Of a stretch of DNA of 64,000 nucleotides, positions 1 to 64,000 are shown piece by piece. Both the position numbers and the translations under genes were made by a program. Every line of letters begins with the position of its first letter. Position 1 is the first letter of the stretch. Source of the DNA: Azolla caroliniana (lineage: Eukaryota; Plantae; Polypodiophyta); assembly GCA_043228905.1 (NCBI GenBank), contig JBHGNT010000015.1, forward strand, positions 12,276,001-12,340,000, read 5' to 3'. The notes under the pieces are model-generated. The model saw only the letters and a program-made list of their open reading frames with translations, made no database searches and was not told the origin of the DNA.

Positions 1-167
1 AGCCCAATCAACATCTGTATATCCTTCCAGCTTTATGTCCAGATCAGCCCTGTAAAACAGTCCATAGTTCTGAGAAGCTTTTACATACCTCAAGATTCTT
101 CTAATGCAGTCCAAGTGTGGCTTTGTTGGTTGTTGCATAAACTGGCTGACGAATCCAACAACATAAC

Positions 168-536
168 TGTAAAGAATCAAGAGATAGATTCTTGTGAAGA
201 GGAATAGGTGTGAAATGTGTGTGTGTGTGAGATAGAGAGAGAGAGACAAAGTATACGCAAGGTTAAATATATTAGCAAAGGAGAAAGACTCAACATTTTA
301 CAAGGTGGGAGGAGGGTGGTTTATGTAGTTACCCTCTCTCTTCATTAACTACAAGACTCATGGAGCATGGGGAATGTGAAAGCTCATAAGTTATGTGTCA
401 TAGAATATGATTCTATGACTCATACTAAATGCTAGAATACAAAGTGGTGACATAATGGTGACTCTTGACTGTTGGAGTGTCTCTTCACTCTCAAGGTGAG
501 TTCACCACTAGACCAAGTTGAGCTTGATTCTCAACA
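168..536 (-). repeat. 3' LTR of A
   Basis: Direct repeat of 5995-6366; adjacent to PPT. Confidence 0.95.
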
Positions 537-777
537 CACCCCCTCAAGCTCAAGTCGGGTCGGTTTCAGACGGTATCTGACATCCGCTTCAATTCACGTT
601 CGGGAGTCTGCGTCGACTTGCGTCGACTCGCTTTATGCGAAGTTGCGGAATCCGTGCTGCTCTAGCTTGCATTGTGCGTAGTTACGAAGTCTGTGCTTCG
701 GCTTGCGTCTTTCTTCGCGGCTTTGCGCGGTAGATCAGCTCTTTGCTGCTACGGTGTGTGGTTGCGGAATCTACACG

Positions 778-3700
778 TTATTGCGTAGTGTCTTCAGTAC
801 TCCCCCTCAAGCTTGGCAAATCCGGGATCGTCAATCCGAGATCGGTCATGAATTGCCATAGCTTGTCGGCTCCTAAGGCTTTAGTGAAGAGGTCGGCCGT
901 TTGAAGATTGGTGCTTATGTGTTGTAGGTCGACATCGCCAGCCAGAACGCGCTCTTGGATGAAGTGATAGTGCACTTCGATGTGCTTTGTCTGTGCGTGG
1001 AACACCGGGTTCCGAGCCATATAGATACTGCTCATGTTGTCGCAGTAAAGGGAAGTCGGATCCTTGATGGGTACGCCCAGATCTTTCAAAATCCTCTTGA
1101 GCCATATGGCTTCACACACAGCTACGGCTGCGCCCCTGTATTCCGCCTCCGTACTTGAAAGAGCAACGGTAGTCTGCTTCTTGCTACTCCAGGATATTGC
1201 TCCGCTGCCGAGGGAGAAAACAAATCCGGAGGTTGATCTTCTATCGGCTTTGTAGCTGGCCCAATCGGCGTCGGTGTACCCCTCGAGTCGTATTGGCATC
1301 GCGGTCTTGTAGAGGATGCCGCAATCCATTGTGCCACTCACGTATCGTAGAACTCGCTTAGCGCAATCCAAGCGAGTATCACGCGATGTTTGCATGAATT
1401 GGCTAAGGAGGCCAACCGGATAACTGAGATCGGGTCGTGTGATCGTGAGGTAGATGAGACTCCCGATGAGTTGCCGATACTGAGTCGGCTCACACGCTTT
1501 GGTGCCGGAGTGCGCATCTAGTTTGAGATTACGATCGAGCAGGGTTGCTACGGATTTGCACTCAGCCATCCCGAACTTGTATAACAAGTTGAGGATGTAG
1601 TGCCGTTGAGAGATCATGATTCTGGCCGGAGTCCAAATTACCTCGATGCCGAGGAAGTAGTGGAGCTCCTTCATGTCCGTCATCTCGAACTTGTCGGAGA
1701 GGAGGGTTTTGACTTTATTGATGTTGACGAGATGCTCACCTCCAATGACTAGGTCATCCACATATAAAATGATGACGATCGGACTTGCGGAATCGCTTTG
1801 TATGTAGAGGGAGTTGTCCGATTTTGACATACGAAAGCCGATTTGATGAAGATATTGCGTTATCTTCGAATGCCAAGCACGCGGTGCTTGCTTGAGGCCG
1901 TAGAGTGGCTTCTTGAGTCGGCATACAACTTTTGGATGAGTGCTCGAGTTGAAGCCGGGTGGTTGGATCATGTACACCTCCTCTTCTAATTCGCCTTGTA
2001 GAAAGGCGTTCTTGACGTCCATTTGATGGAGGTGCCACCCTTTCGCCGCGGCAAGCGCAATTACGGTCCGCACTGTTGTCATCTTTGCCACCGGGGCAAA
2101 GGTCTCTTCGTAGTCGACGCCATGCGTCTGAGCGTATCCTTTCGCTACGAGTAGAGCTTTGTAGCGGTTTACGGAGCCATTGGCGTTATACTTCACCTTG
2201 TAGATCCATCTGCATCCGATCGCCTTTTTGTGTGGTGAGGTGGGAACGAGATCCCACGTCTCGTTCTTCCGTAGTGCCTGCATCTCCTTGTTCATTGCTT
2301 CGATCCATCGCGGGTCCTTTGCGGCTTCCGGCTCTCGTACTGTCGCTACCTTCATCATAAAGGTGTAATGGTACGCCATATAATCATTGTAGCTGAATTG
2401 GCTTACGGGATTCTTTTCACGGGTGGAGCGACGGAGCTTTTCATTTGCTGAGATGAGGGCTTTCTTAGCTCCGATTGGTACCTCGAAACCGCCGAACTCA
2501 CTGTCGAGTGAGTGAGTCGATTCATCGTCGTCGAAGCGATCGTCTTCATATTCTGCCATTTTCGCCTTGCCTTTGTCCATCTTCGGGCTAGGCCGTGATG
2601 TGCTTTGATCGCTCAAAGGCTCTTGTGGTCCGCTCAGTCGGGTTGTGATCGGACTTTCTTCGAACATGCGCGTAAGGTGATCTTCATCCTCTACCTCTTG
2701 TTTGGTGGATTCCGGGTCGAGCGGGGTTGGAGTCGAAGTTGTCTCTGGTGCGTACCAGAATGCAGACTCGTCAAAGACGACGTCTCGACTTACCCGAGAT
2801 TTTCGAGTTGAGGGGTTGTAGCACTTGTACCCCTTTTGCTCCAGTGAGTATCCTACGAGGATACATTTCTCCGACTTCGGGTCGAGCTTTTGACGCTTCT
2901 CGTCGGGGATGTGCACGTATGCAATGGATCCGAATATCCGAACATGTGATAGGTTCGGCTTCTTTCCGAAGAATCTTTCGTGTGGAGTGACCTCGTGCAC
3001 GCCGGATGTTGTGCACCGGCTCATTAGGTAGACGGCCATATTTGCCACTTCGGCCCAATATGACTTGGGCATATGCTTCTCGTTCATCATGGCCTGCGCT
3101 ACTTCGAGGATGTGCCGATTTTTGCGCTCGGCTACTCCGTTTTGTTGCGGAGTGTGTCGACAAGTGAATTCTCGCCGAATTCCTTCCTTTTGGAGAGACG
3201 TCGTGAAATCGTCCGAGAAGTACTCCTTGCCGCCATCCGATCAAAGGCATTGTACATGTCGGCCCGTGGCTTTCTCGACTTCATTCTTGAAATTTTGGAA
3301 GTGTTCGAACACTTCGCTCTTTTGCCGCATTGGGTAGATCCAGGTGTGCCTAGAAAAGTCGTCGATGAAGAGCACATAATATCGGCATCCGCCGAATGTC
3401 GCCGTTTGAGCCGGACCCCATACATCGGAATGAATTACGTCAAGTACGCCTTTGCTCACATTCCGCTCCTTCGGAAATGGGTGTCAGTGTTGCTTGCCGA
3501 ATTGGCACGCTTCGCATACACCTTCAATCTCCTTCTCTTTGAATGTCGGGAGTCCGATGATGACTCCTTTCGATTTCATTGCTTTGAGTTTGTTGAGATT
3601 GATGTGGCCGATTCGCTTATGCCATAGATCTATGTCGGAGTCGGCTTTCGTGCTTTTCGCGAACATGGCGGATTTCATCTCGTGCGAATCGAGAATGAAC

Positions 3701-4100
3701 ATCCGGCCCTCTCTTCTTCCGCGTGCGATGATTCGGCCTTCTTTTTCGATGAAGCACCCTTCTTGGTCGAATCGTACTTGCATCCCTTGCTCAACCATTT
3801 GGCCGACCGAGACCAAATTCTTTGTGATGGTGGGAACATGCAAGAAATTTTTAATATATGTTTGCTTACCTCTTTCGCCGAACGGAACATTGCCGATGTG
3901 CCGAATCGGGTGCGTAGTGTCATCTCCGGTTTCGACATAACCGGGTCGCTCCAGCTCTCGAAGTTCGAGAAACCATTCTTTGTGGGATGTCATATGGTTT
4001 GAGGCTCCGGAGTCAACAAACCATACGTCCTCCGGATTGAGGGCACTAGTTGAGGTAGAGGCCAACATAGAGTTTGCTCTATGTTTCATCATGAACATTC
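778..4100 (-). pseudogene. Element A pol (protease, integrase, RT, RNase H), with stops and frameshifts in the integrase
   Basis: WFVDSGASNHM; WHKRIGH...CEACQFGKQ; 770-aa ORF 778-3090 with DVKNAFL, LYGLKQAPRAW, YVDD and TKHIEVHYHF. Confidence 0.95.
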
Positions 4101-4884
4101 TGTTGGGAGACAGGTCCCTCCGGATGGGAAGGGAGAAGAACAATGCTGATAAGCAAACTCGGCCGAGGCCGAAACCGGATGAGGAGTACCCGGCTACGGA
4201 GAGCCGGATGATGCAGACCTGGTGAGAACCGGATGAGGAGTACCCAGCTACGAAGAGCCGGGTGGTGCAGACCCGGTGAGAACCGGATGGTGCAGAGCCG
4301 GTGAGAACCGGATGAGGAGTACCCGGCTACGGAGAGTCGGATGGTGCAGACCCGGTGAGAACCAGATGAGGAGTACCCGGCTACGGAGAGTCGGATGGTG
4401 CAGACCCGGTGAGGAGTGCTCACCGGATGAAGAGACATATTCATAAATATGTTTTTTTCTGAGAGTCCATCATGGCTATATTTGTAAATAGCCGAAAAGT
4501 CATATTAGTATAAATATGAATTAGGGCAAACTTTTAGTTGTGTGTGTTGTCATTCTTGTTGGTGCAAGGAGAGAGAGAGCGCGTAACTGTGTACAGAGAG
4601 AGAGAGAGAGAAAGAGGTCGTTGCCTCTGTTGTAACCACCGCCTGTGGCGAGGATCGTGAGCACGAGGTCGTTGCCTCTGTGAACTCACTGTTGTACATT
4701 CTAACATAGTGATAGTTTGCAGCCTGTGGGCTGCCGTGGTTTTTCCCTTAGTTTGGGTTTTCCACGTAAACATCCCGCGTACTCGTCTCTTCTTCGTGTC
4801 GTTCATTATTTCCCGTTTTATGTGTATGATTCTAAGCTCGGTTGTGGCCGAGCGTTGCGTATACGGAGCGTGCAGTTCCTGTCA
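4101..4884 (+). mobile_element. Solo LTR of a Tork-like copia (C/J/K group) inside A
   Basis: TGTTGGGA...TGTCA; perfect TSD CATTC (4096-4100, 4885-4889); carries the GTGGTTTTTCCC...GGGTTTTCCACGTAAA motif; ~54-bp tandem array at 4173-4430. Confidence 0.93.
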
Positions 4885-4889
4885 CATTC

Positions 4890-5835
4890 CGCCACGGTCA
4901 GAGTTGTGCCCGTACATTCCGCTATACTCTTCATAGTCGGAATTGTGCGCGTAATTCGTGAGTTGTCGGCTTGTGGAAGCCGATTCATGCATCTTCTTTC
5001 GGCACTCTTCTTCGTGGTGGCCGAGCTTTCTGCAATATCCGCATTCGGTTGCGTTTTGACGGCTCAGGCCGGAGTGGAAGCTCCCCCTTCTTGCAAAGGT
5101 TCCTTGTTGGCCTCCGTTTTGCGGCCGAAATTGGGAGTTGTTGTCGTAGGTCGGACCTTGTCCGCCTTGTCCTTGGACGAATCAGCCTCTCGCTCGTCCG
5201 CGTCCTCTTCCTCCATTAGAGTGTGTGTAGAGCATGTGGCCTTCCGACTCATTGCTCCTTGTATGCACGTGGTTTTCTTCAACCAATAGCATTGATTGGA
5301 GCTCGAAGAAGGAGGGAGATTTCTCCCGTGCTAGAACAGCGGTTCGCATCGCCCCGAACCGTGGTGCGAGGCCGCCGAGGCATATTTGCACCATCTCATC
5401 ATCATCTATACTTACGCTTATTGAGCCGAGCGAGTCGCAAAGCTCCTTGATCTTCAAGGTGTATGTCGTGATGGACATATCCCTTTGTTGAATGTTGTTC
5501 AACTCTTGGCGGAGTTGAAGCTTCCTCGCGGTCGTGTTGGTCACGAAAATCTTTCGTAGATTTTCCCACGTTTCCTTCGGTGTCTTGGCTTCTCGAATGT
5601 AACTGAGCATGTGGTCGTGAACACATGTCACCAAACAATAGATCACGCGGCTTGAGGCTTGCTCCCATGTCACGTATCCGGGAGCCGCTTCGGCGGGTCG
5701 GTCTTCATGCGCTCCTTTGATGTAACTCCAATAGCCTTGTCCGACAAGGTATTGGTGCATCTTGTACTCCCAAGATGCGAAGTTGTTTCGATCCAACTTC
5801 TCGGTAGGGAGAGCACTCCCCATTTGAGTATTCAT
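4890..5835 (-). pseudogene. Element A gag
   Basis: ORF 5182-5835 (LPTEKLDRNNFASWEYKM...), frameshifted continuation to a zinc-knuckle region; joins pol across the solo LTR (...DRGG|MFMMKHRAN). Confidence 0.9.
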
Positions 5836-5982
5836 TATGTCGATTCTTCTTCTTCTTCTTCTCTCTTCGAATGCGAGCTATGTAGCGAAGCTACAATAGC
5901 GATGAGCCGGTTCTTGGTCGTCGGCGTGGAGCACAACACACGATCACGATGAGGCGAATGGGCTAGATCAAGCTACCAAATC

Positions 5983-5994
5983 GCTTTGATACCA
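5983..5994 (-). promoter_or_regulatory. PBS of A (tRNA-iMet type)
   Basis: TGGTATCAAAGC immediately inside the 5' LTR; one mismatch to TGGTATCAGAGC. Confidence 0.85.
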
Positions 5995-6366
5995 TGTAAA
6001 GAATCAAGAGATAGATTCTTGTGAAGCGGAATAGGTGTGAACTGTGTGTGTGTGTGAGATAGAGATAGAGAGAGACAGAGTATACGCAAGGTTAAATATA
6101 TTAGCAAAGGAGAAAGACTCAACATTTTACAAGGTGGGAGGAGGGTGGTTTATGTAGTCACCCTCTCTCTTCATTAACTACAAGACTCATGGAACATGGG
6201 GAATGTGAAAGCTCATAAGTTATGTGTCATAGAATATGATTCTATGACTCATACTAAATGCTAGAATACAAAGTGGTGACATAATGGTGACTCTTGACCG
6301 TTGGAGTGTCTCTTCACTCTCAAGGTGAGTTCACACACTAGACCAAGTTGAGCTTGATTCTCAACA
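5995..6366 (-). repeat. 5' LTR of A
   Basis: Direct repeat of 168-536; adjacent to PBS. Confidence 0.95.
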
Positions 6367-6371
6367 ATAAT

Positions 6372-9293
6372 AATCCAACAACATAACTCAAATAAGGTCT
6401 TGTTATAGTCAAATATATGAGGTTGCCCACCATAGACTTGTACATGTTTACATCTTCTATTTTGGCTCCCAAATCAGCCCACAATTTGCAATTCTTATCC
6501 AGTGGTACATCAATAGGTTTGCATCCAAGCATACCATACTTCTTCAACATAGTTGTTGCATATTGTTTTTGCAACATATATATACCACTTTCAGATCAGA
6601 TCATCTCAATGCCAAGAAAGTATCTTAGCTCTCCTAAATCCTTCATATGAAATTGCATGTCAAGATTTTTTTTTAGCTTCCTTATTTCATCCATAGAATC
6701 ACCTCCAATGATTAAGTCACGACATATATCAAGATAACAACAATGCAATCATTTATCTTCTTTACATACAGTGATGGATCAACTTTTGACATTTTGAAGG
6801 CAATCTTTTTCAGAGATTCTAAAAGTTCTTTATGCCATGCTCTCGATGCTTGTTTCAGTCCATAGAGAGCCTTTTTCAAGATGCTTCTTATCTTCAAAAC
6901 TTGGTGGTTGACACATATACACTTCTTCTTCCAAGTTACCATGTAAAAAAGCATTTTGTACATCCATATGGTGCAAAACCCATCTTTTGGCTGCACTCAC
7001 AGCAAGTAGTGTTCTCAAGGTTGCCATTTTTGCAACCAGTGCAAATGTTTCATCATAATCAATTCCTTGTATCTGGGCATATCCCTTTGCAACAAGTCTT
7101 GCTTTATGTCTACTAACATTTCCATTTGAATCATGCTTTGTTTTGTAGACCCATTTGCAACCTACAACATTTTTTTTCTTTCGGTAACTTCACCAAATCC
7201 CATGTTCTGTTTTCAGCCAATGCATCTATTTCTTCTTGTATTGCATTCACCCATTTCTTATCAGATTTTGCTTCATCAAAACTATTTGTACCACTTTAGA
7301 CATGTATGCATAATGCATAGCCATGTATGTATCATAACCAAATCTTTCAACAATCTTTTTCTCTCTATATGATCTTCTCAGTTTCTGATTTGCATCTTTC
7401 ATTGCCTTTTCCATACCAGGGATTTTCAAGGCTCCTATACCAAGCTCATCATCCAATGATGTATATGAATCTACATCTTCCATGTTTCTAGATCCATCAT
7501 CAAGCATTTCATATTCTGGCATCTTCTGTTTTCCCTTTCTATCATCATATTTTTTGTGTCTTGCATTTTTTCCACTCCAAGCATTAGATTCAGATTTACT
7601 ACCTGAGCTTTTAAATGGTCTAGTACATGCTATCGATGTTGAACTTTGCTGTCCAACATTGCTTCCATTTCCATGGCAATCTCTTCCATTTTCAGATTTT
7701 TCTCTGTCTTCATTTTCAGAGTCTTCATTAGTTTTTACATTTCCTTTTGGGCTGTACCAGCTACCCAACTCATCAAATATTACATCAAGGCTTACTACAA
7801 TCTTTTTTGTTAATGGGTTATAACATCTATACCCTTTTTGCTCCTCTGAATATCCAACAAAAACACATTTTCAGCTTTTCGATCAAGCTTACTTCTCACT
7901 TCAGCAGGTACATGGACATAAGCAAGGCATCCAAACACTTTTAAGTGTCCTAAACTAGGTTTCCTTCCATAGAAACATTCTTCAAGAGTTACTTCATGTA
8001 CTTCAGATGTTATACATCTATTTAGAATAAAGTTTGTTGTGTTTACAACTTCTGCCCAGTAATACAATGACATATTTTTCCAGTCATCATGGCTCTTGCT
8101 ATGTTCACCAAAGTTCTGTTTTTTTCTCTCAGCAACTCCATTTTGGTGTGGAGTATATCTACATGTGAACTCTCTCCTTATCCCTTGATTGCATAGTAAA
8201 TCAGAAAATTCATTTGAGAAATATTCTCCTCCATCAGATCTTAAACATTTTATTCTAGTCCCGACTTGCTTTTCTACCATGCATTTAAACTTACGAAAAC
8301 AATCAAATACTTCAGTTTTCTCTTTCATGAAGTAAACCCATGTTTTCCTTGAGCAATAATCAATAAATGTTACATAAAACCTACATCCACTAATTGATGC
8401 ATTTTTTGTTGGTCCCCATACATTTGTATGTACCAAATCCAACAAATTTTTGCTTACATGTCTTTCATGAGGGAAAGGCAACCTATTTTGCTTTCCATAT
8501 TGACATGCTTCACATATTTTGCTCATCTCACAATCTTTTAACTTAGGCAATCCAGCCACAACATTTTTCCTCAACATATTTTTCAAAGTTTGCATACTTA
8601 TGTGACCGATTCTTTTATGCCACATCTCTACATCTAAGATTACACTCATTCCTTCTGCAAACATGGTTGTAATCTTTTTAGGCATATCCACATCTAACAC
8701 AAACATCCTTCCTTGTCGTTTTCCTTTTGCAATAAGCTTTCCATGTTTCTCTATAAAGCATCCACTTTGCTTAAACTTAACTTGCATTCCTTGCTCGACT
8801 ATCTATTCAACAGAAATCAGATTTTTTGGAAGGTTTGGCACATGCATAACATTCAACATATATTTCGTTTTTCGTTTTTCCTCCCACAATGGGATATCTC
8901 CAACATGCTCGATTGTATGAGTGGTGTTATCACCTGTTTGTACATAACCTGGAATTTCTAGTTCTCTTAAACTTTCAAACCAATTTGCATGTCCTGTCAT
9001 ATGATTAGATGCCCCAAAATCTACATACCACATAAAATCTTCATTACATCTCTGTGAACATTCACCCATTGTTGTTGTTTCATGTTGCATCACAAATGCA
9101 CCATCTTTATCACAGTCTTCACTGGTTGAAGCATAATTATTTTGATGTCTCGTCCCTCTTTTTTCATCATTTTGCTTTTTATAGCATTCAACCTGTGTAT
9201 GGCTTGGTTTTCCACAATACCAACATCCATCATCATTCAAATAAGTTTGCTTACCTCTTCCTCGATTGCTCCCCTTTCCTTTGATGTTGTTTT
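6372..9293 (-). pseudogene. Element B gag C-terminus/protease/integrase/RT, fragmented
   Basis: ORF fragments 8803-9336, 7810-8787, 7247-7768, 6830-7027, 6712-6996 and 6338-6577 carry copia motifs, separated by stops and frameshifts. Confidence 0.9.
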
Positions 9294-12200
9294 TGTGCGG
9301 AAAAATAGCGCTCGGCCACAACCGAGTCTTAAACAACGAATGGAAGAAAACAAACTAACAACTAGATGACACAAGATGTTTACATGGAAACCCTAAATGG
9401 GAAAAACCACGGGAGCCCACTGACTCCAACTATCATTATGAGGGGAGGAATACAATGTGAGACTCAGAGGCAACGACCTCGAGCTCTATGTCTTCGCCAA
9501 CCGACGATTAAAACAGAAAACTCGTTCTGTGTCTCTCCCTCTCACTCAGTCACTGTGTACATGTTCTATCAACAACTCTCATCACACATAAAGTGATTGC
9601 CCTAAGTCATATTTATACTTATATGAGTTTAGGGCTATTTAAAAATATAGCCTCGATGGGCTCACTATGAAACATATTTATACATATGTTCAAACCGGAT
9701 CCATCCGGAAGCCTTCCGGATCCGGTTCTTTCATCCGACTCCTCTAGTTCTCATCCGGATCCCATCCGGAGGGACCGAATTCCCAACAAACTCCCCCTTC
9801 ACTCCGGCATGGGATTTCTCGTTAATCCGATCTATCTTCGCCACGCGTCCAGCTTGTCGGTTGACAGCACCTTGGTCAGCATATCCGATATGTTCTCCTT
9901 CGTGTGGATCTTCGTCAGCACGAAGTCTTGATCTTCTACTCTCTCCCGGATCCAGTGATACCCTCTGATAGATGTGCTTTCTTTCGGGAATGGTGGGCCA
10001 CATTCTTCACAAGGTGGATGACACTTTGACTGTCGAAGTAGAGCCGGTATTCCTCCTGTCGGATCCCTAGCTCTCCGATGAAATTCTTCATCCAGATTAT
10101 CTCCTTGCTGGCTTCCACAGTTGCCATGTACTCCGCTTCCGTTGTTGATAGTGCAACGGACTTCTGCAGCCTCGACTGCCATGATACAGCTCCCCCTGCA
10201 TAAGTCATGACATATCCGGATGTAGACCGGCTAGTATTCGCATCAGCCAACATATCCGAATCCGTGAATCCGTCAAGTTGGGGTTTACCAGAGCCAAACT
10301 GGAGGCACATACTCGAGGTGCCTTTCAAGTACCGGAGTATCCACTTGACCGCGTTCCAATGCTCTCTTCCGGGATTGCTCATGAAACGGCTAACTATTCC
10401 GACAACATACACATTATCCGTCCGGGTGCACACCATTGCGTACATTAAGCTTCTGACGATAGAGGCATATGGTATCTTTGTCATATTTGACTTATCTGCC
10501 TTTGTCATATTGGAATTTCCGGACAATATTCGACTTTTCCGGACAACTTGCAATTTGCCGGAAGTGTCGATCTGACCGGTTTTGCCACCTACATGTTGAA
10601 CCGTTGAAGCACCTTTGTCACGTACTTTTCTTGTTACAACCACAACAGCTTCTTCGACCGGTCCCGGATGATGTGCATCCCCAAAATCTGTCTTGCCAGA
10701 CCCAAATCTTTCATTGAGAAGGTCCAGTTCAGAGCCTTCTTCAGCATTTGGATCTTGACTTGGTCTCGTCCAACGATCAACATATCATCCACATATAGTA
10801 GGAGTATCAAGAAGTCGCCTCCGACAAATTTCTTCACAAACACGAAGTGGTCAACTTGTGTCTTGTGGTACCCTCGGTCGGTCATGAAGGAGTCGAACTT
10901 CCGGTACCATTGCCGGGGGCTTGCTTCAATCCGTATAATCTTTTCTTTAACTGGCATACCAGGTGCTCCTTCCCTTTCCTCTCAAATCCTTCCGGTTGAT
11001 GCATGTCGATCTCTTCTTCGAGGTCGCCATGTAGGAATGTCGTCTTGATGTCCAATTGCTCTACTTCGAGGTCCATGCTTGCCGTTATGCTCAATACCGT
11101 CCGGATGGATGTCATCTTTACTACCGGGGCGAAGATCTCGTCGAAATCCACTCCTTTCTTCTGTTGGAACCCCTTCACCAGGATCCAGGCTTTGTACCTT
11201 GGGGGATTTCCGGCATCTCCCGGTTTCAGCTTGTACACCCACTTGTTCCGGAGCGCCCTCTTTCCTTTCGACAACTCCATCAGTTCGTATGTGTGGTTCT
11301 CATGCAGGGAATCCATCTCGTCCTGCATGGCACTCAACCACTTGCGGTTGTGGGTGTCTTTCTTCGCTTCTTCGAAGCTTTGCAGCTCCCCCTCATTGGT
11401 CAGCAATACGTGCTCTACATCTGGAAATCTCCGGGGGGCTCTTCTCTCCCTGAGAAGGTATCTCCGTCTTTGGTCTTCGGTAACCAGTTCCTTCGTCTGT
11501 TCCTCATCCTCATCCGATTCGGGATCTTGTTCGGTTCCAGTGTCTTCTTCTTTTTCTTCTTCTTCAGTCGGTTCGGTTTCTTGTCCAAATCCGGTCGGTT
11601 CGTCGAGTGTCATCCGGTTACTGACTACCATCTGGTTTTCAACCGGGCAAGTCCTTGTGCCCTCAAGGCGGTTTTCATTGGATGATCCAGAGTTCATCAC
11701 CTTCTTCTCCGACTCCCAGTCGGCAATGGTCCTGTCTTCCATGAAGACTATCTCCCGACTCTGGAACACCTTCTTGTCGACCAGATCCCACACCCAGTAA
11801 CCGAACTCTTGTCTTGCAACATGCACATATGCGAGACACCTGAACACATTTAGATGCAGGTAAGACACGTCTTTACCGGTCCATATTCTCTGTGGTGTGT
11901 CTCCGTCCAAGCGTGCTGAGGGTGATCTGTTTATCACATATGTCGTCGTCATAAGTGCCTCAACCCAAAACGTCTTGGGTAGCTTTGCATGTGCCAACAT
12001 GCTCTGGACTCTCTCCATCACGGTTCGGTTCATACGTTCTGTTGTAGAACGGTGCTCGGCCACAACCGTGGAATAGGATTAACTCACAGGAAACAGGAAA
12101 TACAAAATGCACGAAGACAATAGAGAGAAGGGTACATTGGATGTTTTACGTGGAAAACCCTAAATGGGAAAAACCACGGGAGTCCTCAAACTCCAACTAG

Positions 12201-12512
12201 CACTTCAAACAGAGATGTACAATGGTGAAGGTACAAGGCAACAACCTTGAGCTCACTATCTTCGCCACAGGCGGCGGTAATACACAGAGGCAGCGGCCTC
12301 TTCGTCTCTCTCTCTCTCTCTCTCTCTCTCGGCTGCTCTCTTCAATTGCCTCTAAGTAAAACAGAAAAATATGAGCAACAACATAAAACTGTTTGCCCTA
12401 AGTCATATCTATACACATATGACTTTCGGGCTATTTACAAATATAGCCTCAAGGGCCCTTGGCAAACATATTCACAAATATGTCCCCGCATCCGGATCTC
12501 TCTCCGGGTACA

Positions 12513-12660
12513 TTCGTCATCCGGCTCCGTAACCGGGGTCTTCATCATCCGGCTCCGTAGCCGGGATCTTCATCATCCGGCTCCGTAGCCGGGCTCTTCA
12601 TCATCCGGCTCCGTAGCCGGGGTCTTCATCATCCGGCTCCGTAGCCGGGGTCTTCATCAT
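12513..12660. repeat. 28-bp tandem array in U3 of the J 3' LTR (also at 17309-17456)
   Basis: Five units of TTCATCATCCGGCTCCGTAGCCGGGGTC. Confidence 0.95.
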
Positions 12661-12735
12661 TCGGGTCTTCATTCCCGATTCCCGAACATCCGACCATCCC
12701 ATCCGGAGGGACCGTAATCCCAACAAACTCCCCCT

Positions 12736-15700
12736 TCACTTCGGCATGGGATGTCTTACCAGTCCGACCCTCTTCCGGCACGCTTCCAGCTTGTCGGGTG
12801 TGAGCACTTTGGTCAGCATATCTGACCCGTTCTCGTCCGTGTGGATCTTCATCAGCACGAACTCCTGGTCTTCTATCCTTTCCCGGATCCAGTGATATCT
12901 TTGCTGGATGTGCTTCGTCCGGGAGTGATAGGCTGCATTCTTCGCAAGGTGGATGGCACTCTGACTGTCGCAGTAGAGTCGGTACTCCTCCTGCCGGATA
13001 CCGAGCTCTCTAATGAAGTCCTTCATCCATATCATTTCCTTGCCGGCTTCAACAGCCGCCATGTACTCTGCCTCCGTGGTTGACAATGCAACCGTCTTCT
13101 GCAGCCTCGACTGCCACGAGACAGCTCCCCCTGCATACGTCATCATATACCCTGATGTGGACCGGCTGGTATCTGCATCAGCCGACATATCCGAATCGGT
13201 AAAGCCGTCGAGTTCGGGCTTACCGGAACCGAATCGGAGGCACACGTTTGCCGTGCCCTTCAGGTATCAGAGTATCCACTTGGCCGCGTTCCAGTGCTCT
13301 TTGCCGGGATTGCTCATGTACCTGCTCACCACTCCGACTGCATATCCTATGTCTGGTCGTGTACACACCATTGCGTACATCAAGCTTCCGACGGCAGAGG
13401 CATATGGTACTTTCATCATGTCCTCCTTCTCAGCCTTTGTCTTGGGGCTTTGCTTGCTGGACAACTTGCAGTTTACCGGGAGGGTTGACCCGACCGGTCT
13501 TGCTTCCGACATGTTGAACCGGTGAAGCACCTTTGTCACGTACTTCTCCTGTGACAGCCACAACTGCTTCTTCTTCCGGTCCCGGATGATGTGCATCCCT
13601 AGTATTTTCCTCGCCGGCCCCAGGTCCTTCATTGAGAAGGTTCGGTGAAGCTCTTTCTTCAGCGTCCGTATCTTGACCTGGTCCTGTCCGACGATCAACA
13701 TGTCGTCCACGTATAGGAGGAGTATTAGAAAGTCTCCTCCTTCGAACTTCTTCACAAACACGCAGTGATCGGACTGCGTTTTGTGGTACCCTTCGTTGGT
13801 CATGAAGGAGTCGAACTTCCGGTACCATTGCCGGGGAGCCTGCTTCAGTCCGTAAAGGCTCTTCTTCAACCAGCATACCAGGTGCTCCTTCCCTTTCTTC
13901 TCGAATCCTTCCGGTTGTTGCATGTAGATCTCTTCTTCGAGGTCACCGTGAAGGAATGCCGTCTTCACGTCCATCTGTTCTACCTCGAGGTCCATGCTTG
14001 CCGCTATGCTCAGCACCGTCCGAATGGAGGTCATCTTCACTACCGGGGCAAATATCTCGTCGAAATCGACGCCCTTCTTCTGCTGGAACCCCTTCACCAC
14101 GATCCTGGCTTTGTATCTCGGGGGTTTTCCGGCATCTCCCGGTTTTAGCTTGAACACCCACTTGTTCCGAAGTGCCCGCTTTCCTTTCGGCAACTCCACA
14201 AGTTCATATGTGTGGTTCTCATGCAGGGAATCCATCTCCTCCTGCATGGCACTTAACCACCTGCGGCTATGCGTGTCAAGCTTTGCTTCTTCAAAACTCT
14301 CCGGCTCCCCCTCGTCGGTTAGCAGCACGTGCTCTGGTTCCGGAAATCTCCGGGGGGCCCTTCTCTCTCTTAGAGGATATCTCCGTTCCGGAGCTTCGGT
14401 AACCGGCCCTTCCGTTTCCTCTTCATCTGAATCCACTTCGGGATCGGGGCCAGTTCCGGTATCAGTTTCATCTTCCTCGGCCGGTTCTGTTTCTTCACCG
14501 TCTTCGGCCGGATCCTCGAGTGCTAACCGGTCCCTTGCCGGTCGGGACTGCTCTTCGTAGAGTTGATTCTCACCGGTCGACTTGGAGCTCTTCATCTTCT
14601 TCTCCGACTCCCAGTCGGCGAGTGTCTTGTCCTCCATGAAGATGATGTCTCGACTCCTGAATATCTTCTTGTCGACCGGGTCCCATACTCGGTAGCCGAA
14701 CTCGTCGTCGCCGTAACCGAGGAATATGCATGGCCGGGTCTTTGGATCTAGCTTTCCTCTTCGGTCCTTTGCCACATGCACATATGCGAGACACTCGAAC
14801 ACCTTCAGATGCCGGTAGGATACTTCCCTACCGGTCCACACTCTCTGCGGCGTGTCTCCGTCCAAAGGTACTGAGGGTGATCTGTTTATCACGTATGTCG
14901 CCGTCGACATTGCCTCAGCCCAAAACCCCTTGGGTAATTTCGCATGCGCCAGCATACTCCGGACGCTCTCCATTATGGTCCGGTTCATCCTCTCGGCCAA
15001 CCCGTTCAGTTCCGGCGTCTTCGGCACAGTAAACTCAAGCCGGATTCCCTTCGAGCGACAGTACTCCGCGAACTGCCCCCGGTATTCCCCTCCGTTATCC
15101 GCTCGCATCGCTTTCAGCTTCTTGCCGGATTCCCTTTCCACTCTCGCGTGGAGTTCTTTGAAGACGCACAACACTTGGTCCTTTGTCTTCAACGGTGCCG
15201 TCCACAGCTTCCGGCTGTGGTCATCAATGAATGTCACGAAGTACTGGGCTCCGCCATGTGACTTCGTTTCTACTTGACACACGTCAGTGTGCACCAACTC
15301 CAATGGTGCGCTACGTCTCGTCGGTGGCCTTGAGTGGAAGGAGGCTCGGTTCTGCTTACCGGCCAGGCAATCGGTGCACTTCTCCAGATGCACATGCTTC
15401 ACTGGAATAAGGTTGTCTTCTGCAAGCCTCTTTATCCCCTTCTCGCTCATGTGGCACAGTCTCTTGTGCCACAGCTCACCGGCAGTGTCAGCTGCCACGT
15501 TCAGCTCCTCCGGACATAGCCGGGAATTCATCAGGTACAGTGTGTTGACCTTCCGGGCCCGAGCCACTATCAGGCTCCCTTTGCTGAACTTCATGACACC
15601 GTTCCGGATGCTACCCGTGTAGCCTTCATCGTCTAGCCTCCCGGCCGAAATCAGGTTCAATCGAACCTCCGGAACGTGTCGAACATCCTTCAGCAGCATC

Positions 15701-16809
15701 TTGCATCCGGTTGATGTCTTAAGCCACACGTCTCCTATGCCGGCAATCCGGCATGTACCTTCATTTCCCATCCGGACACAGCCGTGCTCACCGGCTGTGT
15801 AGGATGAGAAGTATTTCTTCTCCGGGGTCAGGTGGAACGACGCTCCGGAATCGACCACCCAGGTCATCTCTTCACCGGCAAGGTTCAGCTCCCTCTCTTC
15901 GGTAATGAGCATTATCTCTTCTTCACTTGCCGCGAGTGCCGTCGTTCCTTTCCGGTCCTGCCCTCGCCGATCCGGACCTCTCCGGTCCGTGGCTCCCCGG
16001 TATGCACCGTTTCGCTCCGGTGACTTCTTCGAATCGGTGTCGTCGGCTCCGTTGTCTTTTCTGTAATGCCGACAATTCTTCCGGAAGTGCCCCGGCTTCC
16101 CACAGTGGAAGCATGTGGGCCTTCCTCTTGACTGCGACCGGGTCCCCGACTTCTCCCGTCTCTGCGGACTCCGGTTCCGTTGTCTTCCCCGTTCCGATTC
16201 GGTAAGCAGTGCCTTCGAGTCGGAGGCCTGTTCTTTATCTCTCCGACGCGCTTCTTCGTTCAAAATACTTGTCTTTACCGTTTGTAGGGACAAGTTATCT
16301 TCGGTGTAGGAGGTGCTGAGAGTCACCACCAAGTTCTCCCAGCTTTCCGGCAATGTACACATCAGGATGATGGCTTGCATTGCATCCTCCAACGGGAACT
16401 TGATTGCCGCAAGCTGGTTCACGAATCCCATGAACGTGCTTACGTGTTCCACCATACTCTCGCCGTCCCGGTACTTGAGGTTCACTATCTTCCTCATCAG
16501 GGAGGTCCGGTTCAGCGCATTCTTCCTCTTGTAGAGGCCCGACAGCTTCCGCCACATCTCATATGCGTTGGTGTCGTTCGCCACGTGTTGTAGAACGCTC
16601 ACGTCGACGTATTGCCGAATGGTTGCAACGGCTTTCCGGTTCAGAAGCCTCCATTCCGTCTCAAGTACCCCCTTGGGTATTTCCGACCTGTCGATCGGTT
16701 CATATAGGTCCCGAACAATGAGCAGATCCTCCATCTTTATCTTCCAGTCGGCGTAGTTCTGCGCATTCAGCACCATCATCCCCGGCTGCCCGCTGCTGCC
16801 GCCTTCCAT
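12736..16809 (-). pseudogene. Element J gag-pol with a single premature stop
   Basis: Colinear with the intact K polyprotein; CGA>TGA at 13267-13269 (KWIL*YLKG versus KWILRYLKG) separates RNase H. Confidence 0.95.
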
Positions 16810-19544
16810 TTTCTGTGTTACCGTCGCTCTGATACCAAATGTTGTAGAACGGTGCTCGGCCACAACCGTGGAATAGGATTAACTCACAGGAAACAGGAAA
16901 TACAAAATGCACGAAGACAATAGAGAGAAGGGTACACTGGATGTTTTACGTGGAAAACCCTAAATGGGAAAAACCACGGGAGTCCTCAAACTCCAACTAG
17001 CACTACAAACAGAGATGTACAATGGTGAAGGTACAAGGCAACAACCTTGAGCTCACTATCTTCGCCACAGGCGGCGGTAATACACAGAGGCAGCGACCTC
17101 TTCGTCTCTCTCTCTCTCTCTCTCTCGGCTGCTCTCTTCAATTGCCTCTAAGTAAAACAGAAAAATATGAGCAACAACATAAAACTGTTTGCCCTAAGTC
17201 ATATATATACACATATGACTTTCGGGCTATTTACAAATATAGCCTCAAGGGCCCTTGGCAAACATATTCACAAATATGTCCCCGCATCCGGATCTCTCTC
17301 CGGGTACATTCGTCATCCGGCTCCGCAGCCGGGGTCTTCATCATCCGGCTCCGTAACCGGGGTCTTCATCATCCGGCTCCGTAGCCGGGATCTTCATCAT
17401 CCGGCTCCGTAGCCGGGGTCTTCATCATCCGGCTCCGTAGCCGGGGTCTTCATCATTCGGGTCTTCATTCCCGATTCCCGGACATCCGACCATCCCATCC
17501 GGAGGGACCGTAATCCCAACACGTTCAGCCAGCCTGTTTAGTTCCGACGTCTTCGGCACGGTGAATTCAAGCCGGATTCCCTTCGACCGATAGTACTCCT
17601 CAAATTGCCCCCGGTATTCTCCTCCATTATATGCTCGAATCACCTTCAGCTTCCGACCGGTTTCTCTTTCGACTCTCACGTGGAGCTCCTTGAAGACAGA
17701 CAACACCTGATCCTTCCTCTTCAATGGTGAGACCCACAGCTTCCGGTTTTGGTCATCTATGAACGTCACGAAGTACTACAATCCGGCATGTGACTTCGTG
17801 TCGACTTGACACATTGGTATGCAATAGTTCTAGTGGTGCATTCTGTTTCATCCGTGGTCTTGACCGGAAGGAGGTTCGATTTTGCTTGCTGGCCAAGCAA
17901 TTGGCGCACTTCTCAAGGTGCACATCTTTCACCTCCAGAATAAGGTTTTCTTCGGCAAGTCTTCTCATCCCCTTCTGGCTCATATGACACAGTCTCTTGT
18001 GCCACAACTCACCGATAGTGTTGGATGCTACGTTCACTTCTTCCCGGCATATTCGGGCATGCATCAGGTACAGTGTGTTGATCTTTCGGGCTCGAGCCAC
18101 GATCAGGCTTCCTTTGTTGAATTTCATGACTCGTGTAGCCTTCATCATCTACCCAACCGGCTGATATTAGGTTCAACTGAACCTTTGGAACGTGTCAGAC
18201 TTCTTTCAATAGTAACTTGCATCCGGTTGATGTCGTCCACAACACATCTCCTATATTGATGATTCGGCAGGTACCTTCATTCCCCATCCGGACACAACCG
18301 TGATCTCCAGCTATGTAGGATGAGAAGCATTTCCGGTCCGGTGTCAAATGGAACGACGCTCCGGAATCGACAACCCACGTTGTCTCATCGCCAACAAGGT
18401 TTAACTCATTCTCCTTGGCAATGAGCATCAGTTCTTCTTCACTTGTCCTGATCGCCGACGTTCCTTTCTGATCCGGACCTCTCTGGTCCGAACTCTTCTT
18501 CGGATCGGTGGTGTCTGCCCCTTTCTCTTTCTGGAAATGCCAACAGTTCTTTTGGAAGTGCCCTAACTTCCCACAGTAGAAGCAAGTAGGCCTCCCCCTT
18601 GAGTTCGACCTCGTCCCCGATTTGTCCCGGTTTTGGGGACTCCGATATCGGCCTCTTCCCCGGTTTTGGTCATCTTCCGTGACCAAGGCCTTCGGATCAG
18701 TTCCGAACTCCCGGTCCTTCTGGCAAGCTTGTTCATCTAACAAGCTTGATTTTACCCTTGCTAGAGACAACTGCTTTCCTTCCGGGCCGGCGTTGCCCAA
18801 AGTGACAACTAGCGTCTCCCAACTATCTGGGAGGGAGCCGAGTAGGAGCAATGCAAGTACCTCGTCGGCTAGAGGTACTTCGAGCGAAGTTGTTTGATTT
18901 ATGAGCCCTTGAAATGCGTTCATGTGCTCCGCCATGTTGGATCCATCATGGTACCGGAATACCGAAACTCGATTTACGATGTTTTTACTCTCCATCATGG
19001 TGCCAAATTTCTCCCAGAGCACATGAGCTTTACTTTCTTCATTGAAGTTGTTGTACAGGCTCATGTCGATGAAGCACCGTATGTATACCGTCGTCTTCAT
19101 GTGCATCACCTCCCATGTCGCAACATCGATCTTATCCGGTTTCTTTTCCCCGAACTATACTGGTAGCTAGAGATCTTTGACCACGAGCATGTCCCTCATC
19201 TTCGACTTCCACACTGGGTAGTTGGAGCCGATGAGCTTGAACATGCTGCCGAATGATTCTTCCATTTCCTTTGTTTGTTTTGATACCAGTTTGTGCGGAA
19301 AAATAGTGCTCGGCCACAACCGAGTCTTAAACAACGAATGGAAGAAAACTAACTAACAACTAGATGACACAGGATGTTTACATGGAAACCCTAAATGGGA
19401 AAAACCGGTTTGCACCGGATCTATCCAGATTCACTTGATCGAGTTTTTGGGTCTCATCCAGAACCCTTCCAGATCTGGTTCCTTCATCCGGCTCGTCTGA
19501 TCCGGCTCCTTCGGTTCTCATCCGGAGGGACCGAATTCCCAACA

Positions 19545-20187
19545 GTTTCTTCCACTTGTAGCTTGTTGTCCTCTTCCTTGATAATTGTTGTTGGTTCTAG
19601 CTGAACCAAATCTTCCATGGCCTCTTCCTCGGCCTCTTCCAACACTATTGTAGAGGGCTTGCCCCTCAGTCTTAGAGTTTCCTTTGTTTACATCATCCAT
19701 CTGATTTCTTTCTTCCACTACAAGCATTGAAACTAGATCTAGAAAACTTGGGATGCTATCCCTTGTGAGAATAGATGTTTTGAAGCTTTTATATTGAGGT
19801 CCTAAGCCTCTTAAGCATATTTCCACCTTATCATCATCTTCGACCTTCACATTAATAAAAGCAAGTGATTCACATATGCTCTTTATTTTTAGAGCATACT
19901 CATTCACCGACATCTTACCTTTTTCCAAGGTATTTAGCTTAGTCTTCAACTGAAGCTTTCTAGCCTTTGTGTTCACTGCAAATAGTTCACTGCACATTAA
20001 TCTGTGCAGCAGTTGCATTTTCTTCAGGGATCTCTAGAGCCTCTTCTAGGTCTCCTTCAATGTAGTCCCAATATCCTTTTTCCATAAGGAAATTTGTCAT
20101 TCTAAATTTCCACGTAGGGAAATTGTTTTTATCCAACTTTTTTGTGACTATTTGGCTTCCATTCTCAGCAGCCATTCTCTCTTTCAA
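19545..20187 (-). pseudogene. Element B gag N-terminal part
   Basis: ORFs 19987-20187 (KLDKNNFPTWKFRM...GYWDYIEG) and 19518-20018 (ARKLQLK...), homologous to the gag of element A. Confidence 0.85.
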
Positions 20188-20409
20188 TTAGGGCTTTTGC
20201 TACAATTAACTTCACAGACAACTCTCTAATTCAGATCAGCAACCAAAACCAAACTTCTCAGATCTGTACTGCTTTAATCTTCTTTACGAGCAACTCTGCT
20301 CTGATACCATGTTATGAAGGCGCTCTGGCTCTTCCTTATGCACAACGGATCGTGATGTGCTGGATCGTTTAGTGCTCAAGACAAAAAGGGAAGGGAAGGG
20401 GAAGGAGAC

Positions 20410-21192
20410 TTTCTTGTAGCATCTGCTCAAACATCGTCATCATGTTGCTAGCCTCTTGTTGATTCTCCATCTCCTTACCGCTCGTTTTCACGTCGGGTTC
20501 ACCAAATATGTAGTGCCTTTCAGCAGCGGATCGTTTGCGCGAGTTGGTTGGGAACCATTGGGGTTTTAGACTAGGAGGAGGAGAAGTTTTAAGGCTAATA
20601 AGAATATGAAAGAGAAAGGTAGGAATCTTGTGAATTTCACGAGTATAGTGAATTAGTATAATTAGTATTAAGAATATCAAGAAATCAATCCAAACTTTCA
20701 ATAGATTGGAAGAGAGAGATAGGAAATCGTTAATCCCACGAGTATAATCAATTTAATCAATATTTAGAAAACCCAAAATCCACTACAACCCTTTACAAAT
20801 TGCTCCCCCATCCTTATATAGTGATGGGAGAGTCTAAGTTTATCACATGCAAGCCTCATTCTTTTTTCTAACTCTAGTGTTTATGCACACTACATGTGCA
20901 TGATTAGCTTTCTATCACACCTTTGCATTTAACTCGAGTGTGTATGCATGAATAACTTTTTCTATCATGCTTATCTAGAATATTTACATGGGATAAAGTT
21001 TAGTATAACTTTAAAACTCATAATATGCTAGTACAATGGTAAGGCTTAAAACCTTTAACATGCAGGTACAAGGTTCAAATCCTACCTTGCGCATGTAACA
21101 TAATTATTGTAGTATTTTCTCCTATTTCTTTATACATAATCAATCGGGTACTCCGCACATATTTTACGTAGTGTACAATGTACACTACGACG
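20410..21192 (-). mobile_element. Element F: truncated member of the tRNA-Trp-primed family (5' LTR, PBS, start of gag)
   Basis: LTR 20509-21192 is similar to the H LTRs; PBS at 20487-20504; gag start MENQQEASNMMTMFEQM matches H; fused to the LTR remnant of B. Confidence 0.88.
21022..21094 (+). promoter_or_regulatory. tRNA-like Pol III cassette in the F LTR
   Basis: TAGTACAATGG (21029) and GGTTCAAATCC (21072), same spacing as in H and I. Confidence 0.68.
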
Positions 21193-21845
21193 CCAGTAAG
21201 AGAAAGTGAGAAACAGAGAAGATTATCCGGACCGGTTGCTAGATACCAAGTGATGAGTACACGGGCTCGGGACTCGGATAAACGCGTGGGGCAGATGGAA
21301 ACAGAATGGAGATGCGGACTTGACACAGAGAGAATAATCGGATACAATGAAAACGAAATGGATTAAATGGGAGAGGAATACAACCGGCCTCAACTAGTAA
21401 CAGAGCTACGCACTCTTGAAACACACACATAGAATGTTGAGCCTCTGGTCATGAGCACGCAGGCTTCCTACGCGAGGAGAGGACTCACCTGTCAAGATTT
21501 GAACTCTTGACACGACCATGTTATAATCTAGTATTATGAGTTAACCAAGATATCTAGTACATAGTTATGTATGTAATTGATCCTTATTATTTTGCTAGCA
21601 TCATGTGCATAGTTGCTCCCTTGTAGTATTTACACTTGGCACATACATGCATACCTACATGCTCTATTGTAGATTCACATGCGTGCAACAAGTATGCATG
21701 CCATGTAGTATAAATAGAGGAGTTCACCTTGAAGGAATTCAAGGTGAACAACACCAGTTATGGAGTCTTTCCTTTAATACTATCTTCTTTCTTGTCCATT
21801 TGGTTATCTTCTTGCTTGTCTCTTGAGCTTATGATCCGTGACAGT

Positions 21846-21856
21846 TTGTTCACCTT
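21846..21856 (+). promoter_or_regulatory. Self-priming PBS of D
   Basis: TTGTTCACCTT is the exact reverse complement of AAGGTGAACAA (21741-21751), 32 nt downstream of TATAAATA (21709). Confidence 0.8.
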
Positions 21857-21893
21857 CCCATCCTCATAACTCTCCCTCTCATAAGCCATAGCT

Positions 21894-24800
21894 ATGTCCG
21901 ATTCAACTAGTGAGTTATGGCAAATAATGGTAGCCTTACGACAACTACAGCTTGAAAATGAAGCTCTTCGAAATTCTTTACAAGAACTTCAAGTTGGTAC
22001 CTCCCTATCCTCACAACCCTCGAACCCTAGTCTCCCACAACAACCTAGCCTGGAGCCCAATCTTCTACCAATATCTAGCCTAGCTTCGTCACAGTTTCTT
22101 GAGCCTAAGGTTAGCCTCCCAGAAAAACTTGATGGAACGAGGTTGCGTTTCCGAGGGTTCATCAACCAAGTTCGACTTATCATTCGGCTACAACCTCAAC
22201 GTTATGGAGATGGTCTTCGACAAGTCGGCCTTGTGGAAGCTTGGTTTGCACCATTGGTAGAAACCTCGTCACCTCTATTGGAGGACTTTCCTGCCTTCCT
22301 CGCCGAGTTAGAGGCCACATTTGGAGAGACGGACTGACGACGCACAACTCTTAACAAGATTTATGCACTCGAACAAGGTTCGCGTGCAGCTTTGGTCTAT
22401 GCTTCAGAATTTCGACAACTAGCATGCGATGTCAATTGGGATGATCAAGCTTTAGCTGATCACTTTCGGCGCGGCCTTCGAAGCAATGTCAAGAATCTTC
22501 TCTTAAACTTTCCGGTGCCCACCTCGTTATCCCAAGCGATTTCACAAGCAGTCCATTGTGACAACGTCTTTTCAAATTTCGCCAAGAAGAGCGCCGGACT
22601 TGGGTTCCACCTCATTCACTTCCATGCCACGCCCCGGTCATACAACCCCAGGCATCCTCACACTCGCCTACTTTGGTAGATGCTCCTGTCCCCATGGAAA
22701 TTGATCAAGCCCGATTTCGTCCATTGACTGATGCTGAACGACAATTTTGGTGGGCTAATGGCTTGTGCATGTATTGTGGCGCCTCCGGTCATGTCGTTCG
22801 CCATTGTCCTAGGAGTACTCACCCACAATTCCATCGAGCTAACGGACCCCAACATCCGGAAAACGACATCGTTCGATTGTAGTAGGAGCCATGCAACTAG
22901 ACATCTCCCGTCACCCACATTCTCTTGGTTCCACTGCCGGACCATCAGGTAAATTCACATTGGAGGTATGGCTTTCGTTTAACTCTAGTTCCATTCAGTC
23001 TGTTGCTTTACTTGATTCTGGGGCATCTTCTTGCTTCATCGACATCGCATTTGCCCAAGCACATGGCGTACCTGTCGTTGGCCTCTCAAAACCCATTCCA
23101 GTTGAAGCCATCGACAGGTGCGTTCTCTCGTCAGGTGCAATTACTCAAGCTACAATCCCATTAGGGCTTTGGGTGGGCTCACACCAGGAGGAGCTTGCCT
23201 TTTACCTCATCGCATCTCCTCGACATCCGATCGTCTTAGGACTAACGTGGTTGGAGGCGCACAATCCAATAGTGGATTGGTGCAACCGCTCGATCACATT
23301 TAGCAAGCCAAGATGCTCGTGCAAAAGTATGAAGGTAAATTCAGTTTCCTATCCTTCGGAGACGGTCGACTCCTAATTGACTACCCCATCATCGGGCCAA
23401 GATGGGTTTGTTTGTGGCGCCATTTCTAACACACTCCATGTTATACCCAAAAAATACCAACACTTCTTTGACGTATTTGAAAAATGTAATGCTGATCGTT
23501 TGCCTGAACACCGGCTCTACGACTGTCCGATTGATCTTCAAGAAGGTGCGTGTCCACCCTTTGGTCCTCTATATGCGTTGTCTGCACCAGAGTTGAAGAC
23601 CCTTCGTGTGTATCTCGATGAGAACCTCGAGAAAGGATTTATTCAACCTTCTCAGTCACCAGTCGGGGCCCCCATTTTATTTGTGAAGAAGAAGGACGGT
23701 TCTCTACGCTTATGCGTCGACTACCGAGGTCTCAACAAACTCACTGTGCGCAACCGCTATCCGCTACCTCTGATCCCCGAACTCCTTGATCGGCTCCGAG
23801 TTGCGTGTGTCTTCTCCAAAGTTGATTTGCGTGGAGCGTACAATCTAGTACGCATCAAGCTGGGGTATGAATGGAAAACCGCATTTCGAACACGATATGG
23901 GCATTTCGAATACAAGGTAATGCCTTTCGGTCTTACTAACGCTCCCGCTGTTTTTCAACATATGATGAACGATATATTCCGGGAATATCTTGATCTTTTT
24001 GTTGTCATTTACCTCGATGATATTCTCATTTTCTTGCCAAATATGGAGGAGCACACTCGCCAAGTCCGATTAGTTCTTGCCAAACTTCGCGAGCATGGCC
24101 TTTATGCCAAAGGCGAGAAATGCGAGTTCGATCGTACCTCGATCGAATTTCTGGGCTACATCATCTCGCCCACTGGCATCACCATGGATATGAAGAAGGT
24201 CTCTGTCATTCAGGCGTGGGCGACTCCAAGGCGACTTAAATATGTGCAATTCTTCCTCGGCTTCGCGAATTTTTACTGTCGCTTCATCAAGGGGTTTTCC
24301 ACCCTAGCACAACCTCTTATCGCTCTCACCCATAAAGGCACTCCATTTTTATGGACCTCGGAGGCGCAAAATGCGTTCGACTCACTCAAACACGCATTCA
24401 TCACTGCCCCGGTGCTGCTACATGCCGATCCCACAAAACCCTTCCAAGTCGAAACCGATGCCTCTGACTTTGCCATTGGCGCCATCTTATCCCAGGCAGA
24501 CGACAACAACCTAATGCACCCAGTGGCTTACTATTCCCGAAAATTTACGACATCCGAAATCAATTATCCCATTTACGACAAGGAGCTTGCTGCTATCATT
24601 GCTGCCTTTGAAGAATGGCGACCCTACTTGGCCGACGCACAACATCGTGTCCAGGTAGTGACTGATCATAAAAATTTAGTTTATTTTTCCACCACTCGTA
24701 CTTTGAATCGAAGGTAGTGACATTTCTCACCGACTACGATTTTGAGATCGTATTTCGACCTGGTGGCCAACATGGGAAGGCTGATGCCCTTTCTCGCCGA

Positions 24801-26340
24801 GTTGACCTTGCACTCTGCCCTGGGGATGCTGCTTATGATCAACAATCTAGACGTTTATTGAAACCCAACCAATTGCATCTTTTTGCCACTTGTATGTTGC
24901 AGGATGATTCTTTACTCCAACAAATCACTGATGCATCCAAGACCGATGCGTTCACCAACGAGATTCAAGATAGTCTGCAAAACCCCTCCAAGGCGACCAA
25001 AAGGAAGGATCTTGACACCTTCACCATATAAGAGGGTTTGTTGTTCCGAGATCATCTCTTATACGTCCCAGAGGGTCCATGTCGCACCCGGGTGTTGCGA
25101 GAATGCCACGATGACCCACTTGCAGGTCATTTCGGGGTTGCGAAAACCCTCGAGCTAATCTCTCGGGGGTATTGGTGGCCACAACCATGGAAGTTGGTCA
25201 AAGAATACATAAAGAGTTGTGAGGTTTGTGCTCGCTCCAAAGCCATTCATCATCGGCCATACGGCTTACTACAACTGCTTCCATGTCCTCGTCGTCCTTG
25301 GGCCTCTATCTCTATGAACCTGATAACTGATCTACCCTTGGTCAATAGCTATGACTCGGTGTTGGTCGTTGTCGATCGGTTTACGAAGATGGCTCACTTC
25401 ACTCCATGCTCTAAAACCATTTCCGGAGAAGGAATGGTGCATCTACTACTCAACAATGTGGTACGCTTGGATGGACTCCCCCCCCCCCCCCCGATGATGT
25501 CATCTCGAATCGCGGACCCCCGTTTGTCTCTCACTTCTGGCAGCGCCTGCTACAAACTTTAGGCATCTCTGTCAAGTTGTCAACCAAATCCTTGAGCAGT
25601 ATCTTCGGTGCTCGGTTAGTTACCAACAAGATGATTGGGTCAACTTACTTTCGCTCGCGGAATTCGCCTGCAATAATTCTCTCCATGCATCGACTGGCGT
25701 CACTCCCTTCTTTGCCAACTATGATTTACATCCTCGTTTCAACATTTCCCTTCCTACCACTTCCGTGAACCCTTCGGCGGAGGATCACGCCTGCATTTTG
25801 GAAGAACTACATCAAGATTCATCCTTGGAGCTTAGTCTTGCTAGTGAACGATACAAGAAGCAGGCTGATCGCCATCGATCTTCCACTCCACACTTTGTCA
25901 TTGGAGACATGGTCCGGTTGTTACGCCGACACATCTCTACTACTCGTCCATGTGCGAAACTTGATTACAAGAAGTTGGGACCATTCCGTATCATCGAGTG
26001 CATCAATCCCGTCGCCTTCCGGCTCGCCCTTCCATCCCACTTCCGGATTCACGATGTTTTTTATGTCTCCCTCTTCGAACCCCATTATGCTTCACAACTC
26101 CCAAGACGTCAGGCCCCACCACCACCACCTGTGCAATTGACGACAAGGGAGTAATATGATGTCGACCAAATCCTTGACTCGCGTTGGCACCATCGACACT
26201 TGCAATACCTCGTCCTATGGAGGGGTTACCCCATGTCTGAGGCCACGTGGGAACCATCGGCAAATTTACAAAATGCCCCAGAGGTTGTCCAAGATTTTTG
26301 TCACCGATATCCCCACAAACCAACGGCCGATTTGGGACGG
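21894..26340 (+). pseudogene. Element D gag-pol
   Basis: CMYCGASGHVVRHC; LLDSGAS; YLDD; ETDASDFAIG; HDDPLAGH; KKLGPF; chromodomain (YDVDQILDSR...YLVLWRGY...TWEP) at ~26155-26320; many stops and frameshifts. Confidence 0.93.
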
Positions 26341-26610
26341 CGGCGTAGGAGGGACTCACCTGTCAAGATTTGAACTCTTGACACGACCATGTTATAATCT
26401 AGTATTATGAGTTAACCAAGATATCTAGTACATAGTTATGTATGTAATTGATCCTTATTATTTTGCTAGCATCATGTGCATAGTTGCTCCCTTGTAGTAT
26501 TTACACTTGGAACATGCATGCATACCTACATGCTCTATTGTAGATTCACATGCGTGCAACAAGTATGCATGCCATGTAGTATAAATAGAGGAGTTCACCT
26601 TGAAGGAATT

Positions 26611-27219
26611 TGTTGGGAATCGAAGCTTCGATTCACCTTCTTCACCCGGCCACAACCGAGTAATCGCGGATCAATGCAGCAGAAAATGGAAACCAAAAGA
26701 GAGAAACACACGAGTACACAGGGATTAACGTGGAAAACCCTAGATGGGAAAAACCACGGGAGTACAAGACTCCAAACAACACTATACAAGAGAAGTATAC
26801 AATGACGAGCTCCAAGGCGACGACCTTGAGCTCGCTGTCCTCGCCACAGGCGGCGGAAATACACAGAGGCGTCGTCCTCTTCCTCTCTCGCGCTCTATCT
26901 CTCACTCTGTCTCACGGCTGCTCCCTCTTCACTCCTCTTGAGTGGAAAAACAGAAAAATGATAAGCAACAACAAAACAGATTGCCCTAAGTCATATTTAT
27001 ACATATATGACTTTGGGGCTATTTACAACTATAGCCTCAGGGGCCCATAGCAGACATATTCACGGATATGTCCCTGCATCCGGATCGCTCTCCGGGTACA
27101 TTCGTCATCCGGCACCGAAGCCGGGGTCTTCGTCATCCGGATCCGAAACCGGAACCGGGCTTGTCGGCATTCATCTCCGACATCCGACCATCCCATCCGA
27201 AGGGACCGTAATCCCAACA
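26611..27219 (-). mobile_element. Solo LTR L (J/K copia group) inside the 3' LTR of D
   Basis: TGTTGGGA..TCCCAACA; perfect TSD GAATT; strong similarity to the K LTR. Confidence 0.95.
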
Positions 27220-28621
27220 GAATTCAAGGTGAACAACACCAGTTATGGAGTCTTTCCTTTAATACTATCTTCTTTCTTGTCCATTTGGTTATCTTCTTGC
27301 TTGTCTCTTGAGCTTATGATCCGTGACATCACCTTCTTCTCGAATTAGTATAGAGCGAAAAACGGAGGGAATGACAGAGCTGCTGATCACAAACCAACAA
27401 CACTCTGTTCTCCAAAATGATGGATCCCCTCCTTTAGTCGTCTCTCCCTTCTTTTATAGTTCAAGGAGAGAGAGACCGTTACATCAGGTTGTTAAGACAA
27501 CTACTTTTTGTCTTGATTCTCTCCTTGATTTCCTCCCATCAATCCCTATTGTTCCTCCCTATTTGTGTGGGACATAAAGTACCTATTAACTAATGTACCT
27601 AGTACTTTAAATACTCTACTCATATTTACATTTCTTCGTACATCAATTTTTGTTTATGTGCATACTTGCACATCCTCGTTCACGCGCATTCGGCGAGGTT
27701 TCACCTTGTGACTAGAATTCCCCACAACATCCACCCCTGACAAACCGCACATCCTCCGAGATGTGCCAAGTAGTGAAGCGGCGAGGATTCCGGATCATCC
27801 TTTACTCGTCCTCCGTCGCCGATCTGATCCTCATACGACTCCTCGTCCTTGTCGGCGCTTTTGACCTCTACCTCCGGATCTTGATCCGGTTCTGCGTCGT
27901 GTCGTTTCTTGAAGGCCTTGATTTGCTTCCCCGCTACTGGCACTGCTAGCCTCGTCCCATCGAGCTCGGCCAGATGGTATGTTGCGTCATCATTGGCACT
28001 CATCACCATGTAAGGCCCGAACCACTGCCTCACGAACTTCTTGGTTGACCGGTGTTGATTTTCAATGTTGTTGTAGACCAGCACCCAGTCACCTTCCTCG
28101 ATCTTCTTCAGCCGGAGTCGGTGTGTCCAGTCGAATTGCTCTTTGCTCCTTAATCGCACCACTTGTAGCTTTGTCGTAGCTCGTTCTACGTCCTCTGGTC
28201 ACCTCTTGAGTTGCCAAATCCACGCAACCAATAGCTCCTCCTGACTCATCTCGTCTGACCAGTCAACCGACATCCATGAGGCTATCATCCGCTCCAATGA
28301 CATTATCGGCTTCTATCCGAACATGAGTTCGGCTAGCATGTATCTGGTCACCCAACTGTGCATAGTTTGGTCGGCCCATATCGCACAGGGCAGGAGTCTC
28401 AACCAATTTCCGACCTGTCTATCGCATGCTCTCACTATTACCTTGACGATCGGCCCGTGTCCTCTTTCGACCTTCCCATTCGACTTCGGATTGTATGTCG
28501 TCGTGAGGGAAAGCTTGACCCCTAGTCAGTTGAATAGCTCCTCGACTTCTTGTGCATATAGCTCCCCTCAATCAACCTCTATCTTCTTGACACACAAGTA
28601 CTAGCAAATTACGTCCTCAAA

Positions 28622-28949
28622 GCTTGTACTATTTAAACCCCACCCATGGGGCATGAAAAGAAGGAGAAATATAGTGCAATTACCCTCAACTTGTGTCTGT
28701 CTCGTCTCTCATTCTCTCTCTGTGTCTCTCTCCCTCTCCCCTCACATTCGAACCCCCCTAGGATCTTGGCTCCACCTCCCACCCATCAACAATATAGTGG
28801 AATATCTGTTCCCGTGGTTTTTCTCTTGTTTTAGGGTTTCCACGTAAAAAGGTGTGTACTATGTATTCACTATTTTCTTGTTTCCGCGCGCATTTTAGCA
28901 TATTTTTCACATATCTACGGTCGCATTTGTCACAAACTGGTATCAGAGA
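28622..28949 (+). mobile_element. Copia 5' LTR fragment plus iMet PBS
   Basis: Contains CCGTGGTTTTTC...AGGGTTTCCACGTAAA and ends ...GTCACA aac TGGTATCAGAG; left boundary uncertain. Confidence 0.7.
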
Positions 28950-29377
28950 ACCTTGATAATGCCTTTGACCTAATCGCTGAATTTCATCACCGATAAGCTG
29001 AATCCCAATTCATGCATAATGACTTGTGGAACCTTCCATTAAAAGACGGGGATGGTGTCATAAGTAGATAAAATCTCAGGAGCTTTAGGGTGACTTGAAC
29101 CCATAACCTATTAAGAGAGAGGAATTAACTTTAGCCATTAGACCCTACAACCTCCCAAAGGGTACCATGACCCTACAAACATCCAAAGAGCACATACAAC
29201 TAGTATATAAATAGAACATATTGTATTGTTAGAACCATTCCGGTTCAACGCTAGTCTTCGGCAAATACTATAGTTCTCGCTCTTCTATATTTTCATCTTA
29301 TAATAAAATATATCCATTTTTCTCTCGTTCTTTTCCGCTCTTGTTCAATTCTCTTTTGTGAAGCTAGGGCCCCAACA
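28950..29377 (+). mobile_element. Chromovirus 3' remnant (chromodomain tail, PPT, 3' LTR 29056-29377)
   Basis: NLDNAFDLIAEFHHR-like tail; PPT AAAAGACGGGGATGG; then TGTCAT...CCAACA containing a TATAAATA. Confidence 0.65.
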
Positions 29378-29881
29378 CCCTCCTGATGGAGCTAATTTTT
29401 TATTATAATAAATGTATATTGGGTGGCCCAATATAACATGATGTATTTTAGAGAAATACAATTTTCTTTATGTCTATGTTTTTTAGTTCAAACCAATGGC
29501 CCTCAACTACATATTGTACCAATGTCCATTGAGGTTGGGTGATGTTGGAAACGAGGTCATCAGTGAGAGAGACAAAAGCACAGTTCACTATATGCTATAG
29601 ACAACAAGTAGATAGACATGGAACAAAGTGAACAGAGAGATCAAGGAAAAACTACAAGAAAATAGCAACAATGGAGGGAGAGAGATACACACAATAATAC
29701 GCTATATTATTCAAAAATGAGTTACAAGAAGAATGGTAGTATCAATGTCATCTTTTTACAAGGTTGGTTATATACTAACCAAACTAGGGCAATTGCCCTT
29801 TATGCTATTTACAAGAATAACCTAACCTAGTTTGTCCAATAGGTTAGTGTGAATACATCTATTATATTTCCGTATTCGACA

Positions 29882-30060
29882 GGTGGCCCCATGACGACTG
29901 TATCAGGTGTTTTGGTGTGGCTTGGAGGTGGGATTGCTACGACAAATGCATAAGTCAATTCTGTGAGTTATTTAAGATCGTCATGGATCGAGAGAAGTAA
30001 ATCTTTCACATAATTGTGTAGAGCATAACAAAATTGATCCATTAATGCTTCTTCGTCACA
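29882..30060 (-). pseudogene. Chromovirus gag remnant
   Basis: CDEEALMDQFCYALHNYVKDLLL resembles the D gag WDDQALADHFRRGLRSNVKNLLL. Confidence 0.6.
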
Positions 30061-30076
30061 AAGAATGTCAAATGCA

Positions 30077-30119
30077 TTATCACTAATGGAAGGAGTTTTT
30101 TTGGGAAAAAAAGAAAAAG
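30077..30119 (+). mobile_element. Extremely 5'-truncated copy of the LINE family (3' end plus A-tail)
   Basis: ACTAATGGAAGGAGT...TTTTTGG + A-rich tail matches 44263-44290; 17-bp TSD AAAGAATGTCAAATGCA at 30060-30076 and 30120-30136. Confidence 0.88.
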
Positions 30120-32389
30120 AAAGAATGTCAAATGCAAGGAAGGCCAAAATACATTCCACATTCTATCCTATTTCCCTCATTCTTTTTTTATATTCTCTTC
30201 TTTGATTTGATCTTGTTCTTTCTGACAACCTTGATGGTTTCAACCAAAATAGTCAATAGAACTACTCACTTGTTCCTTACTCATAATATAAATCTACTTG
30301 TTTGTGGAGTTTGGAGCAATAATGTTACTAAGACCTAGCTATGCTTTTGTAAACACAACATCTATATCTTCTTCTAGAATGTGGTGGTCATGGCCAAGGG
30401 GGATGATATCTCTTACAACATTATACACATATGTGCAAAGTGGGGAACGCCTTGACAATAAATTTGACAGGTCATTCTAATAAGGTATTATTGGGTTCAT
30501 CTCGTAGTGTGGTTAAGGGGGGAGGGGGGCGGGGGGCGGGGGGGATACTATAATACATGATGAGGTGCATGCCTCAATAGTTGACATCATGATATGATAT
30601 CTCTGTTCAAATTGAGGCCATTCCTCTCCAATAATTGACAAGCACGGTCAGAGTCGATGGTGGTAGAAGAAGGCTTGGCTGTTTGGTGTATTAAAAGAAG
30701 AATTAAGAGAAATTTGATGTAATTATTGGCATGAAATGATAATGGACTTCTAAGAGAGCCAAAGATTAAATATGACACGACATAATCCTTGTGAAACTTG
30801 TGCTTTACTACTTCCTTCTATGATATTGTATTCCTTGTATAATGTGCATCCGTGTTCACATTGGTATCTACTTTGCATACTTTATTTCATATGTGCTTGT
30901 TCATATAAGGTATGCAATCAAAGATGAGGGAGCTTCATTCCATTAATGAGCTTGACACCCCCCAGTAACTATTGTTGAATAGGGTATATGTATGAGCCAA
31001 CATGCTAATTTTCCTTGCCTGAAACGAAGAAGTCTAATATTTGTAAAAGATCATGATGATAACAAGACTCCAACATTTGTAAAACATTGTATTGATCACT
31101 CAAAAAAGCCCATAATGTTTGTAAAAGATTGTGATGATCTTTTGACAAGAAATGATAATGTTTGTAACATATTGTGATGGTCTTTCGACAAGAAATGTTA
31201 TTGTTTGTAAAAAATTGTGATGATATCCTGAGAAGTTTGTATTGTTATGCATACGTGCTCCAATGGAATCAGTTTTGTTGACTATTATTTGTAGCATTAA
31301 TATACTTATTATTGATATTCCAAGTCTTATAATGTTAAAATCATCACAACTCATCTATTTAATGTATTTATCTTATCAAGGTGTCTCATCATCGGAATGA
31401 GAATATTTGAGTTTCTCAATGACAAGTGAATTATGAGCTTGTAATGCTGCTACATAGAAAATCTTTTCAGCAAGACACATAAAAAATATCTATGAAAAGA
31501 AATCAATACGACGATATGAATGCCTAATAATAGAAATAAACACGAATTACTCATATTCAACATACATAGATGCTTTCATCTATACAATCGTCAATTCAAT
31601 GAATCATCTAGAAGAAACTATTGATGTAATGTAAATTCAATTTTTAATATTGCATTTAAGTAACTGTTCAACAAGGATTTAAAATCTTTTTGCTTCTCTC
31701 TTTGATATAGGGATCTTTATATTCCTAAGGAAGTGCAAGAAGTCATGGATTAGGTATTGCAATGGGTGGGTGTCTACTTTTGATTTTATCCTTTGAAGAA
31801 AAAGATATAAAAAAGAGTGACATTGATATTTCATTAGGATAGACATAGAAATAATCAAAATTTAAAATGCATGTATTATTGTTGAAAATTTATTCATTCT
31901 ATTGTAGTGCATAAAATTATCACTATATAGTGGATGCATGTGTTAATATGACAAGTCTAGAAGGTGTAAAATCTACACAGCTTGACAAGGAGGAGGAAGA
32001 GTTCAGGAGGAAGGAGAGCGGCGTGCCAACCCCCGGCGGAGGTCTACGGTGTGGGCGTCTCACCAGGAGACCCGCCCGGCACAGCAGAGCAGCGGCGCAG
32101 GAGGGCTGACTCACGCCGGTAGGCAGCGGAGCAGGAGTAGGAATCGGAGCAGGCGCAGGAGCCAGAGCCAGAGCAGGGGGCCGAGAGACGCCTCTTTGGG
32201 ACACAAAAGGCTCACAAACACAGGAGCAAGAGCAAGAGCTGGAGCCGGAGCGCCTCTCCTCCCCGCCGCTGCTGCATCACCCTCCTCCGTTTCGTGAGGA
32301 GGCCATCCTTTAGGGTTTCCTCTCACACCTCCTTCACTGTTCGATGAGGAGCAGGTTTTGAGGAGTAAACCCCCCTCCCCCACCCCCCA

Positions 32390-32692
32390 CACACGCACTG
32401 TTCGAGGAGTGTAGTTAGAGGCCCCCCCACACACACTGTTCGAGGAGTGTAGTTAGAGCCCCCCCACACACACACTGTTCGAGGAATGAACCCAACCTTC
32501 GAGGAGTGTAGTTAGAGGCCCTCCCACACACACACTGTTTGAGGAGTGAACCCAACCTTCGAGGAGTGTGGTTAGAGGCCCCCCCCACACACACTGTTTG
32601 AGGAATGAACCCAACCTTCGAGGAGTGTAGTTAGAGGTCCCCCTCACACACACTGTTCGAGGAGTGAACCCAACCTTCGAGGAGTGAACCCC
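32390..32692. repeat. Tandem array in the LINE 5' UTR
   Basis: Units of ~38 bp then ~60 bp built from CACACTGTTCGAGGAGTG / AACCCAACCTTCGAGGAGTGTAGTTAGAGGCCCC. Confidence 0.9.
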
Positions 32693-32727
32693 CCCCTCCC
32701 CGCAAAAAAAGAAAAAAGAAAAAAAAG

Positions 32728-34460
32728 ATGGCACCTTCAAACATCTCCACTGTCGAACACATGGCACCAACAGGCCCCTCGATCGATAACGGACAAAACA
32801 TCTCTGATAACGGGGGTCCTGTTGAGATTATTTTCAACAACGAAGAGATGCTTCTACTTGAGAAAGAGATAGAGCGCCTTGAGCGAATAGCGGTCATATG
32901 CCGAGTGATGGGATCACGACCAAACAGAGGGTTGTTGCGAGATATGTTGCAAGCTCAATTTCATTCACAACTCCGTGGTATAAAAGAAGTCCAACCGCTT
33001 GGTAAAGGCTTCTATCAAATCATACTAGAAGACACAGAGTCTGCAACTAACCTCATAGCACTTTCCCCGTGCCAGGTCCGTAATACATGGTTGTTCATGC
33101 GTAAATGGACACATGGTTTTAACCCAGAGAAAGCCGCACAACAGGATGACTCCATGAAAAAGGTAACAATGTTGTTTCCTGGACTATCCCTAGAATACAA
33201 CATGCTATTTCTTACTATTGGCAACTCCTTTGGGATGATCTTGGATGAGGAACTAACGCTAGCAAACAGACTAAAGAAGCACCTAGGCCCTCCCTCTATC
33301 CGCCTATTGGTGCAGGACATCAATAAACTTCCCTCCAAGATCCTCATTCCCGAGAAAAACGGAATGCGAATTGAACAACGCATAGAAGTGATTGGCGCAC
33401 CAGGGCAATGTTTTGCATGCAAAAAACTTGGTCATTTAAAAAAGAATTGCCCCACAAGACGTATTAAAGATCCTACAAAGGAGACCTTGGAAGGTCAGGA
33501 TACCATAAGACATCAAAAGCCTCCCCCACCACGACCCGACAAGGCTGTGATGGAATGACGAGTGGTGGAAAAAACCCATGTCCTTCGGAAAACATCACCG
33601 GCACAAAATACTCCATTGCCTATGAGCCCCAATCGCTTTGATCTACTACAAGAGCTCCCCCCCACAGATGAGCATTCCCCTAGTTCTTTCGTAAGCCCCA
33701 AGGAACGACCTAAGGTGACACCAAGCACCCAAGAGAAAGTTCTCGTTAAAGCTTACAAAACAGGGAAACGCAGGCGAATAAGTCATGTAAAGACCCTAAT
33801 AAGGAGCTTGAGTGGAACGACACCCAATGCAAAAGAAGCAACCCAGGGTAGAAGTGTGAATGTCAGCCTCAAATCATAGTCGTTCCGGACACAAATGAGT
33901 GTGCTTCCTCTAGCCAAGACCTTGAACCACACCCACAAAACGCCTTGAAATGGCTAGGTATAGGGCTCAAGGCAGTGAAAAAAATAAGGGTACATGTATC
34001 AGCGGTGCACAATAACGGAGTTCCGATGACCTCAATCACCTTTCCACTCTTGCTTTCGACTCAGGAAGATTGGTTGAAATCCAAGATTAAAGATATGTTA
34101 TGTAACCAAGCAGCATGCTTTGTAGCACAAATAAGAGATGAAGAGCTCATGAATGAACTAAAGCAACATTGGCATAACACTGAATTCTGGTGCAACATGG
34201 ATGAAGAGGACCCCCATCTTTGCCACATCCACCTGCGGACTATCATAAACATCCAACTAACTCCAAGCTTTGTCTATTTCTATGAGAAGCAAGAAGGGGC
34301 GATTGAAGCCCACAAGAGAGCCCACAAACTCCACTCATGGATGTGGACCACTATTCCAGCCCTGGAAATGTCTGGATGTCTAAATGGTGAGTGCTCCCCA
34401 CTCACGACCTATTGTACAAAGCACCAGGCACAACTGGCACCCTCCCACCCCACTCCATGA
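32728..34460 (+). pseudogene. LINE ORF1 (DUF4283-like region, CCHC knuckle, C-terminal extension)
   Basis: VQPLGKGFYQI...RKWTHGFNP; CFACKKLGHLKKNC; in-frame TGA at 33556, later frameshift to 33945-34460. Confidence 0.8.
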
Positions 34461-37242
34461 GTATGAAGATTGTAACATGGAACGTGCAAGGACTCAGAAG
34501 TAGACTAGACCAACAAAATAGATGGAAACTGAGAAGGGATCTTGAAGAGCATTTACTAGGGAGTGGTGCTGACATCATCATGTTGCAGGAACACCACCTC
34601 GATAGCACACAGTTACAAGAAGTCAGAGACCTTCTACCAGGATCATGGCGAACGATTTGGGAGCCAGCAATTGGGGAGAATGGAAATCATGGTGGTATTT
34701 TCACTTTGATTCGGGAACATCTAGCCCAAGGATTAATACACCAAGAATCACTTATACTTGGTAGGGCACATTTTTGCACGCCGACCATCCAAGGGCAACG
34801 ATGGAACTTCATGAATGTTTATGCTCCAAACAACAGAACAGAAAGAGCAACATTTTGGGACCGCATCCGCCTACAAGTAGTGGGTGCGGAAGAGTGGTGC
34901 ATTGGAGGGGATTTTAATATGATCGAATCCATTCATGATAGCTCCAACAACAACCCCATAGTCCTACAAGGAAGGGAACGCAAACAATGGGAGAAGCTAT
35001 GTGTCCACATTAACCTGCGAGACATCTGGCATTCTGCCAACTTCCAACGAAAAAGGGACTCTCTCCTATTCTCCCGATCAGACGGGTGGAATAGTGGACC
35101 CACCCTATCTCGCATTGACCGCATTTATGTGGGGGAGGCTTTAGAAGCGAAGGGAGGGTGGTGTCACATAACTCCAGGCACGACTTTCTCTGACCATTAC
35201 CCGGTAGCTGGTCATTTTCAATTGCACCGAAAATGGGGCCCATTCCAGACTCGCATCCCACACACTATTTACACACTTATAGATGTGAAGGACCAACTAT
35301 CCAACCAATGGTCATTACCCGTCAATGGCTCATCAGCATCGGACAAACTTTTAGCTAAATTAACAAGAGCCTCTACTCTCCTACATGAGATTGTCAAGAC
35401 CAGACGCAAGGATGCTCAGGAGAAGCGACAGAGGACAAAACGGGGACTAATAGCCTTACAACGCCTCCAACAGAGATACCCATCCTGTAGTTGGATCGCA
35501 GGACAAGTCGCCACGGCCAAACAGGAACTTAGCATGGCAGAAAATGCAATATATGACATGGAGTTTCATGGCAGCATGGCGCGATGGATTCGAGTAGGGG
35601 ACAAAACCACAAATGAATTCTTCCGCTCCAAAGGCCCGAGGCACGCAAGAACTGTGATGCGCAGCCTCAACCGGGAGGATGGAACAACCATTGAGGATGG
35701 CGACGAAATGAGGAATATTGCCACAAGGTATTATAGCCGCCTACTTACCGAAGACATGATAGCTACAGAGGAAGACAGAAGCGATGATATTATCCTCCAA
35801 AGCATACCCGGGAATGTCACATCGGAAATGAATACCTGGCTTGTGCGTCCTCTATCAATCATTGAGATATGGGAGGCCCTCACTGATTTAGATGCTGAGA
35901 GTTGCCCCGGAATTGACGGTCTCACCCTGCACTTTTTCACATTCCTCTGGGGCACTATTAAAGAAGACCTCCTCTAGGCATATGAGGAGATCATCACCTC
36001 TGGAAGCATGCCGGAGGAATTTGGATAGGGGATGATACATCTCATTCCTAAAAGTGGTGGGAATGCCAACGACATTCACAAGGGGCGGCCCATTACTCTT
36101 CTCAATACTGTCTATAAGTTGCTCGCAAAAATCGTGGCACGCCGTTTAACTCCACTTCTTCCTCAACTCATTCATCCGTCACAGACAGGTTTTGTTAGAA
36201 ATCGGAGCATCCTAGACAACCTCTTCTCATTTTGGTAAGCAATAGCCCTTGCCAAGCAGACCAACAAGAAGGTAGCGGTGGTGCTACTAGATTTTGAGAA
36301 AGCCTATGATAGGGTATGCTGGAACTTTCTAGAAAGTGTGATGAGGAAACTCGGCTTTCAAGAGACATGGATCAAAGGCATTGCAGGATTTTATAGGAAT
36401 GGCAGTAGTTGTGTTTCGCTGGCAGGTGAAAGGGGCCCCTTTTTCCGAATATCCCGCTCTGTATGACAGGGATGTCCACTAGCTCCATCCTTATTTCTAT
36501 TATACGCCGAAGCACTCTCTTGCTTTCTCAACTCGCGGCATCTCAACCTACGTGGTCTTCCCATACCTCATTCTTACCAAAGCATCCTGGATATAGAATT
36601 TGCAGATGACACAACAGTCTACCTGGAAAACCTCCAAAAGCTAGAAAGTGGGCTAGTTTTATTTTGCAAGTGATCCAACGCCATGATCAATTGGCACAAA
36701 TCCTGTGCAATATGGCTTTCTCAGGAAACACATCCGGCGTGGCACCCTCACCCCGCTTTCAAGTGGATCAATCAAGGGGCGAGCACCAAATATTTGGGCT
36801 TTCAAATTGGCTTCAACATACCGCCGGAGACTATGATTGCACCCGTTATCCTCTCCATTCGACAAAAGTTGATACATTGGAGCTCAAAAAAATTGTCGCT
36901 AGCAGGTTGCATCATAGTGGCAAATCAGGTACTCCTCGCAACAACATGGTACAGTCTATCATGCTGGACAATTTCCAAGGACAGTATACATCAAATTCAA
37001 CAACTGGTCCGCAACTACATTTGGTCTGGTAAGGAAGACCATGTAGCTCGCGCCAAGGTGGCGTGGCCTATTCTCACAACGCCTAAGTCGAGAGGGGGAT
37101 TGGGTCTTATTGATCCCCTTTCACAATCAAAAGCCTTACTTGCCAAATTTGTGGTGCGAGGACTCCAACCAAGAAATGATTGTTGGAAAATGCTACTGAG
37201 ATTACGTTTCGCTTACTTTAAGCCACGAAAAGGGGTCAATTG

Positions 37243-40200
37243 TGTCGGGAATCAGCGCTTGGATTCACCTTCACCTCTTGGCCACAACCGAGTAATCGCG
37301 GATCAATGCAGCAGAAAAATAGGAAATACAGAGAAAGACGCGATACACAGGAATTAGCGTGGAAAACCCTATACGGGAAAAACCACGGGAGTGCGAGACT
37401 CCAAACCAAACTATGCACAGAGAAATATACAATGGCGAGCTGCAAGGCAAACGACCTTGAGCTCGCTGTCCTCGCCACAGGCGGCGGAAATACACAGAGG
37501 CGTCTACCTCTTCGTCTCTCTCGCGCTCTATCTCTCTCTCGGCTGCTCTCACTTCGCTTCCTCTCAGTGAAAACAGAAAATGAGCAACAACATAAAACTG
37601 TTTGCCCTAAGTCATATTTATACACATATGACTTTCGGGCTATTTACAAATATAGCCTCAAGGGCTCTTGGCAAACATATTCACAAATATGTCTCCGCAT
37701 CCGGATCTCTCTCCGGGTACATTCATCATCCGGTTCCGTAACCGGGGTCTTCATCATCCGGTTCCGTAACCGGGGTCTTCATCATCCGGTTCCGTAACCG
37801 GGGTCTTCATCATCCGGTTCCGTAACCGGGGTCTTCATCATCCGGTTCCGTAACCGGGGTCTTCATCATCCGGTTCCGTAACAGCCTCCGGGCTTGCCGT
37901 CATTCATCTCCGGACATCCCATCCGGAGGGACCGAAATCCCAACAAACTCCCCCTTCACTTCGGCATGGGATGTCCCTCCAACCCGATCCTCTTCCGGCA
38001 TGCTTCCAGCTTGTCGGGTGTGAGCACCTTGGTCAGCATATCCGACCCGTTCTCGTCCGTGTGGATCTTCGTCAGCACGAACTCCTTGTCTTCTATCCTT
38101 TCCCGGATCCAGTGATATCTTCGCTGGATGTGTTTCGTCCGGGAGTGATAAGCCGCGTTCTTCGCAAGGTGGATGGCACTCTGACTGTCGCAGTAGAGTC
38201 GGTACTCCTCCTGCTGGATACCGAGCTCTCTAATGAAGTCCTTCATCCATATTATTTCCTTTCCGGCTTCAACAGCTGCCATGTACTCCGCCTCCGTGGT
38301 TGACAACGCAACCGTCTTCTGCAGCCTCGACTGCCACGAAACGGCTCCCCCTGCATAGGTCATCACATACCCTGATGTGGACCGGCTGGTATCTGCATCA
38401 GCCGACATATCCGAATCGGTGAAGCCGTCGAGTTCAGGCTTACCGGAGCCGAATCGGAGGCACACGTTTGCCGTGCCCTTCAGGTATCGGAGTATCCACT
38501 TGACCGCGTTCCAGTGCTCTTTGCCGGGATTGCTCATGTACCGGCTCACCACTCCGACTGCATATCCTATGTCCGGTCTTGTACACACCATTGCGTACAT
38601 CAAGCTTCCGACGGCAGAGGCATATGGTACTTTCATCATGTCCTCCTTCTCAGCCTTTGTCTTGGGGCTTTGCTTGCTGGACAGCTTGCAGTTTGCCGGG
38701 AGGGTTGCCCCGACCGGTCTTGCTTCCGACATGTTGAACCGTTGAAGCACCTTTGTCACGTACTTCTCCTGTGACAGCGACAACTGCTTCTTGCTCCGGT
38801 TCCGGATGATGTGCATCCCTAGTATTTGTCTCGCCGGACCCAAGTCCTTCATTGAGAAGGTTCGGTGAAGAGCCTTCTTCAGCATCCGTATCTTGACCTG
38901 GTCCCGTCCGACGATCAACATGTCGTCCACGTATAGGAGGAGTATTAGAAAGTCTCCTCCTTCGAACTTCTTCACAAACACGCAGTGATCGGACTGCGTT
39001 TTGTGGTACCCTTCGTCGGTCATGAAGGAGTCGAACTTCCGGTACCATTGCCGGGGAGCCTGCTTCAGTCCGTAAAGGCTCTTCTTCAACCGGCATACCA
39101 GGTGCTCCTTCCCTTTCTTCTCGAATCCTTCCGGTTGCTGCATGTAGATCTCTTCGTCGAGGTCACCGTGAAGGAATGCCGTCTTCACGTCCATCTGTTC
39201 TACCTCGAGGTCCATGCTTGCCGCTATGCTCAGCACCGTCCGGATGGAGGTCATCTTCACTACCGGGGCAAATATCTCGTCGAAGTCGACGCCCTTCTTC
39301 TGCTGAAACCCCTTCACCACGATCCTGGCTTTGTATCTCGGGGGGTTTCCGGCATCTCCCGGTTTCAGCTTGAACACCCACTTGTTGCGGAGTGCCCGTT
39401 TTCCTTTCGGCAACTCCACAAGTTCATATGTGTGGTTCTCATGCAGGGAATCCATCTCGTCCTGCATGGCACTCAACCACCTGCGGCTCTGGGTGTCATG
39501 CTTTGCTTCTTCAAAGCTCTCCGGCTCCCCTTCGTCGGTTAGCAGCACGTGCTCTGGTTCCGGAAATCTCCGGGGGGCCCTTCTCTCTCTTAGAGGATAT
39601 CTCCGTTCCGGAGCTTCGGTAACCGGTTCTTCCGATTCTTCTTCATCCGAATCCATTTCGGGATCGGGGCCGGTTCCGGTATCATTTTCATCTTCTTCGG
39701 CCGGTTCTGTTTCTTCACCGTCTTCGGCCGGATCCTCGAGTGCTAACCGGTCCTTTGCCGGTCGGGACTGCTCCTCGTAGAGTTGATCCTCACCGGTCGA
39801 CTTGGAGCTCTTCACCTTCTTCTCCGACTCCCAGTCGGCGAGTGTCTTGTCCTCCATGAAGATGATGTCTCGACTCCTGAATATCTTCTTGTCGACCGGG
39901 TCCCATACTCGGTAGCCGAACTCGTCGTCGCCGTAACCGAGGAATATGCATGGCCGGGTCTTTGGATCTAGCTTTCCTCTCCGGTCCTTTGCCACATGCA
40001 CGTATGCGAGACACCCGAACACCTTCAGATGCCGGTAGGACACTTCCTTACCGGTCCACACTTTCTGCGGCGTGTCTCCGTCCAAAGGTACTGAGGGTGA
40101 TCTATTTATCACATATGTCGCCGTCGACATTGCCTCAGCCCAAAACCCCTTGGGTAATTTCGCATGCGCCAGCATACTCCGGACCCGCTCCATTATAGTC

Positions 40201-42733
40201 CGGTTCATCCTCTCGGCCAGCCCGTTCAGTTCCGGCGTCTTCGGCACAGTAAACTCGAGCCGGATTCCTTTCGAGCGACAGTACTCCTGGAACTGCCCTC
40301 GGTATTCCCCTCCGTTATCCGCTCGTATCGCTTTCAGCTTCTTGCCGGATTCCCTTTCCACTCTCGCGTGGAGTTCTTTGAAGACGCACAACACTTGGTC
40401 CTTTGTCTTCATCGGTGCCGTCCACAGTTTTCGGCTATGATCATCGATGAATGTTACGAAGTACTGGGCTCCGCCATGTGACTTCGTCTCTACCTGACAC
40501 ACGTCAGTGTGCACCAACTCCAATGGTGCGCTACGTCTCGTCGGTGGCCTTGAGTGGAAGGAGGTTCGGTTCTGCTTACCGGCCAGGCAATCGGTGCACT
40601 TCTCCTGGTGCACATGCTTCACTGGGATAAGGTTGTCTTCTGCAAGCCTCTTCATCCCCTTCTCACTCATGTGGCACAGTCTCTTGTGCCACAGCTCATC
40701 GGCAGTGTCGGCTGCCACATTCAGCTCTTCCGGACATAACCGGGCATTCATCAGGTACAGTGTGTTGACTTTCCGGGCCCGAGCCACTATCAGGCTCCCC
40801 TTGCTGAACTTCATTATGCCGTTCCGGATGCTACCTGTGTAGCCTTCATCGTCTAGCCTCCCGGCCGAAATCAGGTTCAATCGAACCTCCGGAACGTGAC
40901 GGACATCCTTCAGCAGCATTTTGCATCCGGTCGGGGTTGTCAACCACACGTCTCCGATGCCGGCAATCCGGCACGTACCTTCATTTCCCATCCGAACACA
41001 GCCATGCTCGCCGGCTGTGTAGGATGAAAAGTATCTTCTCTCCGGGGTCAGGTGGAACGACGCTCCGGAATCGACCACCCAGGTCGTCTCATCGCCGGCA
41101 ATGTTTAGTTCACCTTCTTCGGTGATGAGCATGATCTCCTCTTCACTTGCCGCGAGTGCCGTCGTTCCTTTCCGGTCCTGCCCTCGCCGATCCGGACCTC
41201 TCCGGTCCGTGGCTCCCCGGTATGCACCGTTTCTCTCCGGTGACTTCTTCGAATCCGTGTCGTCGGCTCCGTTGTCCTTTCGGTAATGCCGACAATTCTT
41301 CCGAAAGTGCCCCGGCTTCCCACAGTGGAAGCATGTGGGTCTTCCTCTTGACTGCGACCGGGTCCCCAACTTCTCCCGTCTTTGCGGACTCCGGTTCCAG
41401 TGTCTTCCCCGTTCCGATTCGGTAAGCAGCGCCTTCGAGTCGGAGGCCGGTTCTTTATCTCTCCGACGCGCTTCTTCATTTAGAATACTTGTCTTTACCG
41501 TTTGTAGGGACAAGTTGTCTTCCGTGCAGGAGGTGCTGAGAGTCACCACCAAGTTCTCCCAGCTGTCCGGCAGTGTACACATCAGGATGATGGCTTGCAT
41601 TGCATCCTCCAACGGGAACTTGATCGCCGCAAGCTGATTCACGAATCCCATGAACGTGCTTACGTGTTCCACCATACTCTCGCCGTCCCGGTACTTGAGA
41701 TTCACTATCTTCCTCATCAGGGAGGTCCGGTTCAACGCATTCTTCCTCTCGTAGAGGCCCGACAGCTTCTTCCACATCTCATATGCGTTGGTGTCGTTTG
41801 CCACATGTTGTAGGACGCTCACGTCGACGTATTGTCGGATCGTCGCTACGGCTTTCCGGTTCAGAAGCTTCCATTCCGACTCAAGTACCCCTTTCGGTAT
41901 TTCCGACCTGTCAATCGGTTCGTACAGGTCCCGAACAATCAGAAGGTCCTCCATCTTGATCTTCCAGTCGGCGTAATTTTGTGCATTCAGCACCATCATC
42001 ATCGGCTGCCCGCTGCCGCCGCCTTCCATTTTCTGCAACAGTCGCTCTGATACTAGTTTGTCGGGAATCAGCGCTTGGATTCACCTTCACCTCTTGGCCA
42101 CAACCGAGTAATCGCGGATCAATGCAGCAGAAAAATAGGAAATACAGAGAAAGACGCGATACACAGGAATTAGCGTGGAAAACCCTATACGGGAAAAACC
42201 ACGGGAGTGCGAGACTCCAAACCAAACTATGCACAGAGAAATATACAATGGCGAGCTGCAAGGCAAACGACCTTGAGCTCGCTGTCCTCGCCACAGGCGG
42301 CGGAAATACACAGAGGCGTCTACCTCTTCGTCTCTCTCGCGCTCTATCTCTCTCTCGGCTGCTCTCACTTCGCTTCCTCTCAGTGAAAACAGAAAATGAG
42401 CAACAACATAAAACTGTTTGCCCTAAGTCATATTTATACACATATGACTTTCGGGCTATTTACAAATATAGCCTCAAGGGCTCTTGGCAAACATATTCAC
42501 AAATATGTCTCCGCATCCGGATCTCTCTCCGGGTACATTCATCATCCGGTTCCGTAACCGGGGTCTTCATCATCCGGTTCCGTAACCGGGGTCTTCATCA
42601 TCCGGTTCCGTAACCGGGGTCTTCATCATCCGGTTCCGTAACCGGGGTCTTCATCATCCGGTTCCGTAACAGCCTCCGGGCTTGCCGTCATTCATCTCCG
42701 GACATCCCATCCGGAGGGACCGAAATCCCAACA
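37243..42733 (-). mobile_element. Element K: intact, very young Tork-like copia
   Basis: LTRs 37243-37945 and 42059-42733 appear identical apart from one 28-bp repeat unit; perfect TSD AATTG; PPT at 37946-37960. Confidence 0.98.
37956..42029 (-). CDS. Copia gag-pol polyprotein (~1357 aa, uninterrupted)
   Basis: Single ORF: CFHCGKPGHFRKNC, WVVDSGASFH, integrase HHCC and DDE region (TPELNGLAER), YVDD, RNase H (TKHIQRRYHW). Confidence 0.97.
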   Translation of the reverse strand: MEGGGSGQPMMMVLNAQNYADWKIKMEDLLIVRDLYEPIDRSEIPKGVLESEWKLLNRKAVATIRQYVDVSVLQHVANDTNAYEMWKKLSGLYERKNALNRTSLMRKIVNLKYRDGESMVEHVSTFMGFVNQLAAIKFPLEDAMQAIILMCTLPDSWENLVVTLSTSCTEDNLSLQTVKTSILNEEARRRDKEPASDSKALLTESERGRHWNRSPQRREKLGTRSQSRGRPTCFHCGKPGHFRKNCRHYRKDNGADDTDSKKSPERNGAYRGATDRRGPDRRGQDRKGTTALAASEEEIMLITEEGELNIAGDETTWVVDSGASFHLTPERRYFSSYTAGEHGCVRMGNEGTCRIAGIGDVWLTTPTGCKMLLKDVRHVPEVRLNLISAGRLDDEGYTGSIRNGIMKFSKGSLIVARARKVNTLYLMNARLCPEELNVAADTADELWHKRLCHMSEKGMKRLAEDNLIPVKHVHQEKCTDCLAGKQNRTSFHSRPPTRRSAPLELVHTDVCQVETKSHGGAQYFVTFIDDHSRKLWTAPMKTKDQVLCVFKELHARVERESGKKLKAIRADNGGEYRGQFQEYCRSKGIRLEFTVPKTPELNGLAERMNRTIMERVRSMLAHAKLPKGFWAEAMSTATYVINRSPSVPLDGDTPQKVWTGKEVSYRHLKVFGCLAYVHVAKDRRGKLDPKTRPCIFLGYGDDEFGYRVWDPVDKKIFRSRDIIFMEDKTLADWESEKKVKSSKSTGEDQLYEEQSRPAKDRLALEDPAEDGEETEPAEEDENDTGTGPDPEMDSDEEESEEPVTEAPERRYPLRERRAPRRFPEPEHVLLTDEGEPESFEEAKHDTQSRRWLSAMQDEMDSLHENHTYELVELPKGKRALRNKWVFKLKPGDAGNPPRYKARIVVKGFQQKKGVDFDEIFAPVVKMTSIRTVLSIAASMDLEVEQMDVKTAFLHGDLDEEIYMQQPEGFEKKGKEHLVCRLKKSLYGLKQAPRQWYRKFDSFMTDEGYHKTQSDHCVFVKKFEGGDFLILLLYVDDMLIVGRDQVKIRMLKKALHRTFSMKDLGPARQILGMHIIRNRSKKQLSLSQEKYVTKVLQRFNMSEARPVGATLPANCKLSSKQSPKTKAEKEDMMKVPYASAVGSLMYAMVCTRPDIGYAVGVVSRYMSNPGKEHWNAVKWILRYLKGTANVCLRFGSGKPELDGFTDSDMSADADTSRSTSGYVMTYAGGAVSWQSRLQKTVALSTTEAEYMAAVEAGKEIIWMKDFIRELGIQQEEYRLYCDSQSAIHLAKNAAYHSRTKHIQRRYHWIRERIEDKEFVLTKIHTDENGSDMLTKVLTPDKLEACRKRIGLEGHPMPK

Positions 42734-45700
42734 AATTGGGCCCCCCAAACGGGATGGATTCTAAACATGGATCTCAAACCTAGTTTCTCCCGCCATTTGG
42801 AGGACAGATTCAGTGCATCCATGTGGAAGGCATGGTGTGACATTCGTCGGGGGCTCCAGTGTGATCAACCGAGATCCGAACTTGCCTGGCTCAGTCAACG
42901 TATTCTATGGAACCCATGTCTCAAGGATGAATCTAATCAACTACTGGGATCACGTAAGGGGTTGTCATGGGGATACATTGCAGAAGGTCCAGGCAAAAGT
43001 ATTGAATGTTGGCGACGGTTTATGTCAATGCCACTACAAGATCAAGCGAACATACTCCATGGAATCAAGGGCGGATGGACTATGAGATCGGAAATCATTA
43101 ACGCGTTACTGATTAGGGACTCTGCTATTCAAAGGACGACAATGGAGAAATGGATAGGCCACGAGGAGGAGGGCTCTCTGATCCCGAGAGGTAGGGGATC
43201 ACCAAACACGCTCGAAGGCCATGAAGTGCGAGACACTACGACACCCACACAGAATAATGCCATTCGAGTACTCGCGTACACTGGTCATAAATGGATTGTA
43301 GATCCTGATCCGATCAAAGTACAACCCATTGGCATATATGTACTCATGAAAACACATGGCTGCGTAAGGTCAGTTGGGACCCTTTGCAATGGACATGGCG
43401 TGATCCCTACACGGGACAAGGAAGCAAAGCCATCCCTTTCTTCCAATTCACAACTAGATTGGGTCGCCACATTCTAGCTACTCAAGCCGCCCGAGAACCG
43501 GCTGCTGCGAAGGTCTGGCACACATTTCAAGTTCCCTCCGCAATAATCACCAAGTTTTGGCAGAAAATCTGGAAGCAACAACACGCGAGGCGAATTACCA
43601 CTTTCCAATGGTTGTTAATACATAAGGCCCTACCGGTGGGAGCATGGCAACGTGGGAACCTTAACTCTCTGGATTGTGTAGAGTGCCCACATGCAGTAGA
43701 ATCCATACGACACGCTCTGTGGGACTGCCCAACGTCCCATAGAACATGGCGGGGGGTTGGCCGCTTGTTGCAATTATGCTAGGTGCAAGGTTCAATCAAG
43801 TGGGGAAATATATGTTGGCTATCATGGCAGGCTGCAATTGGCCGATACGAGCATCAGGAGGAGGGGATGACTTTGGTGATAAAAGCACAAGAGGTTCTTT
43901 TCTCCTCCAGCGACAATGTCCACTATTTTCCTCTTAATGACAAATCTCAAGAGGTGTTGGAATTGGTCAGCCCAATAACCCTTTGGATTCTATGGAAACA
44001 ACGATGTAGGCAAGTCTTCTCCAACCAAACCACCGATCCAACAAGGTTACTGCAAGAGATGTGGAGTGAAATTGTAGCCACTCTGAAAAGCCAATATGAT
44101 GGCCTTAAAGGTGGCTCCGAGGGAGTTGAAAGACAACGCATAGCCTTCATCTAACAATGGTCGTCCTCTCCCTTTCTTGAGTCAGTGGGCTTCCACATTA
44201 GATGGAACTATCGCGTCCCTTTTGGGATTTGTACATAATCGCCTCATTTGTAAAATTTTATAACTAATGGAAGGAGTGTTTTTTTGGAAAAAATTTTAAA
44301 AAATTTTAAAAAAAATGACAAGTCTAAAATAAACTTTTTAATGAGGATAGAATAAATGTATTTTATGAATCACACTAGGCATATGCTTTTGGATTTTATA
44401 TACATAGCCCACAATTTGAGTCACCATACATACATTGACTATGACCATTTACAGATATATTGACATTTGACAATTTGTGGATATATAATAGTATGAAGCA
44501 TACGTACCATTCGCGCATTCGCATTCGCATTCGCAAACATTCTTAACATTCGTGTAAGAAAAACACCCTCGAAGTATGGTAAATACCATACTTTTGCACT
44601 CATTATTTATTATAAGGTAAGAATGTTAAGGTAAAAAGTATAAAAAAAAACACAAGTATAAAAGTATGAAAACGAATATTTGGGCTAACGAACACGAATA
44701 TTACGTACTATGCATGATAGGACCATGATCTAAAACTTTGAGAAACAAATTCAATAGGATTTTCATACATGAGCTTTGCAACTAATGTCAAACAAGACTA
44801 ATGTCAAATAAAATATTATAAATTTCAATCATTAAGTAGATAGTAATTTCACATATTCTTGTATATAAATTCTATGTTATCTATTTTGTTTTTCACTAAG
44901 AATTTAGAATTCCCAAACTCACAATATAAAGGTCGTTGAGTCTCACAAAGTGAAACAAGCAAGGTCAAGGTGGAATCTATTGTGGCATTTGTTAGAGATA
45001 TTGATTCCTAATGCAAACGATGAGGGGCCTAGACCATAAATTTGGAAACCATGCATATTTATTACCTAGAAGGGAAGATGATGATTCTAAATCGCGGTGT
45101 AATGGATTCTTCTTGCTAAGATCTTCCCAATGATACTCATATGTTTGGGTTTTCACAGCCTTCTGAGATACATCAATAAAATGTCATTTCTTACAAGGCC
45201 CAAATTTCAATCTAAAATTTGTTTGATGCATATGGGATTCTAGGCAATCTTACCTGAAGCTTAAAAAAAATACTACATTAGTATTAAGAGTCGGCCAAAG
45301 CTTGATCGAACTTCTCGAATATTCCGAAGAGTGGGCCAAAGCTTGTTTTTCTCAATGCGAGAAGGATCAATTTCAACTCCTCGTTCGGTTATGAGATGTC
45401 CTAGATAAGTAATTGATTTCTTGAAGAACTCACATTTTGAGATCTTTGCATAAAACTGTTTGTCACGCAATGTTTGTAAAACAAAGCGGACATGTCTAGC
45501 ATGTTCTTGTAATGTACGGCTATAAACTAAAATATCATCCAAGAAAATAACGACAAATTTTCCAAGTTGTTCTCGGAAAATGTCATTCATTTCTTATTGA
45601 AAAGTAGCCGGAGCATTGGTCAAACCAAAAGGCATAACCAAAAACTCGTAATGGCCATAGCGCGTACGAAATGCCGTTTTAGGAACATCGTCCTCACTTA

Positions 45701-47403
45701 TTCGTATTTGATGGTAGCCAGTACGGAGATCAAGTTTTGTAAAATACCGAGCTCCTTGGAGACGGTCAATTAGATCGTCAGCCCGGGGCAATGGGTATGA
45801 ATTCTTGATCGTCACTTTATTCAAGCGTCGGTAATTAATACACATACGCCATGTGCCCTCTTTCTTTTTAACCAAGAGAACTGGTGCACCCCATGGAGAT
45901 TTACTATAACGTATATAACCCATTCGTAAATAGTCCTTAAGTTGCTTAGATACCTCATCTTCTTCGAATTGACTTAAGCGATACGAAGGTATACTTATTG
46001 GTGCAACATCAGGTACAATATCTATATGATGGTCTATATTACGTTTAGGAGGTAACCCATCAGGTAGTTCACTTGGAAAAACATCATGAAAATCATTTAA
46101 GATTTCATCAAGTTGTTGTTCAAAATATGTTAATTGAACCGGGACATTATCGATATTTTAAATGTGAATGTCCGGATCAAGTACACAATAAAATAATGTA
46201 GAACAAGACAACTCGGATATTGATGGACACGAGGAAACAATCGAGAGGGATTGTTTTTTTACACATTGAATAAAATGCGTACAATCGTTCAGTACAAAAG
46301 AAATGGAATGACGAACTCAATCAATAAATAAAGAAGAGTTTTTATTATAAAACCAGGGATAACCTAGTATTACATCGGTGGTACAAAGATTCATTACATG
46401 GAAGTCTACTTCCTCTATATAAGTATCAATAGAAATTCCTAATGAATGAATCGCCCCGTTGATGTATTGTACTCTTCCATCAGCCAAGTGCACCGTGTAG
46501 GTGTGATCACTTACAGTGGGTTGGATTCCCCATATCTAAACCAAACGATCATTCACAAAATTGTGTGAGCTTCCTGAATCAAATAAAAATTGTACGGGAG
46601 ATCCATTGATATACCCGTTTGCACGTAGTAAATCATTGGGACCCAATACATAGTGAGGGAAAGAACATTGACAATTACTTAAATGATGTGTATAGACCTG
46701 AAGGACATTAGGAATCTGACCTTTATGGTTTGCAGCTTTAGCTTTGTTGTCGTGCTCTTTCCGTTGGAGCTTTCGACATTGATCTTTTGTATGGCCCTTC
46801 TTTTTGCAGAATACGCAAAAAGGATGTTGTCGCTTACAATCGCGATGTCGTGCCTTTCGGCTCCGGATCGTTGCGTGAGTCGGGTGGGAACCGCTGGGGT
46901 TTTGGACTAGGAAGAGGAGAGTTTTAAGGCTAATAAGAATATAAATATGTTGTAAGAAAGAGTTATAGCAAACTCGTGAATCCCACGAGTGTATTGTATT
47001 AGATTAATCAATATGAATATAAGAATATAAACTTCGGTTGAAAGAGAATGATATAGAATTCTCGTGAATCCCACGAGTATAGTTTATTAATTGGTGTTTT
47101 TTAGAAACATATCTAGTTTCCAAATATTTTTCACACACAATTACATTGTGCTCCCCATCCTTATGTAGTGATGAGGAAGTCTTAGTAATCCATGCTTTTT
47201 CTCTAACTATAGACCCCATGCTTTTCCTATAGATAGACTATATGCTTTATCTAAAGTGATCATGCTTTTTTCTAACTTGTGCGTTTCTTATCATGCACGC
47301 TAGATGTGTATGTGTAGCTTTTTCTTTTGTTATGCGTTTTTCTAATGTTTATCCTAGCGTGAATTTACCTTTCTATGTGGGACATCTATGCTTTAACACT
47401 AAT

Positions 47404-47476
47404 GAAATGCTAGTGTAATGGTAAGACATTACATTATTAACATGGAGGTGCAAGGTTCGAATCTTGCCCTATGCAT
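47404..47476 (+). promoter_or_regulatory. tRNA-like Pol III cassette in the H 3' LTR
   Basis: TAGTGTAATGG (47411) and GGTTCGAATCT (47454); TTTT shortly downstream. Confidence 0.68.
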
Positions 47477-47629
47477 GTTCCATTTATTTTGCTATTTTCT
47501 TCTATTTCTTCATTTTTTATTGAATCTAATACTATATACGTTTTTCACGTAGTGTACAAAATACACTACGACACTCACCCCCTCCAAACCCGCACATCCT
47601 CCGGTATGTGCCGAAGTTGTTGGTGTTTG

Positions 47630-49547
47630 TTAGTCTCCTCCTTCATCCTCCGTTTGTCCCACTATGTCAACTTTGTCTCTCCATTTTGAGTAGACCCATT
47701 CTTTCCACCCGAACCATTGTCGCCATCCGATCCACCATATTCTATGTTCGCTTTTTGCATGGCCCGCTTGGTCCTTGTCATCCGCGGTAGTATCTTTTCT
47801 TGCCCTCTTTCTTTTCTTCATCAATCTCGACTTCTTTTCGGATTTTCGGTTTAGTCGGATTAGCTTACTTCCGATTCGGTCTCGTCGGATCGTCTTTCGT
47901 TTAGTTCGGCTTCCTTTTCGATTTGTATTCGGTCGATCCGGACTCGGTTGATCGGTTTTTACCGATTCAGTGCTCTTTCGGGTCGGTTTCTTTTCTTTTC
48001 TTTTCGTCCGGATTTGCTTTCTTTTCTTCGTTTTCACCTGCCTTGTCCGGTTCGACTTTCGGCACTTCTTTCCGTTGTTCGCCACGTAGGTCCTCCGATA
48101 TGTGCTCGTTGTTCGGTCCTCGTGTGGTTGTAATGCATGCTTCTTTTCTCGCCGTAGCGCGTGCTTCTTTATTCGCCATAACACGCGTTTCTTTATTCGC
48201 CGTAGAGCGTGCTCTGTATTACGCGCTTCTCCCGTCGTAGACCCGACCTCCGCATTGTCGCACTTTCTTTTAGATTGGAATTTCGGATGGATCATTTTCC
48301 ATCCGAACCGACTTCCGACTTTACCTTCCTCGCCGCCATCTCCCGTCTCTCCGGTCTCACGTTGGTTCTCGGACACAACCGCCGAAGTCTCTAGATATTG
48401 TTGGCATGAATCCTCGGTATTACCTTCTTTCGTAGTTTCACCCTTAGCATTCTTCTCGGCTATCTCTTCATCGTATTCGTCGGCTTCGACATTCGTTTTC
48501 TCTCCGCCACCTTCCGTCTCTTCGGTCTCACGTTGCCTTTCGATCGCAACCGCCGGAGTCTCTGGAATCAGTGGTGGGGAAGTCTCGATATGGCAATCCG
48601 CCATTGATTCGTCCATAGCCACCTCCGATTCGATTTCGTCTTTTGTGGCTACCTCCTTAATCACATCCGCTTCACACTCTTTATCTGCATCAATTATGCA
48701 AACATCTATTATGCTTACCCCTTTTTGACCCGATGTCTCGGGCACTTGTATCCCGAAATTTCCTTCTACACTTGAATTATCGGCCTTATCCTTCGCCATC
48801 GTTCTTTCACAAGACGAGTAGGTGTCTTGTTCCACTCTTTCTCCCGTGGTACCATCATGTTGTATTTCGGCCTTCATATTGGCTTCATCGTTTTTCCTCA
48901 ATCGACCATCCTTCATGGGCCATGTCGTTGTTGACGAGATTCTCAGCTTCCTTTCATCATGTCTTCGGCATACCCTTTCGACTTTAGCCCAATCCTCGGT
49001 AAGGCCGTTCGCACTGTCATCATCTTCGAGTTCGATCCCAATGTCCATCCTTTCTTTCCGATCGATCGATCTTACGAACTTTAAGACTTTATCTTCTCCC
49101 ACCAATCTTCGTTCCCGCTCCGAGAGTCGAGCAAAACGATGCTCGAACTCTAGGAACGCTTGCGTTGCACTTCGGTGAGTCTTCTCCGACGCCACCCATT
49201 CGTCGATCTCGTCCCGTCCATCTCTCATAGTCATATGCCTCCCGTAAAGCTTCTTCAAAGGACTCCCATGTCGAGTTTTGTTGTTGTATCTTGTGGATTC
49301 TCTCTTGTAGTTCGTCCGAGGCCACCCGACTAAAGGATATCACTTGCAATCCTTCCGGTATCCGATATTGCATCATCTCCGCCTTATATTCACGTAGGTA
49401 GCGTGACACACCCTTACCGTTGAATTCCCCGTTTCGTCGCAGAAGCCGCTCTACTGCCGCCTTCATCTCCGACATCGCACGTTGTTCTTGTTGCATCCGC
49501 TCAAACATTATCATCATCATGTTCATCGCCTCTTGTTGATTCTCCAT
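47630..49547 (-). CDS. Element H gag-like protein with acidic and basic low-complexity extension (frameshift near 49230)
   Basis: ORF 49089-49568 (FNGKGVSRYLREYKAEM...WESFEEAL) overlaps the 542-aa ORF 47630-49258. Confidence 0.7.
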
Positions 49548-49563
49548 CTCCTTGCCACCCGTC

Positions 49564-49581
49564 TTCACGTCGGGTTCACCA
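49564..49581 (-). promoter_or_regulatory. PBS complementary to tRNA-Trp (identical copy at 20487-20504)
   Basis: The plus strand reads TTCACGTCGGGTTCACCA, matching my recollection of the 3' 18 nt of plant cytosolic tRNA-Trp(CCA); 4 nt from the LTR. Confidence 0.85.
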
Positions 49582-50143
49582 ACTGTGTCGTGCCTTTCGG
49601 CTCCGGATCGTTGCGTGAGTCGGGTGGGAACCGCTGGGGTTTTGGACTAGGAAGAGGAGAGTTTTAAGGCTAATAAGAATATAAATATGTTGTAAGAAAG
49701 AGTTATAGCAAACTCGTGAATCCCACGAGTGTATTGTATTAGATTAATCAATATGAATATAAGAATATAAACTTCGGTTGAAAGAGAATGATATAGAATT
49801 CTCGTGAATCCCACGAGTATAGTTTATTAATTGGTGTTTTTTAGAAACATATCTAGTTTCCAAATATTTTTCACACACAATTACATTGTGCTCCCCATCC
49901 TTATGTAGTGATGAGGAAGTCTTAGTAATCCATGCTTTTTCTCTAACTATAGACCCCATGCTTTTCCTATAGATAGACTATATGCTTTATCTAAAGTGAT
50001 CATGCTTTTTTCTAACTTGTGCGTTTTTTATCATGCACGCTAGATGTGTATGTGTAGCTTTTTCTTTTGTTATGCGTTTTTCTAATGTTTATCCTAGCGT
50101 GAATTTACCTTTCTATGTGGGACATCTATGCTTTAACACTAAT

Positions 50144-50216
50144 GAAATGCTAGTGTAATGGTAAGACATTACATTATTAACATGGAGGTGCAAGGTTCGA
50201 ATCTTGCCCTATGCAT
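50144..50216 (+). promoter_or_regulatory. tRNA-like Pol III cassette in the H 5' LTR
   Basis: Identical to 47404-47476. Confidence 0.68.
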
Positions 50217-50724
50217 GTTCCATTTATTTTGCTATTTTCTTCTATTTCTTCATTTTTTATTGAATCTAATACTATATACGTTTTTCACGTAGTGTACAAA
50301 ATACACTACGACAGCGATCCAGGAATTCGTTGGGTGTCTTGCGTTTCCCAACAAATTGCGACTGCTTAGTCCCGGGCGCTTCGTTGGGTTTGTTATGGTC
50401 CTTCTTTGAAGTGCGTTAATAGCAAAGAACTATTTCAACGGCCTCTTCGAAGGATTTTGGATCCTTATCGTGCACTATTCAGTGATAGTCCGAATTGGGG
50501 TGCCATTGACAAAACAAGCTATCAACCAATTGTCCCCTTCTAGACCCGATTTTTGGATTTGGGTTCTAGCATGGTGAACATAGTCTTCTAGCGAGGAAAA
50601 TTTCCTGTTAGAGAGGTTCATTAAAGCTTGTGCTGCCTCGGTTCGAGAGGGAGGTTGCAGAAATTGGCCCTTAAAAACCATGACAAAATTTGTCCAGGTA
50701 TCGGGGAATTTCCCCATAGTACGG

Positions 50725-51832
50725 TGTCGTGAAGATCCGTCACTACGCGCGGATCGTGAGGCGGAACCGCCGGGGTTCTGGACCGGAAGGATTCAAAGTC
50801 GGTACAAGCTTTGGCGCAAGCTTTGGCGAGAAAGTACTTAAGATAGATTGGGAAAGAGAGAAGTTGAGATTAAACGATTGAGAGAGATTGATTGAACTTT
50901 TATCTTTGGATTTAAGAAACAAGTTACACGATCAATTTGATAACGAATTTCTTCTTCTTAATTTCATAACAAAAAAAAACACGTTTTTTCTCCTCCTTCA
51001 TTCTTTTATAAATGCTCTCATGCGTATGATGTATGTGAGGGTACAAGACATGCATAAAATGCATGTTTGCCATTTGGCCCTTATGTATTACATGTGGTGC
51101 ATGATAACCATGTCACTCATTTTAGCTCTCATGTATGAGAATTTACATGTAAAAGTACAATGATAGAAATATAAATTCAACTAAATGGCATGGCTTAATG
51201 GTAAGCCAATTGACTCCTAACTCGGAGGTGCAAGGTTCGAATCCTTACTTGCACACCTTGTATATATGTATATATATTTATATATTTATTTATCTAGTCA
51301 CCGGACGCCGGTTCGCCGGATGCCGTCAGTTACCGGTGCCTCGCCGGATGTTGTCACCTTTTCGTCGCCGGATACCGGTGCCGCTGCCGGATGCCGTCAC
51401 CTCACCGGCATCGGATGTCGTCGGTTACCGGTGCCTCGTCGGTCCGGTTTTGGGCTCCATCGTCGGTCCGATTTTGGTTGGCCAAAACCCTTTACGAGTA
51501 GCTAGCCCACCTCCACTCTTAGTTCAAGTTACCTTGAACTCTCTATGCTCCACACATAGACACAAAGATAATAGGTTTTGCTCTACCTTATATATGATGA
51601 GAGCCGTATTTGTCGTGCCTATGTGGGATATCTCACAATTTTCTCTTTTCCTTTCACAAACTTTATACCCTCATATCTTGACATTTAGTTGTCCGTTTCT
51701 CGTGTAATAAAGTGCATTCGAAACCTCCATCATTTGTACTTAGATATTAAATTTATTTAAAATTTTATCTTCACAATTATTGTATTATGTGATTCATACT
51801 CGATTTTGTACGTTTTATGGGATTTTCACAGA
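50725..51832 (-). mobile_element. Solo LTR I, a diverged relative of the H/F LTRs
   Basis: Starts TGTCGTG; shares GGATCG..GGAACCGC.GGGGTT.TGGAC; 4-bp TSD ACGG; removing it rejoins the N gag (WRGLR|TMGKFPDTW). Confidence 0.85.
51184..51256 (+). promoter_or_regulatory. tRNA-like Pol III cassette in solo LTR I
   Basis: A-box TGGCTTAATGG (51191); D-stem GCTT/AAGC; B-box GGTTCGAATCC (51234) with T-stem; acceptor and anticodon stems do not pair. Confidence 0.75.
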
Positions 51833-54362
51833 ACGGAGCCCACGCCACTAGGCGGCGGCCTTACCCCTGAGTTCTCGGCCGACATATGCAATCTTCGTAC
51901 TATCTGGCGTGGGATAGAGCTCAAAATGAGACTCCCATCGTCCCAGCCATGTGCAGATTTCTTCTTCGGTTCTTTCCTTTTTGTCTCCCGTAAATGGCTT
52001 AACGACAAATGATGGTTCACCTTGTCGCTCATCAGGTCAATTAGTCTCACGTTGTAGACTAATGACACGTGCCTCAAGAGCACTCTGAGATTGCTGAAGT
52101 TCGGTCATCTGTTGAGCGATGAAACTAAGGTATTGGGTTATTTGTGCCAAATACATCTCAGTGGACATTTGTCCAGGAGGATTCCCTTGAGTTCCTTCCG
52201 CTTGAGCGGATGACATCAGGTCGTTAATTTGAGCCATTAAAGATTATTTCTGGAAAAGAAATAGGATAAGGTCAAAGAGATAGTCATAACATCATGTCGT
52301 GATGTAAACATATCATGGGCAAACATTAATTGATATCATGATCTCACGTCAATACCCCTCTAGACGTATGAGATGAGGTTCAAGATCAGGTTACTATGGT
52401 AACACAAAGGTGTTTTAAAAACCATGGGGGTGACAAATAAATGTCTTTCCCTGATCTCTATATCGATTTTTTCATGGTGGCTCCCCGAGGCTCAACCATG
52501 TATGTTCGCGTCATGAATAGTTCATACACGAAAAAAATGTTAACAATAAACTATGTTTCGGCTCTTTAAGTCCTATTACGAGGACCCCGAGGTGCACTTA
52601 GACCTTCAGTCTAAACATGTGTTATAGTCATATGTATCAAGGATGTTGTATGGTCTTGGTCATATTTGAACTCGAGACCTCGAGAACAAATACATTAAAC
52701 ACTTGAGCCAACCAAGTAAGTTGCTCTTCTCGAATGCTTAATGTTTGATGCGTATAAGAGATATGCGAGGCAATTGATCATATATTTTTTTTTTAAAAGA
52801 ACATATATGTCAAGGGTCCTTATTTCGCCCTCATTTACCAAAACTATGTTGGTACGTTACCTAACCTCAAGTCTCGTAATTACGATGGCATACGCCAAAG
52901 TGCAACCTAATGGTCAAGCCAAATGAGCCCTTGTTTCGTAGTAGGCTCATGTGGGCCATCACATGGTCACGTGATTATGAATGCCTCTCGTAAGAACGAG
53001 CTCATTGTGGCATCGTATCCATGTAACGAGGGAGGGATGTTGGATACGTGCGTCATTGGAGCAACCTCACTTGAAGTGGGTCAAGCCCTACGTACTCAAC
53101 ATCATTATGGCTATTGGAGTTTCTTTACGTAACGAAATCGAGGTCATCAACGGGGTTATCAACAATAAAAAATTGTTGAAAAAGGGATGGTGACAACGCC
53201 ATTCTCACAAAAATGTGAGGACGGCCACCAACATCCTTTTCCTGACAAGGACAACTTTCGATATAATCACGTAATAACGAATATACACATATGTTTACTT
53301 ATCACATATATACGATCAAATACGTATATATGTGACCACATATGCCTATATTAAACATATCGTTATATTAAATAGCCACAAATGATGTGATCGAGATACG
53401 TAATCGAGGTATATACCTCTACGCACACGAAACATCCTCAAATAAGAGATCATCGTAATACGCAATTGAGGTATTGACCTCTTACGCATACGAAACCAAC
53501 CGCATATCGTTTACAACAAATCAAGGTATTAAACTCATACGCAAACGTAACATATGTTCGTGAACGTAATACGTAATTGAGGTATTAACCTCGTACGCAT
53601 ACGACACTCATCACATATTATTAATATGTCAAACGAGGTATTGACCTCGTGCACATATGTTAACGTTTTAGATAATCAATTAAAGACCACTACAACATCA
53701 TTGACTTAATGAAAAAAAATGACATATAAACTAAACACATGATTAGCTGGGAGAAGAGAGAATAGAAAAAAATTTCTGGAAAGAGTTACCGAAGTTCTTT
53801 GTTGATCGTTGTTTGGATCAAGGCCGACCGCACATCGATCGATCACCATCAATCAAACGACAAATGAAAAAAAAAAGAAATATTAGTACATAAATCTGAT
53901 ACCAAATATTAGAGATCTAAGTACTAAAGTAAGCTTAAGATAAGGATAAACAAATGATAGATAGAAAGGAGAAAGAGAAAGAAGGGTGCCGATCCACCCG
54001 ACCACCCCCGAGCGAAGGAATTGAGACGGACTCGAGCCTCGATCGGCGTCCCATACCACCACCATGGCGTCGAGTCGTACCTGGTGCTGGCGCGCTCGCT
54101 ACAAGAGTTGACCCACCACAAGAGCAGAGTCTCGATGTAGTCAAAAAGATGATCAAATGAGGGTAGCTAGGCCTCTTATTTATTGCGATACCCAAGGCCC
54201 CCAGGCAAGTTCACACTTGACCTAATGGGTTGTCTCAATCCCGAGGATTAAAAGTAATCCTCCCCTTCTTTACACTCTCGTTTAACCCTCACACTTATCC
54301 ACGTGTATAGAATACTACAGTAAATTCTCACCACGGGATATTAAATGGTCATGCCTGTAACA

Positions 54363-54594
54363 TGGGAGGAGGGTGCTTTATATAGTCATCCTCTCTCTTC
54401 ATTAACTACAAGACTCATGGTGCATGGGGAATGTGAAAGCTCATAAGTTATGTGTCATAGAATATGATTCTATGACTCGTACTAAATGCTAGAATACAAA
54501 GTGGTGACATAATGGTGACTCTTGACCGTTGGAGTGTCTATTCACTCTCAAGGTGAGTTCACACACTAGACTAAGTTGAGCTTGATTCTCAACA
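54363..54594 (-). repeat. Half of an A-family LTR, interrupted by N
   Basis: High identity to ~306-536; abuts the TGTAACA end of the N LTR. Confidence 0.9.
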
Positions 54595-55199
54595 TTATAT
54601 ATAGAGACAAGATGCAGTAAAGTAAGCGGAGATGTCATTGGATGTTGCAAGGTGTTTGCTGGAATCCAGCGAAGAGCATGCAAATATTATGTATAGATAA
54701 GATGCAGTAATACAAGGAACTCAACAAAATGTTGGAGCAGACAGTAATAATGCAACCGGTAAAGATGTAGAATTAAATGTTACCAAGAGTAAGCTACACC
54801 TGATGAAAGGGACTTAGGGAAGATGTAGCGGATGAAATTAGCATCAACATAGTAGACTTAGTAAACTTTTGTCAATGAATGAACTCTTAAGGTAAGAAAG
54901 AATGTTCTTCGGCCAGAGATGCTAGACTCAAATCTTCCTTTTATATAAGCAAAATGGTAGAGGCTGCCCAAATAGGGGAATGGTAAGAGATCTTCTACAA
55001 GCTGCTTTGCAGGACATTATGCCCACAATCAGAATGGTGCACCTACTGGGAATGAGTTTTTTTTCACATAGAATTGCAGGAGAATGCAAACATGAAGGAA
55101 AAATCTGGATGCTAGTCCACTCGACCTAAAATATGGAAAGGGCATCCCAATGGAATGGTTGGTCTCCTTCAATTTAACTGAGGTAAATGCTGAACTGGA

Positions 55200-55700
55200 A
55201 ATCCGAAACTTATCTCCATAGACTTCCCTAACATGGCGGTTAATTTGAAGCCTCTGATACCAGCCATTTGTGCCAAACTGGGCACTGTCTGTCCCCCAAA
55301 AAAGAATTAGGAGAACTAATCTGCGAAATGCCTGAAGTGAGGATCCTAGTAAACAACATTGAGAATCTACCGTCTAAATTAAATGTATATACTAAGGTCT
55401 ATGGATGGTATACAGAGGGCTGAGGGCTGACTAATGGTAGGAGATTTCAATATGCTAGAATCACAGTTGGACACCTTTGGGAATTCGAATGCATCAGTAA
55501 TCAAAGGGCAAGAGCTACATGCCTAGATCGATCTTACATGGAAAATGCAAATAGCAGATATGGTACTCAAGTCAATTTTGTCAAATGGATAACTCTTTAA
55601 AGTACTCAAGAGACCAAACCTAGAAATGTGTGGAGGGAATTTAGGAATTATCCCAGGTTCAGTTTTCTCAGATCACAAACCTGTACAAATTGTCTTCTCC
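55200..55700 (+). pseudogene. Old LINE endonuclease remnant
   Basis: LNVY, VGDFNMLE and FSDHKPV motifs in APE order. Confidence 0.65.
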
Positions 55701-57600
55701 TCTTGCAACATGCATTCTAAGTAATGTTAGGACAGAAATAACTCAATTGATGAGCAGTAGGCCAGTTTGACAAACCTTGGATACATGAACATAGTCGTTG
55801 ATCACGTACATGAACATAGTCATTGATCACTTCTCATATAAACGTAATTGATTTATTCATGCCCCTATGACAATAACTTAGTAAAGCAAAAAAAATTTGA
55901 TAGGTACTATATAATGAGATTATGGACTTGTTATATAATATCATGGTGGGAAAGTCTATCTTATCTACTTCAATTTTGATGATCACCAATGATCAAATAC
56001 CTAGTTGTAAAAGAAATGAAACATATGTGCTAGGTTTTCCATGCATCTTGATCAAACTTGAAAACAATTATAGCCATGGAATTTATTCTAGGTGCTACGA
56101 CATATGTTTTGACCAAGTTTGATTTGGTCAAGTGGTACATTTCTCAACAATTTCATATAAACATTTGTGTAGAATATATACTTCTAACTATTATTAACAT
56201 ATATAAAGGATACACTTTCGTTGAAAGCTTCATTCTTGGCTTTGAAATTATCGAAAAAGATTTAACTAGTAAATTTGCCGGTTGGTTTTCTCTTCTAGCA
56301 TGTACATCTCTTACCACGAAGTAAAATTATATAAAGATGAGGAATATCATATTTCAATGCGTCAAGCATTTATGTTAATGCTTACATGTATTGTCAAGAA
56401 AAGGGGAAGGAGAAGGGGACATGTAGGTTCTCAAGAACATCATCACTGTGTATGTGTTATGATGTGATCGAATAAAAGGTAAGACATCCTTTCATATGCA
56501 TATGTAGGAAGACGCTTATAAGTTGTACGTATAACTCATGAAATGATGTTTTGCATGACCAACTAATAAAAACTCATTACTTATGAGTGTGGACACAAAT
56601 TGTGTTTAGAAGAATTGCATGCAGATTATGAATTTGTCCTCGGTGATAGACAAATGCTCCCCATACCCAACTTGGAAAACAAAAAAGAAAAAAGAAACTT
56701 ATAAAATTGTAAAAGTTGAGAGGACAATAAAGGAAAGGCAAGGCACACTCCCAAATTTAATTGTTCATGAAAGGGAAGTATCAACTATTAAAAGTAATTA
56801 TTGGAGCTCCAATAGGAAAAATAGTTGTGGAAAAATAAATTTCTTATGTTTTCCAATCAACACTTCGAAATTGATAGCAAGAACATCAAGTTTACAATAC
56901 CTCATTTTATCCTTCATTGTTCTTCAATACACTCAAAATTTTTATATTCTAGAGTAACAAGCAATGATTTAAATATTTATCTTTTTAAACATGCAAAGAA
57001 TATCTAAAAAAGGAATTGAAAAGCAATAGGTATGCTTTAGAAAATTTCTTGTCTGATTCTATAAATCATGTCCACACGCATCTAAGGTAGAACATCTCAC
57101 ACATATTTTCATATTACAACGTACAATGTATTGTGTTACCACTTATTTTTCTTGTACATCCTCACTATGCTTATCGGGTACATGTATCTTGACAACAATC
57201 ACATTGTTCTATTAACTTGACCGCTAGAGAATATGGCCCAAAGTTTGGGACAAAGAGTGTCTATAGGCAATTTTATGTGATTGTGTACTTGCAAATGTGT
57301 GTATACGCATTTGTGTCTTAATTTGGTATAATCATTATATTGGTCTTGGAAAGTATAATGAATTTTGTGTGTGATTCAACTATAAAGTATTTGATTCTTC
57401 AAATTTCCAAACAAGCAATATTCCATGCAACCCATGATGCAAGGGTGAATGTATGTGTCTGCATTGGCAAATAAAATTGTTTGTGTGTTTATAATGCAAT
57501 AATTCAAGAACTATTACAACATTGAATTTGAAGCGCACATGTTATTTGTATTTTAGTGTTCGAGAGTAACGAGCCCTTAACAAAAATTTGTGAGAGAATG

Positions 57601-58406
57601 TTGGATGTTTGCCCTTGCTCATATAAATAAATCCACATATTCATGCATACAATGTTTACCTACATGGTGTACAAAATCATGACATTAAGAGAGGCTAGCA
57701 AATAAGTGAAGTTATGATGTTCTTAGTTTATATGGTTCACTTGATTTTATGGATCTATCATCTATCTCTCTTGCAATTGTAATTTGATGTTATAACTTTT
57801 CTTAATTCAACCATTCAATCCTGGCCTAATGCAAACACACATTTTTGTTTGTGTACATATACACAATCACAATTTTAAACAAATACTATAAATTGAGTAC
57901 ACACAATGTCCTTGTGACATGGTGTACCATATACATAATGCAATGTCCCTGTTGTAGGGTTTCCACGTAAACGAGTGTGTATTGTGTATTTTGTATTCTG
58001 TTTTGTATTTGTTCAGTCTATCTTTCTCGTCTATCGATGGTCCGAAATTCATCAACAAGGACATTGCATTATGTATATGGTACACCATGTCACAAGGACA
58101 TTGTGTGTACTCAATTTATAGTATTTGTTTAAAATTGTGATTGTGTATATGTACACAAACAAAAATGTGTGTTTGCATTAGGCCAAGATTGAATGGTTGA
58201 ATTAAGAAAAGTTATAACATCAAATTACAATTGCAAGAGAGATAGATGATAGATCCATAAAATCAAGTGAACCATATAAACTAAGAACATCATAACTTCA
58301 CTTATTTGCTAGCCTCTCTTAATGTCATGATTTTGTACACCATGTAGGTAAACATTGTATGCATGAATATGTGGATTTATTTATATGAGCGAGGGCAAAC
58401 ATCCAA
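57601..58406. repeat. Long inverted repeat (348-bp arms, 110-bp spacer)
   Basis: 57601-57948 is the reverse complement of 58059-58406, with two mismatches seen. Confidence 0.95.
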
Positions 58407-61400
58407 TCTTATTTACAAACAAATTTTCACTATATATTAGAGATACAAGAGGAAAAACATATTACAAACTTTGCAGATAAGTGTATCCACCACTTAGGGT
58501 TTTGGTGGCAAGTATATGTACCTCACTATGCCTTCCTTCTCTCACTCTTGTCTCCTTCCTACTTTCTTTGTATACAATGTTCTTCACCCTACTACATAAA
58601 GTTTGCCCTAGTTTCAAATATTTATAGAAGGAATAAGTTATTATGATTATATTATAATAATAGTAGTTAATCGTCCGATTGGTCCACTCGACTGTTTGAC
58701 CTACAAATCGACAGTCTAGTCGTTTCAACTAGTTGACTCTTATGTCGGCTATATAGTCGATCCGACTAGAAAACCTTGTCATCGACCATCCAGTCAGCCT
58801 ATCCCGCAATTGGTTCATCTAACCAATAAAGTCAACCTCCAAATTGATCGATCCCCAATTCTTCTCTCTCTAGTCGATCTGGTTGAGCCGACTGGTTGAC
58901 TCTTCATTTCCTCCACTCAGTCGACTACGAACTCGATTTTGATTGCTGATTCTCCCAATCGACAACCGACTTCTCCCATTAGGAGGAACATAATCCTAAC
59001 AAACTCCCCCTTCACTTTGGCAAGGAGAGTCGGCCAATCCTGTCTTCTGTTGACAAGCTCCGAGTCTATCCATAGGTAGGATTTTCGTGAGCTTGTCGGA
59101 TACCTTATCATCAGTATAGATCTTCACAAGGGTAAACTCTTTCTCATCCACTTTCTCTTGTAACTAGTGATACCTTCTCTGTATATGCCTGGTATGAGAG
59201 TGGTAAGTAGCGCTCTTGGCTAGATGTATGGCACTCTGGTTATCACAGTGAAGTAGGAATCTCTCTTGCTTCATTCCTAGTTTATTGAGAAAATTCTTCA
59301 TCCATATTAGTTCTTTTCCGGTCTCTACGGCAACCATATATTCTGCCTCTGTGGACGACAAAGCCACAACCTTTTGCAATCTCGACTGCCATGAATTTGC
59401 TCCCCCTTCATAGGTCATCACATAACTTGATGTGGATCGACTGGATTTTATATCCCCCGACATGTCTGAGTCAGTAAAACCTTCGAGCATAGGTTTTCTG
59501 AAAACATAACTAAGCCATACCCTTCAGGTGCCTTTCAAATACTTGAGTATTTATTTCACAACTGCCCAATGTTCTCTTCCTGGATTACTCATATATCGAC
59601 TTACTATTGCGACCGCAAATGCTATGCTTGGTCTCGTACAAACCATAGCATACATCATGCTGCTGACGGCCGAGGCGTATGGCACTTTCCTCATCTCGGC
59701 ATTGTCCTTTTCTCTTTTTGGACATTGCCAAGCATTCAACTTGCAATTTGTCAGCAATGCAGACCCTACTGGTTTTGCTTCCGACATGTTAAATCAAGTT
59801 TTAAAACCTTTGTCAAATACTTCTTTTGTGACAACCATAGCACATTCCTAGTTCTGTCTCGAACTATGTGCATCCCCAAGATTTGTTTGGCCGGTTCAAG
59901 ATCTTTCATGGCAAACGACTTGCCTAGTGCTTTCTTCAAGCTCGCAATCTTCTTGGTGTCTTGTCCGACCACTAACATGTCATCCACATATACCATTGTC
60001 ATGGAGCTTGGTTTAGACCGTACAAGCTCTTCCTTAGTCGACATACCAGATTCTCTTTTCTTTTCTCCACAAAACCTTTGTGCTGCTGCATATAGATTTC
60101 TTCATCTAATTCCCCATGCAAGAATGTTGTTTTGACATCCAATTGTTCTATTTCTAGATTCATACTAGCATCAATACTTAACACTGTTTGAATGGATGTC
60201 ATCTTTATGATTGGTGCAAAAATCTCATCAAAGTCAACCCCCTTTTTTCTGTTGAAATCCCTTTACTACAATTCGGGCCTTTTATCTAGGTGAGCTACCA
60301 TCTTCCCCATTTTTCAGCTTGAAGACCCATTTGTTTCTCAAGGCTATCTTATCTTTCAATAACTCTACCAAATTGTAAGTGTAATTTTCATGCAAGGAGT
60401 CCATTTCATGTTGCATTGCTCTCTGCCACTTCTCCTTGTGCTCATCTGCCATGGCATCTTCGTAACATTCTGGCTCATCTCATCTGAAGTCTATAGAACA
60501 TATTGGTTGGAGTATCGAGAGGGAGCTTTCCTTTGTCTAAGCGGTTATCTACCGACTCTTTACTGGGCTCAGGTTCATACATGTCGATCAGTTTCTGATG
60601 ATCGACCGATGTTGATTCGTATTCCTCAATTGATCTTTGTAGATCAGTCGACTCCGACTCATAGGTTGCTCCAAGTCAACTAATTCAGATTTGGTTATGT
60701 CAACTGGCTGTCTCCTAACACCAGGCTATGTAGAATCGACTAGTCCTTAGTCCTTCGTAGTGAGAGTCGATGAGGAAGATGACTCCGAATTTTGTTGTTT
60801 CCGGTCTTCAATCGTCTTGTCTTCCATAAATACTATGCCTCGACTCCTCACCGCTTTCTTGTTGAGTATATCCCACAACCTATAGCCTAATTCATCCTTT
60901 GAGTACCTTAGGAATATGCATGGTTTTGTCTTGTTGTCGAGTTTTGACCTTTGATACTTAGCAACATGCATATATGATAGGCATCTGAACAACTTGAAGT
61001 GTTGATAAGACACATCCTTACCTATCCATACCCGTTGTGGGAGATCACCTTTCAAGGGCATTGAGGGAGACTTGTTAATTAGATAGATTGCTGTTAACAT
61101 AACTTTAGTGCAATACGACTTTGGAAGCTTTGCATGTCACAACATGCTCCTCACTCTTTCCATTATGGTTCAATTCATCCTTTCTACAAGACCATTCAGT
61201 TCAGGGGTCGTAGGCACTGTATATTCGAGTCTTATGCATCGGGTCTTGCAATTACTCCCCTATTATTTTATATACATTTTCGAATGTACATGTGCACATT
61301 GCCGACTTTGCCCATTCCACCCGGTTTTCTCACCGTAGCCAGAAATCATCACGACATCGCACCTTTGTCTTTCTTAAGGTGTCAATAATCCTTTTGGAAG

Positions 61401-62846
61401 AGTCCAGGTTTTCTGTAGTAAAAACATGTGAGTTTTCTTTTGGACTTGGACTTGAAATGAGTCTTGTCTCTCTTTTGTGGACTTTTGTGTTTACTTCTTC
61501 CTCTTCCGGGATATTGTGCCACATTTGCTTCCGACTGGGATAGGACACCCTTGTCCTTCCTTCTTGTTTCCTTGTAATGTTTAGGATACTTGTCTTTACC
61601 ACTTGTAAAGACAAATTCTCTTCTTGGCACGAGGCACTAAGACACCACCAAGTTCTCCTAGTTGTCTGGCAGGGTACACAACAACAATACGGCCTGTAGA
61701 GCGTCGTCTAATGGAAACTTCACCGCCGCAAGATGAAATTCACTAACCCCATAAAGGTGTTAATGTGTACAAGAATGCTTTCTCCATCTCTATACCTCAG
61801 TCTCACAATCTTTCTTATAAGAGAAGCTTTGTTGAGGGCATTCTTCCTTTTATAAAAGCCTGACAGTTTGTGCCATAGGTCGTAGGCATTTGTGTCATTA
61901 GCCACATACTATAGGAAACTCACGTCTACACACTGTCTAGTAGTGGCCACTGCCTTCTTGTTCAGTATCTTCCATTCAGACTCTAACACACCTATGGGTA
62001 TCTCTTTCTTATCTATGGGCTCATATAAGTCTCTAACTATCAGGAGATCTACCATCTTGATCTTCCAGTTTGAGTAGTTGTGGGAGTTAAGGACTATCAT
62101 TCTTGGAAAACCATTCACACCTCCTTCCATCCCTGCATCTCTTGCTCTGATACCAGTTAGATGAATTTAGGACTGTAGATAGAAGAGAAAGATAGATTGA
62201 ACAAATACAAAACAGAATACAAAATACATAATGCACACTTGTTTACCTGGAAACCCTATAAGAGGGAAAGTACCACGAAGCAACATATTTTCACTATAAA
62301 TCGGAGATACAAGAGGAAAAACAGATTACAAAGCTTTGCAGATTAGAGTATCCACCACTTAGGGTTTTAGTGGGAAGTATACCTCACTATGCCTTCCTTC
62401 TCTCACTCTTATCTCCTTCATACTCTCTTTGTATACAATGCTCTACACCCTACTACATAAAGTTTGTTCTAGGTCCACATATTTATAGAAGGAATAAGTT
62501 ATTATTATTATATTATAATAACAGTAGTTAATCGTCCGACGGGTTGAATCGACTATCCAACCTACAAACGATAGTCTAGTCGATTCAACAACTGACTCCT
62601 ATGTCATCGATCGACCTATCCCTCACTTGGTTCATCTAACCAATAAATTCAACCTCCAAATTGATCCATCCCCAAATCGTCTCTCTCTCTCTGGTTGATT
62701 TGGTCGACCCGACTGGTCGACTCTTCATTTGCCCCACTCAATCGACCTCCAAGTCGACTCGTTGGTCAATCCGACCGACCGACCCGATTTCGACTTCTCC
62801 CAATCAACAACCGACTTCTAACATTAGGAGGGATAGAATCCTGACA
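57949..62846 (-). mobile_element. Element M: older, internally deleted Tork-like copia with a rearranged 3' LTR
   Basis: 5' LTR 62159-62846; 3' LTR 58418-59001 plus its inverted tip at 57949-58054; PBS at 62144-62155; PPT from 59002; TSD CTTGT (62847-62851; inverted copy 58055-58059); gag/INT/RT/RH fragments. Confidence 0.9.
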
Positions 62847-63035
62847 CTTGTGACATGGTTGGGTTTCTCTTCTACGATGTGCATCTTTTACCAAGAACTG
62901 AATATGAAGATGAGGAATCAGTGTATACATATGGCAATGGAACACGCAATTATGTTACCGCTTATATATTGTTATGGCAAAGGGCAAAGGACATGTAGGC
63001 TTGCCAAACTATATGTCATGATGTAATTGACTCTA

Positions 63036-63130
63036 AGTTCTCTTTGTTCAAAGTTGTCTAGTATGTGTCTCCATGAATTAAAGTTCTCTTTGTTCAAAGT
63101 TGTCTAGTATGTGTCTCTATGAATTAAAGT
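63036..63130. repeat. ~46-bp tandem duplication
   Basis: AAGTTCTCTTTGTTCAAAGTTGTCTAGTATGTGTCTCYATGAATTA twice. Confidence 0.85.
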
Positions 63131-63327
63131 AATAATAATTGTCCATCAATTGTGTTCTCATATCTCATATACAATACAACATTCTTGTTGTGAATCTTTT
63201 ACTTGTAATTGCTCTTTTTGAATCTTGGTATTGATTCCCTCAACCTTGTGGATGTTCTATAGATTCTACAATTGACTTCTTGTGAATCATAAAAGCAATA
63301 TAATTGTGCATCAACGGTGTTGCCATC

Positions 63328-64000
63328 TGTTGAGCGACAAGCTCAACTGGAGCTGGATCAGCTGAATAAGCCTGAGCCGGCAAGCGAGACGGATCGGTAA
63401 GTTGTGAGCAACCAAGCGGGCAAGCAACAGAGCCAGTGAGCTGGGGAGCCGGTTAGCCGGATCCAATAAGTAACCGGAAGCCTAGTATTAGCGTAGACTA
63501 CTAGGCAATTATAGTCTCGTAGTAAGTGTCAGATGCTCGTGTGAGCATTGAAGTACGCGGTACTTCTGTCAGTCCCACGAGGACTTGTATAAATAATGCT
63601 ACTGAGCATAGTTGTATGTACAAAGTGTTTTTATTGTTTTTGAATATAGCCTTGAAGTTCTGCTCTCTCTGTCTCTCCCGTGTACTCTGTGTATTCCCTA
63701 CCTTCTTTGTTTTCTAACGCTTCCGCAAGTAATCGTTTACATGGTATCAAAGCGCGAGGGTTGAGAACCTTTGCAACCGACAAACGCTTAAAAGCAAACC
63801 CTAACAGGTCGTAAAACAGCAGATAGAGAAGTGATGGATAGAGGGATGGCTAGCTCGCTCCCTGTGGAGAAACCCAACAGATCCAACTATGCATCTTGGT
63901 CGTATAAGATGCACCAGTACCTTCTTGGGCATGGCTACTGGAGTTTCGTCGAAGGAGCCAACGAAACAACACCTGATGCGGCACATAAGGACTTCCCAGT
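63328..64000 (+). mobile_element. Element O: 5' end of a copia related to A
   Basis: LTR 63328-63741; PBS TGGTATCAAAGC at 63742-63753; gag from 63834 (SLPVEK..NYASWSYKMHQYLLGHGYW) runs off the window. Confidence 0.9.

Follow-up and report, generated by a model that had tools for sequence, protein, structure and literature searches.

Four LTRs in the window (by which we mean the whole 64,000-nucleotide stretch of Azolla caroliniana DNA analysed here) contain a short tRNA-like cassette with an A box and a B box, which lies antisense within U3. We consider this cassette to be the inherited remnant of a Pol III type-2 promoter, kept as an outward-facing, putative TFIIIC/Pol III site, and assign this reading a probability of roughly one half. 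In terms of function, its pattern of sequence conservation suggests that the cassette is probably a selected protein-docking site.

The layout of a type-2 Pol III promoter, an A box (TRGYNNARTGG) and a B box (GGTTCRANNCC) located 30-60 nt apart on one strand, is present in 4/4 window copies. A search with the pattern AATGGTAAG-N(20-45)-GGTTCRAATC returned four matches in the window, all on the plus strand (21035, 47417, 50157 and 51197), and none in 100 dinucleotide shuffles (4 observed against 0 expected). The matches lie in LTRs F and I and in both LTRs of a single element, H, where the preliminary description had placed such boxes, and its claim that the first base of the A box (21029, 47411, 50151 and 51191) is everywhere 45 nt from the B-box TTC proved exact in all four copies. 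In the 3' LTR of H the cassette (47411..47475, plus strand, antisense to the element) comprises the A box TAGTGTAATGG, then TAAG, and the B box GGTTCGAATC, with an nhmmer match at 47409-47475 (E=2.8e-16); the 5' LTR carries the same cassette at 50151..50215 on the plus strand, found by both pattern and nhmmer. The cassettes of LTR I (51191..51254; A box TGGCTTAATGG, B box GGTTCGAATCC; nhmmer E=6.5e-18) and LTR F (21029..21093; A box TAGTACAATGG, B box GGTTCAAATCC; nhmmer E=2.3e-14) are also on the plus strand. The T run noticed earlier downstream of the F and H copies is present, with TTTT located 39 nt beyond GGTTC in F and about 28 nt beyond it in H; there is no T4 run near the cassette of LTR I. 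The likeness of this last copy to a tRNA holds only in part: a D stem of 5 bp (GGCTT/AAGCC) is present and CCT occupies the anticodon position, but neither the anticodon stem nor the acceptor stem is paired and the copy is not called as a tRNA.

Element H (46846..50313, minus strand, 3468 bp) is a complete but non-autonomous Ty3/gypsy derivative, identified by its LTRs, PBS, PPT and ORF homology, with a coding content restricted to gag. Its LTRs (46846-47573 and 49586-50313) are 99.9% identical, the PBS and PPT are located at 49564-49581 and 47574-47585 respectively, and the flanks have GCGA in common. The gag-like ORF (47630-49258 and 49089-49568, with a frameshift; 542 aa) shows homology to the gag encoded at locus L001, the pol of which contains RVT_1, RT_RNaseH, Integrase_H2C2 and rve domains. 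LTR F (20509..21192, minus strand) belongs, as the 5' LTR, to a truncated element resembling H and is accompanied by the same PBS as that of H (20487-20504). LTR I (50725..51832, minus strand, with its U5 end at 50725) is probably a solo LTR within the gag of a host gypsy element; ACGG is found on either side of it and the host gag reading frame runs on across the insertion. This host, element G, into which both H and I have been inserted, is represented on the minus strand by protease and reverse transcriptase fragments at 45270..46845 (DSGS protease and RT motifs in ORF translations) and by a gag continuation at 50314-50724 and 51833 to about 52300 (gag motif in an ORF translation). In each run, from two plant organisms, approximately 16,000-17,000 assembled contigs matched the 5-kb stretch holding H and LTR I. 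Cassette-bearing LTRs flank pol-encoding elements (L065, L068 and L120) as well as gag-only ones, and the carriers are Ty3/gypsy elements, to judge from their PBS and PPT and from the pol domains of L001, against the standard of TG..CA LTRs, a tRNA PBS, a PPT and gag-pol in the order PR-RT-RNase H-IN; H itself carries gag alone.

Since the PBS and PPT positions place the carrier elements on the minus strand, the window cassettes are antisense and in U3, as had been proposed. A putative TATA box is read in H at 49899..49908 (TACATAAGG on the minus strand), with candidate minus-strand counterparts in the other H LTR (47159-47168), in F (20812-20821) and in I (51004-51012); the LTR alignment shows this block to be conserved in both F and H. 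The start sites are likewise putative. The distance from the window cassettes to these predicted TATA boxes is 179-243 nt.

The same module was found in approximately 100 LTR copies from independent public assemblies, although these additional copies were retrieved by means of a pattern in which both boxes are partly fixed and cannot alone measure box conservation. Relative to gag or pol, the cassette runs antisense in 46/48 comparisons (25/25 against homologues of the H ORF, which is gag, 15/15 against L001 gag and 6/8 against pol), and in 22 copies an LTR edge with a PPT follows 109-266 nt past the B box. It occupies an identical position in both LTRs of H, of L003 and of L005, which bears out the earlier view of the cassette as an inherited part of the LTR. 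Among 14 related LTR lineages 11 carry it; the remaining three (L001 6166-7322, L002 and L004) lack it while having the same PBS and PPT, so the cassette is not essential for transposition, and that these lineages dispense with it counts against the Pol III reading. The preliminary description had envisaged, as the outcome that would undo its proposal, a SINE with its own TSD and tail that is missing from most members, and this is not what we observed. A nested tRNA-derived SINE insertion was rejected because the cassette has neither a TSD nor a tail of its own, is located at the same position in both LTRs and is common to different LTR groups.

Comparison of distant LTR groups (H-I, H-L005, H-L001c, F-I, F-L001c and I-L005) revealed the cassette as the sole alignable block of U3, with E values as low as 1e-12; outside U3, some distant pairs match over 19-21 nt only, which in H-I is the U5 motif. 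Between these groups the cassette is 74-83% identical in a register free of indels, and both flanks have diverged beyond alignment. Conservation was assessed in a sample of 11 copies that were reached via the window or the gag protein, without reference to the cassette. All 11 have both an A and a B box, and the spacing from TGG to GGTTC is 35 nt in 11/11. The majority-base frequency in this sample is 0.57 in the flanks, 0.68 between the boxes and 0.78 in the A box, rising to 0.95 in TAAG, 0.89 in the GGAGGT that precedes the B box and 0.90 in the B box itself, and the A-box positions that vary, 12 and 13, are those left free in the Pol III consensus. In 24 representatives found with the pattern, A14 and A58 are approximately 90% conserved and C61 approximately 80%, these being positions outside the search pattern. 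The suggestion that boxes and spacing are kept while the surrounding LTR diverges is thus well founded.

These observations bear on the view that the cassette is a passive relic, a hitch-hiking fragment of a tRNA or SINE whose apparent conservation reflects recent ancestry, recombination between lineages or repeated SINE insertion. The module does move by recombination, since LTR I is chimeric, its outer U3 resembling the cassette-less L001 LTR and its inner part the cassette-bearing L001 LTR; moreover, a SINE-like relative with an A tail is present in other plant contigs (L105 and L107), and tRNA-like pieces occur in many Repbase LTRs according to Kojima (PMC10886601). A relic of this kind would nevertheless be hard to reconcile with a cassette that stays 74-83% identical and free of indels between unalignable flanks, with boxes better kept than the stretch between them, with the lack of a tail or TSD, and with a position and orientation that are constant across groups. 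We therefore regard it as very unlikely.

The conserved sequence does not correspond to a tRNA. The check with tRNA detectors that had been advocated was carried out with ARAGORN and the Rfam tRNA model, and no cassette copy was called: ARAGORN found 0 tRNAs in the window and none among approximately 100 cassettes of the fetched loci, and the Rfam tRNA model gave no match at either the gathering score or E<=10. RNAalifold returned 0 consensus pairs and no consensus fold on either strand, and 57.1% of cloverleaf cells are paired compared with 56.1% in shuffles. The T stem is the only one in which pairing predominates (81% of cells), without changes on both sides, whilst pairing in the D, anticodon and acceptor stems is at the level of shuffles, with no excess of compensatory changes and no cloverleaf covariation. 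A tRNA gene is ruled out by the silence of ARAGORN and Rfam together with the lack of compensatory support in the four stems, and the absence of a conserved fold on either strand and of cloverleaf covariation indicates that the constraint acts on primary sequence. The same results largely refute a structured tRNA-like RNA, either a tRNA mimic or a functional small RNA made by Pol III, which we judge extremely improbable even though the T arm forms a hairpin in most copies and T runs are enriched downstream.

This enrichment is evident in 62 non-redundant copies, where T4 occurs downstream within 60 nt in 63% and within 100 nt in 76%, compared with 23% and 29% respectively for an A4 control. 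About a quarter of lineages have no T run within 100 nt, which counts against the Pol III reading. TFIIIC accepts variable distances between A and B boxes. The strictly fixed 35-nt spacing is more than a TFIIIC model needs, and GGAGGT is as conserved as the boxes yet lies outside the known Pol III promoter; both observations tell against Pol III. They could be accommodated if the cassette were a conventional Pol II cis-regulatory module within U3, such as an enhancer or another sequence-specific protein site, whose tRNA ancestry is real but which involves no Pol III factors. Constraint on primary sequence in the absence of a fold, the conservation of TAAG after the A box, and a location 120-250 nt upstream of the putative TATA box, typical of an enhancer, would be in keeping with such a module. 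Against it, conservation is highest at the positions by which A and B boxes are defined (T8, R9, Y11, A14, G18 and G19; G52-A58 and C61), the free positions 12 and 13 are the ones that vary, and a Pol II module offers no role for the downstream T runs. On balance we consider it an unlikely explanation, albeit one to be taken seriously.

It is also conceivable that the cassette acts in the genomic RNA, which would bind a host tRNA or be targeted by tRNA fragments. Owing to the antisense cassette in U3, this RNA has the complement of tRNA D and T arms near its 3' end. Yeast Ty3 has a bipartite 5'-3' primer-binding site, reportedly described by Gabus et al. in 1998. In this member of the same superfamily, U3 is complementary to, and pairs with, the T-psi-C and D arms of the primer tRNA (PMC5371799), and on DNA this complementarity likewise reads as an antisense partial tRNA. 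An RNA-level role would account for the near-universal antisense orientation, for conservation that is limited to the D-loop and T-loop regions, and for the absence of internal covariation, and it would suit a clade whose members all have one 18-nt PBS in common and hence a single primer. This PBS is the complement of TTCACGTCGGGTTCACCA, which is the abundant plant small RNA 'miR894' and maps to gypsy elements. However, the invariant PBS implies that the 3' strand of the primer T stem is CACGT, whereas the cassette has CCTTG or CTTGC, and the comparable region (T loop and 3' strand of the T stem) matches over at most approximately 6-7 contiguous bases, GTTCGA. The U3 boxes of Ty3 are short and match the primer tRNA itself, in contrast to the mismatched T stem and the full tRNA register with both promoter boxes seen here, and the cassette is missing from the three lineages that retain the same PBS. 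A role of this type seems to us decidedly unlikely.

If the cassette is a Pol III promoter remnant, a tRNA, or the head of a SINE of tRNA origin, would have been copied into U3 in an ancestor of this Ty3/gypsy clade; the copy, since decayed, would thereafter have been inherited with the LTR and swapped between LTR lineages by recombination. Selection would keep the type-2 promoter DNA, that is, the A box (T8, R9, Y11, A14, R15, T16, G18 and G19) with TAAG and the B box (GGTTCRA..C) with GGAGGT before it, in a fixed 35-nt register. We infer that TFIIIC would most likely bind the B and A boxes in outer U3, possibly to be joined by TFIIIB and Pol III, and that any effect on expression of the element would be exerted from a unit facing away from the TATA-driven Pol II unit of the LTR, approximately 120-250 nt further in. 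The outcome may be a protein-bound, nucleosome-free barrier at the promoter edge, or alternatively a short outward Pol III transcript that ends at the nearby T run. Only tentatively would we extend this to a working outward-facing TFIIIC/Pol III unit in a whole plant clade of protein-coding Ty3/gypsy elements, selected as part of the LTR promoter, for example as a barrier against silencing or a source of antisense Pol III RNA, or, as a variant, to a clade-conserved, Ty3-like second tRNA-docking site in U3.

In yeast and mammals, tRNA genes and extra-TFIIIC (B-box) sites serve as chromatin barriers, and B-box SINEs as insulators. These resemble the cassette in that A and B boxes may dock proteins on DNA independently of any encoded RNA, but they are host loci or free SINE copies as opposed to sequences embedded in U3; we know of no B-box barrier or insulator built into the U3 of an LTR retrotransposon, nor of a plant example. 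The nearest known elements, Helenus, Cassandra and Ajax, differ from those described here in orientation, size and coding capacity. Cassandra elements are plant TRIMs, found in ferns also, that bear 5S rRNA sequence; the promoter in Cassandra and Ajax is of the 5S type (type 1) and not of the tRNA type, it is sense-oriented and resides in miniature elements, and in Cassandra it has been shown to make the element transcript and has a conserved terminator. The Helenus elements are tRNA-bearing TRIMs ('TRIMp3' of Kojima 2024, PMC10886601), with Selaginella as the sole plant case, whose LTRs contain, as an inherited component, a stretch of tRNA origin that has conserved A and B boxes yet yields no functional tRNA, and for which insertion of a tRNA-derived SINE into the LTR has been proposed as the origin (PMC10886601). 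They are non-autonomous, 311-1263 bp in length, with LTRs of up to approximately 323 bp and no ORF, and their tRNA-like portion is regarded as the Pol III promoter of the element itself (PMC10886601). In contrast, the present cassette is antisense to the element, in all window copies and in 46/48 of the wider comparisons, and occupies the outer half of U3; its distance from the outer edge is 109-266 nt in the set of copies measured and about 580 nt in LTR I, where a GC-rich stretch of approximately 440 nt (51290-51740) intervenes. The carriers are gag-coding (3.5 kb) or pol-coding gypsy elements with LTRs of 580-1100 bp and an apparent TATA box of their own, and H, at 3468 bp, is well above the limit of about 1.3 kb for miniature elements. 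Given this arrangement, the cassette cannot drive the genomic RNA. The preliminary description had presented it as a tRNA analogue of the 5S insert of Cassandra; as tRNA-bearing LTR elements have already been described in the form of Helenus (PMC10886601), the idea is not new in kind, and what is new is confined to where the cassette sits, antisense within long LTRs that have a putative TATA box and belong to protein-coding elements.

If this interpretation is correct, a conserved Pol III/TFIIIC module within the Pol II promoter region of autonomous elements would join two transcription systems in one mobile element, the idea derived from Cassandra and Helenus would be widened from miniature parasites to their protein-coding relatives, and this would be the first outward-facing TFIIIC/Pol III module in an LTR outside miniature elements. 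Large plant genomes consist mostly of LTR retrotransposons, and little is understood of the means by which the promoters of these elements evade or postpone silencing. The cassettes mimic the heads of tRNAs or SINEs and may therefore mislead repeat and small-RNA annotation. Very many B-box sites would be spread over the genome in this way, and could serve as boundary or architectural elements.

At four places in the 64-kb window, each on the plus strand (21035, 47417, 50157 and 51197), the sequence AATGGTAAG is followed by a gap and GGTTCRAATC; this pattern does not occur at all across 100 dinucleotide shuffles. Each match marks a cassette, a tRNA-like stretch comprising a Pol III A box, TAAG and a B box, with the B-box TTC at a distance of 45 nt from the first base of the A box in all four copies. 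The window itself is composed of nested LTR retrotransposons. The element termed H (46846-50313, minus strand) is complete, with two 728-bp LTRs that are 99.9% identical, a primer binding site (PBS) at 49564-49581, a purine tract at 47574-47585 and a gag-like ORF as its only coding capacity. LTR F (20509-21192) belongs, as the 5' LTR, to a truncated H-like element that shares this PBS (20487-20504). LTR I (50725-51832) probably stands alone as a solo LTR, since a gag frame belonging to another gypsy element, the one into which H is also inserted, runs on uninterrupted from one of its flanks to the other. F and H can be aligned at both LTR ends (~73% identity); for I and H, the alignable sequence is limited to 48 nt of cassette at 81% identity and a U5 motif of 21 nt. 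Joints in contigs from public runs that link I-type LTRs with an H-like PBS confirm I as a member of the same lineage. It follows from this anatomy that all cassettes in the window are located in U3, antisense to their own element, and they lie 179-243 nt from the inferred TATA boxes. The box pattern, its constant spacing and its antisense placement in U3, all proposed in a preliminary description of the sequence, are therefore borne out, the last by the positions of PBS and purine tract.

A looser scan of the window for A and B boxes revealed no additional LTR copy and a single variant match, GGTCTAATGG ... GGGTTCAAGTC (29080-29150, minus strand), with its boxes 43 nt apart. A plus-strand element has its PBS, TGGTATCAGAGA (28936-28948, plus strand), which is of the initiator-Met type, ~130-200 nt upstream of this stretch; the stretch is therefore antisense but in the leader rather than in U3. 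An nhmmer profile of the cassette detected only the four LTR copies within the window and did not pick up this stretch. The window also contains two Ty1/copia elements (12040-17540 and 37243-42770) with long ORFs of 1198 aa and 1360 aa; the latter encodes gag, protease, integrase and RVT_2, and the former is shorter at its C-terminal end, where it runs into a frameshift. The copia LTRs contain arrays of 28-bp tandem repeats (e.g. 12485-12766 and 37694-38003), and between copia and the host gypsy element there is a non-LTR retrotransposon fragment, an ORF with a zf-RVT domain (43384-43782).

Homologs of the H ORF were sought in public assemblies, and 12 encoding contigs were fetched. One of these, L001, identifies the ORF as the gag of a Ty3/gypsy lineage, as its pol contains RVT_1, RNase H and integrase domains. 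L001 (1-10615) is a tandem arrangement of LTR, autonomous gypsy element, LTR, gag-only element and LTR followed by the next PBS, in which adjacent elements have LTRs in common; the LTR after the autonomous element (6166-7322) contains GC-rich tandem repeats and no cassette, and the next (9450-10270) carries one. Taking the three window LTRs together with those of the gag-ascertained contigs, the cassette is present in 11 LTR lineages (F, H, I, L001 9450-10270, L003, L005, L006, L007, L129, L130 and L132) and missing from three (L001 6166-7322, L002 and L004). The A-box half AATGGTAAGGTTGAGGT is tandemly duplicated in the H-like LTR of L007 (2191-2214, minus strand). A second, weaker tRNA-like stretch, TTCATTGGTAA ... 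GGGTTCAAATC, is found on the plus strand in L001 (10061-10126) and L003 (404-469) with an nhmmer E value of 0.095; it is sense-oriented and downstream of the TATA box in the same LTR as the cassette.

A scan of metagenomes, for which the pattern took in both boxes, yielded 120 loci. The spacing is exactly that of the family in ~100 of them, and these collapse to 63 representatives below 90% identity. On contigs that also have a match to gag or pol, as this comparison requires, the cassette is antisense in 25/25 cases relative to H-ORF homologs, 15/15 relative to L001 gag and 6/8 relative to pol, one contig being able to enter several classes; the two sense-oriented exceptions could reflect nested insertions. 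An LTR edge with a purine tract follows 109-266 nt past the B box in 22 copies, and the carriers include pol-encoding (L065, L068 and L120) as well as gag-only elements. Nine loci (L013, L019, L023, L056, L090 and the SINE-like L105, L107, L110 and L124) were excluded from the family count because no retroelement protein is encoded nearby. One group of these has a perfect 6-bp D stem (TAATCC/GGATTA), and another is short, SINE-like and ends in an A run; these modules, which come from contigs of other metagenomes, could be related to the LTR cassette or could have given rise to it. In L059, ARAGORN identified three tRNA genes (Val-TAC, Ser-TGA and Leu-TAG) within 800 nt (171-937), and a cassette-bearing LTR is present at ~2042. 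Scans of viral contigs with the cassette 20-mer and the U5 motif gave no match.

Comparison of the LTRs indicates that the cassette is far better preserved than its surroundings. It is the sole alignable U3 block (blastn, word size 7) in the pairs H-I, H-L005, H-L001c (the cassette-bearing LTR of L001), F-I, F-L001c and I-L005. Among the 11 copies located independently of the cassette, the distance from TGG to GGTTC is 35 nt without exception, and the majority-base frequency rises from 0.57 in the upstream flank and 0.68 in the stretch between the boxes to 0.78 in the A box, 0.89 in GGAGGT, 0.90 in the B box and 0.95 in TAAG. Variation in the A box falls at positions 12 and 13, where the Pol III consensus prescribes no base; among the copies found by pattern, A14, A58 and C61, which the search pattern did not fix, are 80-90% conserved. 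LTR I is chimeric: its outer U3 is similar to the L001 LTR without a cassette, and the inner stretch running from the cassette to the TATA region is similar to the L001 LTR with one. The module therefore also spreads by recombination. The boxes are thus better kept than their flanks, as had been noted, and the alternative raised at the outset, a passively inserted SINE, does not agree with a cassette that has no separate target site duplication or tail and is found in most members. That the cassette is merely a passive relic is likewise very unlikely.

The cassette is not a tRNA. Neither ARAGORN nor Rfam reported a tRNA in the window, none of the ~100 relatives was called a tRNA by ARAGORN, and the covariance-model check that had been proposed, run permissively with the Rfam tRNA model, recognised no cassette at E<=10 among the window copies and six well-preserved relatives. 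The one related Rfam match (16 bits, minus strand 51188-51254) is to Plastid-ycf2, a model that we take to be the antisense of plastid trnI-CAU; we regard it as generic tRNA-likeness. I-type copies have CCT or CTT in the anticodon position and presumably resemble Arg-type tRNAs. RNAalifold found no consensus pair on either strand, a hand-drawn cloverleaf has 57.1% of its cells paired (56.1% in shuffles), and the T stem, the only mostly paired stem (81%), shows no compensatory change. Apparent covariation in the D stem (GGCTT/AAGCC in I, TAGTGT/ACATTA in H and TAATCC/GGATTA in L013) was dropped as the pairing registers differ, and a brute-force search of column pairs gave only noise. Kissing-loop dimerisation through the T-loop palindrome TTCGAA was also discarded, most subfamilies having the non-palindromic TTCAAA. 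These null results on both strands imply that the constraint is on primary sequence and register and not on a fold, which argues against a functional tRNA-like RNA and favours either a site acting at the DNA level or pairing in trans with a conserved partner; a structured RNA is accordingly extremely improbable.

Pairing in trans has a precedent in yeast Ty3, whose U3 base-pairs with both the T arm and the D arm of its primer tRNA (PMC5371799). At the DNA level, such pairing would look just like part of a tRNA placed antisense in U3, and would account for both the strict orientation and the absent covariation. The PBS TGGTGAACCCGACGTGAA (18 nt; window 49564-49581 and 20487-20504, and 28 sites in fetched loci) is, however, identical in every element with a readable 5' junction, and this invariance sets the 3' strand of the primer T stem as CACGT, from which the cassette differs; the Ty3-type explanation is quite unlikely. 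Base for base, the PBS complements TTCACGTCGGGTTCACCA, a small RNA abundant in plants that was published under the name 'miR894' and was reported to map to gypsy elements of Cryptomeria (PMC5846777). This RNA has the appearance of a fragment from the 3' end of the primer tRNA. The literature searched on the identity of the PBS gave this link only, and no named tRNA. Most elements with a readable 5' junction also share a strongly conserved purine-tract region, ATACCGGWGGATGTGCRGGTTTGGWGGGGGTG (window 47574-47605, minus strand; L001 6132-6163; L005 3688-3719), which at ~30 nt extends well beyond the usual purine tract and includes CGGGTT, a motif that the primer tRNA also has in the 3' strand of its acceptor. 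The idea that plus-strand synthesis copied the cassette from the primer tRNA by read-through was rejected, as such a copy would adjoin the PBS rather than sit in U3.

A T4 run beyond GGTTC is found within 60 nt in 63% and within 100 nt in 76% of 62 non-redundant copies, compared with 23% and 29% for the A4 control, and composition (33% T) accounts for part of this excess. The downstream T-run noted previously is thus present in many copies but is not universal, LTR I being without one, and the signal is suggestive of a terminator. Matches to the 5-kb stretch containing H and I come from DNA runs on several plant samples and from metagenomes of leaves and plants, with ~16,000-17,000 assembled contigs per run aligned on it; none of the matching runs is recorded as RNA, and one possibly-RNA run has assembled contigs across LTR I, from which strand, ends and origin are not readable.

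Pol III promoters derived from small RNAs are known from the LTRs of Helenus, Cassandra and Ajax ('TRIMp3'), and many LTRs hold tRNA-like pieces according to Kojima (PMC10886601). Those three are miniature and non-coding, with a promoter thought to drive the element itself, whereas the module described here is antisense, resides in LTRs that are long and contain a putative TATA box, and is carried by gag-only and pol-encoding gypsy elements. Full-text literature searches found no description of an antisense cassette in long LTRs of coding gypsy elements. A role as a Pol II enhancer is unlikely. The best-supported reading, to which we assign a probability of about 0.5, is that the cassette is the remnant of a Pol III type-2 promoter retained as a docking site for TFIIIC, and possibly for TFIIIB/Pol III, that would face outward from the LTR's own promoter. 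Poor fits to the docking site are a spacing more rigid than TFIIIC needs, the conservation of GGAGGT outside the known promoter, and the three related lineages that lack the cassette. The cassette is a real, selected and inherited component of these retrotransposons, and TFIIIC docking is its candidate function.
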